Part shown: positions 1-64,000 of the stretch, piece by piece
Position numbering within the stretch: position 1 is the stretch's first letter
Layout of the letters: every line of letters begins with the position of its first letter
Source of the DNA: Octopus sinensis
Lineage: Eukaryota
Direction of reading: 5' to 3'
Length of the DNA: 64,000 nucleotides
NCBI RefSeq assembly: GCF_006345805.1
Contig: NC_043011.1
Span: 14,458,464-14,522,463 of the forward strand
Position numbers and translations under genes: made by a program
Notes under the pieces: generated by a model
What the model was told of the DNA's origin: nothing
What the model saw: only the letters and a program-made list of their open reading frames with translations
Databases searched by the model: none

Positions 1-125
1 TTTTTTAAAGCTATTTCTAATACTTAAAGAAAATCTCTCTCATTTAAAAAAGTTTTTTAGCTGCTATTTCTAATGAGTTCAGTATGCGGCAAAGTAATTT
101 ATTTTACTAAGCCCTTTTATATAAT
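1..125. mobile_element. Terminus of another copy of the 546-bp HHR repeat family (direct piece 1-43, then inverted piece 44-125, ending in (TA)n)
   Basis: 1-43 matches the unit in + orientation. 44-125 is the reverse complement of the unit and ends at the same gcccttttatataat terminus as 5776. Confidence 0.8.
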
Positions 126-140
126 ATATATATATATATA

Positions 141-436
141 TATTAACATCTAATGTAGGATAACATTTTTCGAAAAAAATTCTATCAATGGACAGCATAT
201 TAAAAATACCTTTAAAGGTTAAATTTATAAAAAATTTATAAGTAAGGGCAAAAGAAAAAAATTCTAACTCTGAAATCGGGTCCGATATGGTAATAACGGG
301 ATTATTTAGAAATTTCTGTCGGCTTTCTTTGAAATGCGTGCTTGTAGTGATAAATTACATGGTTATTGACGTTATGTCTATTTTCGGCATATGTTGGCAT
401 TATAATTTTTTTCTTTTGACCTTACTTATAAATTGT
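141..436. mobile_element. Short PLE-like element with inverted end, between (TA)n tracts
   Basis: aatttataagtaagggcaaaagaaaaaaatt (~233-263) is inverted at ~404-434. About 90 nt of unique tail on the left; TA repeats on both sides. Confidence 0.5.
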
Positions 437-738
437 ATATATATATATATATATATATAATTTCAACAATTGAGGGCAAAATTAATTAATTATTAATCAA
501 TTTCACCAAGTGTTCAGTATGCAAAGGGACCATTCAAGGCGAATTCAAATTATTACATTATATAAAAGGGCTTAGTAAAATAAATTACTTTGCCGCATAC
601 TGAACTCATTAGAAATAGCAGCCAAAAAACTTTTTTAAGGCTATTTCTAATACTTAAAGAAAATCTCTCTCATATATAGTGTTTGCATAATTTAACTCAC
701 AAAAGTTTGGGGGTAATGACATCGAAAAATCAAATGCT

Positions 739-809
739 AAGGTTATTCGAGAACGTACGTTTCAAGATTAGTCAAAACAACATTTCTATCATCGGCTCGG
801 AAATTCCTT
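739..809 (-). ncRNA. Type I hammerhead ribozyme motif (first of 9 minus-strand copies, period ~546)
   Basis: Minus strand reads aagg-aattuc-CGAG CCGAUGA uAGA..17 nt..UCUu GAAA CGUACG UU CUCG-aauaa-ccuu. Stem I CGAG/CUCG plus AAGG/CCUU; palindromic stem III; GUU cleavage triplet. Core has U4C and stem II is weak. Confidence 0.65.
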
Positions 810-3800
810 GGTTTGGATTTGGAAACACTGAAAATAAGAACATACCCTCTCGAAGATCTGCTCCCAACTAACAGTGTCAACAAATTCAAAATAAGCAAGC
901 GAAGAATCTCTGTTCTCCCCTTTCCACCAGCGTGGGTTAAAATCATCAAACTCTATGCTTATTTCGGTAAAGTCCGAAGCATTAATCAGAGGGAGATTAA
1001 TTATAATTTCAACAATTGAGGGCAAAATTAATTAATTATTAATCAATTTCACCAAGTGTTCAGTATGCAAAGGGACCATTCAAGGCGAATTCAAATTATT
1101 ACATTATATAAAAGGGCTTAGTAAAATAAATTACTTTGCCGCATACTGAACTCATTAGAAATAGCAGCCAAAAAACTTTTTTAAGGCTATTTCTAATACT
1201 TAAAGAAAATCTCTCTCATATATAGTGTTTGCATAATTTAACTCACAAAAGTTTGGGGGTAATGACATCGAAAAATCAAATGCTAAGGTTATTCGAGAAC
1301 GTACGTTTCAAGATTAGTCAAAACAACATTTCTATCATCGGCTCGGAAATTCCTTGGTTTGGATTTGGAAACACTGAAAATAAGAACATACCCTCTCGAA
1401 GATCTGCTCCCAACTAACAGTGTCAACAAATTCAAAATAAGCAAGCGAAGAATCTCTGTTCTCCCCTTTCCACCAGCGTGGGTTAAAATCATCAAACTCT
1501 ATGCTTATTTCGGTAAAGTCCGAAGCATTAATCAGAGGGAGATTAATTATAATTTCAACAATTGAGGGCAAAATTAATTAATTATTAATCAATTTCACCA
1601 AGTGTTCAGTATGCAAAGGGACCATTCAAGGCGAATTCAAATTATTACATTATATAAAAGGGCTTAGTAAAATAAATTACTTTGCCGCATACTGAACTCA
1701 TTAGAAATAGCAGCCAAAAAACTTTTTTAAGGCTATTTCTAATACTTAAAGAAAATCTCTCTCATATATAGTGTTTGCATAATTTAACTCACAAAAGTTT
1801 GGGGGTAATGACATCGAAAAATCAAATGCTAAGGTTATTCGAGAACGTACGTTTCAAGATTAGTCAAAACAACATTTCTATCATCGGCTCGGAAATTCCT
1901 TGGTTTGGATTTGGAAACACTGAAAATAAGAACATACCCTCTCGAAGATCTGCTCCCAACTAACAGTGTCAACAAATTCAAAATAAGCAAGCGAAGAATC
2001 TCTGTTCTCCCCTTTCCACCAGCGTGGGTTAAAATCATCAAACTCTATGCTTATTTCGGTAAAGTCCGAAGCATTAATCAGAGGGAGATTAATTATAATT
2101 TCAACAATTGAGGGCAAAATTAATTAATTATTAATCAATTTCACCAAGTGTTCAGTATGCAAAGGGACCATTCAAGGCGAATTCAAATTATTACATTATA
2201 TAAAAGGGCTTAGTAAAATAAATTACTTTGCCGCATACTGAACTCATTAGAAATAGCAGCCAAAAACTTTTTTAAGGCTATTTCTAATACTTAAAGAAAA
2301 TCTCTCTCATATATAGTGTTTGCATAATTTAACTCACAAAAGTTTGGGGGTAATGACATCGAAAAATCAAATGCTAAGGTTATTCGAGAACGTACGTTTC
2401 AAGATTAGTCAAAACAACATTTCTATCATCGGCTCGGAAATTCCTTGGTTTGGATTTGGAAACACTGAAAATAAGAACATACCCTCTCGAAGATCTGCTC
2501 CCAACTAACAGTGTCAACAAATTCAAAATAAGCAAGCGAAGAATCTCTGTTCTCCCCTTTCCACCAGCGTGGGTTAAAATCATCAAACTCTATGCTTATT
2601 TCGGTAAAGTCCGAAGCATTAATCAGAGGGAGATTAATTATAATTTCAACAATTGAGGGCAAAATTAATTAATTATTAATCAATTTCACCAAGTGTTCAG
2701 TATGCAAAGGGACCATTCAAGGCGAATTCAAATTATTACATTATATAAAAGGGCTTAGTAAAATAAATTACTTTGCCGCATACTGAACTCATTAGAAATA
2801 GCAGCCAAAAAACTTTTTTAAGGCTATTTCTAATACTTAAAGAAAATCTCTCTCATATATAGTGTTTGCATAATTTAACTCACAAAAGTTTGGGGGTAAT
2901 GACATCGAAAAATCAAATGCTAAGGTTATTCGAGAACGTACGTTTCAAGATTAGTCAAAACAACATTTCTATCATCGGCTCGGAAATTCCTTGGTTTGGA
3001 TTTGGAAACACTGAAAATAAGAACATACCCTCTCGAAGATCTGCTCCCAACTAACAGTGTCAACAAATTCAAAATAAGCAAGCGAAGAATCTCTGTTCTC
3101 CCCTTTCCACCAGCGTGGGTTAAAATCATCAAACTCTATGCTTATTTCGGTAAAGTCCGAAGCATTAATCAGAGGGAGATTAATTATAATTTCAACAATT
3201 GAGGGCAAAATTAATTAATTATTAATCAATTTCACCAAGTGTTCAGTATGCAAAGGGACCATTCAAGGCGAATTCAAATTATTAAATTATATAAAAGGGC
3301 TTAGTAAAATAAATTACTTTGCCGCATACTGAACTCATTAGAAATAGCAGCCAAAAAACTTTTTTAAGGCTATTTCTAATACTTAAAGAAAATCTCTCTC
3401 ATATATAGTGTTTGCATAATTTAACTCACAAAAGTTTGGGGGTAATGACATCGAAAAATCAAATGCTAAGGTTATTCGAGAACGTACGTTTCAAGATTAG
3501 TCAAAACAACATTTCTATCATCGGCTCGGAAATTCCTTGGTTTGGATTTGGAAACACTGAAAATAAGAACATACCCTCTCGAAGATCTGCTCCCAACTAA
3601 CAGTGTCAACAAATTCAAAATAAGCAAGCGAAGAATCTCTGTTCTCCCCTTTCCACCAGCGTGGGTTAAAATCATCAAACTCTATGCTTATTTCGGTAAA
3701 GTCCGAAGCATTAATCAGAGGGAGATTAATTATAATTTCAACAATTGAGGGCAAAATTAATTAATTATTAATCAATTTCACCAAGTGTTCAGTATGCAAA

Positions 3801-5523
3801 GGGACCATTCAAGGCGAATTCAAATTATTACATTATATAAAAGGGCTTAGTAAAATAAATTACTTTGCCGCATACTGAACTCATTAGAAATAGCAGCCAA
3901 AAACTTTTTTAAGGCTATTTCTAATACTTAAAGAAAATCTCTCTCATATATAGTGTTTGCATAATTTAACTCACAAAAGTTTGGGGGTAATGACATCGAA
4001 AAATCAAATGCTAAGGTTATTCGAGAACGTACGTTTCAAGATTAGTCAAAACAACATTTCTATCATCGGCTCGGAAATTCCTTGGTTTGGATTTGGAAAC
4101 ACTGAAAATAAGAACATACCCTCTCGAAGATCTGCTCCCAACTAACAGTGTCAACAAATTCAAAATAAGCAAGCGAAGAATCTCTGTTCTCCCCTTTCCA
4201 CCAGCGTGGGTTAAAATCATCAAACTCTATGCTTATTTCGGTAAAGTCCGAAGCATTAATCAGAGGGAGATTAATTATAATTTCAACAATTGAGGGCAAA
4301 ATTAATTAATTATTAATCAATTTCACCAAGTGTTCAGTATGCAAAGGGACCATTCAAGGCGAATTCAAATTATTACATTATATAAAAGGGCTTAGTAAAA
4401 TAAATTACTTTGCCGCATACTGAACTCATTAGAAATAGCAGCCAAAAAACTTTTTTAAGGCTATTTCTAATACTTAAAGAAAATCTCTCTCATATATAGT
4501 GTTTGCATAATTTAACTCACAAAAGTTTGGGGGTAATGACATCGAAAAATCAAATGCTAAGGTTATTCGAGAACGTACGTTTCAAGATTAGTCAAAACAA
4601 CATTTCTATCATCGGCTCGGAAATTCCTTGGTTGGATTTGGAAACACTGAAAATAAGAACATACCCTCTCGAAGATCTGCTCCCAACTAACAGTGTCAAC
4701 AAATTCAAAATAAGCAAGCGAAGAATCTCTGTTCTCCCCTTTCCACCAGCGTGGGTTAAAATCATCAAACTCTATGCTTATTTCGGTAAAGTCCGAAGCA
4801 TTAATCAGAGGGAGATTAATTATAATTTCAACAATTGAGGGCAAAATTAATTAATTATTAATCAATTTCACCAAGTGTTCAGTATGCAAAGGGACCATTC
4901 AAGGCGAATTCAAATTATTACATTATATAAAAGGGCTTAGTAAAATAAATTACTTTGCCGCATACTGAACTCATTAGAAATAGCAGCCAAAAAACTTTTT
5001 TAAGGCTATTTCTAATACTTAAAGAAAATCTCTCTCATATATAGTGTTTGCATAATTTAACTCACAAAAGTTTGGGGGTAATGACATCGAAAAATCAAAT
5101 GCTAAGGTTATTCGAGAACGTACGTTTCAAGATTAGTCAAAACAACATTTCTATCATCGGCTCGGAAATTCCTTGGTTTGGATTTGGAAACACTGAAAAT
5201 AAGAACATACCCTCTCGAAGATCTGCTCCCAACTAACAGTGTCAACAAATTCAAAATAAGCAAGCGAAGAATCTCTGTTCTCCCCTTTCCACCAGCGTGG
5301 GTTAAAATCATCAAACTCTATGCTTATTTCGGTAAAGTCCGAAGCATTAATCAGAGGGAGATTAATTATAATTTCAACAATTGAGGGCAAAATTAATTAA
5401 TTATTAATCAATTTCACCAAGTGTTCAGTATGCAAAGGGACCATTGAATTTGTTGACACTGTTAGTTGGGAGCAGATCTTCGAGAGGGTATGTTCTTATT
5501 TTCAGTGTTTCCAAATCCAAACC

Positions 5524-5594
5524 AAGGAATTTCCGAGCCGATGATAGAAATGTTGTTTTGACTAATCTTGAAACGTACGTTCTCGAATAACCTT
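5524..5594 (+). ncRNA. Type I hammerhead ribozyme motif in the inverted partial unit
   Basis: cgag ccgatga taga...tctt gaaa cgtacg tt ctcg, read directly on +. Confidence 0.65.
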
Positions 5595-5776
5595 AGCATT
5601 TGATTTTTCGATGTCATTACCCCCAAACTTTTGTGAGTTAAATTATGCAAACACTATATATGAGAGAGATTTTCTTTAAGTATTAGAAATAGCCTTAAAA
5701 AAGTTTTTTGGCTGCTATTTCTAATGAGTTCAGTATGCGGCAAAGTAATTTATTTTACTAAGCCCTTTTATATAAT

Positions 5777-5943
<167 letters not shown>

Positions 5944-6059
5944 ATGGTGGACTCTCGACGTGTGAATGTTCAGCTTTTTGTTGAACGGTCTGTAGAAATG
6001 ATTTGTTTATAGGGATTAAATGCATGTGCTGTAGATTATCTCACTCTTTCCTTGTGCCA

Positions 6060-6203
6060 CGTATCAAGGGTCGAAGTGATTGCAGAGCAACGAGAAATGA
6101 AGTGTGTTGCTCAAGAACACAACGCACCACCTGGTCTAGGTGTTGAAACAACGACCTCGCGATTGTGAGAGCGGCATCGTAACCACTAGGCCATGCGCCC
6201 TCA
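6060..6203 (-). mobile_element. Degenerate tRNA-derived SINE head
   Basis: Minus strand gagggcgcatggcctagtggttacgatgccgc (A box) followed by gtgttcttgagcaacacacttcatttc. Confidence 0.6.
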
Positions 6204-6224
6204 CACACACACGCACATCTATAT

Positions 6225-6600
6225 GGAAGCCCTCCGTCGGTTACGACGACGAGGGTTCCGGTTGATCCGAATCAACGGAACAGCCAGCTCGTGAAATTAA
6301 CGTGTAAGTGTGAGCACTCCACAGACACGTGTACCCTTAACGTAGTTCTCGGGGATATTCAGCGTGACACAGAGAGTGACAAGGCCGGCCCTTTGAAATA
6401 CAGGTACAACAGAAATAGGAAGTAAGAGAAAGTTGTGGTGAAAGAGTACAGCAGGGATCACCACCATCCCCTGCCGGAGCCTCGTGGAACTTTTAGGTGT
6501 TTTCGCTCAATAAACACTCACAACGCCCGGTCTGGGAATCGAAACCGCGATCTTACGACCGCGAGTCCGCTGCCCTAACCACTGGGCCATTGCGCCTCCA
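6225..6600 (-). mobile_element. tRNA(Arg)-like SINE (octopus OR-type) with TSD
   Basis: Head ggaggcgcaatggcccagtggttagggcagcggactcgcggtcg..ggtttcgattccc has A and B boxes. TSD cg(c/t)acatctatat at 6212-6224 and 6601-6613. Homologous to 42127-42436. Confidence 0.85.
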
Positions 6601-8069
6601 CGTACATCTATATACACGCATATGTGTGTTATATTTAGATATAACGTAATGTATCGAACTGAAATATTGTGCTGCTATCATTTCTTCTTTCTCTTCTGAA
6701 ATTGCCATCTGCTTTCCACTAGAATCTCTCTTTCGACAACTACCTATCACACTCACTCATTCAACCACCGTCTGTAGATCCACTAAACTATAAAAGCTGA
6801 TCTTTCTCCCTCCCTCTCTCGCTGTGTGTGTATCTCTCTCTCTCTTTAGATCTGCATCTCTCAATACCTCATTATCTGGTTATATGTTCCCATTAATTAC
6901 CGTCCTTCACTTCTTCAAACACTACATCAATGTTGTCAACTTTCATCCATCCTTCCTTTTCTTTGGTTGGGTTTATGAAGATAAGTTGACATACACAAAG
7001 CTATGTATACACGTGTGTTCATATGTGTGAGTGTGCCTATGTCGTACAGTTCCAGTTCCTTCTACATCGATATATTATCCCAGAAAATAATGTTATCCGG
7101 AAAATAAAGCAACGTATCTTTTCTATCTGATTAGAAAAAAAAAAGTATCTTCGGGAATAGTTAGGCTTTTGTAAGTAAGTAGAAGCTATATATTTTATAT
7201 GCTACATTTTGCAAAATAACCATTTTTTTGTCAATAGTGTGGCCATTTTATTGATGGGATTCCTGTTTCAGCCTAGGTCTTAAAAGGAAAAAAAAAAGAA
7301 TCATATATTGTCTAAAGCTGTGTGATAAATGTATTGTTGCTCGATCGAAGAAGATCAATAAACTATCAGAGCACACTGCCACATGGCTTGCTTTGTCGCT
7401 CCAAGAAATGAACGCACTGTGTTATTTAATAGGCTAGCAGCTTAAGAGCAGTAAAAAATGGAATAGTTTTGTAAGAACTATTGATAAGTGTATTTATGTA
7501 GAGATTCTAAAGGTTGTTGCCGACAGTATAGAGAAAGCAGCTGATTTGGATCAAGGAGCTACTTATATATTGAAACTGTTATGAGATTAAAACGTTGATA
7601 TTTCTTACCTGAAATTAGGGATGCTGGACCGTCAACCTGCATGAATATACTTAAAATCGAAACAAACAGCTTGCAGATTTCTTGATGGTATCATTCACTA
7701 TAAAATAGCGGCATCTGAAAAGCAGAATATGACCCTATCTTGACCCGTGGCTAACAATTAAGAACACTATTTCAGTTAATGCTTCACTTGTGTTTCTTTA
7801 ATAAATAGTTTCTTCTCCTTTTTAGCACCACGCCAAGCAAACAACTATATCTAGCATGTACTTGCTACCAAGCTTTTACATCTTTCTTCATGATCCATCG
7901 TAGGCACTTCATTACGTCCCATACGAGATATAAATTTTAGAAATATTTTTTTGAAGTCAGCTGAATTTTATCAACTGGAAATGCTATAAAAAAAAACAAA
8001 AACAAAAAAAAACAAAAACAAAAGCGAACCAAATAATATAAAAAAATTGAAGAGTTCCGTAAAATTATT

Positions 8070-8517
8070 GGATCTTTTCGGTTTGACCGGCAGTTTTTAA
8101 CATAATTTCTCGGTAACTAAACACTTTTAAACTTCGTATACTGGTAGAATGTGTTTATAAAACATCTTTTTCTCTTGGCCTTATTGAGAAAATTCTATAG
8201 TTTGTAAGATATTTGTTGTTTTTTTTCTTCAATTTCTGCAATTTCAACCAATCAATGACGTCTATTGAGGTGAAAACATTCTGTGCCGTATGAATATGTC
8301 CCTCGTTTAAGAAACAGATTGGGCTTATTTACATTTGTGACGAAAAAAAGATACCCTTCCCCTAACCCCTAACCCTAACCCTAACTAACCCTAACTGACT
8401 CTAACCCTAACCCTAAAACAGATTGAAATGCAATAGATCGATACTAGGGTCATAATTATGGGTGACAATTTCATATGACATCGCTAGAAAAAACTACCGT
8501 TCAAACCGAAAAGATCC
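8070..8517. mobile_element. MITE-like element with ~28-bp TIRs and internal (CCCTAA)n telomere-like tract
   Basis: TIRs ggatcttttcggtttgaccggcagttttt / aaaaactaccgttcaaaccgaaaagatcc. ccctaa repeats at ~8360-8416. Related copy at 51283-51674. Confidence 0.8.
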
Positions 8518-8853
8518 AAGGTATTTAATAATGTTAGTCACTTTTCTCGCTTTCTTTTTTCTCCCCCGTGTCTTAAAGTAGATATGAGGTGAAATATGAC
8601 TGTGGTAAGAATATAAAACTTTAGTTAATCGGCTCCCTCAATACACCAGCACACATTTTGAAATAAAGTTAGCTGAAATATTGTTGAATAGTTAGTCTTT
8701 TGAAATATGCATATACACATATACCAGGATATAATAACCTTGTTCGTAATTAACCCAACCATTTAACGGATCTTCTCACTTTCATCGGCAGATCGAGAAA
8801 TTAATTAATTATCTGTCGTTACGTAAGGAGTTATTTAACGTAATAACAAATGC

Positions 8854-9248
8854 TTACTTACTTGTACTTGTGGCGACATGCACCCTGGGCGGGTTGAGTC
8901 GGCTTCTTCTGCCACCCTTGCGGCATCGAAGAAGTTTCGTGGGAATATGTGGATTTCACAAGCGGTCCCCAACAATCCCGCATGCAGAGACATCCTGTTT
9001 GCCGCAGATTGTCCGCAGACGCAGGGACAGAACGACCGAGGAGCCGCCGGTTGCCGAAACAGACACTTCGAGGATTCTCACCAGAGCCCCTTTTTGGCGG
9101 GTTGTGGTCGTAATACCACTCGGTGTCAGACCAATCCGCTTTGGGTGGCCCTACTAAGAACCGAAGTTCCCGACGGTATAGCTCTCTGACACTACCCGTT
9201 GCCAGCGTCCCCGCCACGGTGAGGAGGGGATGGGCTTTGGGGATGCGA
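8854..9248 (-). mobile_element. Short GC-rich non-autonomous RTE-like retroelement
   Basis: Minus strand ends ...cgccacaagtacaagtaagtaag, a short-repeat tail typical of RTE 3' ends. GC-rich island in AT-rich surroundings. Confidence 0.45.
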
Positions 9249-9298
9249 TAACCAATGCAGTAATTGTTTAAAATTCTCGGAGAATTTCAGCTTTAAAA

Positions 9299-9379
9299 TG
9301 TTTAATGGGCTGAGCATTCTAAATTCATTGTTCTGTAATTTACAGAACAATGAATTTAGAATGCTCAGCCCATTAAACA
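9299..9379. repeat. Perfect palindrome: 40-bp arms, 1-nt spacer
   Basis: tgtttaatgggctgagcattctaaattcattgttctgtaa-t-ttacagaacaatgaatttagaatgctcagcccattaaaca. Confidence 0.95.
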
Positions 9380-10694
9380 ATAGCAGCATCTACCAAGCAG
9401 GAAGTTCGTATGGACAATAGAATCAGTCCTTCTTACATATGACCTCGAGAGTTCATTTTAGTGTTTTTATTTTTATGCCCAGACAATGATACGCAAAATA
9501 AAGCAAAAAGAAAAACTACTTGTGTAAGTACTCGTTCAAAACACCGAGGCGAGCTATTTTTATTGCTATATCCTTGTTACAGTTTCAGCTTCCTCTTTTC
9601 CGGCAACTTCCTTACTATTAATAAGATTTAATTTGCAATGAAATAATTCACTAATTATCAATAAAATTAAAATAAATCAGTTAATTGTTTTTATTTCATT
9701 CACTTTTTGACACTCCATAAGTAACTTCATTAGTTTTCTTTCGGTCGATTAGCTTCTTAATTTTTTTTCTTTTTACTGATTAATTCTGCTTCAGTCAACA
9801 GTTGTAAACCGATTATAGTTTCTCCAACCCTTTCTAGTGTTTGGCTGCTCTATATTTTACTTGGTCCAACTTTTTTAATCACGCTACTAATGCGTTTAAT
9901 TTTTCTTTTCTCAGAAAAGTATTTAACTTTTCTCGTCATGAACTGACAGGAGAGCCTACACGTGGTCACCCAAATTGCTAGGGATATCTATCTTGTCTCC
10001 CTCAGTTTACACCCTAAAGAAGAGTATAGTGGATACAATTATCCAAGATTCTTTCTCTGAAAAAGAAAACAGAAAAAAAGAAAGAATAAACTAAAAAGGG
10101 GACGATGTAATCGACTTAACCCCTCTCCCTAAATTGCTGGCCTTGTACCAAATTTTGAAACCAATATTCTTTGAGTGTGACTGCGCTTCTTGCTTGATCG
10201 GCTGCTATCCACCGCATTCCTTTCTCGTTTTCTTTCCCAGTCATTCCAGTTTTTCTGGGCCAAAATGCCTTGAAGTGGTTCTTACTACATACACAGCAAT
10301 TAGGCTTTTCGCCCTGCATCATCAGTCTCATTTGATTTGGATGTTTTCAGCTTGTCATAGGTTCGGTGTGGCGTCGTGGTATTCGGGAGTCTTTATGACT
10401 CGCAAATCTATTTTGACGCCCCTTGATCACATGTCACATCCCCTCAACCCTGCTTTGAATACTCGCCTGTATTACAATACACAAATGGAAACTAGCTAGG
10501 GATCTACATAATTTTCAATGTCTCTTATCGTAACAATTCTCCCATATGGCAAGACAGCCTTGGTGGGGACGCTAGTATATCTAAGTATTTTCGCTATTGT
10601 TTTCGCTCAGCCTTCGTTCGTGAAAGTGCTGCAGATGGTACCACAACATTTCCTAGTTTCGATTGAGAGAATTTATATTGAAACACCATGTAGT

Positions 10695-11007
10695 TGTTGC
10701 TGTTGTTTGTTCCTTCTCGAGCCATGCCTGGCTCATAAGGGCCGGTTTCCCGGTTTCTTGGCGTATAGGTTCCCCACCTGGATGGGACGCCGTTCCTTTG
10801 CAGGTGAGCTGCAAGATGCAGGAGGAAAGAGTGAGAGAAAGTTGTGGCGAAAGAGTCAGCAGAAGTTTCGCCATTACCTTCTGCTGGAGCCGCGTGGAGC
10901 TTAGGTGTTTCGCTCATAAACACACACATCGCCCGGTCTGAGATTCAAACCCACGATCCCTCGACCGCTTGTCCGCTGCTCTAACCACTAGGCCATGTGC
11001 CTCCACG
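10695..11007 (-). mobile_element. tRNA-derived SINE (OR-type, short subfamily)
   Basis: Near-identical to 56399-56703. tRNA-like head, (AAC)n-like tail, imperfect TSD gaaa(c/t)a(c/t)catgtagt. Confidence 0.85.
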
Positions 11008-11778
11008 AAATATCATGTAGTGCCTTTTCTAACTGTTGTTTCGATGGTAACTGGAAACTACTGCAATTCAGATATATTATTTTTTCTTTTCCTTTCTTCT
11101 GGATGTCATCTTGCCGCAAAGAAACACCGTCTGGTTTTCACAAATTTTTTTCCAATAATCTTTTTCTTTTTAAAAAACAGTGTTACATCTAAAAATTATG
11201 TTTGTATCACGACAGAGGCAAAACTAGCTTCTTTAACTCTATACTTTTCACTTCGATACCCGGGGGAAGACAAAACTGGTTGATTTTTTTTTACAGTGTT
11301 TATTTGCTTACACGTTTTGACCACATTTTACATTCAAAATATCCACCAGACACATTTGCACACTCTATGAAGCAAAACATTAAAAACAAGACGAAAAAGA
11401 CAGATTGCACTCAGAATGAACGAAAAGAAGAAAATATTGTATATTTTTATGAAAATTTAATAAGAGAGAAAAAAAATGTTATTTGTTCTAACTGTTTAAC
11501 AAATAATCTTAAAGTAAGCGATAACAACAAGAACAACACTCGTATAGAGACAAACATGTTAAATCATTCATATGGTAATAGCGTTAAAAAAGTTAGTTTT
11601 ACCTATGTCGTGACACAAACAGAATTTTTAGACTTAACACAGTTCGCAAGAAAGAAATTATTAGAAAAAAAATTTCAAAACAAAGCCAGTGTCTCTTTGT
11701 CACAGTGTAAAATACAAGAAAGGGACAATATGTGTGTGTGTGTATATATATATATATATGTGCGTGTGTGTGTGTATG

Positions 11779-11920
<142 letters not shown>

Positions 11921-12004
11921 GTAACAACTAAAGAAAGAAACCTCGATATTAGACAGAGAAATATTTATATATGTTATAATTTAAAACAGTAAAACAGTAA
12001 ACAG

Positions 12005-12080
12005 TTGTCATTATAGTACTCGGAGTTTCGAATGTCGGAGCGAAGAGCTGTGATGCATTCTCGTCGGCTATTAATGGCAA
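12005..12080 (-). ncRNA. Type I hammerhead ribozyme motif in a PLE-like element abutting (AAT)n
   Basis: Minus strand uugccauua-AUAG CCGACGA GAAUG..21 nt..CAUUC GAAA CUC-c-GAG UA CUAU-aaugacaa. All three stems pair; GUA cleavage triplet. Confidence 0.8.
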
Positions 12081-12302
12081 CAGACGCTACGAAAAACCGT
12101 TAAATAAAAGGGAAGTTACTTTAATAGGTAGAAAAAAAGAAATAAAAGATAAAAAATGCACATATAACCATATCCTCATACACATACACAAACAATTAAG
12201 AAGGCAAAAGGAAAAAATGAAAAATATATATAAAAACAAAAGACACAAAATAAAAGACATGTATGTATGTATGTATGAAGTCATGACTGTGGAGTTAACG
12301 AT

Positions 12303-12660
12303 GTCCAAGCTTGATTTACGCGTTCGCCACCACAGCCTTGTTTAGGCTTAGCAGTCCTTCCTGTTTGTTTTCACTGTCCTGTTTGTGTTACCAATTTTGG
12401 CCCTGCGCAAAATCCCAAATTCTATTTAATTTGCTTTGCGAGAGCAACTGTTTAATCGAAAGCGTATATTGTTGTTAAATGCTCGAAATTTGAGATTAGT
12501 AAAACAGCCAACAACTGATGAAGGGTCGTTCTTTATGCTGTTTGTGTTGTTTTCCATTTGTGTCTTTCGTTGTTCGAAAAAATAGTTCATATTCCATGTA
12601 CTTGTACTTCGTATTTTTGTTCTACCCGTTTCATGACATCCTGTGCGCACATATGCATAC

Positions 12661-12701
<41 letters not shown>

Positions 12702-13190
12702 TAGATGTAAGTCTGTACATATACGTATGTATATATGCATATATATATATATATTATTTATATTATTATATAATTGAACGCCACGCATCCTCTTGCAAGT
12801 AAGTTTTATCTTAATTTTGATGCGCCCTACATACGATCTTTTTACTCTTTCGTTTTTCTCTCTCTCTCCCTCTTATTCTTTTACTTCCTCTTCTCCAACT
12901 ATTCTATCCTATTACTCTGTCACTCTCTCTCCCTCACTCCTCCTCACTTGCTCACGTGGCTCCCATATGGCCATCGGCCGTCATTCATTCTCTCAGTTGT
13001 AGCTGGAACAAGGAAGACGTGTTCTTGTCTGTCTCCTATCCAAGCTTGATTTACACGTTCGCCACCACAACCTCGTTTAGGCTTAGCAGCCCTTCCTGTT
13101 TGCTTTCACTGTTCTGTTTGTGTTACCAATTTTGACCTTCCGAAGAATATGTACGTGTATGTGAGTATATGTACATACTTACATCTATAC

Positions 13191-13264
<74 letters not shown>

Positions 13265-13360
13265 TATAGATGATAGTACATACATATACGTATGTATATA
13301 TGCATATATATATTATTTATATTATTATATGACTGAACGCCACGTATCCTCTTCCAAGTA
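12303..13360. repeat. Diverged direct duplication (12303-12403 ~ 13039-13139; 12700-12800 ~ 13265-13360)
   Basis: The blocks tccaagcttgattta..ttaccaatttt and gaacgccacg.atcctctt.caagta each occur twice. Confidence 0.75.
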
Positions 13361-13379
13361 CACATATAATATATATATA

Positions 13380-13820
13380 TATATTAAACTATGGTTGCAG
13401 AACAAACAAATATAAGGTCATCCACGTAACATTTCATATCTCGAATATTTAATCACATAATGCTTTTTCTTTCATATAGGTTATACATACACAAAATCAC
13501 GGAAGATGAAACCCAACCCATCAATACAAGCATATAAGAAAAATATAAGAAAAATGTGTGAATACAGTCCATCGCGGTTAAAAGTTAATGATAAATACTT
13601 TAGCGACTAAAAAAAAAATATATTTTTTAACATTACAACATCAAGAATAATAAATACATTATGTGATTAAATGTTCGAGATATGAAATGTTATGTGGATG
13701 ACCTTATATTTGTTTTTTTCTGCAGCCACAGTTTAATATATTTGTCTCATTTAATTGAGCACTTCTATAGCAGTCCTATTAAACATTTTGTTCCTGATAA
13801 GAAACAATCACTGTATTATG
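13380..13820. mobile_element. PLE-like element: ~80-bp inverted repeat (13380-13462 / 13657-13741) plus ~80-nt tail, between TA tracts
   Basis: atattaaactatggttgcag..aatcacataatg is the reverse complement of cattatgtgatt..ctgcagccacagtttaatat. Confidence 0.65.
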
Positions 13821-13972
13821 TATATATATTAAAATTATAATTAAGGGTATCTAAGAGATACCACCATGCTAGGGATAGTAGTCAAAACTTGAATCTAGAA
13901 CCACTTCATGTAATCATACAGCACAAGGTGAAAAGACTAATAGACAAATAAACTAGCAAAAAAATTATTGAT

Positions 13973-14024
13973 AATCCCACATCCAGATTTCTGGCTCTGT
14001 ATAAAAATGCTCATCAGTGGGATT
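13973..14024 (-). ncRNA. Degenerate hammerhead motif (probably inactive)
   Basis: Minus strand AAUCCCA CUGAUGA gc..gcca GAAA UCUGGA U G UGGGAUU. 7-bp stem I, but position 17 is G and stem II is poor. Confidence 0.45.
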
Positions 14025-14294
14025 TTTATCCCACTCTGCTCATCAGTGGGCCATACACAGATAGTACACAATTACACACACACACACACACACAAACATA
14101 TATATATATATATATGGATATATATATGTATATATATATGTATATAAAAATAAATATAAGAGAGTGGTCACTATGTGGCTCACTCTAGCACTAGTAAATC
14201 CAGAAGGTTTCAACCACAAAAATACATGTTTCCCATGAAAGTCAGTACGATTGTTAGCTCACACGAACAGGGCAAATAAAAAATAACAAAAATA

Positions 14295-14390
14295 CAGATT
14301 ATTTTGGGACAATTGTTTCGCTATTAATGAATTAAAAGTAATTTTACTCACAAAAAAACTCACTTGTAGCTCCTCAGCCAAAACTATCTG
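14295..14390 (-). ncRNA. Type I hammerhead ribozyme (inverted copy)
   Basis: Reverse complement of 15270-15365. Confidence 0.85.
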
Positions 14391-14733
14391 GATGAAATCC
14401 ACTCAATCACACGCCAGATTTTACCATAACGATAAATACACGTGTGGTTCAATTGATTACATCCGACGTTATAATTCAAATGCCCCTACCAACAGCGCGC
14501 CAAACTTTCACGGAAACAAATACTACATTTAGAAATAAATGTAGCATAATTATAATTAATTAATAAGGGTGAGAGAATTAGATACTAATTTAATAGTATA
14601 TCTATTCAACACCAAGTGGCCCAGTGCCCCGAGAAACCTGGATTATTATATTTTATAATATATTATAATATTTTATACAAAAATAAATATAAGAGAGTGG
14701 TCACTATGTGGCTCACTCTAGCACTAGTAAATC

Positions 14734-14829
14734 CAGATAGTTTTGGCTGAGGAGCTACAAGTGAGTTTTTTTGTGAGTAAAATTACATTTAATTCATTAA
14801 TAGCGAAACAATTGTCCCAAAATAATCTG
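14734..14829 (+). ncRNA. Type I hammerhead ribozyme
   Basis: cagat-ag-UUUUGG CUGAGGA GCUA..long loop..UAGC GAAA CAAUUG UC CCAAAA-ua-aucug. Canonical core; GUC cleavage after 14816. Confidence 0.85.
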
Positions 14830-15269
14830 TATTTTTGTTATTTTTTATTTGCCCTGTTCGTGTGAGCTAACAATCGTACTGAATTTCATGGGAAACATGT
14901 ATTTTTGTGGTTGAAACCTTTTGGATTTACTAGTGCTAGAGTGAGCCACATAGTGACCACTCTCTTATATTTATTTTTGTATAAAATATTATAATATATT
15001 ATAAAATATTATAATAATCCAGGTTTCTCGGGGCACTGGGCCACTTGGTGTTGAATAGATATACTATTAAATTAGTATCTAATTCTCTCACCCTTATTAA
15101 TTAATTATAATTATGCTACATTTATTTCTAAATGTAGTATTTGTTTCCGTGAAAGTTTGGCGCGCTGTTGGTAGGGGCATTTGAATTATAACGTCGGATG
15201 TAATCAATTGAACCACACGTGTATTTATCGTTATGGTAAAATCTGGCGTGTGATTGAGTGGATTTCATC

Positions 15270-15365
15270 CAGATAGTTTTGGCTGAGGAGCTACAAGTGA
15301 GTTTTTTTGTGAGTAAAATTACTTTTAATTCATTAATAGCGAAACAATTGTCCCAAAATAATCTG
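15270..15365 (+). ncRNA. Type I hammerhead ribozyme
   Basis: Same motif as 14734-14829. GUC cleavage after 15352, 536 nt downstream. Confidence 0.85.
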
Positions 15366-15649
15366 TATTTTTGTTATTTTTTATTTGCCCTGTTCGTGTG
15401 AGCTAACAATCGTACTGACTTTCATGGGAAACATGTATTTTTGTGGTTGAAACCTTTTGGATTTACTAGTGCTAGAGTGAGCCACATAGTGACCACTCTC
15501 TATTATTTATTTTTGTATAAAATATTATAATATATTATAAAATATTATAATAATCCAGGTTTCTCGGGGCACTGGGCCACTTGGTGTTGAATAGATATAC
15601 TATTAAATTAGTATCTAATTCTCTCACCCTTATTAATTAATTATATATG

Positions 15650-15680
<31 letters not shown>

Positions 15681-18239
15681 GTATATATATATATACAACA
15701 TACGAATATTTGCATATACGTACGTATACACGACCAGTTTATTTGCCCGTCTAAACTACCCGTGCTATAATGTCAAAATACCACTGTGAATATAATGACG
15801 AAGTAAATTTATAAATTTTTATATAATTAAGGATCTCTAGCATGTCTGCTAATTTAAATCTTTAAAAGTGTTTCCAGTAAAGAATAGCATAGTATTTCAT
15901 ATCTGTATGTAGAGCTGTATCTCTTTATGCTTCATCAGTAAATCCACCGAACGAAACAGGCTCCAGTAAGTGGTTATATGGTTTCTACTCTACTCCGTTT
16001 TGTCTCTTATTTGATTAGTCCACTTGTCTTTCGACTTGAATAATTTCCTCGCCTTGTAACTTTAGTGTGAAAAGAACCGAGGGTCAAGTTTAAATTACTG
16101 AAGACAGAGAAAAGATATGAAACATTTTTCTTATGAAAACCATTTAATTATGCTAATAAAAGTTATTGGATTATATTGAATCCAAGAATATTTAATGATT
16201 ATTTTGGATTCACTGTAATGTAGCAATGTTTTTTTAAAAAATCAAACAGCATTGAAGAATGTGGTCGAATAATATAAACAAATACTAAAAAGACATTCTC
16301 CCCTATAATTACGCTTAGAAGGAATATGCACAACTATTTACCAAAATGTGAGTGTCCTTTGCGTGTACAATATTTGAAAGAGAAATCTTCCTTGAAATCC
16401 ACAGAGCATATTCAGGGCAAATGTCTTCGGTAATTATAAACAGCAAACAAATGTTGTTCAATAGTTAATGTCAGTTTGGGATAACAATTTCATGTGAAAT
16501 GAGAATATAAAACTAAAGAGAAAGTGAGAACTGGTAAGCTGTCCGACAATAATTCATTCGTACAACTCCAGGTTCTGAATTAAAAAAAAAAAAAACACCA
16601 CTTAATAAAGGGTACTCAAACTGCACAAAAAGGAGATGTGACGACTGGCTACAAGGTTGTGCAGTGTGTGACCTTGATTGATAGATAGATTTCCCAGTGT
16701 TGGTACCAAATTCCAGGTTTTATACAGGATGTGTTTGCATCAAAATGGTTGCTCTACACGAGAGCAAAATTACATGAGTGTACCTATTCATACGTATGAA
16801 GACATTAGAGCAGGAGATAGACCAAAGTTTGTGCTTGTTTAGTTTTGCTAGTTTTCTTGGGCATTACTATTATTGGGACAAGTCATATCAATATTCATGT
16901 CCCATTTCGTTTATTATTCGCTACAACAAAGTTTGACGCACATAATATCAAAATTTGCAATAATATATCTTTTGGTCGCCAGTATGATTCCTCTATCCAA
17001 TTTGGTTTTACATCACACGGCATGGTTTTCAATCATCTTTCTTATTTGCCGAAAGTACAGGTAGGATCATTGATTACTTTGCCAAATCCTGTAAACATGA
17101 TAATTTGCAGTATATATTTTGCATTTAGACAGAAAATTACTGAATTGTTTCTTTCTTTTCTTTGAATAAGTGTGATATCATTTTTATTCCACTTCATTTT
17201 TTTATTCGCTCTTGCTTCTCTCATTTGCTTCTAAATGCTTATAACAGAATAAGTTTTCCTACATTTTTACTTACAGCATAACAACCCATATCTGCTTTGA
17301 TTTCAATACGTTTTTTTTTGCAGCTTTTTGTCAAATTCCTTTCCATTTTTATTCATGTATCATTAACTCTTTCTCCTAATCATGTCGATTTCTTCATTAC
17401 TAAATTTAAATTCTTCTCATATGGTAATCAATATAACTATTTTTCTTTCAACTAATCAATATTCTCTCTCTCGCTCTATCTCTTTTCTATGGAATACAAA
17501 TTCTAAATTTTCTTATGATATATAAAGTCTTATATTGCATTTTTGTTTTTAATCTTAATGTTTAAAGACGTCTGCTCCCTTTTAGCTGCTTTAAGCAATC
17601 TTTTACTAATTGCTTCTCAAGTGAGCAGATCTTTCTGAAGATTCTTATAAAGCTTTCATTCAACCTGCAGTCGAGATGTGGTTCCGTTCTTGATTTAATT
17701 CTATGAATCGTTCCAGTAAGTGAAACTATTTTCATCATATTCCACTTCAGCCAGAACTTCCATTTGGAAAAAATCCTCAAGATTTCTTAAAACATGTCGT
17801 TTTTTTAAGGGTCCACTGTACCAAGCACTATCCAGTACGATCTAAAACACTTCTATCAAAAATGTAATTCCAACCCCCATGATCCCTCAGCGTCAGCGTA
17901 AATATATTTTCTAGATTAGTCTGTAGTTTATAATTTTTGATTGACGACAGGGACAGACAGACAGACATAATGCTGTCCAACTTGACATGACGTCCATTGC
18001 AAAGTGTACTGGTTTTCAAGTAGAGCTTATTGCATGAAAGTAACTATTTAAATGCTACTGAAATTTGGATCATCATTTTATAACTCTCTCACTAATCGTA
18101 AGATCTCTCACTGTTGAAGTTTCTCTTGCAACTTCTCTAATTCTTTGGCCATTCAAAGCGATACTGGTGACGTTACTTTTATCTCCATTGGTTTCAAGCC
18201 AGTAACATTCATTTTTATCGTACAAATCTCTTTCATTCC

Positions 18240-18273
18240 AATAATAATAATAATGATAATAATAATAATAATG

Positions 18274-18304
<31 letters not shown>

Positions 18305-18352
18305 TAGTAGTAGTATTAGTAGTAGTAGTAGTATTAGTATTAGTAGTAGTAT

Positions 18353-18400
<48 letters not shown>

Positions 18401-18423
18401 TAGTAGTAGCAGTAGTAGTAGTA

Positions 18424-18487
<64 letters not shown>

Positions 18488-18490
18488 TAA
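18240..18490. repeat. (AAT)n/(AGT)n compound microsatellite
   Basis: Direct inspection. Confidence 0.95.
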
Positions 18491-19062
18491 ATGCCCTGAT
18501 GCAGTACCAGGCAGTGGCTCTCATGGCTTCTGATCTTAACTGATTGGAAGTGTTATCATGTACATTGTTTTGTCTTGGTATAAAAGATGGGCTACAGCAA
18601 ATATTCTGCTCAATACCACAGATTTGCTTGTCAGTTGTTTGACCTTAACCAGTTGAGCATGTCCCTTAGTGGCTGACGATATGTGCATCTCGGATCACGA
18701 GCAGAAGTAGTGGGGGAGCATCCTAGCTATGTGTTGAGAGGGATTTTTTGGGGTTTGAATAGTTCACCTCTGGAAACATGGGTGGTTCTTTCAACATCCT
18801 TAAACAACCCTTATTCAGGGACCGTTTGAGCGGGATGGGCTACTCAACCTGAAGAAAATTCTAACTGGGCCCCACCTGCAAGGTCATGTGCTGTTTATCT
18901 TGATATGAGATCACCATGTCGCGCACATATGGTTGTGATGCATGTGCCTGGTGTACCTTTATCAGACGGGTAGTCATGATGGGTATATTGGGCTTCGTAT
19001 ATTTTACCCCAGTGTCACTTTGATGGCATGAACTGCTCTCTCACTCAATAATAATAATAATA
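18490..19062 (+). mobile_element. Non-coding repeat bounded by (AAT)n, probably the 3' region of an R4/Dong-type retroelement
   Basis: Lies between (AAT)n tracts and ends ctctctcactcaataataataat. Family assignment is recalled, not verified. Confidence 0.45.
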
Positions 19063-19109
19063 AAGTGTTTTGTTTTTTGGCTTATTTGTAGCCTTAGTTA
19101 TTTCCTTGA

Positions 19110-19942
19110 ATGCTAATTTCCCTTTCCAGAGCCCAAGGAGGTCGTGGTTTGATTCAGTTTGAACATTCTTACAAAACCACCACAACTGGACTGGCTAAAT
19201 ATCTTGAACCAACTAACGGCGAGATGCTAAAACTAGTTGAAAATCATGAGAGGCGTAAGAAGATTTATTCTATCCTGAACGGGAGCAAAAGATTTGCTAC
19301 TGATTTTGTGGATGATACCCAGACTAAACTGCCCGAGGGAGTGTGACAACTGCTGCTGCAAAAGAAGTATAATTAATGGCAAGATAAAAGCGTATGAATA
19401 ATTGGCTGGTCGGTGGGAACAGAAACCTCTGCATGGCAAATATGTGGCAAACAAGCTGATGTTGACCAAAAGCACGTGCATCAGTAGCCAAGAAGCTCAG
19501 AGGTAAAAGCAGGTATCGAAGGTTTCATTGTAACTGTTCAAGATCAAAGCTTATTGACTCGGAACTATCAAGCCAATGTGATGAAAAATGGAGTAGATCT
19601 AAAGTGCTGATTCTGCAGTGATGAGATCGAAACAGTGGACCACTTAATCTCTAGATGTAATTTTAGCTCAAGTAGAGTATAAATTAAGACATGACAAAGT
19701 TGGTCAATATATACACTGGTTAATATGTCGGCATTATAAAATCAAAACTGCTGATAAATAGTATATGCACCACCCTGAGATTGAAACTGAGGGAGAAAAT
19801 GTAACTATCCTTTGGGAATTCGGTATATTGATAAACTGGATATTGTTGTAAAAGACCAAAATAATAAGGTCTATTAATTGATCGATATGAGTATCCCCCG
19901 TGACCGTAATATTTTGGCAATAGAATTTGACAAGCTTACAAA
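19110..19942 (+). pseudogene. Decayed R4/Dong LINE 3' coding fragment (post-RT region, CCHC, REL endonuclease)
   Basis: SRAQGGRGLIQFEHSYKTTTTGLAKYLE... is collinear with the C-terminal third of the 29736-33425 ORF, with stops and frameshifts. Confidence 0.9.
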
Positions 19943-20197
19943 AAAGTTGCTGCAGTGATGTCCATTTTATTTTTCCCAAGTTCTTGGTAGAATTCTTTTG
20001 GGGTTGGAATTGAACTGTTTGTTTTGTTTAAAGAAACGTTCGACGTTTCTCATACCGGCGGATCCTTTGTGCTTTGGCAAGGATATCTTGCTTTAGCTTT
20101 TCTTTTACCTCAGGTAAATCTTTTTCAGTAATGTTGTATTTGTACAGTGTTTTTGCTTTCTTCTTGCTACTTTGTAGTGTTGATTGTCTACTAATTT

Positions 20198-20408
20198 CGG
20201 CGAGCTGGCAGAATCATTAGCACGCCACGCAAAATGCTTAGCGTCATTTCGTCCGTCTTTGCGTTCTGAGCTCAAATACCGCCAAGGTCGACTTTGCTAT
20301 TCCTCTTTTCGGGGTCGATAAAATAAGTATCAGTTAAGCACTTGTGTCAATCTAATCGACTAGTCCATTCCCCCAAGTGTCAACCCTTGTACATATATTA
20401 GAAAGAAT
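20198..20408 (+). mobile_element. tRNA-derived SINE with Meta/MESC-like central domain
   Basis: ggcgagctggcagaa head followed by gtcgactttgc..ttcggggtcgataaaataagta. Confidence 0.8.
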
Positions 20409-21449
20409 TTTTTTTTATTGTTGCTTTTGTGTTGTTGTCGGCGATGTTAGCAGATAGATTTCGGAGGTTTTGACTCAGTTTTTAAACCTTATCTGTTAAG
20501 TTCGTGTTGAAATATTATATAATTTTTGTTTTATTAGACTATGGATACATTATTCAAAAGAATAGCTTTGCTGGCATTCATATTTTCCTTCCGCCAGTAC
20601 CTTACGTTCTTCGAAGAAGAATTTCTTTTACTAGCTGGGAGGAATTCTGCCGAACTGGTCTTGAAAACCTTTTCTAGGAAATGACTGTCGTCAGAACTAA
20701 TTCAATCAAGAAGAAAACTATGTCCTTGAGTTTTCCCAATCCTTAGCATTATAAATAGACTAAAACTGCCCAACCAAACGTAGGGTTGCTGTGCAGAGAC
20801 TTATGTTATGAGTTAATTTTACAACATCTCCTCTGTTGTAGATAGTCACGCTAATTATGTCGTAATATCTTGTATATTTTATATAACGAATCAGATCATC
20901 ATTATTAATATGCATCGACATTGTTAAGTTTAGATTGGAGTCTAGATCAGTCGTCACCTTGGTATCATAATTATAGCAATTACAACTTTATTCTCCTTTT
21001 CGTGCTCTCCCTTCCTCCATCTCTTACTCACACTCTCCCTCCTCTTGCACTCACTCTCCCTCCCACTTCTTCTCTATCGTTGCATTCTTCCTACTCTATC
21101 TGGCTAATATTACTCATGTCAGCATAAGGAAGAAAATCAATCCTGCTATCATACTAGTAGATTATATAATAAGAATTTTAATTATGACTCATACTGCTGA
21201 ATGTAAGAATTGTATTATAGATAAGACAGTTTGGCTTCTTCAAAAATATTTTATAGCTTCTTAAGATAATATTGCTGATAATGGCTGGTTTTGAAATTTA
21301 CAAAATAAAAAAAGAAAAGAAAGAAAGAAAGAATTGCGTTGTGTTGCTGTGATCCATTTCTGTAATTCATTATTGATTCCACTGGAGTGGAGCCGTTTTA
21401 TTATTCAAATTAATCAACTATAGATTGACTACTTGTATCTGAGAAGTAA

Positions 21450-23560
21450 TGGTTGTTTCTGATTAAAGCAAAGGATCAACAATTTTAAAAGGAGGGATTT
21501 AATCGACCTCACTGATCCCAGTACTTGACTAGTACGATATTATCAAGATCTCGGAGGATTGAAAAGTTAAGGTGACTTCGGCGGGATTTTATACCCAGGA
21601 CGCAAAATGCCCGAATAGATACATACCGAAGCACATATTTTCTTACGTAAGGCGGCGATCTGGCAGAAACGTTAGCACGTCGGGCGAAATGCGTAGCCGT
21701 ATTTCGTCTGCCTTTACGTTCTGAGTTCAAATTCCGCCGAGGTCGACTTTGCCATTAATCTTTGCGGGGTCGATAATTAAGTACCAGTTACGCACTGGGG
21801 TCGATGTAATCGACTTAATCCCCTTGTCTGTCCTTCTTTGTCCCCTCTATGTTTAGCCCCTTGTGGGCAATAAAGAAATACATATTTTCTTACGTTCTGC
21901 TGACTCCATCAGCCCACAACCATTAATAGAGAAATAGTTGGTTCTGATTTAGGCAGAAGGCCAGAAATTTTGAGGGGGAGAAGTTAATCGGTACAGTTCG
22001 CACCAGTTCTTGACTAGTTTTTTTTATTTTATCGACCCCAAAGAATGAAAGGTAAAGTTGATCTCGATGAGATTTGAAACTACAATGTAAAGAGCCGGAC
22101 GAAATGCCACAAAGCATTTTGCCCGGCGTTCTAATCATTCTGCCAACCCATCGACCTTTTTTTTTCTGAGGGGAAAAACGATTTTCGAACTAACAAATTG
22201 ACTACAAATTGCAACTTTTAGATAAAAACGTATTGATAAACGTATCGTTCCGCCATACTTAGCAGAATGATATGTTAAGACATTGATAAGCTAGCAACAC
22301 TGCATGAGACATGCTGAGTAAGATCTGATCTTAGCCATATGGATGTAGGCATTGCTCACTATCTTTAATGTTATCATTATTACTAAGGCAGTAAAGGCGG
22401 TGAGCTGGCAGAATTGGTAGCATTCCAGGCGAAATGCTTAGCGGCATTTCGTCTGTCTTCACATTCTGAGTTCAAATTCCACCGAGGTCGACTTTGCCTT
22501 TCATCCTTTGGGGGTCGATCAAATAAGTACAAGTTGTGTACTGGGATCGATAACAACCGACTATCCCACTCCCCACAATTCCAGGCTTCCAGCCTGTTGC
22601 AGAAAGCATTATTTTTAAGGCAGCGAGCTGGCAGAATCGTTAACCCGCCGGAAAAATTGCTTAGCGCTATTTCGTCCGTCATTAGGTTCTGATTACAAAT
22701 TCCGGCGAGTTGACTTTGCCTTTCATCATTTCGGGGTTGATAAAATAAGTAGCAGTTGAACACTAGGGTCGATGAATTGAACTTACGCTCTTCCCAGAAA
22801 TTGCCGCTTTGTGCTAAAATTTGAAACCATTATTATATAAATATAATTCACTAATACAAAGATTATTTTTGTTTTCAAATCCCAAACTCTGTATATCTCT
22901 ATATAGATTATATTGGATAAATTCTCCATTTTTTAAAGAGATATTATTTGTCACAATAGTTACTTCGACCAGGAAGGTTTCTTCACAATATCCGGTCGAA
23001 CTGTTTTGGTCAATTTGTCTATGTGCAGAAACAGCTCACCCAAAACGGTCACTTTGTCATTGTCTGCGACCGTCTTGGCGTATGTTTATACCACCTCTCC
23101 TGTTGATATTTCATGGCACTGGTATAATACGCATTATATAATAAGGGCGGCGAGCTGGCAGAAACGTTAGCACGCCGGGCGAAATGCTTCGCGGTATTTC
23201 ATCTGCCGCTACGTTCTGAGTTCAAATTCCCCCGAGGTCGACTTTGCCTTTCATCCTTTCGGGGTCGATTAAATAAGTACCAGTTACGCACTGGGGTCGA
23301 TATAATCGACTTAATCCGTTTGTCTGTCTTTGTTTGTTCTCTCTGTGTTTAGCCCCTTGTGGGTAGTAAAGAAACAGGTATTTCGTCTGCCGTTACGTTC
23401 TGAGTTCAAATTCCGCCGAGGTCGACTTTGCCTTTCATCCTTTCGGGATCGATTAAATAAGTACCAGTTACGCACTGGGGTCGATATAATCGACTTAATC
23501 CGTTTGTCTGTCTTTGTTTGTCCTCTCTGTGTTTAGCCCCTTGTGGGTAGTAAAGAAATT
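21450..23560. mobile_element. Cluster of Meta/MESC-domain SINEs (21649-21879 +, ~21940-22155 -, ~22395-22605 +, ~22617-22830 +, 23143-23560 + with internal duplication)
   Basis: Repeated gcctttcatcctttcggggtcgat motif. TSDs acatattttcttacgt (21633-21648 / 21880-21895) and tggtataa.acgcatt.tata (23120-23140 / 23560-23580). Confidence 0.85.
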
Positions 23561-24304
23561 GGTATAAAACGCATTCTATAGAAGTTCTAATTATGTTTTG
23601 TTTGTACGTGTGTTCTCTGCTTATATATTCTCTCAATCTAGAATATCATTATATATTATCCTGTTTACTTTTGGTATTCAGCTGTTTTAATCTTTAAATC
23701 AGGTGGAGAACCTATACGCCAAGGAAACCGGGAAAACGACCTTTATGAGATAGGCATGGCTCGAGAAGGAACAAACAACAAACCTAGGTAATTAAGTATT
23801 CGTAAGATTATTACATGATGATGTAAAGATAGTTGTATTCTCATCATGGTTGTTATATTCACAATGTTTCAGATGTATTTATCGCTCTTCTTCAAGTGTC
23901 TCGTCGCATTTGGTGATATATACCCAGAATTTTGAACGGAAACATTTCTTAAAACCAAAGGGCAGAATGTCCTCAATTCGTTGGCCATACTTGAGGTATT
24001 CTCGTTTATTTGTGATACCATGTGCTCGAACCTGACTCGCGTATTCAATCTATATGTATTCTAGTTGATGCGAAATGATCAAGCGGTATCAAAAGTACGA
24101 GAATAACAATACGAAAATATTTCGCTATGGATAACCAAACGAAAACAATTCACCCCGGTAGACTGAAAGAAATTTTTCATTCAAATTCTGAAAATATCAT
24201 TGAATACTCTATACAGGTACCTGAAGAAGGCCAGAGGGTACAACGATTGAATCATTGCGAATAAGGTGACTAAAATCAAGACACTAAGGTAAAAGTAAAG
24301 TTAC

Positions 24305-24543
24305 TTTCTCGGGTCATACCGACTCATAAGGGCCGGTTTCCGGGTTTCATGGCGTATATACCCCCCCCCCGACGTGACGCCTGTACATCGCAGCATTACT
24401 CATTTTGCCAGTTGAGTCGACTGGAGCAACGTGAAATGAAGTGCTTTACTCAAGAATACAACGCGTCGCCCGGTCCAGGAATCGAAACCACAATTTTACG
24501 ATCATATGTCCAATACTCTAACCGCCAAGCCATGCACCTCCAC
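24305..24543 (-). mobile_element. OR-type tRNA-derived SINE
   Basis: Head gtggaggtgcatggcttggcggttagagt. 3' part cataagggccggtttcc is shared with 10695-11007. Confidence 0.75.
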
Positions 24544-24918
24544 AGATCAGGACACTAGTCTCAATGAATTAGTATATAAAAATCATAATTCTTCATTTAT
24601 GGTATTCACAGAATATTTATAACTGTTTTAGGTCTACCAGGGTAGTTTGAAATCTAAACTCTGGTGAAGGCAACTAACCCACGGGATGGCGAACTCTATT
24701 TGAAAATTCCTGAGGTATGTTGCTCATTCAGGTTTTGGCAAATATTTGCACCAACTTTCTGATATCAGCATTTCTCTAAAAGTGAAGCTGATCCTAAACA
24801 AGCCTTTACCACTGAAAACAAATCATCCGTCTGGGTAGTCTAACACAGCTATAATATTGGTTGTTGGGCCCTCAGACATCTAAGCAGACAGGAGAATCCA
24901 CTATATATATATATATAT

Positions 24919-24952
<34 letters not shown>

Positions 24953-25017
24953 ATATATATTCAGGTGTGCAGATATGTGTGTGAATCCATAATCATGAAT
25001 GTGCGTGCGTGAATGTA

Positions 25018-25240
25018 TCTCTTATTATAAAAGGCAGATTTTATCTGCCTCCCTTTGTCTCTTATAGAAATCTACAATATAGGATTTCTTCAATTACAAT
25101 TTACCTAGCATTTTTAAGAGTAGAATGCATCGGGTCGTGCCAGGTCCAGTTTTTAAAATTTCAACCCCAATTAAGCAAAATTTAGAGAAAACTCACATTG
25201 TGGTGTATAAGTCAAATGCTTTTCTTAGTGTGGGCTACAG

Positions 25241-25245
<5 letters not shown>
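25018..25245 (+). mobile_element. Helitron-like 5' end
   Basis: a|TCtcttattataaaaggcag resembles the 5' end of the Helitron at 26185. Confidence 0.4.
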
Positions 25246-25332
<87 letters not shown>

Positions 25333-25334
25333 GG

Positions 25335-26071
25335 GAGCGATCTGATTCACTCACGCTATCACTAATTTCTACGACTTTCTCTTTGCAAGTTTGCAACGAT
25401 TAAAGTGAAAACAGTGAATCTCAGAGCTCCGACAGCGATAAAGAAAATGAATTGGCACCCGAATGGAGTGAAAATTTAAAAACTGTTTCTTTCGGTGATT
25501 TTTCTGAAGAAACTGGACCAAGCCACAGAATTTCCCAGAAGAGTAAAGCCTTAAACTATTTTTTTTTTACTTTTTCGAATGAGCCTATTTGAAATCATTA
25601 CGGCGGAAACGAACCGTTACGCTAAACGTAAACAAAGCGAAAGAAAGGATAGTTTGTTATTTCCCACAACCTTAAATGAAATTAAGGCCTATTTTGCCAT
25701 AAATATTATTATGGGTATCAGAAAGTTGTCCAGAATAACAAATTCTATCGTAAAATTTTGTTGTATACCCAATTGAATATTAGCTAATAACCCATTTTCT
25801 ATAGCGATGTTTGAACAAAATTTTAATAATTTTATATTTTGTTGAATTTACCCGTATCTACCTGCAATTAGAGTCACTTTGTGACAAAAATTATAGTATA
25901 GAATTGGTTGAGAACATTTCATTAAATTATCTTCCAAAATTCATGTTAATATATTGATAAATAAAAAAGTTATAGTTGTTTAATGAAACCAGACTAAATT
26001 TATGATTACGTTAGAAATTAATTGAAACACATAAGGGGTGTATTTTGGTCAGAAATATAGTAACGAAAGGG
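25335..26071 (+). pseudogene. Deleted piggyBac element: transposase N-terminal fragment and right TIR
   Basis: LFEIITAETNRYA...PTTLNEIKAYFAINIIMGI (ORF 25579-25776) is typical of piggyBac (DDE_Tnp_1_7) transposases. End gtaacgaaaggg|TTAA at 26071-26075. Confidence 0.8.
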
Positions 26072-26184
26072 TTAAGAAAAACCAAAAAAATATTTTATTC
26101 TTTATAAATGTTGTGTTCAAAATAACATTCTATTTTAAGAATGTGTATATAACAAAGTATGTGTATATAACTACGTGGCTTATA

Positions 26185-26555
26185 TCTTTATATATAAAAG
26201 TGAAGTTGTGTGTCTGTCTCCTACGATTTAGATTCCTAACTACTCCCACATTTTGCGGTGCAGTGTAAGCAAAACCGGGTATCTAATAGTCGTGATTCAT
26301 ATCGAGCCCTTCTGGGTATTAGCGCGCGTCTACGATGAGTCTACGATTTAAAAAAAATTTACCATCATATTTTTCCATTTTAATGCATTTTTCTCTAAAA
26401 ATATCTACGATGTGTCAACGATTAAAAAAAAAATTACCTTAATTTTTTTCCCATTTTTAATGCATTTTTTTGCTATTTTTTTGCTATAACTCTCTAAAAA
26501 TGCTTATATAGTTATTTCCCTTACAAACCCGAGCAACGCCGGGCGATACTGCTAG
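26185..26555 (+). mobile_element. Non-autonomous Helitron
   Basis: 5' a|TCtttatatataaaag. 3' hairpin cccg-agcaacgc-cggg followed by CTAG|t. Inserted at A|T without TSD. Confidence 0.8.
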
Positions 26556-26559
26556 TATC

Positions 26560-27162
26560 TGTATATCTGTATGTGTATATACATACATACATACATATAT
26601 ACATATATATATATAGCCACATACATACACATACACATACACACATACACATACAAACATACACACACATACGTACATACATACATAGATACATACATAC
26701 ACATACATATACATACATACATACACACATACACGCATGCACACATACATACACATACACACATACATACATACACACACACACTTACACACACACACAC
26801 ACATACATACACACATACACACATATAAACATATAAACACACATATAAGCCTCTACATTGTACACACACGCACATATATATACATACATTCACTCGCACG
26901 CACGTACACACACACGCACACATACACATTTACATATATATACTATACACGCACACACACATACACACGTACAAACACACACAACCTCACATACACACCG
27001 ACAGATATACATACACAATATACACCTATCCGCGCACGCACACATACACATAAACACATACAAACGCACACATACACGCACACACATACACGTACATACA
27101 TACACACTCACACAAATGAACTCACACATACATCCCTACACACACACACGCACCCACACACA
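26560..27162. repeat. Degenerate (CA)n/(CATA)n simple repeat
   Basis: Direct inspection. Confidence 0.9.
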
Positions 27163-27310
27163 TTCCTTGTCTTTGAAACTCTCTTGTTTTTAAAAATCAT
27201 GATTCGTCTACCTCTCAACTTCTGTTCTTTCAACATGTGATCTCTTGAGCACCACCAGCAAAAATATTTTTTTCCTCTGTCTTCCCTTCTCGGGATCTTT
27301 CCTTCTCCTT

Positions 27311-27345
27311 GTTTCCGACGAAGAGCTCCGCTCGAAACGTTAAAC
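27311..27345 (+). ncRNA. Minimal type I hammerhead in a short PLE-like element (~27265-27445)
   Basis: GUUU CCGACGA a GAGC ucc GCUC GAAA CG UU AAAC. Identical copy at 34642-34676; element ends in (TA)n. Confidence 0.7.
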
Positions 27346-27472
27346 CCTCCTTCCCTTCTTTCCTGAGTCTCAGTAATACTTTAATTGTTCCACGTCCTGC
27401 GTTGCTGTGTTTTTTTTCTCTTTTTTTCTGTGTTTTCTTGTTTGGATATATATATATATATATATAATATAT

Positions 27473-27516
<44 letters not shown>

Positions 27517-27527
27517 ATATATGTATA

Positions 27528-27857
27528 TGTAAGAATATTTTGCGTAATAAGATAAAAAACCAAGGCTATGTAGATATTAGAGCATTTATAGATAGAAGGT
27601 CTTACAGCTGTTTCTAGGATATTTATTAATTATATCCCTTCATCGGAAACGGTGTGAGAGGATAGTTAAGTTATAGTTAGTTTAAATGTGATACAAAATA
27701 GAGAGTGAGGTGGAGAAAAGAAAATATATGCAAGATATGTATGGGTATTGAAGTTTTTTCAGGCATAATGGTATACATGCAAAAGTTCAAAAGTTCAACA
27801 GAGTTTAAAATGAGTTCTTCCAAATATAGAGTTTATAAGCAATATATATATATATAT

Positions 27858-27949
<92 letters not shown>

Positions 27950-28260
27950 GTAAGAATATTTTGCGTAATAAGATAAAAAACCAAGGCTATGTAGATATTA
28001 GAGCATTTATAGATAGAAGGTCTTACAGCTGTTTCTAGGATATTTATTAATTATATCCCTTCATCGGAAACGGTGTGAGAGGATAGTTAAGTTATAGTTA
28101 GTTTAAATGTGATACAAAATAGAGAGTGAGGTGGAGAAAAGAAAATATATGCAAGATATGTATGGGTATTGAAGTTTTTTCAGGCATAATGGTATACATG
28201 CAAAAGTTCAAAAGTTCAACAGAGTTTAAAATGAGTTCTTCCAAATATAGAGTTTATAAG

Positions 28261-28263
<3 letters not shown>
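27528..28263 (-). mobile_element. Two identical ~315-bp HHR-bearing units separated by (TA)n, period 421
   Basis: Duplicate ORFs at 27705 and 28126. Each unit is flanked by TA repeats. Confidence 0.8.
27599..27650 (-). ncRNA. Type I hammerhead motif (second copy at 28020-28071)
   Basis: Minus strand GUUU CCGAUGA ag GGAUAU aauuaauaa AUAUCC ua GAAA CAGCUG UA AGAC. Palindromic stem III; GUA triplet. Confidence 0.7.
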
Positions 28264-28314
<51 letters not shown>

Positions 28315-28320
<6 letters not shown>

Positions 28321-28530
28321 ATTTAGGAATGGTCATTTTGCCAGTTTAGCCAATAAAAACACACGCACTATATATTTGGTGTTACTTTGCTTCAGCGTTA
28401 TTTAATTTTTACATTAATCTTAATCTTATTTCGGCCAAATCTTATTGGCTAAACTGGCAAAATGACCATTCCTAAATACAACAAGCCCTGTTTCAACACA
28501 CGATTTCATATAAAAAATCTTGCAAAACAT
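28315..28530 (+). mobile_element. PLE-like element of the same family as 60041-60407: inverted piece, sense end and tail, in (TA)n
   Basis: ttgttgtatttaggaatggtc..gccaataa is inverted at 28442-28484. Tail tgtttcaacacacgatttca..cttgcaaaaca is shared with 60353-60400. Confidence 0.75.
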
Positions 28531-28871
28531 ATATATATATACATGCATACACATAAAAGTATCAGTGAATTTATATTCACTGATACTCTCATCTAAGTGT
28601 GTGTGTAAGTATGCACAAACTTTTCTTATTCGTTTATTTCTGTATTCATTTATTGAATGGCATAACGAGCAAATTATGTGAAAATTATGAATTATCCACG
28701 TGACATTGTAATAAGTTTCCTTATTTGTCCCAGAATTATCCAGGGAAATACTATTATTATCGGTATATATATTTACAACCAGTTGATTTGTAACTAGTTT
28801 GAAAAGTGCTAACACACGAAACTCTCGGTCTTGAGTCACACACACAGACATACAGACTATCTCTTCCTCCC

Positions 28872-28906
<35 letters not shown>

Positions 28907-28992
28907 TCACACACACACGCACACACACACATATATATCGTCAGTAGTTCATATATCCGAAAAGGGACATTAGAGCTTTAATATATTATTAG

Positions 28993-29156
28993 AAGGTTAA
29001 TTGTTATGGACGGTCAGAGAGTGACCATTGACTTCGCACCTATAAAGCGCTTAGCAGTATAGGTAACACGTCAGACACCAGATATTTGAGTCTGAGTAAG
29101 CGCTTTATAGATGCGAAACAAATGGTCACTCTGACCAGCCATAACAATCAACCTTA
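28993..29156. repeat. ~60-bp imperfect inverted repeat with ~55-nt unique tail, between TA tracts (PLE-like layout)
   Basis: aaggttaattgttatgg..ataaagcgctta / taagcgctttata..ccataacaatcaacctt. Confidence 0.65.
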
Positions 29157-29180
29157 TATATATATATATATACAGTAACA

Positions 29181-29497
29181 ATAATAATCCATGAATGTAA
29201 TTTATAATGTTTTAATGCAACGCGTTTCCACATATCACATGTTACTTAGGATCATAGTCCGTATTCCTGGGATGACTACAGTCCAGTCCGTAGCATCCAT
29301 GAATATCGGGTGGATCATATTCATGCTTTCATTTCTTCAGGTGATATTACCGCATGAATATGATCCATCCGATGTCCATGGATACTACGAACTGTACCGT
29401 AATCATCCCAGGAATACGGACTATGATCTCAAAAAACATGTGATATGTGGAAACGTGCGTAGCGATGCATTGAAATATTTATAAATTACATCCATGG

Positions 29498-29505
<8 letters not shown>
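29181..29505. repeat. ~325-bp imperfect foldback palindrome with AAT/ATT ends
   Basis: Arms of ~145-150 bp pair (e.g. gatcatagtccgtattcctgggatga / tcatcccaggaatacggactatgatc) around a ~25-nt spacer near 29327-29351. Confidence 0.85.
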
Positions 29506-29555
<50 letters not shown>

Positions 29556-29556
<1 letters not shown>

Positions 29557-32500
29557 TTTTTTTTTCTTCTTTCAAATTTGCTTCCATTTCTTGCCGAGTG
29601 TCTTCCCGACTCCTAGGGCAAAGAAACTCATAGTATACATTGGTAGGCCATTAAACCAAACTCAATAGTTCGTTCATTTTTTTAATTTTTAATTTTTTTT
29701 AAAGTTAAATTAAAATACATGAGCAGCAACAGTTCTCACATCGACAATGCTCTTCTCAATACGTGTGATGTACCAGTTAAGACAATCTTTTGCACTTCTT
29801 GCAGGGATGGTAAGCCAGGGATCATTCTCATATAATTTTCGGTTCCCTTCTTGATCATTCCTAGTGCTCCTACGATCACTGGTATTGTAATCGCCTTGAG
29901 ATGCCACATTTTCTCAATTTCAATGAGTAGGTCTTTATATTTTCTGAGCTTGTCAAACTCTTTCGCTGAGATGTTATGATCACAGGGGATGCTCATATCG
30001 ATCAATAAGCAAACTTTATTGTTTTGGTCTTTCACAACAATATCTGGTTTATTGGCCTTGATGGTTCGGTCTGTATGTACTGGAAAGTCCCACAGAATGG
30101 TTACATTTTCTCCTTCAGTTACAGCCTCAGGGTGGTGATTATACCACTTGTCGGCAGTTTTGATATTGTAATGCCGACTTATTAGCCAGTGGAGATATTG
30201 GCCAACTCTGTCATGTCTTAATTTATACTCCACTGGTGCTAAGACTTTACATCCAGAGATTAGGTGGTCCACTGTTTCAATCGTGTGGTTGCAGAATCGG
30301 CATTTTGGGTCTGCTCCATTTTTCATCACATTGGCCTGGTAGTTCCGGGTTAATAGGCTTTGATCTTGAGCAGCCAGGATGAAACCTTCGCTCTCTGCTT
30401 TTAGCCCTGAGCTCCGTAGCCACTGATGGGTTTGCTTCTGGTCAACATCAGCTTGTTTGCTGCGGGTCACATATTTGCCGTGCAGAGGTTTCTCCTCCCA
30501 CCTATCAGCCAATTGCTCGTGCGCTTTTTTCGTTGCCATCATTTTCACCTTCTTTGCAACAATAGTTGCCGTACTTCCCTCGGGTTGTTCAGTTTGGGTA
30601 TCCTGCACGAGATCAATAGCAAATTTTTTGCTTTCCTTTATAATAGAATGAAGCTTCTTTCGTCTCTCGTGATTTTCCACGAGCTTTAGCATCCAGTCAT
30701 TCGATATTTCAAGATATTTGGCCAGTCCAATTGTGGTTGTTTTGTAAGCTAGTTCAAATTGGATCAGGCCTCGACCTCCTTGGGCTCTGGGAAGGTAAAG
30801 GCGATCTACGTCTGCCCTTGGGTGGTGCATCCTATTACAACTCAGCAGCTTGCGTATTTTCCTATCTATATTCTTTACTTCACTCATATTCCAGTTCAAC
30901 ACATTGTAGCTATAAGTAACAACTGGAACTGCTAAGGAATTTATAGCTAACACCTTGTTACGTGCATTTAGTTCAGATTTCAGGACTGCACGAACTCTCC
31001 TATAACATTCCGTCCTGATCTTCTCTTTCATGCTTGCATGCTGAATACCAAATCTTTCATTTATCCCTAAATATTTGTATGTTTGTTCTTGCTCAAGCTC
31101 TCTTATGACTGTGTCAACATCTAACACGACTGAATTTGTGGTCTTCACTTTCCCTTTCTGGAAGGTGGCCTTGGTACACTTCTCAAGTCCAAACTCCATC
31201 CCGATGTCATCGCTGAATGCTTTCACGGTGCGCAATAGGCCTTCAAGTTCATTATTGTCTTTATCATAAAGTTTTAAGTCATCCATATAAAATAGATGGC
31301 TTATTTTTTTATTGGCAATTTTATACCCATACCCTGTTCTGTTTAATTCACTTGTAAGTGGTATTAGGGCTATGCAGAATATTAAAGGTGAAAGTGGGTC
31401 ACCTTGAAAAATTCCACAGTTGATGTTTATATTTTCTGAGGCAAGTACTCCATTAGAGTGGTATAATTGGAGATTCGTATTCCACAACGACATATTGTGC
31501 TCTAGGAAGTTTGAAATCACAGGGGAAATTTTGAAGATGTCCAGCGATCTCAAGATCCATGGATGCGGTATACTGTCGAAGGCCTTTTTATAGTCAATCC
31601 ATGCGGTGCTGAGATTTCTGCGCTTGTTGTGACAGTTCTCAAGGATCATACGATTGATTAGCAGTTGATCTTTGCATCCGTAAGAGCCTCGGCGGCACCC
31701 TTTTTGTTCAATGGGGAAAATATCGTTCTTCTCCATGAATGCATATGTTTTCTCCGCCAGGATAGATGTTAGGATTTTATACGTGGTGGATAGACAGGTT
31801 ATAGGGCGATAATTTTTTGGAAGGTTGGTTTCGTTATTCTTTGGGAGTAGGTAAGTAATGCCACTTGCTAACCATTCAGGTGTTTTCTTTGGGTCTCTCA
31901 TAATTCCATTGAGCAGCTGAACTAGCTTTCCGTGTGCGCATGGGAGCGATGCGAGCCAGAAATTCGGCACCCTATCTTTACCGGGGGATTTCCAATTATG
32001 GGCCTTCGTGAGTGCCTTTCTTAGGTCTGCTATTGTGATGTCTTCCCATGCTTGTTGTTGTAAATTTTGGTAGGATCCTTCAGTTTGTATAATCCAGTCT
32101 GCATTTATGTTGTACGTCTTCTTGTCACTCCAAATCCTTTTCCAAAAGTTTTGAACATCTTCCATGGGAGGGGGGTCTTTAACGGTTACTTTCTCCTTCC
32201 CTATTTCTCTGTAGAATTTTTTGGCATTGGATGTGAACAGCTTATTTTGCTTGTAAAACTTGTTTCTCTTCTCAGATCTTCGTATTCTTTGGGCTTTTGC
32301 TTGGACTTTTTGTTTCAGCATTTCTTTTATTGATATCAGTTCTTCTCTTGGTGAGGATCCAAATTTTCTCTTCATCTTTCTTCCTGTTCTGGATCTTACA
32401 TCATTTCCACATATTAGTTCATTTAATATTGATATTTCCCCTCTCATAAATTCAATCTCTTTTTCAATTTTACTTCTCCAGGTTTGATTTCTTCCCAGGT

Positions 32501-34427
32501 TTTGTTTTCTTTGTTTTTTCGGGGGCATACAGCTGGTTTCAATTGCCCTAGCAGAAGCGTAAATAACTTCATTTAACTCAGTAAAATCAGGTTTTAATTC
32601 TTGTATTATTTCATTTGTTACATAGTTGCCAATTTGGATTTGTTTTTTATTTTGGTTTGTATTTGAGAGTTTATGAAGTGGTTCTCTATCATTCATACTT
32701 GTATGTCTTACAACTTCAAGCGTATTCAGGATTTTCTGCCTCATTTCTGCCATAGACTCTCTGTGTTCTTCAGCAAATGCGAGATCTTCAGTTACTGTTG
32801 TTTTTTCGTTTTCCTGGCTATCTTTAACAGGTACAATAGAATTTCTTGTATCTTCAGGCCTTTGCGTACTTTGGTCAGATGGCAGTCTTTCAATTAAGCC
32901 TCGTGGCGGGCTATACTGTTCATCTGATTCTTCATTTCCTTTGTGTCTTATATTTATGTCATTTTCCGTTGCGTGCTTGATCGCGCTTATTTCACTGTCC
33001 GTGAGTCTGTTATTTCTAAGGATATCCCTCCTCACATTTGCTAATTTGTTCTCGTCCAAATAGGGCCTACTGTCTTGATTCCGTGTTCTCCATATACTGT
33101 AAGAGTTTGCGGTGTGTCTCTCTTGAGATGGCCTACCTAATGCATAGTAATAAGCGTATATTACTTCTTTATACTCTTCTCGGGTCCATTTGTTCCGCTT
33201 ACATTTTTCTTTCTGTGGTGGTTGTGGTGGTGAACTTGGAGGGCTCGAGTTGGGGGATTTCCCGTTCAAGTGACCATCCATGTCCGTATTCGGAGAAGAG
33301 TTTGTGCCAGTTGATGACTTTTCGATCCCAGGCTGGCTCTTCCCTGGGGGACGCGCTTCCAGATTAACCATAGGACAAGCGATTTGGTATACTGATTTAG
33401 TTTTCCTTTTAGTTTCCAAAAACATTTTGGTGCTACGATAATGTTATCATTTTTTAGCTTTGATTGGCTCGTGGGGAGACGGCCATCATTGCCGTTACAA
33501 TTATAATCGTACCATTATAGCAGCCGTAGTCGGCTTATTATTGTTATTATCATCACCATTATTATCACTATCATCATTATCACCACCATCACCATCATCA
33601 TCATCATCACCATCACCATCGTCATCATCAATGATATTGTTTTATGTGTAGTCACAGCAGTATCTTATTATTGTTATTTTTTATCATCATCACCATCACA
33701 GTAGTGTCTGTCTGTCTCGTTGGCTGGCTTGTTGGTTGGCTGGCTGACTGTCTTCAACGCCAGAGTTCTTGCCTGTCAAATAATACTTTCATATTTGGTT
33801 AACAATAGAGCCGAGGTGAGGTTTTGTGTTGGTTGAAGTCTTTGAGTGTGTGTGTGTGTGTGTGTAGATAGATAGATAGATTATCAGCACTATTACTATC
33901 ATTATTATCATCATCACCATCATCACCATCACCATCAGTGATATTTTTTTATTTTTTATTTTTAATTATTTATTTTTTTTTTAGGTGGGGTCCTATCGGT
34001 CAAAAAAAGTTCAGATGTTTACTACTATTAGGCCTAAGAAAAATTAAGGAAGGGCTGTTCTGTATTGTTTGTGAATAGAGAAGTTGTGTTCGACCAGAGG
34101 GAATCTTAGCATCATCATTTTTTTTTTTCCATGTGCGTTTGTGTTATTGCAATAAAAAGTCTTTGTATATTTCGTGTAAGGTAATATTGTGGAGGTTGAA
34201 GTTGACTTTTCTAGAGATGTTTGTATATCCAGTTAGAAGAACAGGTGTGTTTTTACAATAAAAAGTATATGTTTACATTTATATTTGAATATTCAGGGAG
34301 GAAGCAAAGAAAAGTCAGATTTTCATAGAAAGTTTTAGGGTTTTGTAAGTCCACAAAAAGAAAAGCGTGATGTTTTTAGAGAGAAGAAAAAAAAGGATGT
34401 TTACAGAGGCAATTGTGGGTATCAAAG

Positions 34428-34430
<3 letters not shown>
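29556..34430 (-). mobile_element. Apparently full-length R4/Dong-clade non-LTR retrotransposon inserted in (TAA)n
   Basis: Single intact ORF with ~180-nt 3' UTR. (TTA)n tracts at 29498-29555 and 34430-34530, the known Dong-type target. The 5' boundary is inferred. Confidence 0.8.
29736..33425 (-). CDS. R4/Dong retrotransposon protein: reverse transcriptase, CCHC zinc knuckle and restriction-like endonuclease, 1229 aa
   Basis: RT motifs KSPGKD, NYRPITCL, DYKKAFDS, GIFQGDPLSP, YMDD, YKYLG. CRFC..ETVDHLISGC, RHD and KPDIVV..LIDMSIP (REL). No interruptions. Confidence 0.95.
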   Translation of the reverse strand: MFLETKRKTKSVYQIACPMVNLEARPPGKSQPGIEKSSTGTNSSPNTDMDGHLNGKSPNSSPPSSPPQPPQKEKCKRNKWTREEYKEVIYAYYYALGRPSQERHTANSYSIWRTRNQDSRPYLDENKLANVRRDILRNNRLTDSEISAIKHATENDINIRHKGNEESDEQYSPPRGLIERLPSDQSTQRPEDTRNSIVPVKDSQENEKTTVTEDLAFAEEHRESMAEMRQKILNTLEVVRHTSMNDREPLHKLSNTNQNKKQIQIGNYVTNEIIQELKPDFTELNEVIYASARAIETSCMPPKKQRKQNLGRNQTWRSKIEKEIEFMRGEISILNELICGNDVRSRTGRKMKRKFGSSPREELISIKEMLKQKVQAKAQRIRRSEKRNKFYKQNKLFTSNAKKFYREIGKEKVTVKDPPPMEDVQNFWKRIWSDKKTYNINADWIIQTEGSYQNLQQQAWEDITIADLRKALTKAHNWKSPGKDRVPNFWLASLPCAHGKLVQLLNGIMRDPKKTPEWLASGITYLLPKNNETNLPKNYRPITCLSTTYKILTSILAEKTYAFMEKNDIFPIEQKGCRRGSYGCKDQLLINRMILENCHNKRRNLSTAWIDYKKAFDSIPHPWILRSLDIFKISPVISNFLEHNMSLWNTNLQLYHSNGVLASENININCGIFQGDPLSPLIFCIALIPLTSELNRTGYGYKIANKKISHLFYMDDLKLYDKDNNELEGLLRTVKAFSDDIGMEFGLEKCTKATFQKGKVKTTNSVVLDVDTVIRELEQEQTYKYLGINERFGIQHASMKEKIRTECYRRVRAVLKSELNARNKVLAINSLAVPVVTYSYNVLNWNMSEVKNIDRKIRKLLSCNRMHHPRADVDRLYLPRAQGGRGLIQFELAYKTTTIGLAKYLEISNDWMLKLVENHERRKKLHSIIKESKKFAIDLVQDTQTEQPEGSTATIVAKKVKMMATKKAHEQLADRWEEKPLHGKYVTRSKQADVDQKQTHQWLRSSGLKAESEGFILAAQDQSLLTRNYQANVMKNGADPKCRFCNHTIETVDHLISGCKVLAPVEYKLRHDRVGQYLHWLISRHYNIKTADKWYNHHPEAVTEGENVTILWDFPVHTDRTIKANKPDIVVKDQNNKVCLLIDMSIPCDHNISAKEFDKLRKYKDLLIEIEKMWHLKAITIPVIVGALGMIKKGTENYMRMIPGLPSLQEVQKIVLTGTSHVLRRALSM

Positions 34431-34496
<66 letters not shown>

Positions 34497-34539
34497 TATT
34501 ATTATTTTTATTATTATTATTATTATTACTATATATATG

Positions 34540-34597
<58 letters not shown>

Positions 34598-34600
<3 letters not shown>

Positions 34601-34772
34601 TTTTTTCCTCTGTCTTCCCTTCTCTGGATATTTCCTTCTATGTTTCCGACGAAGAGCTCCGCTCGAAACGTTAAACTCTCCTTCTTTCCTTCTTTCCTGA
34701 GCGTCCAATAATACTATATTTGTTCCACGTCCTCGCGTTGTTGTGTTTTTTTGTGCTTTCTTGTTAACTTTA
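34598..34772 (+). mobile_element. Short PLE-like element with minimal HHR (34642-34676), between TA tracts
   Basis: Homologous to 27265-27445; gtttccgacgaagagctccgctcgaaacgttaaac. Confidence 0.7.
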
Positions 34773-34773
34773 T

Positions 34774-34810
<37 letters not shown>

Positions 34811-35108
34811 GGATAAATTAAGAATTGAGATTAATAAATGAGATAATTCCCTCCGGAATAATCTCTATGCTTTTATTGAAACATATATCGGAAGTATAAG
34901 TGATGATTTGAATAGCACCTGCTTTTGACTCCAGTTTTTAATTTATCCATTCCAACAAGATGGAATTCCTACCTTTATAACTAGTCTGTTATATATAGTT
35001 GGTACTTATGTGAATTTTTGCTATCCTGGATACTATTTATTTATTTTTTCTTTGTTATACGTACACACTGAAAAATATACATACATACATACATATATAT
35101 ATATATAT

Positions 35109-35210
<102 letters not shown>

Positions 35211-35574
35211 TATATATATATACATACAGACATATACATACATACATACATACATATATGTGTGATTTTCGATGGCAGCATTATCCTGGTTGTTAATGCT
35301 AATATACGTTATTGTTTTAATTTATAAGATATACTTTTAACTAATTTACCCACCTTCTTTTGTATTGAGTGCAACACTTACGTTAAACTCAGCGCAAGAG
35401 CAGTTAAGATAATGTATAGCAATTTGACACTAACATGCATATACATATAAATACGCGGACAAGTATATGAAAGCACACGAAACACACATACACACACACA
35501 CACAGACACATACACACACAGACACACACAGACACAGACACAGACACAGACACACACAGACACACACACACACA

Positions 35575-35615
<41 letters not shown>

Positions 35616-36347
35616 TACACACTGAAGCAAACACGCACACACGTCCAAGCAAATATGTTCCGAGGCTGTCTTTAAAGTTAGAGCTTATATGTAAGAAAAT
35701 TTGACGTGCGAATTTTGTGTCCGTACCATTGAGACCATGTAGAGAATTGTATCCGGTATTTGAACATAATTCAGTTCTTATACACCTATAGGTGATTGAA
35801 TATATTTATCTAAATAAGAAGAAAGCAAATCCCTGGAGTTGGTGCTTTTGACTGGAAAGAAAATCTATTTAAATGATGCAACATATCGTTCCACATGCTC
35901 CCAAATGTAAGATATAAAGCTCACCAATTTTATCGGGAGTCTCTCCCCACGCCATATCTTACCTTCTCCTTAGGCAGCCTCAATCTATATATTTTCTCTG
36001 ATCTAACGCTACTGTAATTTCAATTTCTTTTGCTCTTGTGAGCTCTCGGGACGAACACTACTTTTACTTAACACTATCAATTCATTATTGTTTAGCATTC
36101 CAGCTTCCAAAACTCTCCACAAGTAAATGCCAGCCACATCAAAAGGCGTGGGTTCATACTGCACTTTGCCACATTGATGAAATCAATTTTTCTTTATTCA
36201 ATTTACGCAGATATTGGTAAGGACGTATTATACCTGCAATTCTAATCACCGATGTCGCCAAAGTAAGATTTACCTCTTCACCGTTTAATATTACACAAAA
36301 CTGAATAAAACCGCTGTTTAACGGAGTCAAATTATAATAGTAGAGGT

Positions 36348-36461
<114 letters not shown>

Positions 36462-36500
36462 TTCTGTCTATCTCTCTATCTGTCTGTCTGTCTCTCTATT

Positions 36501-36541
<41 letters not shown>

Positions 36542-36630
36542 TATATATATATATCACGCACTCACACATGCACACACACACGCACACACACACACGCGCG
36601 CGCGCGCATACATATATATATATCCACACA

Positions 36631-37270
36631 CAGGGTGCAGTGAATATATTGTCGTCTAAATTACGCAAAAATGAAAATAACACTGACATCTCATTTTAAC
36701 AGATATATCTATCAAACTTATATAAAAATATCTTGAAATACTAAAGAGTAAATTTGTTTAATAAAATTGCCATTAACTTCAACCATAGCCTCTAGAAGAC
36801 TTCGGAATTTCCTGCAACTCCTCTGGACGTTCTCCTTGTTTAAGTTGGTGAATGCTGCCATAATCATTGCCTTGAGTTCATCTTCGGTGCTACAAGGAGT
36901 TTTGTTGGTCTCTCGCTCAACTGCGCCCCACACATAATAATCAAGGGGTTTCAGCCTGGGGAGTTAGGTGGCCCGATGTTTGGAGTAACGTGGTCGCAGA
37001 AATTGTCTGACAACAACGACTGGATTCTCCTACTTGTGTGGCATGTTGCAGAGTCATGTTGCCGGACATAGGGTCTTCCAGAAGCCACCCTCTTGACCCT
37101 GGGCAGTACTATCTCCTCCATGCACTTGATATAGGCCTCCATGTTGAGTGTGAGGCCGTGTGGGAAGTTGAATGGAAGCATAACGTCGTCAGCACTGGTG
37201 ATCACTCCAAACATCATAATGTTGACGGGTGTTTGATTTTATCACTTTTGGCACATGTTTTGGGAATACG
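36631..37270 (-). pseudogene. Tc1/mariner-superfamily (maT/DD37D-like) transposase remnant with end
   Basis: MMFGVITS..YVRQHDSATCHTS..PPNSPG*NPLDYYVWGAVERETNK; terminus cagggtgcag. Confidence 0.8.
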
Positions 37271-37329
37271 GCAAGTCAAATAAAACTGAATAATGACATA
37301 CATGGTAGTTGTCTACTCCTCATGCAGAG

Positions 37330-38790
37330 TTTGACCACATCTTGTACCTACACCTTAGAGTCATCATAGCATCTAATGTGGCTTTTTAAACTAGACAATG
37401 TTCTAAAAGACGCACACATGTCTGATTTGGACCACCAAGAACTGCAGTTAAGTTCTGATCTTTGTGGACCTTAAAATGTCTTTCGAGGCCTCCGTTAGAC
37501 TTGCAGACCTTCTGGCATACATTGCATTGAAAGGTGTTCACAGACATATAGGCAGAATAGTTGGTAGATGTTCTTTTTCCATGGGTTCGCAAATGAGATT
37601 TGAGGCCAGCAAAAGAAAGGCATGGTCTGCCACAAACTGTACATACAAAAATGTCATTGTGATTCACCTTCTCTATAGTAACATTCTTCTTTAAATCTCT
37701 CTTGAGTCTTGCATGCGTTATCCTGGCCTCTTCAAACGTTTTTACTCCACTCCACACTTTTGTTCGTCATTCAGCTCGACCTGAAACAAGGGTTTCGATG
37801 TCCTCTGGATCCATTCCAAGTGACTTCATGGTAGTCCTTATGCCGTCCTTAAACCTTTTTTTAGGTTTACACCGGTAGCGTTTCCCCTCTGCAAGCTCAC
37901 CATAAAACAGCTGTTTGGGTGTGCGTTCATCCGCCATTCAAACAATATGGCCACACCATCTCATTTGGTTTTTCAGAATCATTTCTTTAATTGAGGTGAT
38001 GCCTGCAGACGCAAAGACATCTGTGTTTGGAGTAAAAGCATACCATTTAATGTTTAAAATGCGATGAAGGAATTTTTGGTGGAATTGTTCTAACAATTTG
38101 AAATGTCTTTCATAGCATGTCCATGTTTCAAAAGAATACAACAGGGATGGTAAGACAAATGATTTGTAAAGAGCAAATTTTGTATTGTTATTTATATGTT
38201 GTTGGCGTCAAACATGTGACTCCAAACCACCAAATGCTTGTGCTGCCCTTTGGATTCGCAGATGTATTTCTGTGTCCGGATTTCCATCATTATGTACAGA
38301 GCTTCCAAGGTAGATGAAAGAATCAATAACCTCAAGTAGCTTACCCTTAACAAATTTTGGCGGGTTACAAACAACACCACATGCAGGTCGAAGCATAATT
38401 GTTTTTTTTTCAAGTCGATGTTCAAGCCAAAATCATTACAAACTGAGTCAAATGCGAATACAAGATATTGAAGATCTGTTTCAAAATGACTGACTATAAT
38501 GCATTCGTCAGCGTATAAGAGTTCCTTAATGAGTTTTGAAAAGCGCGTGACAGCACAACGTCAAAGTATATTGCAAAGAGGGTAGGTGCATCAAGGTCTC
38601 CATGCTTTACACCATTTTCCACGGCAAAAGATTCAGAGAGCCTTCCACCAAAATCAGCTTTAGCTTTCATATCTTGATGCAAAGCCCTGATCATGTTTAC
38701 AAATTTTTCTGGGCAACTTATTTTCCTTAGTATTAGCCACATAGCATTTCGATTAACTGTATCAAATGCTTTGCTCAAATCAACAAAGTA
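37330..38790 (-). pseudogene. Decayed RTE-clade LINE (RT plus C-terminal C2H2 fingers)
   Basis: SKAFDTVNR, GVKHGDLDAPTLFAIYF, FIYLGS, YSFETWT, MRWCGHIV, CTVCGRPC..LKSHLRTH; frameshifted. Confidence 0.85.
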
Positions 38791-39484
38791 ATGTTAACAT
38801 AAGGTTAAGGAAAAGTGAATAAGGAAATACATATGCTAAACTATTAAGAAATCTGCAGTTACTCTACTGAGATTACAAGTTCAAGTTTATATCTGTAATT
38901 AACGGGGCACGGAGATATGTAATACACTGACTGAATGTCAATCTTGAGAAATGTGGCTTCTCAAAACTAGAAAGGAGAAAGCTGATTCAAACATTACGGA
39001 TCCTAGCCATCACTGGAACTGTAAAAGTCTGTAAAAATTTCCAGAAGTTTATCATTTAAGTATATATGCACATATCTAGACATGCAACTGTACGTATGAG
39101 AAGACATACATAAAACAAAGCATGCAAGTCTGCACATGCACTGACACCAAATACTGCACATATACACACACACATATACATACATACATACATACATACA
39201 TACATACATACATGCAAAAATCCTGTTAATGTTGAAATTCCACTGAAGTAGCCTTGGTTCTAAGCTAGAAACCAGTCCTTTATTGGCAAGAAATCTTGAA
39301 TAGCTGAATAGTGACATACATACATACATTCGTACGTACATACATACATACATACATACATACATACATACATACATACGTGCATACATATATAATACGA
39401 CCTTATGAACGTGTGTCCACACACACACACACACACACAAACGACCGCGCGCGCACACATACACGCGCACGAGCGCACATATCA

Positions 39485-39710
39485 ATGATCCTTTCCGAGC
39501 CACAGGCTCTTAAGGCCGGTTTCCGGATTCTGTGGCATATGTATTCCTTCCGGGACAGGATTACTCGTTTGTGCCAGCTGAGTGGACTGGAGCAACGTGA
39601 AAATGAAGTGTTTTGCCCAAGAACACAACGCATCACCTGCCTCAGGAATCGAAACTACGATGTTACAACGATGAGTACAACATCGTAACCACTAAGCCAC
39701 GCATCTCCAC
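39485..39710 (-). mobile_element. OR-type tRNA-derived SINE, diverged
   Basis: Head gtggagatgcgtggcttagtggttacg; body shared with 24305-24543. Confidence 0.7.
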
Positions 39711-40643
39711 ACACACGCACGCACGCGCACACACACTCATGCGTGTTTGTGTGCGCGTGAACCAGTATGTATGTGTGGCTATCCTCTTCCCCGCTAAGTC
39801 GATGCGAGACTGTTGAATACTTCAATAATTTAATACGTTAGGAGTATTAGGCTTTACTACATATTATTAATTCCCTGTTAACCCTCACAAGAAGATCTGA
39901 ACTCATTATTACTGCCAAAGAAACGTTTATTACACATAAACTGATGCGAATTTGCACATATTTACAAGACAGCGGTGTATGTCAATTAGAGTTAATTAAC
40001 TCCTTAGCCACAGAGGAAGCATCTGCTGACGGGATACGAACAGCTGACTGTGTAGTTCATAGGTCGCTGTATTATCGATTCAGCCGACTGTGACATTAAC
40101 ACAATTTAGAAGCCAGCCTCAATTATGCTCTGACCAGACATGACACTGATTCAGCAAATAGCAAAGGATCGCCACAGACGGATCGTAGACAACATTCAGC
40201 TAAAAATAGACCCCCAAATCATGTTGCTAATTTAAAACATTCTCTACAACCGACAATTATGAAGGGGTAATTAGAGTGGAAGTATAATTAACTCAGATTG
40301 CATGTAACATATAGACCTGCTACTGGATTCCAGGTATGTTCAACAATGGAGATTCTGTCTTTCCCTAATTACACCTGCATTAAAACACTATCTGATCGTA
40401 TAACTGTAATTATATGCATATGTATATACATACACACATACACAAATATGTGTATGTGTGTATTATGTATGTACGTACGTGTGTGTGTGTAAACATATAT
40501 TCACACATACATGCATACATATACACATATATATATATGTCTTTATATATATATATATATATATATGAAAAAACAAACATATATATCCACTCTTGTGTTC
40601 CTTTTCACCCCTATACATACATATATATATATATATATAATAT

Positions 40644-40739
<96 letters not shown>

Positions 40740-41124
40740 TGTGTGTGTGGGTTTGGGTATTCAAATACCAACACCTACATACAGGTATAAGCACGTATAG
40801 TATGAGAACATGTGTGAACAAAGATGTATACGAATGGCTAGTGTTAATCTGCACTTCTAAATGCTTTACACATAAACATACCACAGCATGCTTTCCAACC
40901 ATTTTTTCCGTTTGTTTATTATCGAGGTATTAGTAAATCTGATTGTGTTTCTTTCTTCTGTATAACAGGCAAATATCTCTGATCTCAAATTGGATGTTTG
41001 AAACAGCTGTTTTTATTCAGGATAAATCTTGTCCCCTTATAATTATACACATATTCAGATTATACTAAGTACCATGCTTGTATTAATTGTAGGAGCACCA
41101 GAACAAATAATAATAATAATAATA

Positions 41125-41500
41125 ATGGGTTTCAAATTTTAGCATGAGGCCAGCAATGTTGGTGACGTAGGGAGGTGGTTAAGTCGATTACATCGACCCC
41201 GAAAGGATGAAAGGCAAAGTCGACCTCGGCGGAATTTGAACTCATAACGTAGCGGCAGACGAAATACCTATTTCTTTATTACCCACAAGGGTCTAAACAC
41301 AGAGGGGACAAACAAGGACAGACATAGGTATTAAATCGATTACATCGACCCCAGTGCGTAACTGGTACTTAATTTATCGACCCCGAAAGGATGAAAGGCA
41401 AAGTCGACCTCGGCGGAATTTGAACTCATAACGTAGCGGCAGACGAAATACCGCTAAGCGCTTTTCCCGGCGTGCTAACAATTCTGCCAGTTCGCCACCT
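41125..41500 (-). mobile_element. Meta/MESC-domain SINE(s), duplicated or nested
   Basis: atcgaccccgaaaggatgaaaggcaaagtcgacctcggcgg occurs twice. Confidence 0.85.
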
Positions 41501-41544
41501 TACAATAGTAATAACACTGCTTTCAAATTTTGGGAAAAGGCCAT

Positions 41545-41825
41545 TGCAGTACAGTGAAAGGGCGTGTCTTAGCGGCTCACGATCGAAAGGTCGTGAGTTC
41601 GATATTCGGCAGTGAATTGTGTCCTTGAACAAGACACTTTATTTCACGTTGCTGCCAGTTCACTCAGTTGGCAAAAATGAGTTGTACCTGTATTTCAATG
41701 GGCCAGCCTTGTCCCATTACGATGAATCTACGTTAAACATACGTGCGTATGAGGAATACTCAGCCACTTGCAGGTTAATTTCACGAGCAGCTAGAACACT
41801 CGTCGTCGTAACTGACGGGAGCCTG
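41545..41825 (+). mobile_element. Diverged tRNA-derived SINE
   Basis: B box gagttcgatattc, then gtgtccttgaacaagacacttt; 3' end shared with 6225-6330. Confidence 0.65.
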
Positions 41826-41921
41826 GTCACAACATCGACCTCAGTATTTAACTGGTACGTTATTTTAACGACTCCGAAAGGATGAAAGTTAACGCTGACC
41901 AATTAAATGCGTAGGAATACT

Positions 41922-42436
41922 GGGATATGACCTCCTTCGGTCATGAATGACCAGGGAATTGCACCTACAAAATTACCCTCCGAAGTACAAGTCTGGGCAA
42001 GGTTGTTTATGGAAGACCAGCAGTCGCCCATGCATACCAGCCTCCCCTCTCCACGACACCGATGTTATCCAAGGGAAAGGCAAAGGCCGATACAGCTTGG
42101 CACCAGTGACGTTGCAGTTCATTTATTAACGTGCAAGTGGCTGAGCACTCCGCAGACACGTGTACCCTTAACGTAGTTCTCGAGGAGATTCAGCGTGACA
42201 CAGAGTGTGACAAGATTGGCCCTTTGAAATACAGGTACAACAGAAACAGGAAGAAAGAGTGAGAGAAAGTTGTGGTGAAAGAATACAGCAGGGTTCACCA
42301 CCACCCCCTGCCGGAGCCTGGTGGAGCTTTAAGTGTTTTCGCTTAATAAACACTCACAATGCCCGGTCTGGGAATCGAAGCCGCGATCCTACGACCGCGA
42401 GTCCGCTGCCCTAACCACTGGGCCTTTGCGCCTCCA
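41922..42436 (-). mobile_element. Composite SINE: OR-type SINE (42127-42436) joined to a different, RTE-like ~200-nt segment, within one TSD
   Basis: 12-bp TSD cgtaggaatact at 41910-41921 and 42437-42448. Confidence 0.75.
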
Positions 42437-43399
42437 CGTAGGAATACTAAATTTTAAATTAACCAGCACTGGATCTCTCTTCGGAATCCTGTGAAGTTGA
42501 GGGCAGGATCCTCAGTCAATACCCCATATTTTTATTCCACTCCTAGAAGCCTGTGTGAGTTCACCTTTTTCTTTTGTTTCTTTTACCTATTGAAACTGTC
42601 TGCCATTGCTTTCTGGTCACCATTTGTTACCACACATTTAAGAAGATGGATAGCACTACTAGAAAGGGGTCTTCCTCTTAGTCTGCTTAAAGGATCTAAC
42701 TCGCCATTCTATAGCTTCGACTGGGGATGCTATTGGAAGAGCAACCTCTCAGGATCTGCTCTTGTTACTGGTTCTGTTGCTGCCCGTCGTTTTCCTCTCT
42801 CTCTGTCTCTCTCATTATTTCCTCTCCTCTTTTTCCCGCGTTTATACTTCCCCGAGACGGAAAACTCTTTTACTGTCACATGTATACCAACTCAGCTTTC
42901 TGCTTCTTCCCTGCACTACTCATCTTATTACTTTTATTTCTCCCAACAACGACGAACCGATCCGGAATAGATCTGTTGTTTTCAAGGGTTATTAAAATTT
43001 GAGTGTTAATATTGATCTTTCATGATCGCATATAATTTTTCTCTGCACTTGCCAACTGTTCAGCGGCCGGAGCAACCAGGCCTTACACTAAAGAAGTCAG
43101 CCGTTCAAGAATTTGGACCTGGAGATCTCCATTTCCAGCGACTTCGAGGGCCACCTCCCAGTGGTGTCGGGCGTCAACGAAGAGCCCTCGACTACAACAA
43201 GACGAACAAAGTTTTTTTTCCCAAGGTCTGGGGTCTCCCGCCCCGAAGCCCTAGACCATCACCTAATCACCCTTACCCGTCTTGTTGCTCAACAACAACA
43301 ACAACAATCAAAGAAGTCAATTACTGTCAAAATCCTGCTCTGAATACTCATCGAAAGCAGGCGGGGTTTTCGGCAAGGGCTACACGCAGCTTATAGCGA

Positions 43400-43990
43400 C
43401 CGCCGCAAGATGTTTGACTCGGTGGACAGGGATGTACTCTGGAGATGAGATATATATCACCCCGGCTGATTGAGCTGATAGTGGCCTTGTATACTGGGAC
43501 AGTGAGCGCAAACAGGATTGGGGCACAACATCTGATGTTTTCCCAGTTAGATCTGGATTCGTTACGGTTGTGTTTTGGCTCTCATTCTGTTCATTGTCTC
43601 TATAGAGTGAATAGGCCGAATGGTGACTCGATTGAGGGAAACTCCGATTACTGACCTGGATTTTGCAAATGATGCAATTTATTATTGCTGAGTCTCTGGA
43701 CGTGTTTAAGGAGTGCTCTTCTTTCAATGAGTGAGGAAACGGAACCACTTAGCCTTAGAGTTTCTTGGGTCAGACAAAAATCCAGTCTGTCTCTCACCCT
43801 CCGAATGGTTGACGGCCCACAATGGCCGACCACATGCCACATGGTCACGGTAGATGAAGAAGCATCTCGCAAGGATGAGAACTGACTGGCACACTACTCA
43901 GAGACATTCTCAGGACGACTCGAGCAAATACCGACAAATAGTAGGTGCATCGACATGCTGCAACGGTGCATACCTCCACACCACACTTGA
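43400..43990 (+). pseudogene. Highly decayed RTE-like LINE fragments
   Basis: ISPRLIELIVALYTGTVSA and DLDFANDA resemble RT motifs. Confidence 0.6.
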
Positions 43991-44467
43991 TCTGACTTAC
44001 TACCCGCCTGTGCTACCCTACAAAAGTGACTGCCACCCAGGAGTCAATGACTACAATCCAATGGTCAATGATCTGATTGTCACCCTTGTATTTCGCTGGT
44101 TTGTGTATTGTTGCATGAACGCATGGGTAGATGTGACTCGCACTACTTTTCATTATGGCCCACTTCGATCTCGATCGTGAAAATCAGGCATCAATTTATC
44201 TTTATTTGTGGTTTTCTGTATTAGTTCGATTTTCTGTTTTTTTTTTCTTTTTAGATGTGAAGATTTTTATCTTTTCCCCTTCTTGCTTTCTTTAACAGTT
44301 TGAAGATATTTTTTCTATTTTTATTACTTGCCCTTTTCACCAAATGAGGGATTGGTGGTGGTGGTGGTGGTGTTATAGAACGGAGATTAGGAGCTTTGTT
44401 AATTGTCGGTCTAAGTACGCGGCTACTTCATCCACTATTTCAGGAATGGGAGAAGGTACGTGGGCAT

Positions 44468-44712
44468 CAATTCAATTCAATTCAATTCAATTTTTATTGG
44501 CTCAAAAAACAAAAGCAAAGCCATGTAAGGGGACAGGGAGTTATGTACAGGGAGGGTGGTCGTACAAAGAGTTCAGGCCATTTCTGGTCAAGAGAGACTT
44601 TGAACCGAGCGGTCGTCGGCATCTTCACTATCTGGTCCGGCAGCTTATTCCACGGATCCACAACCCGGACGGAGAAAGCCCCCCTCCTTCGATCGTTTGC
44701 ATCTGGGACCAA
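44468..44712 (-). mobile_element. CR1/L2-group LINE 3' end with (ATTGA)n tail
   Basis: RRRGAFSVRVVDPWNKLP..FKVSLD is the CR1-type C-terminal motif; (tcaat)n at 44467-44491. Confidence 0.8.
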
Positions 44713-45983
44713 GAATAAAGCGGATTTTGTTGTCAGTTTCGGATTTACAGTCAGTGGTGCGACTGGCGTAGCCACTAGAGGAGCATACCTTGGATTCTCA
44801 TCAATCCTACTTCATTTTTTTCCATATCTGCTGAACAAAACTCCCTCATGTTGCTTTTACAATATGAAGGCTAATTTGAGTAACAGATTTCTTGTTCTTT
44901 ACCTCCAGTCGTATAGCATTGGACTCAATGTTTATAATTGGGCATAACTCAAAAATGGTCTTGTGAATTCGAAAGATTTTTAGGACTTGTAAGTCCTTTA
45001 TGATTTCTACTGCATACTTCTCGTTATAGTTCTCTTAACACACTTTAATAATGTTTTACAAAGTAACAATGAATCAGGGTTAAATATCCCTTTCCGTTCG
45101 TATGACTGTAGCTCTTGTACTGCCCTGTCCTATGCATGCGGTACTAACTTATAGGCAGATAGATGCTTTGCATATAATTTCTGATGTCGGCCAGTTTCGA
45201 ACTCAGTTCTAAAAGTCAGGCAAATAGTTCCGTAGGCTTTTCTATGTGTAAGACATATAAATGTCGCTTTTAATCGGTTCTTTAAGGATAAAGAGGAAGC
45301 CCTACTGACCTACTTTTCTTTGTAACGATAAAGTTGGAGCATTTTTTCTTTGCCCAGTTCTGAATGTATTCTTCTGGCATAAAAGATGCATTTCCTTTCA
45401 ACACAATTCTACCACTGATCTGTTTTGGAATCGTTTTATTTTCCGTGTTCAAGGATTCAAAGCTGGAGGCAGTCTGAATGAAACCAACTTCACGTGTGAA
45501 ATTCTTGTTTGACGACATTGTGTTAGCATATGTGTTGTTGCTGTTGCTCTTTTTGTTGTTGTTGTTGTTGTTGTCTCAAAATATTGGAGAAAAAGCATTT
45601 TTTTCTCAAAAAGCCAAATTTTGTCTTTTTTAAAACTTGTGTTTACTGTTGCAAAGCAGGTTTGTTTATGTTATACTGCTTCGCAATGCTTGAATTATAT
45701 GTTTACATCTTGCTTTGATAGGAGTGTCTTCAACTCAACGCCACAGCAAATGAAGTTGAACAAAGTTCAAGATTTCAAATGAAAATTTTTTCAGGAAAGA
45801 CGATAAAATAAAATAAAATTTGTTTTGTAAAATAACCTTACATGATTAAAGCGAATAAATAATATTTCATTTCTGGGCAGAAATAAGTAAATATCCTTGG
45901 CAAAAGTTAGTAAATCAAAACTTTGGCAAAAAAAAAAAAAAAAAAAGTCACATCTAAATTCATTGAAAGCATCAATTATTAAG

Positions 45984-47708
45984 GCTGGCAGGAACGTTAG
46001 CACGCCGGGCGAAATGCGTAGATGTATTTCGTCTGCCGTTACGTTCTGAGTTCAAATTCCGCCGAGGTCGACTTTGCCTTTCATCCTTTCGGGGTCGATA
46101 TAATCGACTTAATCCATTTGTCTGTCCTTGCTTGCCCCCTTTATGTTTAGCCCCTTGTGGGTAATAAAGAAACTAATTATTAATTGCTACTGTGCTCGGC
46201 ACAAGAAATTTTAAGGGAGAAGGAAGGCCGATTATACCAACTTCAGCGTTTGACTGGTATTTAATTGTTTTCGACCACTGAAAGATGAAAGACGATATTG
46301 GGACTTGAACGTAGACCGTAAAGATCTAAGAATAAATGCCATTTGACGCTAAAACGATTCTACCAATTCCCTGTAATAAAAGCAGTTATAATTTCTAACT
46401 TTAGCACAAAGGCTTGCATCTCTAAGGATGGTTATTGTTGTTTGAAGTACGTGATCGCAAAAAGGATGAGAAATAAAATCAGTCATCGCAGGATTTGATC
46501 TCAGAAGAGGAACAACTCCTACTCCACATACATACCGTTCAAATTTTCTTTCCACTCTACTAGATTTTATATTGGTTTCAGATTTTTGGGCACAAGCTAA
46601 CAAGTTCGGTGGGAGGAGGTAAATCAATGCAATCGACCCCAATGCCCAAATTGTACTTATTTTATCAACTCCGAAAGGGTGAAAGCAAATTCGACCTCGA
46701 TGGCATTTGAGGTCAGAACGTAAAAAACGGACGAAATGCAGCTAAACATTTTGCTAGCGATTCTGCCAGTTCGCTGCCTTTAGTAGTTTTTATATTAAGG
46801 TCATAAATTATTGTTGTAAAATATTTTTTTTCAAAATACGAATACATATAGATCTATTTTTATGAAAACCTCGCTATCAAAAATGAAACAATCGCTATTA
46901 AAGGAAATTGAAGAATCTTATACTGAGAAAATAACCACTAGTATATTTTGAAGTAATTCCCAGAATAATATTTTTCGAATGAAGAAAAGGACCTCGTTAC
47001 CTATTCTCTCCCTATATAGTCATGATACTTGTTTACTGTTTTTTGTTCTTTGTACTGCCTCTGGTGTCAGGAGATATTTGTACAATGCATTGTTGCCATG
47101 GTGTTCTTCGAATTTGAATAACTACTTGAAAAAAATACTTAATCGTCACACAGATCGATGCTCTATATTTGCCGGCAACTAATCTTCATTTTGTATTCTT
47201 TAGATCAATTAAAACAGAAAAGAAACACTACAGTCAATGAAAAGGATAGTGTGCAGTGGTACAGCTACTAATTTTCATCGACTCGGGAGGGATGAAAGGC
47301 GTTAAGTCCCACAGTGCTGGACTTAGAAAGCAGAAATTCGAAACCAAATATCACTTGGTAGCTAATCTAACGCCCTACTATTTCTATCAGGAAATATTCT
47401 GAGGTGCGAAAAGGATTGTAAAGTAAATAAAAAACCCTGATGAGACAGTTCATACAGAGTTCATCAACGAATTTCTACCAATTTGATGCCTTGTGGTAAT
47501 TGGTTTTAAATTTTGGCACAAGGCCTGCAATTTTGTGGGAGGGTGTAAATCGATTACATCGATCGCAGTGCTCAAATGGCACTTATTTTATCGACCACGA
47601 GAGAAGGAGAGGCAAAGTCAACTTCGGCGTAATTTGAATTCAGAACGAACAAAATGCCGCTAAGCATTTTGCTCGGCGTGCTAACGATTTTACCAGCTTG
47701 CCACCTTA
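45984..47708. mobile_element. Meta/MESC-domain SINE copies (45984-46171 +, ~46575-46780 -, ~47500-47708 -)
   Basis: Same head and tcatcctttcggggtcgat motif as the other copies. Confidence 0.8.
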
Positions 47709-49755
47709 AGTGTTGTGTGCAATATTGATGAGATTGTTGTTTTGTGCCAAGTCAGCTTCGATTAAGCAAACTTAAGTGTTTCAGATATGACTATCACAAT
47801 TTATTTTCAAGAGATACATCAAAAGTACATTAGCCAATGACCTTCCTTCTTCAAGTATGTTTTGAGAGAATTTTGGTTGCTTTTTCTAGTAAACTGAGCG
47901 ATTGCATAGAGTTTCCTTTTTTCGGCCGTGAAACCCCCAAAACTGACAATTCAGGGGGTTTCCAGTATGGATAGTCTTGAATTGATAAAATAAGATAGCC
48001 TTTATATTTTTTATATTTGAAAACAGATTCTCCTTACTGAAAGTGAATATAGGAGTGTATTTCTTAATTGAACGTAAGGTGTATTTCTTTGAATGCATGT
48101 AAATAAATATAGAGAATAATAATGTTAATGCTGTGTTAGGCGTAACGCCTTAACATAAGCAGAAATTATATGTGTGCAACTTGCTGTAATAATCTGAGAT
48201 ATGTAGATATCAAAGAGGAAGACAGATCATTAAGACCACAATATATTATAAGAAATTCGCTGTGGTTTTATTCAGTCAACGAATCAGATGCACACGAGAA
48301 ATTTTATTATTTTTAACTTCATGAATATCGATATACATGCAATGAAATTTTCTTGCGTGAATTGGTTTCTTATAAATTTTTCCAGCATATTCGATACCTG
48401 CCAATTATCGAAAATGAGCAATAGAATTCTATTTATAATTGAACAGAATGCTTCTGATTTATGATGAACCCCGTCGAAGATTCAAATGCCATTGCTTCTA
48501 ACTGAAAAAAAAGAAAGGAAAATAATTACTTCTGTTATATTATTTTCCATCCGTTTAATAGAATGTATTCTCATGGACAAAAATTGCTGCTACATTGATG
48601 AGAATATATAAAGCTGACGTAATATAATAAAGTAGAATATGGACTTGGACATATACTTTCCACAATTGTTGGTAACGAAATCTTAGCTATATTTAATCTC
48701 TCTGAAGCTTGAATATGATATTTAAGACTAAACGTAATGATAGAGTCTTTATCAGCGATAATCACTACATCGTGATCAACCAATAAGCAATATCGTAATT
48801 CTATATTTGCAATCATAACCTCATATACATGTCACAGTTTACGTCTCGTCATTCTCACACAGTTTCTCTCTAAAATTTACCTGAATTATTCAATGCAAAG
48901 ATTTCCAAACAGGAAATCTTTCGCTTGTGTTTTATCAAACAATATTTTCCAATATATGAAAATCTATATCACCTGTAAACGAAATACTGCAGCTTCGTAG
49001 CGTTTAATAACACATTCATTAAGTATATGATATTCATAATAATGTTTACATCATTGAGCTGCTTCTAACACATAATTAGAATTTTGTTCTACTTGTGCGA
49101 CGTTGTAGCACATCAGCAAATAGATTTTATACTATTTATATTCATACTTCTGGCTGGCTATTGCAATTAGCTTCTGGCAACGAATAGTTATTATTTATGC
49201 AGTATACATTTGCTACAGCTAAAGGTATTTTTAGAATATAATTTGAAATAGGACCAACTTTTATTTTCTAAGTATATTTGGAAATAAGCAATATCATTTA
49301 GTAATTCGAAATATATTTGGAATAAAATACTATATAAATGCGTCAAATTTGTATGGATTCTCTTTTACAGATAAAATCCATATCATTCGCCATCTAGCCC
49401 CAGTTCAATTAAAAAGCGAATTATTTTCAACCTGCCAGTATACGGTCCAAATTCTGTTTCAAGATATTTAGAACCGATCCCACCGATGCATAATAAATTA
49501 CAGCTGGCTTCGACGATCACGTGACCATTTGAAAATATAGCGATCTCTGCAATTTACATTACTATTAATTGCTTCTCGATTCTCAGACGATCGACCGAAA
49601 CCGTGTTTCGGGACGGTAAATTCCTATATACCTTTTATACTTGAGTAAACAGGCATCAGGCATTACACTCTGCTAGCATCAAGTTGTATTGACCACGTAT
49701 ATATTTTTTTGTGCCTCAAGGTAAATAAAACCCACATGCATATACACTCTCTGCA

Positions 49756-49756
<1 letters not shown>

Positions 49757-49844
<88 letters not shown>

Positions 49845-50093
49845 GCCTGCCTGCCTGCCTGTCTGTCTGTCTCTCTCCCTCGCTCTCTCTTTCTATATGT
49901 ATATATACGTTATATACGTATATGTATATATATATATATAAATATATGTTTATGCATATGTATATATATATATATATAAATATATCTTTATATATATGTA
50001 TATATATATATAAATATATCTTTATATATATGTGTATATATATATATATGTTTATATATGTGTTTATATATGTATATATGTATGTATATGTAC

Positions 50094-50146
<53 letters not shown>
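49757..50146. repeat. (ATCT)n plus (TA)n microsatellites
   Basis: Direct inspection. Confidence 0.95.
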
Positions 50147-50151
<5 letters not shown>

Positions 50152-50859
50152 CACAGTATAATATTCTGCTACTGTGACCCGCGGGGTTGTGACATTGTTG
50201 CCTACTGGTTATTTGCCTTCAGTTTTTCTTTATATTCCTTCCCACTCTATGCTGTATATCTAAGTCCATAATTTAGTATCAATTTACATTAAACAACTAT
50301 GGATACAAATTTAATTTTTTTACGCACGCATGCTCACATGCGCACACATTCATATGTAAACATGCACACATACATGCACACATATGGGCACACTCATACA
50401 AAACGTTTACTAACACAGTCACATACAGATACTGGTGCGGTTCTCAGGAATAAATGCATAGTATTTGTTAGTAATTTGTTGGAGAAAAGAGATTTCGAAG
50501 TAGATAACGCAAATTGTTACGCTGACTGGCTGAGTATTAGGAGACTGAAAGACGCGTTTTTACATCGACTCAAAGAACTGCAGAAAGGAAATATTGACCG
50601 TTAATAATTTATCTTCGTCTCATTCCACCTAACCAATTGAATGAATCAAGAATAGTAAAAGAGAACAAAAATAGGAAAGATAAACTAAAAAGGAGAGAGA
50701 GAGAGAAAGGGAGGGAGAGAATGGGAGAAAGAAAAAAATGAAACAGTTTCAATTTTCTGTTCCTTTCTAAAGACATCTTTTCAGAACAGGAATCTGTCTA
50801 ATGGAAAAACTATTCATTGCTTGATCAATTTAGAAGTTGCTAAATCGTTTCTTCAACAG

Positions 50860-50955
50860 TGACGAGTGGGAAGAACGGAAGGACGTTGTATTGCGGTCAA
50901 AGACAAGATCGATACGTCGCCCTGGCCGTGGGTATTCTATGGCCGAGGTTTATAA
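50860..50955 (+). CDS. Candidate 96-nt internal exon of an unidentified gene (DEWEERKDVVLRSKTRSIRRPGRGYSMAEVY)
   Basis: tttcttcaacag| acceptor and aa|gtaagg donor; open frame, length a multiple of 3, locally raised GC. No homology recognised. Confidence 0.3.
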
Positions 50956-51282
50956 GTAAGGAACGATTTTGAAATAAACCAAAAATGTAGAAAAGGAAAA
51001 CATTAACAAAATAAAAACAAGGCCTAATGGATTATATTTCACATTTCAGTTTTTGTTTTATAAATTCTTTCAGTTTTTGCTAAACTGTCCAAAAGAAAGA
51101 GATTTAGGCAAATATTTATACAATAAGGACTATGTTGTTATTTTGCAGGGCATCGAGTAAATCTATGATGGAAGTAATTCGAGCTGTAACCATTAATTTG
51201 TTTTCAGGTCTGTGAAGTACTACATCGTCTAAGGAGTCTCTTTAAGGTAAAACGGTGTGATTTGAGGGAAATTTGACTTCTC

Positions 51283-51674
51283 GGATCTCTTCGGTTTGAA
51301 CGGCAGTTTTAAAAATAATTTCTAGGTAACTAAAAAATTTTAAACTTCGTATACTGGTAGAATGTGTTTATAAAACATCTTTTTCTCTTGGCTTTATTGA
51401 GAATATGCTATATAAACCCAATCTGTTTCTTAAACGAGGGACATATTCACACGGCACAGAATGTTTTTTTTACCTCAAAAGACGTCAGTGATTGGTTGAA
51501 ATTTCAGAAATTGAAGAAAAAAAAACAACAAATATCTTACAAGCTATAGAATTTTCTCAATAAAGCCAAGAGAAAAAGATGTTTTATAAACACATTCTAC
51601 CAGTATACGAAGTTTAAAATGTTTTAGTTACCTAGAAATTATGTTAAAATCTGCCGTTCAAACCGAAAAGATCC
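51283..51674. mobile_element. Foldback derivative of the 8070-8517 MITE (two left ends head to head)
   Basis: ~120-bp inverted arms starting ggatct.ttcggtttgaacggcag. The interior is the reverse complement of ~8190-8325; no CCCTAA tract. Confidence 0.8.
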
Positions 51675-53061
51675 GAGCTAACTTGGAAAAGCTTAACATT
51701 ACTTGTTAGTACATCTTCAAGCGATACCAGTCTACTGTACACGATTTGTTGATTGGTCTTTCGGGAGTTAAGAATCCTGTCTTTGACTACAACGCAATAT
51801 CATCGAAGGAATACAAGTCATCGATCTTTTTGTCAGCACTCTATCGCTCTTACAGTTAGAACAGAAGCGGCTCTTTAAAATCGTGCGGAAGTGTGGTAGT
51901 TTAAATAAACCTAGTTACCATTTATAAAGGAAGAAAGAAGCCGGACGTTTTGATCCGCTGGCCCCTTAACGAAGCTTCAGAATTTACTTTCCTTGCGGTA
52001 ACTGAAATTATTTGAACTTCCTGTTAGGTACTTCACATTTCTTATTGAATTATTTGTTACATGTACTCGCACACATGAATGCGTGCTCACATATACACAA
52101 TCAAATGAACACACACACACACACATGCACACACATACACACACGCACGCGCATACACACATTCGCACACACGCATACAATCATATATATAACGATGTGT
52201 TTCTAAGGAATAAACGAACAGTCTTTGTTAGGAATTCTGGATTTTACCGTTATAATAATAGCGATAGTATACAGAAATGCTTCTTTCTTCTCCTGAAGGC
52301 TGGTAAGTGTTGGAGAAATGCAGTGAACGACGGAAGAGAATACAGGTGACAGAGAAATAACAAATATAGAAACCAGATCAATGCGCGACGAGGAAAACAT
52401 TCTACAACCATCTTAGCGACGGTTCATTCATGATCTTTTTGAATCCTACCCTTACCAGACATCCAGCATATTGTCTATTGGTCCTTTCAATCTTTCCAAT
52501 ATAATTCTGTCGAATATTTTTTCCGGAGCCGATGAGATACAAGTTCTTTGTAACTGGAACATGTGTTGGTATAAATCTATTATAGCGCTGTAAGAATTTC
52601 CATTCTCCTCTTCCTTATCTGCTGGAAATCCTTTCTTTCAAACATATTTAAAACACCTGGAAACATATTCTAATCTGTTTAGGTCTGATTCAAGTGCTTT
52701 TACGGAAATCATGTCTCGTCATTGTAACTTCCAAAATGTCAGCTTTTGTTGTTTCTTTATAATCTATGGCATCTTACTATTCTTTGATGTTAGGTGCATT
52801 CTCTCATTTCTGACTCTTTGAAATGAAATACCGATCTGTTCAGTTATCCTTTACTAATAAGCAAGTTAACACTATCTTGATAATTTTTATTTCACGATAA
52901 TCTTGATAATTCTTACTTCAATTTTCTTCTATATAATACAAATGTTTCATGTTCCCTCTTTCTATTACAATATCGCAACATTGAATTTTTCCCCCGTTTT
53001 CTCATTTCATTTTTTTTCAAAGATTTTGCAGAAATATAATATACCTTTCCTTTTAATAATA

Positions 53062-53277
53062 TGGGTTTCAAATTTTTCACAAGGCTAGTGACTCCGGTGG
53101 AAGGGGTAAGTCGATTACATATGCCCCAGTATTCAACTGGTACTATTTTTATGGACCCCGAAAGAGGTGAAAGATAAGGTCGTCCTCGACGGAATCTGAA
53201 CTTAGAACGTAAAGACGGATGAAATACCGCTAAGCATTTTCCCTGGCGTGCTTACGATTTTGCCAGGTTGCCGCCTC
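53062..53277 (-). mobile_element. Meta/MESC-domain SINE
   Basis: Same family motifs on the minus strand. Confidence 0.75.
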
Positions 53278-53451
53278 CTCTCCGTTTAATAATATTGCCC
53301 AATTGTTGCTCACCGTCGCTTCTCCAGTCTATATTTCTTGGACTTTTCTATAAAATCTTGGAATTACAGCGGTCTTCACTTTCTTGAACGCAGAATTCTT
53401 TTTTTTATGTATCTTCTGGTGGACACTCTATCTCGTGTGTGTGTGAACATG

Positions 53452-53723
<272 letters not shown>

Positions 53724-54010
53724 TACACATATGTACAATAATATATGTATCAGCAAAATTTTCCAAATTTTAGATTCAACTTCGAACCTTTGTATCTCAG
53801 GAATCCTTAAAGATAACTTAATGGAATCATTAGAGGTTTTTCTATCATTATTGGACCCTATTTTGAGCAAGCTCGCTCGAAGGATCGTGATGAAGTTGAT
53901 CATGGGCGAAAATGACACTTAAAAAAATAATTAATCATAGCTCAGGATTGAGAGTTCATAAAGGACTGGAATAAAGTTAGAATTGAAGCTTAAAGTTATA
54001 TTTCTAAATA

Positions 54011-55087
54011 TCAGAGACAATCGTGGCCGAAATTCAACCTGTTAGGCATCAAGAGCTGATTCTCTTTTGGCAATGACTTCTTCAACCCTCTCTTCCTGAT
54101 TGCAGCACAAAATTTCTTAATAAATTCCTCATCAATGTCCTTCTCCCACATACTACAGATGGAGCTTTTGATGGCATGCAGGTTACTGTGGGACTTCTCA
54201 CAAGCTTTTCTGACCAGTTCCTTCCAGATGCTGAAGTCTAAAGGGTTCAAATAAGGCGATGAATGTGGTGGGGAGATTCAATCGTCCTTATCCCCAAACC
54301 TGAGAAATTTTTGAGCCACTGCACTTGTGTGACAAGGAGCTCCATTGCTGGAATGTAAACTTGAAGTCCTTAGTGGTCTTATTGGAATTTCTCTCGACTC
54401 TTGCCTCAGGATATTCAGCAGGGTATTTACATCTTTCAAAACCTGAATATAACAAACTCCTGTCAGCCTCTCAAACATGATCATCGGTATCTTCTTGCCA
54501 GTAGAGGCCATGCAGGCGAAAATCATTACTTTGGCAAGGGTTTTGTCCCTGAAAATGTTATTTTTGGCTCTCTCGTGAGGACCTGAAACCATAACGCAGC
54601 TGTTGGGTCTGTTTGTATGCGTATCTTGGGTGAAATTCTCATCTGTGTAAAGGATCACTCCAAGATTCTGTTTCACTTTGTTCACGATGAACTTCGCCCT
54701 TTCCAGCCTTGTAACCTTTTGTCCTGGAGTAACAAGATGCCTCACAGGTCTCACATACGATTTTATTTTAAAATCTTCTGTCACCGTTCTTTGAACTGCC
54801 ACTGCTGAAACTCCCCTCTCACGTGCCAAGCATATTATGGATTGAATTGGATCTCTTCTGATTGATCTCTTCAGCTCTAGATTGAAATGATGATCCCTCT
54901 TGTGGTTATGACATCCTGATCCAGGTTCCTTTCTTTTGTTCCCTTTTTTATCTTACTTATTCACAATTCTCCTAATGGTTCTTGAATGGACCTTGAAGAT
55001 TGGAGCCAGAGAATGAATTTTGGTACCATTTCTGAAGGCCTGGGTGATCTAAGCCCTTTCAACAACATTGCTCAGTTAGGAAGACAT
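54011..55087 (-). pseudogene. Tc1/mariner-superfamily (maT-like) transposase pseudogene
   Basis: HTH MARERGVS..VQRTV, then ILYTDE, KVMIFACM, GAPCHTS and SPYLNPLDFSIW; contains stops and frameshifts. Confidence 0.85.
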
Positions 55088-56398
55088 GGTGAGGCTGGCA
55101 CAAAACGCTTTCAGCCTGTTCTCTTTCTTACTAAATAGCTCAATGGATAATTCACTGATTCTTACAAAACCTGGCGTCGTCAGAATGGCCAAATGCATGT
55201 ATGTCTCTCCTCTCCACGTCACCTATGTTTATCCAAGGAAGATGGGCTGAGTTTGTCCCTAGTGTTGCCGCAGTTGCTGCTGTCCGAACGCAAAGAGACA
55301 GAACAGTTACCGTAAAACAATGTGTTCGACTCTCTAAATTTTCTGCCATTCCACCACAGTTGATTGGCATTCTTTCACTGGCTTCCTGCTGAAATATCGG
55401 CAAAATATGATATGCGAATGTGTGTATGTGTATGTGTATGTGCGTGTTCCTCTGTGTGTATGTATTTGTGTGTGTGTGTATTGTGCGTGTTTGTGTGTGT
55501 ATGTGTATGCATGTGTAGATATGCGTGTTTATCAGATTGTGTATCTGACAGCGCAGAGTCAGAACAAACACTGCGAGGCATTCTATCCGACATTCTAACA
55601 ACTCTGTCAATTCGTCGCCTTCACAGCTATATTTAAAATCTTTTTTTTTCCCCAGTCATACATGAAACTTAATTCTAACGAAACCTGATATTCTTCTTCA
55701 AAGCTGTTGTGAAGATTCCAGCTGTTACAATTTTCTCAAGAGACCTTACTCATTCTTTGTATGTACTTTATCATCACAATCTTCGTTATTTCTGCCCACA
55801 AAATAAAACAAGACTAATTACATTTTACAGTTCCTCAAATAATTTATGTCATGATTGCTTTATTTAATGTACAACCATAAAAAAGTTTTGATTGGGAAAT
55901 AAGGAAACAAAACCTGAAAAATAAAACAAAACAGATGATTTCCTTTAATTTGAAATACAATTTTAATCAAAACAGTAGTAGATTTATATTTACCTCATAG
56001 ATCTGTACAACAACAGCAACAATAGAAACAACAACATCCAGAGTATGGAAGATGAAAGGGAAGTGTAAAGAGCTGTTGCAGGGACACGTTATACACATGT
56101 GGTTCTAGCAATCATGCATATTTAATTGATATTCTCACACGAATCTTTTTCTTTTATAATCAATGAATTTAACGAAGACAAAAGTATTTGAAACACTGAC
56201 TTTCTAATTCTAAGTAACACATAAATAATTGCACATACCAATACACGAACTCATATCCATCCCGATTTATTGATCACGAGCACCCAATGTAATAGGCGTA
56301 CTAAATCAACAGTTCCTTGTTATTTAACAATTCATCAGATTTCCCTCATCTCTCCTAAAACTGCTGATGATAGTAGCTGAAAGCTATTTATTAACACT

Positions 56399-56703
56399 GT
56401 GGAGGCACATGGCCTAGTGGTTAGAGCAGCGGACTCGCGGTCGAGGGATCGCGGGTTCGAATCTCAGACCGGGCGATGTGTGTGTGTTTATGAGCGAAAC
56501 ACCTAAGCTCCACGCGGCTCCGGCAGAAGGTAATGGCGAACTTCTGCTGACTCTTTCGCCACAACTTTCTCTCACTCTTTCTTCCTGCATCCAGCAGCTC
56601 ACCTGCGACGGACTGGCGTCCCGTCCAGGTGGGGAACCTATGCGCCAAGGAAACCGGGAAACCGGCCCTTATGAGCCAGGCATGGCACAAGAAGGAACAA
56701 ACA
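56399..56703 (+). mobile_element. OR-type tRNA-derived SINE with 13-bp TSD
   Basis: A box tggcctagtggtt and B box gggttcgaatc; TSD atttattaacact at 56386-56398 and 56704-56716. Confidence 0.9.
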
Positions 56704-57751
56704 ATTTATTAACACTATCTGGATGTCAGCCTTGTACCATTATGAAGATGAGTGCATCTAGGCACATACTTGTTTAGATTTTAATAACCATTAACTGCAA
56801 TCACTAAGAAGTTTGGAAGGGAGAAAATCATGATGATATTGAAACTAGCTCAATACTCATCGGAGCTGCAGAAAGAGCTCTCGTGAGCCTAATTTTGTAT
56901 CAATATTGAATAAATAGAATATGAATCCACACATGTATTCATTCATAACCCATTACCCTAATAATTATTACACAAGCATGTTTAACTGGGAGCGAAATAA
57001 CTTTTATTTTAGATTCAAGCAGTTCTGAAATACTTCCTTGTTTTAAACTGTCTTCATACTTATCTTTCTGTTTCAAGATGGTATTTCAAATACTTTACAC
57101 AGCGGAAACTAGAAGTAAAACAAATTAAAAACCATAGCTTGTGATCAGAAAGATGTAAATGACTTGCTTTTTATATACCAATAAGAAAACGGTCAAATTA
57201 AATACTCGTTACCTTATATCAGAAAACTTTCTGGTGTTTGTTAAACTGTTATAAGTGACAGATAAGTAGTATTAACTGGTGTCTTTGATTAATGATTTGG
57301 AAATTGAAGAAAAAGAAAAAGAAAAGTAAATAAATGAAATAAAAGAGAGAACGAGAAATAAAATCTCTGAAGTTTTTGCTTCATTGAAATTTATATTTTA
57401 AAAGATTATCGATGAGGATTAATATTCTTCTGAGTGACAGTGTGAACAAATGATTGGTTTCTAACACTTGTACTCTATCTTTCATTGTCAGTTATCCAAA
57501 CTGGTGGTGGTGGTGGGGGGGAATAACCTTGTGTTAAGCGATTAGTCAAATAAACATTTTGTCTCAACATCTGTGATTCTTCTAAACGTATGTAAATAGT
57601 TTTGATGAAATTAAAAACACACAGGCGAAATAAATGATCAAAGACAATATGCAATAAAGCACAGTCTAGATTTAGTACTAACTTCTTGCAACTTTGACTT
57701 CTAACAATTTATAATCTGAAAGAGATATAAAGAAATTACCATCATAGAAGT

Positions 57752-57782
<31 letters not shown>

Positions 57783-57852
57783 GTAGAAATAATGGTGAAG
57801 TTGATAATGATAAGAATACTATTAATAATAATGGCGATGATGACGATAATGG

Positions 57853-57905
<53 letters not shown>

Positions 57906-57990
57906 ATAATAATAATAATAATAATAATAGTAATAATAATAATAATAATATAATAATAATAATAATAATAATAATAAAACAACAACAACA
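57752..57990. repeat. (AAC)/(ACT)/(AAT) compound microsatellite
   Basis: Direct inspection. Confidence 0.9.
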
Positions 57991-59486
57991 TTGATACTAG
58001 TGTAATAATATCCTTAACAGTATTAAACATTTTACATCAAAAGTAATGTTAGTATATTGATTTTCGTAGAACATGTGGTAACCATACTGAAAATCTTAAT
58101 TTCGTTTGTCCATCAAATCGAATCTGCCACTCAGTTTCGATTTTCAAGTATGATTTTCAAGCTTGTTTCATGCTGTAAATGATGTTGAGAATGGCATAAA
58201 TATCAGCAATTTCCCTACCGCCTTTTAAAACACCGGACTTTATATTTTTGTAATATCCATTTCAGTTGAATTGCTAGAATTTTAAAACATTTTCGGCTGT
58301 TCTAAAAGTGATGACATAATAGATATGCTGACAATACGGAAGAAAATTGGGGGATTTCGGTTACTTGTATCTATCAAATGAAATGAGTCCGCTCGGTTTG
58401 CAAGCATTCAAACCAGCCCTCTGGTATGAGAACAATCCATGAGCCGTGGCTTCTTCCCGCGCCCAAAAGTGTCTTTCTCTCTGTGTTTTTCTCTCTCTTT
58501 CCTTCTCCCTCTCTCTGTTTCCTCTTTCATGTATGTATATATGTATCTATGTATGTATGTTGAAGAGCATAGGGTTGAAACGCAAAAGACTTCTTCATTT
58601 TTCTCGAGCGTGAAACTAATACGCTTGCTTGTTGTTCATACACCTATCTTCGTTTTTTTGCTTTTCTATAAATTTCAACTATATATATATATATATATAT
58701 ATACACGCACGCATGTGTATGCTATATATACGACGTTTCAGCTGATCAAATTTCACTCACACAGCGTCGATCAACTTTAAGGCTATAATAGAAAGTAATT
58801 ATTGTAGGTATTCTGTAGTGAAATTGAACCCATAACCAGGTCATGAAGGACCGGTCTTAATCTTACAGCAAGCCCTGCTGAAAAGAAGAGACAAAACAAA
58901 CAAAAGACGAACACAAATATGAAAAAAAAAAAAAATTTCACTACCCTGGAATTAACGAGATTTCAAAATAGACGTTTTTTTGGCGATAGATTTGGTGTTT
59001 TTTACCTCAGTTTTTCACAGCGGGATTAAATAATTTAAATTCAAGTCTATAATTTGTCAGGCTGCTGAATGTTGTCTCTTGTAGCTAATGTTATACCAGT
59101 CTTACTGTTGAATTATGTATCATATATTGTCGTGGAACAACATTTCACTTATTCTATTGTGAAGAAATAGTCTAACAAATCTATTATTAAGGATAACGTT
59201 ACCTGTGAAATGAGTGTCGTAATATGCTACCAAGTGAATGTTCGATTATTTATATTATATAAATAGTACTATGTATAATCCATGGACAAACAAAGTCACT
59301 CAATTCTCAATAGTTAAATAGAAACCTAACAATAAACAGGTATTGTACGAAAACCCATCTCACCGTTACAAGCAGGATAACCACTGCATAATTGGCATAA
59401 ATATTTCATTGCTTTACTGAGCTGAATCCAACATTTCTGTTTTGGAGAGGAATTAGCTTTGCTAAACAAACTTACTCTTTTACCCT

Positions 59487-59887
59487 TTTACTTGTCTTAG
59501 TCACTTGACTGCGGCCAGGCTGAAGCACCACCTTTAGTCGAGCAAATCGAAACCCAGGACTTATTCTTTGTAAGCCTAGTACTTATTCTATTGGTCTCTT
59601 TTGCCGAACCGCTAAGTTACGGGGACGCAAACACATCACCATCGGTTGTGAAGCGATGTTGAGAGGGGTGATAAACACAGACACACAAACATAAACACAC
59701 ACATACATATATATATATATATACACATTATTTACGACGGGATTCTTTCAGTTTCCGTCTACCAAATCCACTCACAAGGCTTTGGTCGGCCCGAGGCTAT
59801 AGTAGAAGACACTTGCCCAAGGTGCCACGCAGTGGGGATGTACCCGGAACCATGTGGTTGGTAAGCAAGCTACTTACTACACAGCCT
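59487..59887 (-). mobile_element. tRNA-derived SINE with CORE-like domain (second copy ~62310-62700)
   Basis: Minus strand ggctgtgtagtaagtagcttgc..ggcaccttgggcaagtgtcttc; homologous to 62310-62700. Confidence 0.75.
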
Positions 59888-60040
59888 GGATAAATTCGAT
59901 CTTTTCAGACACCCACGTTCCAGTGGATTATGTAACTTGTCAACAACGTTATCAGAACTGTTAACATCACAATATAAAAAATACAAAGATATGAAATCAC
60001 CTTTGTGATATTTCTTATAGAACTATCAATACACTATGTT

Positions 60041-60407
60041 GTTGTATTTAGGAATGGCCATGTTGCCAGTTTAGCCAATAAAAATACACGCACTATGTAT
60101 TTGGTGTTAATTTGCTTCAGCTTTATTTATATATTTTTTGGCTGATCGTTAATAAGGAGAGACACACAAATAAGAAATAAGAAAGCAAAGGACCACTGAT
60201 GAGGTCACAGAAGTGTGACGAAAGAACTCTGGCCGAAATAAGATTCAGATTAATGTAGAAAATAAATAAAGCTGAAGCAAATTAAAACCAAATATATAGT
60301 GCGTGTGTTTTTATTGGCTAAACTGGCAACATGACCATCCCCAAATACAACAATATCTGTTTCAACACACGATTTCACATCAAGAATCTTGCAAAACAAA
60401 TATATAA
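60041..60407 (+). mobile_element. PLE-like element: ~90-bp inverted piece, HHR, sense end and tail
   Basis: 60041-60130 is the reverse complement of ~60262-60352; same family as 28315-28530. Confidence 0.75.
60190..60234 (+). ncRNA. Minimal type I hammerhead ribozyme
   Basis: gga-CCA CUGAUGA g GUCACA gaag UGUGAC GAAA GAAC UC UGG-cc. Canonical core; CUC cleavage after 60229. Confidence 0.8.
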
Positions 60408-61149
60408 ACGTAATCTATACACTTTATTTAACCAAGAAGAGATTCTCTCACCACAGGCAAAACACGAGTTTATACGCTGTATACTCGAAATTGTATTGTT
60501 ATCTTACCTGTCATGTCATATTAAGTTAAACTGTATATTTATTTTCAGTTGTGAAAACTTTTGCTAACTCTAGGAACTGATCTCCCGTTTATATGATAAA
60601 AACCAAAGATGCTTATTTGTTGTCTCGGTACATTACCCAGTCAACAATGATCCGATCACTTTTTGCAGTACATACAAGGATGTTTGTTTTCTAAAACCTC
60701 GACTTCCTTGGAAAGAAAATACCTTGTACATAGATCAGTTGTCATGATAATCTAACCATAAAATCAATATAAGGCTTGACTTGGTCGATGTTTAATAAGA
60801 GACAGCTTGTCTAAAGATTAGATAGAAAATAATACAGCAATGGAAAACTCCACCCACAATATCGAACGCTGTTTCTTGTTGAGTATTTCCAGTGTAGACG
60901 TTCATTATCTTATAAAGATGTTTATTAGTTCATATTAATGTCCCTCGTCTATTCTTTATGAATAATGAAATAATGAAAAAGTAACGATGATTTCTAATTT
61001 TGGCGCAAAACCACGCAATCTTTGGACAGCAGGGTGTGGTCGATTTAATCGACATCGACTCCGGGAATTGTCTGCGACTTATTCTATGGTTACCGGATAA
61101 ATGTAAGGCAAAGTCACTTCTGGTGATATTTGGACACAGGCAGCTACAA

Positions 61150-61169
61150 AAACAACAACAACAACAGCA

Positions 61170-61240
<71 letters not shown>

Positions 61241-61307
61241 CACCACCACCATCACTACTACTACTACTACTACCACCACCACCACCACAACCACCACTAC
61301 TACTACC

Positions 61308-61357
<50 letters not shown>
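61150..61357. repeat. (AAC)/(ACT)/(ACC) compound microsatellite
   Basis: Direct inspection. Confidence 0.95.
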
Positions 61358-61358
<1 letters not shown>

Positions 61359-61936
61359 TCTCATATTTTGCTAACAGGGCCCTTCGTGTATGTAACAGAC
61401 TTGTTACGAAGGGAATACAAAATGACAGGATATGCTGAGCACAGACATTACTGCGTGTGTCAAAAACTTGGGATATTATGGAAGAACGAATGTTCAAATA
61501 TGTTATTATTATGCACAATAGTACTTCATTTCCGTCTGTGCGCAATCTCACCACCATATTTGTATATCTCTGCAATATCATACATACTTCCTGTTTTTCG
61601 CTTTTACGCCCCTCACTTTCTCTTTTCAGCCTAACACAGAATTTTACCTGTACCTTTCGTGTACAGGTAAATGTACAGAATTTTACCTGTACCTATCGTC
61701 TACAGGTAAATGTCAATTTTACTTGTCTAAAAACGCTATTTGAGCAATACCTCTTCAGCCTATACTTTACCTATTTAAAAAGAAGTGATGCGTATCATTT
61801 AAATTAAGTGCAGCTTAAAAAACACGTTTTAGCCATTCAAAAATACACAAAATCTGTTGGCTTCGCGTAAACCTTTATTTTTGTCATCAGTGACCAGGTT
61901 ACAATTTCGAGTAACGAAAATTTCCATAGCACCTTA

Positions 61937-62150
61937 ATTTCAAATTTTGGCACAAGGCAAAAATTTCGGGTGAATGAGGGTAAGTTGATTACATCGACTC
62001 TCGTGCTCAACTTGTAGCGATTTTATCAACTCCAAAAGGGGATGAAAGGTAAAGTCGGCCTCGGTGGAATTTTAAGTCAGAACGTAAAGACGGCCGAAAT
62101 GCTCCTAGGCATTTTGCCCGGAATGCAAATGATTCTGTCAGCTTGCCGCT
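61937..62150 (-). mobile_element. Meta/MESC-domain SINE, diverged
   Basis: gatgaaaggtaaagtcggcctcggtggaattt on +. Confidence 0.7.
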
Positions 62151-62819
62151 CTCCTTGAATTTTGACTTCATATTACAAACGTTTAAGTGACGTTGACAGT
62201 CTTTGTGTGTTTCTGGATGTGTCTTCCACGCTGGAATCGCCTTGGTTTCAACACACGGTTTCAGATCAAAAGACTTGCCTGCTAAGTGCACTTTCCAAAT
62301 CTTTTATCTTTTACTTGTTTCAGTTATTTCACTGCAGCCATGCTGGTGCATCACCCTGAAGGGTTTTAGTCGAAAAAAATCAAATCCATGCCTTATTTTA
62401 TAAAGCCTGGCTCCTATTTTGCCGAACCGCTAAGTTACGGGATCATAAGCAGACCAACAGCCATTTACATAAGCAGACCAAACACCTATATACAAACATA
62501 TATAGACATATACATATATATACTTCTATATGAAGGGCTTTTTTCAGTTTCCGTTTACTATATTCACCCACAAGGTTTTGTTCGGCTAGAGGCCATAGCA
62601 GAACACAGCTGCTTAAGGTGCTACGCAGTAGGACTAAATCCGAAACCATATGGTTGGTAAGTACGCAAACTTCTTACCACATAGCCACGCCTGCGCCTAC
62701 ATACAACATATAATTTAACTTTACAGAAAAACGTTGCTGCTGTACAGAAGATAAAAACTGACTGCTTTCAGAGTTTGTTATCGAAGCGTCTCTGTGAAAC
62801 GTCGTCTGGACAAGAAAGA

Positions 62820-64000
62820 TGTGAAAGAATATGCACTAACCTCAAGAGAATCGTGAAAAAGCTTGTTTTGATAATACATCCATAAAAATGAAGATAGAGG
62901 CAGGACTTAGTGCATCAAAGCAATAAGAAAAAGTCGTTGGCTTACAGAAGTAGAGCTCGAAGCTATCAAAATACGAATTTTAGAAAACAGCAGCAGAAGA
63001 AAGGATAAAAATACATTTCCTACTGATAAAAGTAATCTCGTAGCAGAAAACAGAGGAGAAATCTCTAATAAACCACAGGAAAAGAACAGTGATAGCTTGC
63101 TCGATGAGAGACATATAGATGGTCTGGGAGGAGACAATAAAACTAATGGTGACATGACAGATGGGTAAAAGGCAATCTATGACAGAATAAAGGCTATAGG
63201 AGAACGATATCGACATTGTTTGCAACCTTAAAATGGTTGATCAGTGGAAATTGAAATTGAAGCGAAAACATAACAGACACAAATGATTTGATCAAAGCAA
63301 CAAGAATTGTTGTAGAAGAAAATGTAGGTGTTGATGTCAAGAAAAAATATAATGGGAGTGACAAAAGAAAAAAAATCCATGGTGGAAAAGAATACAAGCG
63401 GGGTTAGATATGCTCTCAAAGGACATTTCTGTGTTAAACTGAAAAGAGAAAGGGGGGCGCGTAAAAGCGAAAAAAATTCGGGACACTGAACAGGAAGTAT
63501 GTAGGATATTGAAGGAAAGGGGCTGAGAGTTGTAATGGAGGAACTGAAACAGCGCCTCGTTGCAAAGAAACCAAAGATGGTAAGATACGACCAAAGAATG
63601 AAGGGATACCAGCAGAATAGTTTATTCAGAGTAGATCAGAAGAGATTCTATAAAGAAATAAATGGAGAGTGTACAGATGAAAAGTTGATACCAGATAACA
63701 TTGAAAGTCAAAGGTTTTGGAGTGACATCTGGAGCAAAGACAAGGAGCACAAGAAGAATGCTGAATGGTTGCAAGAACTAAAACAAACAGTAGTCTGTCC
63801 AAAACAAGCAGAACTAGTCATTTCAGTTAGGGGAGTGAAGGAAATCAGCAAAAATAAAAAAGGGCAACTGGAAGGCCCCGGGACCAGATGGAACTCAAGG
63901 CTACTGGATCAAAAGATTTGGTGAATGTCATGCACGAATAGCTGCACAACACCCTGTTAAATGCCGACCAAGTAACACCAGAGTGGTTGACATTAGGTAG
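62820..64000 (+). pseudogene. Decayed R4/Dong-like LINE, N-terminal to pre-RT region, running off the window
   Basis: EELKQRLVAK..YQQNSLF..QKRFYKEI..RFWSDIWS..NAEWL and NWKAPGPDG..YWIK align by eye with the pre-RT part of the 1229-aa ORF. Confidence 0.85.

What the first reader, a model, noticed from the sequence alone, without database searches (positions are those of the whole stretch)
456..5776. Nine-copy 546-bp tandem array with one hammerhead ribozyme per unit: candidate retrozyme / circular-RNA replicon
Seen: ~9.1 nearly identical head-to-tail units, each with a minus-strand type I HHR motif with palindromic stem III (ACGUACGU). The array is capped by an inverted partial unit, embedded in (TA)n, and has no credible ORF. 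Known: Penelope-like elements and non-LTR retrozymes carry minimal type I HHRs in tandem repeats and can yield monomeric circular RNAs; described animal retrozyme units are usually shorter. Inference: one insertion made by rolling-circle reverse transcription of a ~546-nt circular RNA by a PLE reverse transcriptase in trans. I know of no description of this in cephalopods but cannot search.
Basis: partly seen in the sequence, partly recalled or inferred. Interest (0 to 1): 0.85.

Follow-up and report, generated by a model that had tools for sequence, protein, structure and literature searches.

The report
Penelope-hitchhiking hammerhead ribozyme repeat family
This nine-copy array is one young insertion of a widespread non-coding repeat with a predicted self-cleaving RNA in each unit, and its insertion pattern suggests it is likely copied by a borrowed Penelope-type enzyme that starts twice on one, possibly circular, RNA, which makes a poorly understood jumping mechanism testable.

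Summary
The array is real: 9.1 units of 545-546 bp plus a 333-bp inverted arm in (TA)n, with ten type I hammerhead motifs. It is one member of a dispersed, young, non-coding family: 974 and 314 exact end junctions, and 3,691 hammerhead-pattern matches. That makes it a non-LTR retrozyme, a known kind; 546 bp lies within the published 51-972 bp range.

The insertion anatomy is the new part. In 94 of 94 resolved inverted insertions, one arm ends at a fixed long site and the other at a fixed site 98 nt earlier. An autonomous Penelope-like element in this genome does the same (12 of 12 classifiable). Variants seen at only one sampled locus are fixed across all units of both arms (11 loci). The best reading is a borrowed Penelope RT-endonuclease priming twice on one RNA and reiterating the unit, probably around a circle.

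The window's subfamily has a U4C core change; sister subfamilies are canonical. Cleavage, circles and expression were not shown, and no autonomous partner with matching sequence was found.

The parts
456..5445 (-). Long-end arm: 9.1 tandem units of 545-546 bp, RNA sense on the minus strand; outer 3' end at monomer position q296 (q1 = first base after the predicted cut, window 751)
456..553 (-). 98-nt 'tail' (q199-q296), present at the outer end of this arm only; lies between the two fixed 3' end sites of the family
740..807 (-). Type I hammerhead motif of unit 1 (U4C core, GUU triplet, predicted cut between 752 and 751); repeated in all nine units
605..652 (-). Predicted hairpin (about q100-147) inside the q88-296 3' module that is also kept in 67-79% identical relatives; candidate recognition element (inferred)
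5444..5776 (+). Short-end inverted arm (about q410 to q198), joined to the long arm at a 2-nt microhomology; shares the rare q129 G variant with the long arm
5526..5593 (+). Tenth hammerhead motif, in the inverted arm; predicted cut after 5581
437..458 (.). (TA)n target microsatellite, left side
5769..5942 (.). (TA)n target microsatellite, right side
1..128 (.). End of a second, short insertion of the same family (begins about 175 bp before the window, L049 9726-9900), again long end on one arm and short end on the other

Best explanation
The array is one recent insertion of a dispersed, non-coding, hammerhead-bearing repeat family (a non-LTR retrozyme) that is likely copied in trans by a Penelope-like RT-endonuclease, which would nick both strands of a (TA)n target and prime two cDNAs on one RNA, probably a reiterated or circular unit. 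Shown: dispersal, (TA)n targeting, two fixed 3' ends 98 nt apart used one per arm, array-wide haplotype homogeneity, and the same end rule in an autonomous Penelope-like element. Inferred, step by step: (1) arrays are transcribed as multimers and partly cut by the hammerhead, probably as dimers through the palindromic stem III, and some monomers are ligated into circles; (2) the borrowed, probably dimeric enzyme binds the 3' module (q88-296) and starts one cDNA at q296 and the other at q198; (3) each cDNA runs for a variable length, through several units when the template is circular or multimeric; (4) the two same-sense cDNA ends join by microhomology or at short palindromes, giving the head-to-head structure. 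Odds by step: Penelope-dependent retrozyme about 0.9; two cDNAs on one RNA about 0.7; circular template for long arrays about 0.55.
For: Dispersal: first 40 scored hits all 100% identical over 311 nt on 10 contigs, of 1,418 candidates; 314 exact long-end and 974 exact short-end (TA)n junctions, controls 0. End rule: of 118 junction-anchored loci, 94 had a resolved inverted arm and all 94 pair long with short (54 anchored on the long end, 40 on the short). The rest: 18 had no inverted arm, 2 hit N gaps, 3 ran off the fetched stretch, 1 was interrupted. Same rule in an autonomous Neptune-like element with a 1,044-codon open frame and a tail of about 55-60 nt: 12 long/short, 0 same-type, 6 unclassified by the pattern. 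Published: an inverted 5'-truncated copy and a tail at one end are Penelope traits (PMC8557442); the Anolis enzyme nicks and extends both strands, starts at two sites that bound the tail, and is predicted to be a dimer (PMC11167929). One template: inner ends of the two arms lie within 10 nt in 29 of 94 insertions, against a mean of 5.4 and maximum of 14 in 5,000 permutations. Of 62 loci with sites covered three or more times, 11 carry a variant seen in no other sampled locus and fixed in all units of both arms; 3 more have one fixed in a single arm. Ribozyme: stem I pair goes U-A, U-G, C-G across subfamilies; stems I, III and the distal part of II are 100% paired in 13 variants. Arm 5' ends are in excess just 3' of the predicted cut (21 against 8.0 expected; one arm per locus 11.0 against 4.4, median P 0.006), yet 112 of 130 arms that reach it read through. 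The circularised monomer folds at z -4.4 against 40 shuffles.
Against: No autonomous element with a matching terminal repeat in 131 loci around Penelope-like ORFs; the autonomous family with the same end rule shares no sequence with the 3' module (score reached by 180 of 300 shuffles). No Rfam hammerhead hit. Covariation is not significant (83 of 500 shuffles as high). The hammerhead fold is not the minimum-energy fold for three of four subfamilies tested alone. U4C lowers activity in vitro (PMC3088659). In 14 of 62 multi-unit loci a variant is in two or more units but not all. L056 carries 93G in both terminal pieces but not the inner unit, which implies a mixed multi-unit template at least sometimes. 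A second, equally strong 5'-end hotspot at q43-63 (25 against 9.3) is unrelated to the ribozyme, so the excess at the cut site may have another cause. One long/long insertion was seen in a distant relative (L248). 'Private' means private among about 130 sampled loci of a thousand or more.
Confidence: 0.75

Rival explanations
1. Same Penelope-dependent element, but the template is a linear uncut multimer transcribed from an already homogeneous source array; circles play no part, and the weakened U4C ribozyme simply leaves longer precursors.
For: L056, L089 and L102 show variants in only some units. Uncut RNA was the dominant substrate for the Anolis enzyme in vitro, and ribozyme mutants did not affect insertion (PMC11167929). 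112 of 130 arms read through the cut site.
Against: Fourteen different sample-private haplotypes fixed array-wide among 62 loci need repeated single-unit bottlenecks followed by reiteration. Loci nearest the U4C reference are not longer than those nearest canonical-core references: median 493 bp against 817, 696 and 2,373 (assignment by best reference, small samples).
Confidence: 0.3
2. Each insertion arrives as about one unit and expands afterwards by unequal exchange or slippage, as a satellite (the model discussed in 10.64898/2026.07.22.740005).
For: Most insertions are short (median 623 bp of 113). A few variants are shared by adjacent units of one arm (L089, L102, L119).
Against: Multi-unit stretches occur in both orientations of one insertion with the same private variant, and with intact fixed outer ends. 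Many arrays in the youngest subfamily show no recurrent substitution against each other, leaving little time for separate expansions.
Confidence: 0.08
3. The inversion comes from one cDNA folding back on itself and being trimmed at the second TA-rich site, rather than from two primed cDNAs.
For: 29 of 94 junctions are near-symmetric, most with arms differing by about 98 nt. Junctions at q44 match a small self-priming hairpin.
Against: 65 of 94 junctions are not symmetric. The short-end arm is the longer one in 38 of 94. In L062 the central base of the symmetric junction matches the short arm's strand, which could not have templated the tail (a single locus, read by eye).
Confidence: 0.15
4. 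The array and its inverted arm are long-read assembly artefacts (over-expanded repeat, fold-back read).
For: Copy number at this locus was not checked with raw long reads; the assembly has many indels inside arrays.
Against: Fixed paired ends at 94 loci cannot come from random fold-back reads. The head-to-tail joint is present in contigs of four independent runs. Locus-private variants run through both arms.
Confidence: 0.03
5. Endogenous copies of an autonomously replicating viroid-like circular RNA.
For: Size, hammerhead and a stable circular fold.
Against: A hammerhead was noted on one polarity only. Nested subfamilies with ordered diagnostic changes are what a genomic retroelement lineage gives. 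The predicted fold is branched, not rod-like.
Confidence: 0.02

Closest known systems
Animal non-LTR retrozymes (coral, mussel, axolotl; PMC7229834; vertebrate survey 10.64898/2026.07.22.740005)
   Same: Tandem non-coding units with one type I hammerhead each, low GC, co-occurring with Penelope-like elements. The ribozyme resembles the described axolotl HHR_Amex2 (2-bp stem III with tetraloop, U-U at the base of stem II), which cleaves best as a dimer.
   Different: Here arrays are dispersed insertions with Penelope-type inverted arms and two fixed ends; the parts of those papers I read do not describe this. U4C core in the youngest subfamily. No matching pLTR found, unlike 21 of 57 Xenopus families. 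Circles and cleavage not shown here.
Endonuclease-bearing Penelope-like elements (Neptune, Naiad, Penelope/Poseidon; PMC8557442, PMC11167929, PMC4209133)
   Same: Partial tandems, inverted 5'-truncated copy, tail at one end, (TA)n targeting, hammerhead in the repeat, two start sites bounding the tail.
   Different: No RT or GIY-YIG ORF; up to 12 or more pure repeat units. The tail is 98 nt rather than 30-40. In vitro the Anolis enzyme showed no start-site difference between strands, whereas these genomic insertions use each site once.
LINE-1 twin priming (recalled, not from a call)
   Same: Two target strands prime on one RNA and give a 5' inversion joined by microhomology.
   Different: In LINE-1 the second priming site is variable and internal. 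Here both sites are fixed, and both arms copy the same sequence.

Membership tests
Non-LTR retrozyme | Tandem units, each with a type I hammerhead | tested here: met
   9 of 9 full units plus the inverted arm
Non-LTR retrozyme | Non-coding, GC under 50%, unit within the described 51-972 bp | tested here: met
   Longest ATG ORF 67 aa, GC 33.5%, 546 bp
Non-LTR retrozyme | Autonomous Penelope-like elements in the same genome | tested here: met
   At least three families with RT or GIY-YIG frames, one at 92-100% identity among 150 scored copies
Non-LTR retrozyme | Sequence kinship to the pLTR of an autonomous Penelope-like element | tested here: inconclusive
   None in 131 loci screened; thousands of candidates were not scored
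Non-LTR retrozyme | Self-cleavage of the transcript | not testable with these tools
   Indirect only: excess of 5' ends just after the predicted cut
Non-LTR retrozyme | Expression as linear and circular monomer RNA | not testable with these tools
   No run on record as RNA; only contigs available
Type I hammerhead ribozyme | Conserved core other than position 4 (C3, G5, A6, G8, A9, G12, A13, A14, A15.1-U16.1, H17) | tested here: met
Type I hammerhead ribozyme | U4 | tested here: not met
   C in the window's subfamily (1,005 matches); U in sister subfamilies (2,686 matches). U4C is a known weaker but viable natural variant (PMC3088659, passage)
Type I hammerhead ribozyme | Three stems supported by covariation | tested here: inconclusive
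   94.5% of cells paired, one two-sided change through a wobble; 83 of 500 shuffles as high; slid controls 26-57%
Type I hammerhead ribozyme | Match to an Rfam hammerhead model | tested here: not met
   No hit at E<=1 in window 1-8000
Autonomous Penelope-like element | RT plus GIY-YIG ORF | tested here: not met
   No ORF in the array
Penelope-type insertion | Inverted 5'-truncated copy and tail at one end only | tested here: met
   94 of 94 resolved inverted loci; 18 further loci have no inverted arm
Penelope-type insertion | Microsatellite (TA)n target | tested here: met
   Seen in the 18 loci picked by internal identity rather than by junction and at the far ends of anchored loci
Penelope-type insertion | Target-site duplication | tested here: inconclusive
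   Not discernible in (TA)n at this locus; a flank repeat is visible by eye at L057

The most novel reading that the evidence does not exclude
A circular ribozyme RNA is reverse-transcribed by a borrowed dimeric Penelope enzyme whose two active sites start 98 nt apart and chase each other round the same circle, one displacing the other's cDNA. Each event writes a two-armed, head-to-head array. A thousand or more genomic copies record this obligatory one-long/one-short priming, a rule that also governs the genome's autonomous Penelope-like elements. The family recruits the enzyme by a structured 3' module without sequence kinship to its helper, while its ribozyme has been stepwise weakened (GUA to GUU, G-U to U-U, U4 to C4) in the youngest subfamilies.
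Probability: 0.35. Interest if true: 0.8.

Novelty: new member of a known kind. Interest (0 to 1): 0.57.

Why it matters
Retrozyme mobilisation by Penelope-like elements through circular RNA has so far been argued from co-occurrence, shared ribozymes and repeat kinship. The origin of Penelope's tandem, inverted and tailed insertions is called undefined in PMC8557442. This family gives direct genomic footprints: the Penelope end signature on a non-coding passenger, a strict pairing of the two start sites, and array-wide fixation of rare variants. These separate rolling-circle or reiterative copying from later satellite expansion and set concrete predictions for the existing in vitro Penelope system. 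It also looks like a large, very recently active family whose ribozyme the Rfam scan missed.

Tried and rejected
Rfam scan: no hammerhead hit. Search for an autonomous partner: protein and family searches of the genome and a DNA search with a distant relative. No RT ORF was found attached to the unit or its 3' module. Hits in those loci looked like separate short insertions by coordinates, though not every flank was inspected. One recalled Pfam accession was not in the library.

Expression: no RNA holder listed. Eight runs were laid, all contigs, so no ends or strands. Two unlabelled runs show many T>C changes on the plus strand (23 and 15 places against 7 in a presumed DNA run; a third run of the same study had 4). 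That would fit A-to-I editing of the ribozyme strand, but no DNA of the same individuals exists, and the flank I chose as a silent control is itself a repeat. Not counted as evidence.

The idea that U4C gives longer arrays was not supported. Two suspected long/long loci in the focal family (L127, L128) were adjacent or duplicated separate insertions and were left out of the 118. The first monomer file came from a 545-bp unit, so positions above q485 are off by one; corrected from then on. The pile-up at the cut site fell from 25 to 21 ends after removing a boundary artefact. The first alignment used two wrong stretches and was discarded. Short open frames in the unit (75-92 codons stop to stop) were not pursued.
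Full report
Observation. The sequence holds nine head-to-tail units of 545-546 bp from 456, a partial tenth unit to about 5445, and an inverted arm 5444-5776, between (TA)n tracts. Units differ by at most one base. There are nine hammerhead motifs on the minus strand and one on the plus strand, with the predicted cut between 752 and 751. I number the unit from that cut (q1 = window 751, minus strand). No ATG ORF exceeds 67 aa. Rfam found no hammerhead.

The ribozyme. The window motif has the core CCGAUGA (U4C), a GUU triplet, a 2-bp stem III closed by a palindromic loop, and a long stem II opening with U-U. Sister subfamilies at about 80-97% identity have the canonical core: 2,686 pattern matches against 1,005 for U4C, controls 0. 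Across subfamilies one stem I pair goes U-A, U-G, C-G, and the most diverged subfamily has GUA and G-U at the base of stem II. Pairing is 94.5% over 13 variants, but covariation is not significant (83 of 500 shuffles), and the hammerhead is not the minimum-energy fold for three of four subfamilies folded alone. U4C is a natural variant that is weaker in vitro yet sufficient in a viroid (PMC3088659, passages). Short palindromic stem III motifs work as dimers (PMC4209133, passages), and the axolotl HHR_Amex2 has the same stem III and U-U features (PMC7229834, parts 2-4 of 6). Relatives at 67-79% identity over q88-296 carry their own canonical hammerheads. I therefore read the motif as a real ribozyme lineage, with activity of this variant unproven.

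The family. The genome is 2.72 Gb. A 311-nt query gave 1,418 candidates, and the 40 scored were all 100% identical, on 10 contigs. Exact (TA)n junction patterns occur 314 times for an end at q296 and 974 times for an end at q198; these are lower bounds on insertion number. Most insertions are short: median 623 bp, with 22 of 113 reaching three units and 3 of 113 reaching 4.5 kb, so this array is among the longest. Runs under four organism codes hold the unit. The head-to-tail joint is present in contigs of all four runs laid.

The end rule. I fetched loci from the top of the two junction lists, so they were selected on one end only: 60 of 314 long-end and 58 of 974 short-end loci. For the short-end list I skipped loci already held from the long-end list. 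Of these 118, 94 had a resolved inverted arm, and in all 94 the far end was of the other type. Eighteen had no inverted arm, 2 met N gaps, 3 ran off the fetched stretch and 1 was interrupted. Among the 18 loci picked by internal identity, the inverted ones also pair long with short wherever both ends were visible. An autonomous Neptune-like element in this genome (open frame of 1,044 codons in L190, weak RT and GIY-YIG Pfam hits on family members, 150 scored copies at 92-100%; clade label by my recall of motifs) gives 12 long/short pairs, none of the same type and 6 unclassified. A distant relative of the unit gives 11 long/short, 2 that my pattern mislabelled short/short but one search shows as long/short, and one true long/long. 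An inverted truncated copy and a tail at one end are known Penelope traits (PMC8557442, passages). The Anolis enzyme nicks and extends both strands, starts at two sites bounding the tail, is predicted dimeric, and showed no strand difference in start site (PMC11167929, parts 1-2 of 4). The strict coupling seen here is thus a sharper constraint than the in vitro result.

One template or many. The inner ends of the two arms lie within 10 nt in 29 of 94 insertions (permutation mean 5.4, maximum 14), mostly with arms differing by about the tail length. Among 62 loci with sites covered at least three times, 30 carry a non-majority variant fixed in all units. In 11 the variant occurs at no other sampled locus and runs through both arms, and in 3 more through a single arm. 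The window itself has a minority base at q129 in 8 of 8 scored units, on both arms. Against this, 14 loci have variants in some but not all units, and L056 looks like a two-haplotype template. Arm 5' ends are in excess in q1-21, just after the predicted cut (21 against 8.0; one arm per locus, median P 0.006). An equal excess sits at q43-63, and 112 of 130 arms read through the cut site. The simplest account is a mixed pool of cut linear RNA and circles or uncut multimers, copied by two primings on one molecule. A circle is favoured but not proven.

Helper and expression. No autonomous element sharing the unit or its 3' module was found in 131 loci around Penelope-like ORFs from four searches, and the family with the same end rule shares no sequence with it. 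Thousands of candidates were not scored. Expression could not be assessed (see Tried and rejected).

Comparison and novelty. The element meets the sequence-level definition of a non-LTR retrozyme. A 2026 preprint (10.64898/2026.07.22.740005, parts 1-3 of 5; supplements closed) already argues that these are non-autonomous Penelope derivatives with units of 51-972 bp. It surveyed 31 vertebrates, 3 insects and a coral, and discusses local expansion by unequal crossover. Molluscan examples exist in mussel (PMC7229834). Searches for a cephalopod description and for twin priming or inverted retrozyme insertions returned nothing describing this family or the strict end rule. An octopus repeat annotation has no mention of ribozymes in its text or held supplement (PMC13282606, passages). 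PMC6431247 (passages) added nothing specific. Older Penelope papers outside the library, Repbase entries and figure supplements I could not see may already show the pairing qualitatively. The host's identity was not tested. One earlier scan note describes a ribozyme-free tandem element with Penelope-type ends in another animal genome; it is a lead, not support.

Verdict. Real, and a new member of a known kind, with unusually informative mechanistic footprints. Interest 0.57.

Noticed in passing
window 27447-28315: Two copies of a 421-bp TA-flanked unit from an unrelated family, each with a hammerhead motif on the minus strand (about 27640 and 28061) that also has a CCGAUGA core and a palindromic stem III; relatives in L192 and L218.
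   Followed up: partly
L012, L037, L050, L082, L295, L309, L320: A third hammerhead family with a CCGACGA or CCGAUGA core, often in inverted pairs; U4C recurs in at least three unrelated families of this genome.
   Followed up: no
window 28302-28484 and 60035-60356: Short 3'-end fragments of the autonomous Neptune-like family, each as an inverted pair.
   Followed up: partly
window 29739-33443, minus strand: Intact 1,235-codon frame of a non-LTR retrotransposon (PF00078, E 8e-30).
   Followed up: no
L196 482-690, L231-L260, L038, L049 9440-9650, L064, L069, L112, L121: A wider clan of hammerhead elements sharing the q88-296 3' module at 67-79% identity (1,843 candidates for one member); one lies just upstream of the window.
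   Followed up: partly
monomer q43-63 (window about 689-709): Unexplained hotspot of arm 5' ends, often symmetric on both arms; could be a transcription start, a pause site or a self-annealing site.
   Followed up: partly
window 23193-23565: Two tandem copies of a 184-bp SINE-like repeat (the SINE label is recalled).
   Followed up: no
L190 3710-4400: The autonomous Neptune-like frame has a long Asn/Ser/Gly-rich low-complexity N-terminal region.
   Followed up: no

Follow-up and report, generated by a model that had tools for sequence, protein, structure and literature searches.

Non-LTR retrozymes of animals are non-coding tandem repeats that carry type I hammerhead motifs and give rise to linear as well as circular RNAs, and PLEs have been put forward as candidates for moving them (Cervera and de la Pena, 2020; PMC7229834). 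A recent preprint describes retrozyme units of 51–972 bp that are PLE-related and homologous to pLTRs; among nine Xenopus retrozyme dimers, one was cleaved and eight remained uncleaved in vitro (Li, Clavereau and Pollet, 2026; bioRxiv 10.64898/2026.07.22.740005). The spread of retrozymes has been argued by inference, in terms of either PLE machinery acting in trans or local tandem expansion (PMC7229834; bioRxiv 10.64898/2026.07.22.740005).

Insertions of PLEs bear several marks, including partial tandems, an inverted 5'-truncated copy, a one-sided tail, and a bias toward TA (Craig et al., 2021; PMC8557442). The purified protein of an anole PLE cuts and extends both DNA strands and prefers AT-rich DNA, and its reverse transcription (RT) starts at two internal RNA sites, the spacing between which corresponds to the tail (Frangieh et al., 2024; PMC11167929). 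The ribozyme of this anole element needed the protein and was dispensable for insertion in vitro (PMC11167929). Together with the uncleaved Xenopus dimers, the protein-dependent anole ribozyme indicates that a perfect motif is no guarantee of activity.

The 536-bp repeat described here occupies positions 14146–15645 of a 64-kb window, which is the whole stretch of DNA that was analyzed. It is best explained as a non-LTR retrozyme, i.e., a non-autonomous PLE, that was likely inserted by a Penelope protein, with priming from both strands at two preferred sites 132 nt apart; we put the probability of this reading at roughly 75%. The tandem unit, the consecutive motifs, the multicopy nature of the family, and the lack of a long open reading frame (ORF) all speak for the original prediction of a retrozyme-like family that carries a type I hammerhead. 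The class is already known and the 536-bp family is new, a novelty on which the supplementary family lists of the preprint may bear. A literature search of mostly open-access work, with Repbase and Dfam outside its scope, returned no paper on this family. Four 10–12-mers of the unit had no match in the supplement of Craig et al. (PMC8557442), where line-wrapping can hide matches, and the match of one of two 9–10-mers to an oyster Naiad element in the same supplement was taken as chance.

The element sits between a CA/TA tract on the left and a TA tract on the right. The left flank (14073–14146) is a CA and then TA microsatellite that represents the target site, with a TA array called by TRF at 14098–14158, and the right flank (15642–15695, from a TRF-type repeat listing) is a TA microsatellite. 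The inverted arm (14146–14743, minus strand) is about 598 bp long (1.12 units) and 5'-truncated at the junction, and the direct arm (14731–15645, plus strand) comprises 915 bp, or 1.7 head-to-tail units of 536 bp. With a unit period of 536 bp, the direct copies are 99% alike (4 of 379 positions differ) and the inverted arm is 98% complementary, with one private substitution and a 3-nt deletion. The inverted-plus-tandem layout, the 536-bp period, and the TA on both sides are all as claimed in the original prediction. The TA tracts of the two flanks have similar interruptions, and a target-site duplication is not discernible, as is also the case for PLE insertions at such targets (PMC8557442). 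The 3' end of the inverted arm, at the position that corresponds to 15513, abuts the TA tract, such that the 132-nt stretch between the two preferred ends (15514–15645, plus strand) is present at the right end and absent at the left. By analogy, this stretch probably corresponds to the PLE tail, and the inverted-plus-tandem layout with its TA target, when set beside described PLE insertions, is the standard PLE signature rather than a new design.

At the inversion junction (14731–14737), five nucleotides of microhomology are certain and are found in both direct units; the full 7 nt that had been predicted are reached only with the private variant at 14203. The suggestion of template switching at this position draws support from the microhomology. 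Because the junction coincides with the 5' edge of stem I, the first ribozyme is just complete. At nine sites of the window, the element carries letters that are in the minority by contig depth in public run X1, and none of these sites differs between the arms; because the nine letters are common to all arms, one donor is likely. Assembly error as the source of the inversion or the tandem would be a highly improbable explanation. Although such structures trouble short-read assemblies (PMC8557442), and the read comparison covered the tandem joint rather than the inversion junction, the three arms carry distinct private differences, the tandem joint occurs in three independent runs, and the layout is a known biological pattern. 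Canonical twin priming as in L1, acting on a single linear RNA, was also considered and fits less well than the two-strand priming of PLEs, because the outer end of the left arm and the inner start of the right arm are about 290 nt apart in phase rather than adjacent.

Three type I hammerhead motifs are present in the element. One lies in the inverted arm (14295–14390, minus strand; core start at 14377, predicted cleavage after 14308) and two lie in the direct arm on the plus strand, namely motif 1 (14734–14829; core 14747–14753, GAAA 14805–14808, GUC 14814–14816) and motif 2 (15270–15365; core 15283–15289, GAAA 15341–15344, GUC 15350–15352). These three are the only descriptor matches in the 64-kb window under strict and relaxed settings alike. 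At three stringencies, 0, 2, and 0 of 100 block-shuffled windows contained any chance match, and none was found in 5000 shuffled units. The descriptor search confirms the predicted CUGAGGA/GAAA core and GUC triplet in all three motifs and their type I helix order, and the type I features G10.1-C11.1 and A15.1-U16.1 are present as well. In motif 2, stem II is formed by 15290–15293/15337–15340, a helix extension by 15296–15303/15327–15334, and the stem III palindrome by 15344–15351.

The helices of these motifs depart in part from the original description. Stem I had been given as 6 + 5 bp; its 5-bp part holds, and its 6-bp part is predicted to be 7 bp with an outermost G-U pair, a 1×1 mismatch lying between the two parts. 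Stem II consists of 4 bp and begins with G-C. In place of the proposed 43-nt loop II, the prediction gives a 2×2 internal loop followed by a helix extension of 8 bp, which is capped by a terminal loop of about 23 nt. Predicted pair probabilities for the helix II extension are 0.90–1.0, both locally and in the circular monomer, and those for the core-flanking pairs of stems I and II (seven and four pairs, respectively) are at least 0.96 in the circular monomer. An Rfam scan of the 64-kb window detected no hammerhead, with zero matches at the gathering score and no hammerhead among 16 weak matches (E up to 10). This is likely explained by the extended helix II, and families with a long helix II may be under-counted because the Rfam models miss this form. 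In metagenome contigs, two motif patterns had no matches, and neither did an exact 25-mer in viral contigs. A loose core pattern hit 47 loci in viral contigs; none of the 47 had the helices, and the hits were dismissed as chance.

Stem III is palindromic, as described originally. Within a single motif it has a predicted probability of 0.01 and could contain no more than 2 bp, closed by a palindromic loop of 4 nt, and the palindromes of two copies are predicted to pair over 8 bp (−7.8 kcal/mol). Short palindromic helices III that work as dimers are usual for metazoan type I motifs (Cervera and de la Pena, 2014, PMC4209133; PMC7229834; PMC3088659). For 14731–15400, the unconstrained minimum-energy fold is a double hammerhead (−178.6 kcal/mol, compared with −170.8 kcal/mol for two single ones). 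This fold was the best in one of four constructs that hold both direct ribozymes, and the double hammerhead is consequently a possibility rather than a result. To include both direct ribozymes, a transcript has to begin no further right than 14734. When read-through includes the inverted arm, the arm is predicted to pair with ribozyme 1 in the nascent RNA or with ribozyme 2 in the whole RNA, and in the fold of 14700–15400, which includes 31 nt of the inverted arm, ribozyme 1 is predicted to misfold. For these reasons, the copy at this locus is probably a poor source of monomers, with an inverted arm predicted to sequester its own ribozymes.

The predicted monomer between the two sense cleavage sites (14817–15352, plus strand; from descriptor and fold) measures exactly 536 nt by arithmetic on the predicted sites, in agreement with the original prediction. 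Its fold has an energy of −148 kcal/mol (z −4.97), and none of 100 shuffles was as good; with 30 shuffles per strand, the z values of the unit are −6.2 for the sense and −5.2 for the antisense strand. The whole unit, with a GC content of 0.32, is predicted to fold as one structure with long-range pairs crossing the end site, and a 12-bp hairpin (15113–15140, plus strand) is predicted directly behind the recurring 3' end site. Coding capacity is minimal. No sense frame of the direct arm exceeds 47 codons (stop to stop), and the longest stop-to-stop frame of the element has 81 codons, is antisense to the ribozyme, and has no Pfam match. According to the ORF list and Pfam, an ORF with RT and GIY-YIG domains joined to the repeat is absent at this locus.

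Words of the unit occur in public sequencing runs, in part in 20 of 24 listed runs and by half or more in 9 of the 24. The holder runs carry five organism labels, and none of those listed is recorded as RNA. For further comparison, the monomer 15110–15645 was matched against four runs (X1, X7, X15, and X21), among which X15 has a word share below 0.5. In X1, with 76% of the run read, 3926 contigs match the monomer at 85–100% identity (1318 at ≥99%, i.e., at least 99%, 1447 at 95–99%, 1010 at 90–95%, and 151 below), and X7 and X15 have 80 and 128 matching contigs, respectively. Contig depth in these runs is no copy number, contigs cannot tell circle from tandem, nor strand or RNA ends, and the RNA nature of X7 and X15 is a guess only. 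Three of the four runs (X1, X7, and X15) contain the head-to-tail joint from 15645 to 15110, with a depth in the latter two that is equal to that of the entire first bin. Five contigs in X1 run from 15513 into TA and share this end with the inverted arm described above. The loose consensus at the 15513 end in X1 differs from the local flank with an agreement of 0.91, at which level this locus may be among the five contigs. X21 is raw DNA that bears the species label of X1; none of its 12.9 million reads spans the monomer, and the 12 partial matches are of low complexity only. Label mismatch, filtering, and true absence are indistinguishable as causes of this difference from X1.

Sequence variants in the runs were compared with the predicted fold. 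Among 20 listed substitutions, two occur only in the low-complexity X21 matches and were dropped. Of the remaining 18 variable sites, 11 fall in predicted pairs, and nine of these 11 keep the pair, all by G-U-type exchanges. Pair-breaking variants number two, compared with 6.1 expected (P 0.014), in a test that takes the fold from the window copy and uses sites related by descent. In the antisense-fold control, three variants break pairs versus 6.2 expected (P 0.06), and two of five paired sites are kept. Given that this control comes near the sense result, the strand signal is modest and not sharply strand-specific. In the ribozyme core, no variant was seen and 0.47 were expected, an absence that is uninformative. 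In the hairpin at 15113–15140, loose-end letters, read by eye among 20 of 71 loose ends, reveal one A-U to G-C change and one broken neighbor in X1 (eight contigs), and three wobble changes with eight of eight visible pairs kept in X15 (one contig). Stem I has one one-sided, G-U-compatible change, with the partner strands outside the listed sequence. In a divergent X15 contig, the 12 letters that span GAAA, stem III, and GUC are retained, and both adjoining 3' strands differ. An A-to-G change at 15357 in stem I accounts for 0.07% of the depth in X1, 3.6% in X7, and 6.8% in X15, and another at 15517 is listed in X15 alone. These changes could be alleles or A-to-I editing.

A second family in the same window has a comparable organization, with about 9.15 tandem units of 546 bp at 456–5448 and an inverted arm at 5444–5779 (456–5779 overall, minus strand). 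Its direct arm ends at the same AATTATA motif (then ATT in the unit) as the 536-bp unit, and its inverted arm ends 98 nt earlier than the direct arm. Another inverted fragment of the 546-bp family is found at 44–143; it ends at about 128 and runs into TA, using the end site of the arm at 5779. The 546-bp unit carries a hammerhead-like motif on the minus strand, with a variant core (CCGAUGA), a palindromic stem III, and a GUU triplet; the ribozyme is not formed in its minimum-energy fold. The predicted distance from cleavage to end is 293 nt in the 536-bp unit and 296 nt in the 546-bp unit. In phase, the global alignment of the two units beats 299 of 300 phase-fixed shuffles (z 3.1), and its score was unreached by 60 shuffles that were given the best of 21 rotations and by 110 real window segments of like GC. 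The last 130 nt of the units score above 1000 of 1000 shuffles, for a segment chosen after the similarity had been seen. In comparison, the local alignment is weak (17 of 300 shuffles), the ribozyme region alone is no better than shuffles (321 of 1000), and neither blastn nor nhmmer linked the two families.

The original prediction had called the two families largely unrelated. The local searches bear this out, whereas the global alignment and the end geometry point to common descent. In the same way, the description of the 536-bp family as independent is probably wrong, given an in-phase alignment beyond the controls and the 293- and 296-nt geometries. With no blastn or nhmmer match and a ribozyme region that does not align, common descent is likely but not proven; judged from sequence, the two families are probably distant sisters. 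Alternatively, the resemblance may be explained by convergence on the needs of one protein.

The two families also bear on a purely DNA-level origin, in which a satellite or fold-back was expanded by unequal crossover or replication slippage and the ribozyme is a passive relic. Unequal crossover has been proposed for the local expansion of retrozyme arrays (bioRxiv 10.64898/2026.07.22.740005). However, such an origin leaves unexplained why two diverged families share their two end sites, a TA target on both sides, and an inverted head, as well as why the 15513 end recurs in X1 contigs and why variants keep G-U-tolerant pairing. We consider it very unlikely.

A closer rival regards the unit as nothing more than the pLTR of a PLE that bears an ORF, with the tandem and the inversion as by-products of truncated insertion and no independent monomer RNA. 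In the original prediction, retrozyme and pLTR were set against each other as alternatives, a division that the literature does not sustain, since there they appear as opposite ends of a single kind. The layout agrees exactly with that of PLE insertions (PMC8557442), and the pLTRs of Xenopus are homologous to retrozymes (bioRxiv 10.64898/2026.07.22.740005). In addition, the survey of ORF-bearing copies was limited to the 64-kb window and the contigs, for which 20 of the 71 loose ends and 24 of the 4169 pieces were visible. Nevertheless, unit follows unit without an ORF in between, and the 546-bp sister does likewise for about nine units. In X7 and X15, the whole first-bin depth is carried by the head-to-tail joint, and the one long loose end listed at the unit end (X15, 15642) reads as a unit-start variant. 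Furthermore, the single predicted structure of the whole unit has long-range pairs across the end site, and no sense ORF of more than 47 codons follows the ribozyme. On this evidence, the pLTR explanation appears unlikely.

The retrozyme reading suggests a mechanism in several steps. Tandem donors would be transcribed into multimeric RNA, in which neighboring ribozymes may pair through the palindromic stem III to form a double hammerhead that cuts out unit-length RNA, and a host ligase may close this RNA into circles. A PLE endonuclease/RT made elsewhere would then nick both strands of a TA tract, and reverse transcription would start inside the RNA at 15645 or 15513, 132 nt apart, one start per nick. 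The two cDNAs would run toward the 5' end and be joined head to head through the 5–7 nt of microhomology, and a single event of this kind could give both the inverted arm and the partial tandem. The donors would be plain tandems rather than the copy at this locus.

Both arms cross intact cleavage sites, suggesting that the template was either an uncut multimer or a re-ligated circle. Copying from a ligated 536-nt circle by rolling-circle RT, a variant of the same retrozyme reading, is a real though lesser possibility. It would suit the fact that both arms exceed one unit and share nine minority letters, and that nine 546-bp units each lie within one letter of the reference unit; moreover, circles have been shown for the retrozymes of coral, mussel, and axolotl (PMC7229834). 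Among eight 546-bp units compared with that reference, four differ, by one letter each, and three of these differences are 1-nt deletions. On the other hand, one circle would yield identical passes, whereas the direct copies have their 4 differences in 379 positions and the left arm has private changes, and uncut RNA is the main in vitro substrate of the anole PLE (PMC11167929). Between the two templates, the uncut multimer is slightly favored.

No autonomous partner was found within the 64-kb window. By analogy, a full hammerhead and a TA target would fit Hydra or Neptune elements better than Naiad elements; Neptune has a microsatellite bias, and Naiad is described as being without canonical hammerhead motifs (PMC8557442). 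A more ambitious joint reading of the two families, which we offer tentatively and regard as rather doubtful, is that these diverged sisters keep a fixed RNA geometry, that their insertions record double-strand priming on a ribozyme-made circle, and that the double hammerhead is obligate. The geometry would place cleavage 293–296 nt before the main RT start and a second start about 100–130 nt earlier on the other strand, with a hairpin right behind the main start and loop 2 replaced by a long helix. If true, these loci would be a direct genomic record of animal retrozyme movement.

The window contains other repeats and mobile-element remnants. An uninterrupted frame of about 1234 codons at 29736–33443 (minus strand) matches RVT_1 (E 8e-30) and weakly zf-RVT, with no GIY-YIG match, and has 1538 relatives, mostly unnamed proteins, the best of which is 71% identical; judged from its sequence, it is apparently a young non-LTR retrotransposon. 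This frame has a diverged copy (78%) at 19117–19943, and a similar-looking frame lies at 63505–63924. C2H2 zinc-finger fragments with a weak RVT_1 match at 37386–38560 (minus strand) are probably a decayed non-LTR element. The Pfam comparison covered 16 of the 77 window ORFs of at least 100 codons together with the 81-codon unit frame, and found RVT_1 in two and GIY-YIG in none. A degenerate CCCTAA telomere-like tract is located at 8360–8416, and a 421-bp direct duplication (97%) with TA tracts at its bounds is located at 27447–28315, where the scans gave no hammerhead match. In addition, a dispersed repeat of 170–310 bp, SINE-like by size, has many copies at 70–96% identity (20198–23565, 41179–41503, 45984–47711, 53053–53279, and 61938–62149), and ARAGORN detected no tRNA in it or elsewhere in the 64-kb window. 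Small inverted repeats and palindromes occur at 13379–13741 (85-bp arms at 93%), 9299–9379 (an 81-bp near-perfect palindrome), and 29176–29510 (a 335-bp imperfect palindrome).

Taken together, the 536-bp locus holds up as a real and well-formed element whose features are for the most part accounted for; its helix II is unusual, and it preserves a clear record of its insertion. The 536-bp family alone is a modest addition, and its value lies in being a test case for how retrozymes spread. An ORF-less hammerhead unit with the full PLE signature, found twice in one window with matching geometry, supports mobilization in trans, and exact sites can be named for cleavage and priming (15352, 15513, and 15645).

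Compared with the systems described so far, the 536-bp unit resembles non-LTR retrozymes in being a multicopy, non-coding tandem of less than 50% GC in which each unit has a single type I hammerhead, and in its short palindromic helix III and highly self-paired predicted RNA. It also has two consecutive complete motifs, which is what the preprint asks of a putatively active element (bioRxiv 10.64898/2026.07.22.740005). A plant LTR retrozyme was ruled out, since the motif is type I in head-to-tail units rather than type III in LTRs. The unit length of 536 bp exceeds the 170–400 nt given by Cervera and de la Pena (2020; PMC7229834) and falls inside the 51–972 bp of the preprint. Unlike in described retrozymes, loop 1 is predicted to be a 1×1 mismatch and loop 2 an internal loop with an 8-bp extension, and the usual contact between the loops is not evident in this model. 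The inverted head and the two fixed ends are not among the features given in the accessible sections of the retrozyme papers (PMC7229834; bioRxiv 10.64898/2026.07.22.740005). Furthermore, whereas expressed retrozymes have been reported (PMC7229834), the 536-bp family is known from DNA and contig sequence. By description, newt satellite 2 and the axolotl retrozymes are also close; these share a weak palindromic helix III and are more active as dimers, and HHR_Amex2 has a similar 2-bp helix III with a tetraloop, but their units measure 330–350 bp and their loops 1 and 2 are canonical (PMC7229834).

Compared with PLEs, the 536-bp locus has no RT or GIY-YIG ORF. Its 3' end follows the cleavage site at a distance of 293 nt, in contrast to about 85–92 nt in the anole element (111–118 minus 26; PMC11167929), and the one-end extension measures 132 nt here and 98 nt in the 546-bp sister, compared with the 30–40-bp tail of PLEs (PMC8557442). 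Among PLEs, the MRC1 element of the Chlamys group likewise forms ORF-less, multicopy head-to-tail insertions, with a PLE acting in trans, as would be the case here; MRC1 differs in being green-algal, and Chlamys elements are mostly without canonical hammerheads (PMC8557442). The locus matches the insertions of endonuclease-bearing PLEs (Craig et al., 2021; PMC8557442) in its partial tandem, inverted 5'-truncated copy at the 5' side, one-end extension, TA microsatellite target, and hammerhead upstream of the 3' insertion end.

Follow-up and report, generated by a model that had tools for sequence, protein, structure and literature searches.

A head-to-head Penelope-like insertion in Octopus sinensis ending at a predicted hammerhead cut, within a modest hot zone of arm ends

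Insertions of Penelope-like elements (PLEs) typically carry an adjoining inverted, truncated copy, and the role of the hammerhead in the endonuclease-bearing (EN+) members is called unclear in the available text of PMC8557442. According to the accessible part of PMC11167929, the PLE protein cuts and extends both target strands, and the tail signature was traced to two start points of reverse transcription. The same part reports that ribozyme mutants of the anole element insert normally, that its main template is uncut RNA and that zero RNA-seq reads ended at the cut; in the one active in vitro PLE system found, the hammerhead was dispensable for insertion. For R2, the available portion of PMC3774820 describes 5′ junctions that follow the cut of an HDV-like ribozyme, with microhomology or untemplated bases. 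The insertion structure considered here is already known, as are ribozyme-set 5′ junctions for R2 (PMC3774820, same portion), and a literature search of papers outside subscription found no report of Penelope 5′ ends at a hammerhead cut.

The window (the whole 64,000-nt stretch of contig NC_043011.1 that was analysed) holds at 28311–28537 a head-to-head pair of arms of such a family (Table 1). Family positions are counted from the predicted cut, +1 being window position 60230, the first base 3′ of it, and −1 being 60229. The reverse complement of the minus arm (28437–28311) aligned with 60230–60356 without gaps at 92.9% identity over 127 nt, and the arm begins, at its 5′ end, with the base immediately 3′ of the predicted cut (28437 = +1), exactly where the original prediction had homology stopping; the bases that follow, 28438–28440, are AAT and not the expected GAG, as it had also stated. 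The inverted arm is present where it had been placed, but by alignment its left end is 28311, running into the (TA)n tract, and not 28315. A 421-bp tandem duplication (2.1 copies, 97%) occupies 27447–28315 and reaches the same left edge. The plus arm (28442–28537) overlaps the minus arm by 43 nt, identical throughout. Taken together, the four inserted bases and the plus arm's last five are identical over 9 nt to +8 to +16 of the minus arm, and the insert is likely a templated patch primed by 5-nt microhomology. The letters at the junction 28437/28438 rest on the assembly, none of the checked contig pieces of four DNA runs spanning it.

Table 1. Features of the window, arm-end densities and genome-wide single-position searches; signed positions follow the family numbering.
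Feature	Position	Strand	Basis or result
(TA)n tract, probable target site, left of the insertion	28263–28314		26 perfect copies
Inverted arm, +1 to +127, tail-less 3′ end	28311–28437	−	alignment to 60230–60356
Four extra bases at the head-to-head joint	28438–28441	−	sequence comparison of the arms
Forward arm, +82 to +177, with 3′ tail	28442–28537	+	alignment
Second insertion of the Penelope-like family, inverted arm, +33 to +127	60036–60130	−	alignment
Second insertion, forward arm, about −91 to +182	60139–60411	+	alignment
Minimal type I hammerhead motif, window's longer copy	60190–60234	+	fits the PMC4209133 architecture; predicted only
Arm ends per base	−50 to −35		0.14% of anchored arms (estimate)
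Arm ends per base	−34 to −30		0.62% of anchored arms (estimate)
Arm ends per base	−29 to −13		0.35% of anchored arms (estimate)
Arm ends per base	−12 to −3		0.32% of anchored arms; Set A gives 0.23 for −21 to −3
Arm ends per base	−2 to +3		1.1% of anchored arms (estimate)
Arm ends per base	+4 to +13		0.63% of anchored arms (estimate)
Arm ends per base	+14 to +23		0.38% of anchored arms (estimate)
Arm ends per base	+24 to +55		0.16% of anchored arms (counts by eye)
Search, 27 matches	+1		2 mutated full copies, 3 duplicates, 16 inverted, 1 long partner, 5 simple
Search, 23 matches	−33		5 non-truncations, 6 inverted, 1 long partner, 11 simple
Search, 24 matches	−14		9 non-truncations, 8 inverted, 7 simple
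Search, 35 matches	+3		9 non-truncations, 1 duplicate, 22 inverted, 3 simple
Search, 27 matches	+95		10–11 true ends

At +1 the joint of this copy is blunt or shares 1 nt of homology; since the minus arm ends there without microhomology, +1 is probably a physical end. Mismatch-tolerant extension carries the minus arm to −2, and gapped local alignment takes it to −8 with one substitution and a 2-nt gap. The arm might once have reached about −8, joined there by 2-nt microhomology and later lost the match through the substitution and a 2-nt deletion, which would make the +1 end only apparent; copies of this insertion's type are indeed 5–10% diverged. Such a history is very improbable, as it needs two changes within 8 nt, whereas the templated patch explains the four bases with none, and inserts are often found at joints (in 47 of the 138 inverted ones of Sets A and C, see below). 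A T at −1, as found in a subfamily comprising 23 of 129 ribozyme-spanning arms, would lengthen the minus-arm match by 2 nt. It was rejected as the cause of the boundary: T(+40) marks 21 of the 23 T(−1) copies and the minus arm has A(+40). Because the arm lacks this subfamily tag, the +1 boundary stands; judged from downstream markers, the arm is of the canonical-core type (A9, C at −1).

The junction had been explained by reverse transcription running off the end of cleaved RNA and then switching template. In that simple form the explanation does not fit, because the plus arm holds +128 to +177, beyond the start of the minus cDNA at +127. This stretch was never in the minus-arm cDNA, so a second cDNA would be needed; fold-back of one cDNA on itself is excluded by the same sequence beyond the minus arm's start. 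The preferred reading, to which a probability of about 0.6 is given, is a head-to-head pair of 5′-truncated terminal repeats made from two cDNAs at the (TA)n site, with the stop at the cut an ordinary stop in a hot zone. The two cDNAs would have been primed on opposite strands of the site and joined end to end, the first starting at +127 and ending at +1, the second starting at the tail and ending at +82. The second may have annealed by 5 nt to +8 to +12 of the first and been extended by 4 nt on that template; after release, it would have been joined to the first cDNA's end with 0–1 nt of homology.

The family is abundant: in the 2.72-Gb genome the 16-mer that follows the cut occurs 3,749 times, and two anchors further 3′ occur 3,979 and 4,824 times. 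Long copies carry an RT motif (YVDD was seen), a Cys-rich linker and a GIY-YIG motif, and family copies have natural frames open over 918 and 882 aa. Among the open frames, Pfam RVT_1 was matched at E 0.002, below the gathering score, and PF01541 (GIY-YIG) was matched weakly in a 268-aa frame (E 0.00084, 20 bits against a cut-off of 22.6); PF01541 was not reported at E 0.01 in the two long frames. From these sequence features the family is filed as a high-copy EN+ PLE, and its Cys-rich linker would point to the Neptune or Nematis clade. The best 40 RT-region copies in the genome are 99–100% identical. The repeats of the window align with the 3′-terminal part of a 2-kb body that includes the end of the ORF, and the terminal repeats with the hammerhead lie 3′ of the ORF in four of four long loci; a search of these four, all apparently 5′-truncated, revealed neither a pseudo-LTR nor a tandem full-length unit upstream. 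The N-terminal part of the ORF is a long Asn-rich low-complexity stretch (L291:2-1087, L294:2-2755 and upstream of L299), and neither the ORF start nor an upstream repeat was found in these three loci. The family has two 3′ ends, at +127 to +131 and at +183 to +185, usually one of each per inverted pair; motif hits in the fetched loci, counted with duplicates, were 144 tailed and at least 177 tail-less.

The second insertion of the window (60036–60411) provides a counter-example, its inverted arm (60036–60130) ending at +33, 32 nt short of the cut; its forward arm (60139–60411) passes intact through the predicted cut. Other high-copy short-repeat pieces lie at 59500–59900, adjoining this insertion, and at 23193–23565, and stretches resembling them also flank several fetched family loci. 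On the minus strand at 11773–11835 there is a 65-nt, 78% match to the 3′ region of the element, which may be mere low-complexity sequence.

A hammerhead had been predicted at 60190–60234, and a hammerhead-like motif lies there as stated, with the predicted cut between 60229 and 60230. Helix I has 5 bp with a bulge, helix II 6 bp and helix III 2 bp, the last closed by a loop of 2 nt, the core of the window copy having one extra base ahead of helix II; an Rfam scan of the 64-kb window at the gathering score gave 0 hits. The helix pairs are kept in 46–50 of 50 family copies, and in these near-identical copies no pair is changed on both sides (no covariation), the first six core bases and GAAA being intact in 37 of 50. 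Besides the window copy, 47 of 129 arms show the conserved core (CUGANGA...GAAA...UH), and position 9 is C in 72 of the 129. Next to long or open ORFs, every one of the 15 repeats combines C at core position 9 with U at the cut base (L280, L282–L284, L298–L301), and the apparently youngest lineage would thus spread with a doubly non-canonical core. A palindromic loop 3 for a dimer is absent, with two central A–A mismatches and a self-duplex (helix III dimer) of +0.7 kcal/mol. Furthermore, +1 to +16 is calculated to pair with +77 to +93 at −9.3 kcal/mol, against −5.1 for helix I; since the post-cut stretch 60230–60245 can pair with 60306–60322 more strongly than helix I forms, this pairing would prevent the ribozyme from folding. 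The stretches +1 to +16 and +77 to +93 are linked in many joints, that of the copy at 28311–28537 among them, and both arms of this copy end inside the duplex.

A genome-wide histogram of truncation points with a spike at the cut had been proposed as the check. A similarity search gives only the best 40 full-length copies and is unfit for this purpose, and anchored patterns demanding non-family letters upstream of an anchor were used instead to enrich truncated copies. Set A (−21 to +13) gave 347 matches, the first 100 of which were fetched and 11 dropped as internal indels; Set C (−50 to +1) gave 230, with 100 listed, 99 recovered and 4 dropped; Set B (+7 to +55) gave 497, of which 100 were classed by eye and about half were indels. 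Among unselected copies with the post-cut 16-mer, 29 of 30 (the first 30 of 3,749) continue through the cut. An estimated 65–70 of about 3,750–3,980 anchored arms (1.6–1.9%) end exactly at +1, and as one case a single arm ending there is barely above chance. There is a hot zone of arm ends at and just 3′ of the cut, from −2 to about +13, and a second at −34 to −30; the density at −2 to +13 is 2–4 times that on either side, the excess over baseline being estimated at about 5% of arms. Inverted ends step up across the cut, with 39 at +1 to +13 and 19 at −21 to −3, against 26 and 31 expected (p 0.0008).

Genome-wide searches at the single positions +1, −33, −14, +3 and +95, classed by eye, are given in Table 1. 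Under the same filter, the control position −33 had 18 ends compared with 22 at +1, and simple truncations showed no +1 peak (5, against 11 at −33). The +95 site has the same 5-base context as +1, yet only 10–11 ends. Of the 153 unselected partner ends, the 20-nt bin that includes the cut has 21, +71 to +90 has 18 and −110 to −71 has 25 (bins of 13 at −90 and 12 at −110). Simple truncations with (TA)n or (AAT)n at the joint cluster at −34 to −31 (equivalent to 60196–60199), where the catalytic core starts; the cluster makes up 11 of 19 'flank' events of Set C, some of which are long inverted partners, and 11 events at −33 genome-wide, and it likely arises from microhomology with AT-rich targets.

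Short microhomology occurs at most joints, 75 of 84 insert-free inverted joints sharing 1–5 nt. In the joint classification of Sets A and C, a partner lying further out than −330 counted as 'flank', and the class of a few joints varied between rounds of scoring. A microhomology-aware simulation, which counts exact contiguous microhomology only and draws a smoothed partner distribution from the same data, gave 4.0–5.3 head-to-head joints expected at +1, where 16 were observed, i.e., an excess of about threefold (P ~1e-4, model-dependent, the position chosen in advance); the ratio may be inflated, since the calibration window of −50 to −3 has few partner ends (6 of the 153 lie at −50 to −11). 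For inverted joints, the values were 22 against 8.4–11.8 expected at +3, where 15 of the 22 use just two partner sites (by eye), 6 against 3.4–4.6 at −33, and 8 against 11.7–15.6 at the −14 control. Within Sets A and C, the observed and expected counts at +1 were 6 and 3.4 and, respectively, 8 and 3.3; the excesses at +9 (7 vs 2.0) and −22 (6 vs 2.1) match these. Of the predicted spike there is a real but small excess at +1, but +9, −22 and −33 are similar. Since microhomology alone gives peaks of equal size, single junctions at the predicted cut prove nothing.

In a likelihood test on the 84 joints, based on a simulation weighted to reproduce their microhomology, the term 'interval contains +1' reached 1.3–1.4-fold (p 0.28–0.37), −2 to +3 reached 1.7–1.8-fold (p 0.03–0.06) and −2 to +12 reached 1.9–2.0-fold (p 0.007–0.015). 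The flat-model excess persists when the two strongest partner classes are left out. Once a slope is included, the three values drop to about 1.0–1.5, none of them significant, that for 'interval contains +1' being 0.98–1.2; the fitted slope is not a general 3′ trend, because +24 to +55 is low (0.16% per base, by eye). An excess that is not unique to +1, is missing from simple truncations, disappears with the slope and concerns arms that mostly read through does not make one copy a footprint. What remains of the original claim of in vivo self-cleavage is the modest +1 excess in inverted joints; the single copy at 28311–28537 cannot be called a footprint.

The joint excess at +1 could also be produced if the hammerhead cut a minority of the RNA in vivo, perhaps as a dimer or aided by protein, and run-off cDNAs trimmed by 0–12 nt gave the ends at +1 to +13, this copy included. 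Inverted joints at exactly +1 are in about 3- to 4-fold excess, inverted ends step up across the cut, and the +1 joints use many partners and contain inserts, with 5–7 of 10–12 having ≤1 nt of homology against 24% expected (p 0.01–0.07). The canonical-core type of the minus arm and its blunt joint point the same way, as does the precedent of R2 5′ junctions following a ribozyme cut in the available portion of PMC3774820. Canonical-core arms make up 23 of 60 near the cut and 32 of 130 elsewhere (p 0.06), but this trend is confounded by the choice of anchor, the share at −55 to −28 (11 of 31) being the same. Cleavage is further disfavoured by the simple truncations and the equal peaks at other positions, by the non-palindromic loop 3, by C9 in over half of the arms and by the degenerate core of the youngest lineage. 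Moreover, two run-off cDNAs would be expected to use the 4-nt palindrome at +2 to +5 frequently for joining, yet this was seen at only 2 loci among the 100 Set A matches listed, and the anole data in the accessible part of PMC11167929 are likewise adverse. As the source of the +1 excess, cleavage has somewhat less than an even chance. If all of that excess were cleavage, two in three +1 ends would come from cut RNA; the product of these two values leaves this origin unlikely for the copy at 28311–28537. That the threefold excess, with its tail to about +13, records some 5% of element cDNAs copied from hammerhead-cut RNA is a tentative proposal, less likely than not.

The reading of an ordinary stop is preferred because of the 29 of 30 copies that read through, the microhomology peaks at sites with no predicted cut and the anole data. 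Counted against it are the +1 joint excess, the step across the cut, the low density at +24 to +55, the weak +95 site and the blunt joint of this copy. The hot zone itself may arise because reverse transcriptase stalls on meeting the 3′ edge of the folded structure, an effect to which selection of joints by GC-rich, longer imperfect complementarity (as between +1 to +16 and +77 to +93) would add; cleaved RNA may contribute a minor share. Overall, the copy at 28311–28537 is likely an ordinary Penelope insertion within a real but modest hot zone.

If about 5% of cDNAs do come from cut RNA, this would be the first indication that minimal PLE ribozymes cut in vivo, and cutting would yield dead-end short insertions, not the proper 5′ end of the element. 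A true genomic footprint would let in vivo cutting be measured from assemblies alone in many species; the result at hand, a modest hot zone, is weaker and at most a hint of it.

Compared with the EN+ PLE insertions described in the available text of PMC8557442 and PMC11167929, the octopus family shares the order of RT and GIY-YIG, a terminal repeat with a hammerhead, extensive 5′ truncation, the inverted partner with the tail on one arm, two reverse-transcription start points, and AT-rich or microsatellite targets. It differs in the length of the tail (about 55 nt vs 30–40 nt), and the pseudo-LTR of known elements has no upstream counterpart, nor a tandem unit, in the four long loci. With the minimal hammerheads of metazoan PLEs, as far as the accessible part of PMC4209133 describes them, it has in common a long helix II, a short helix I, the G10.1–C11.1 pair, the extra base between 9 and 10.1 and a helix III too short alone, whereas the centre of its loop 3 is not palindromic and more than half of the copies, those adjoining ORFs included, have C9. 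With R2, as presented in the available portion of PMC3774820, the octopus case shares the idea that a ribozyme cut fixes the cDNA end and that the joint uses microhomology or added bases. In R2, however, the cut is the 5′ end of full-length copies, while in the octopus family the predicted cut is where about 2% of arms stop, the majority extending past it.
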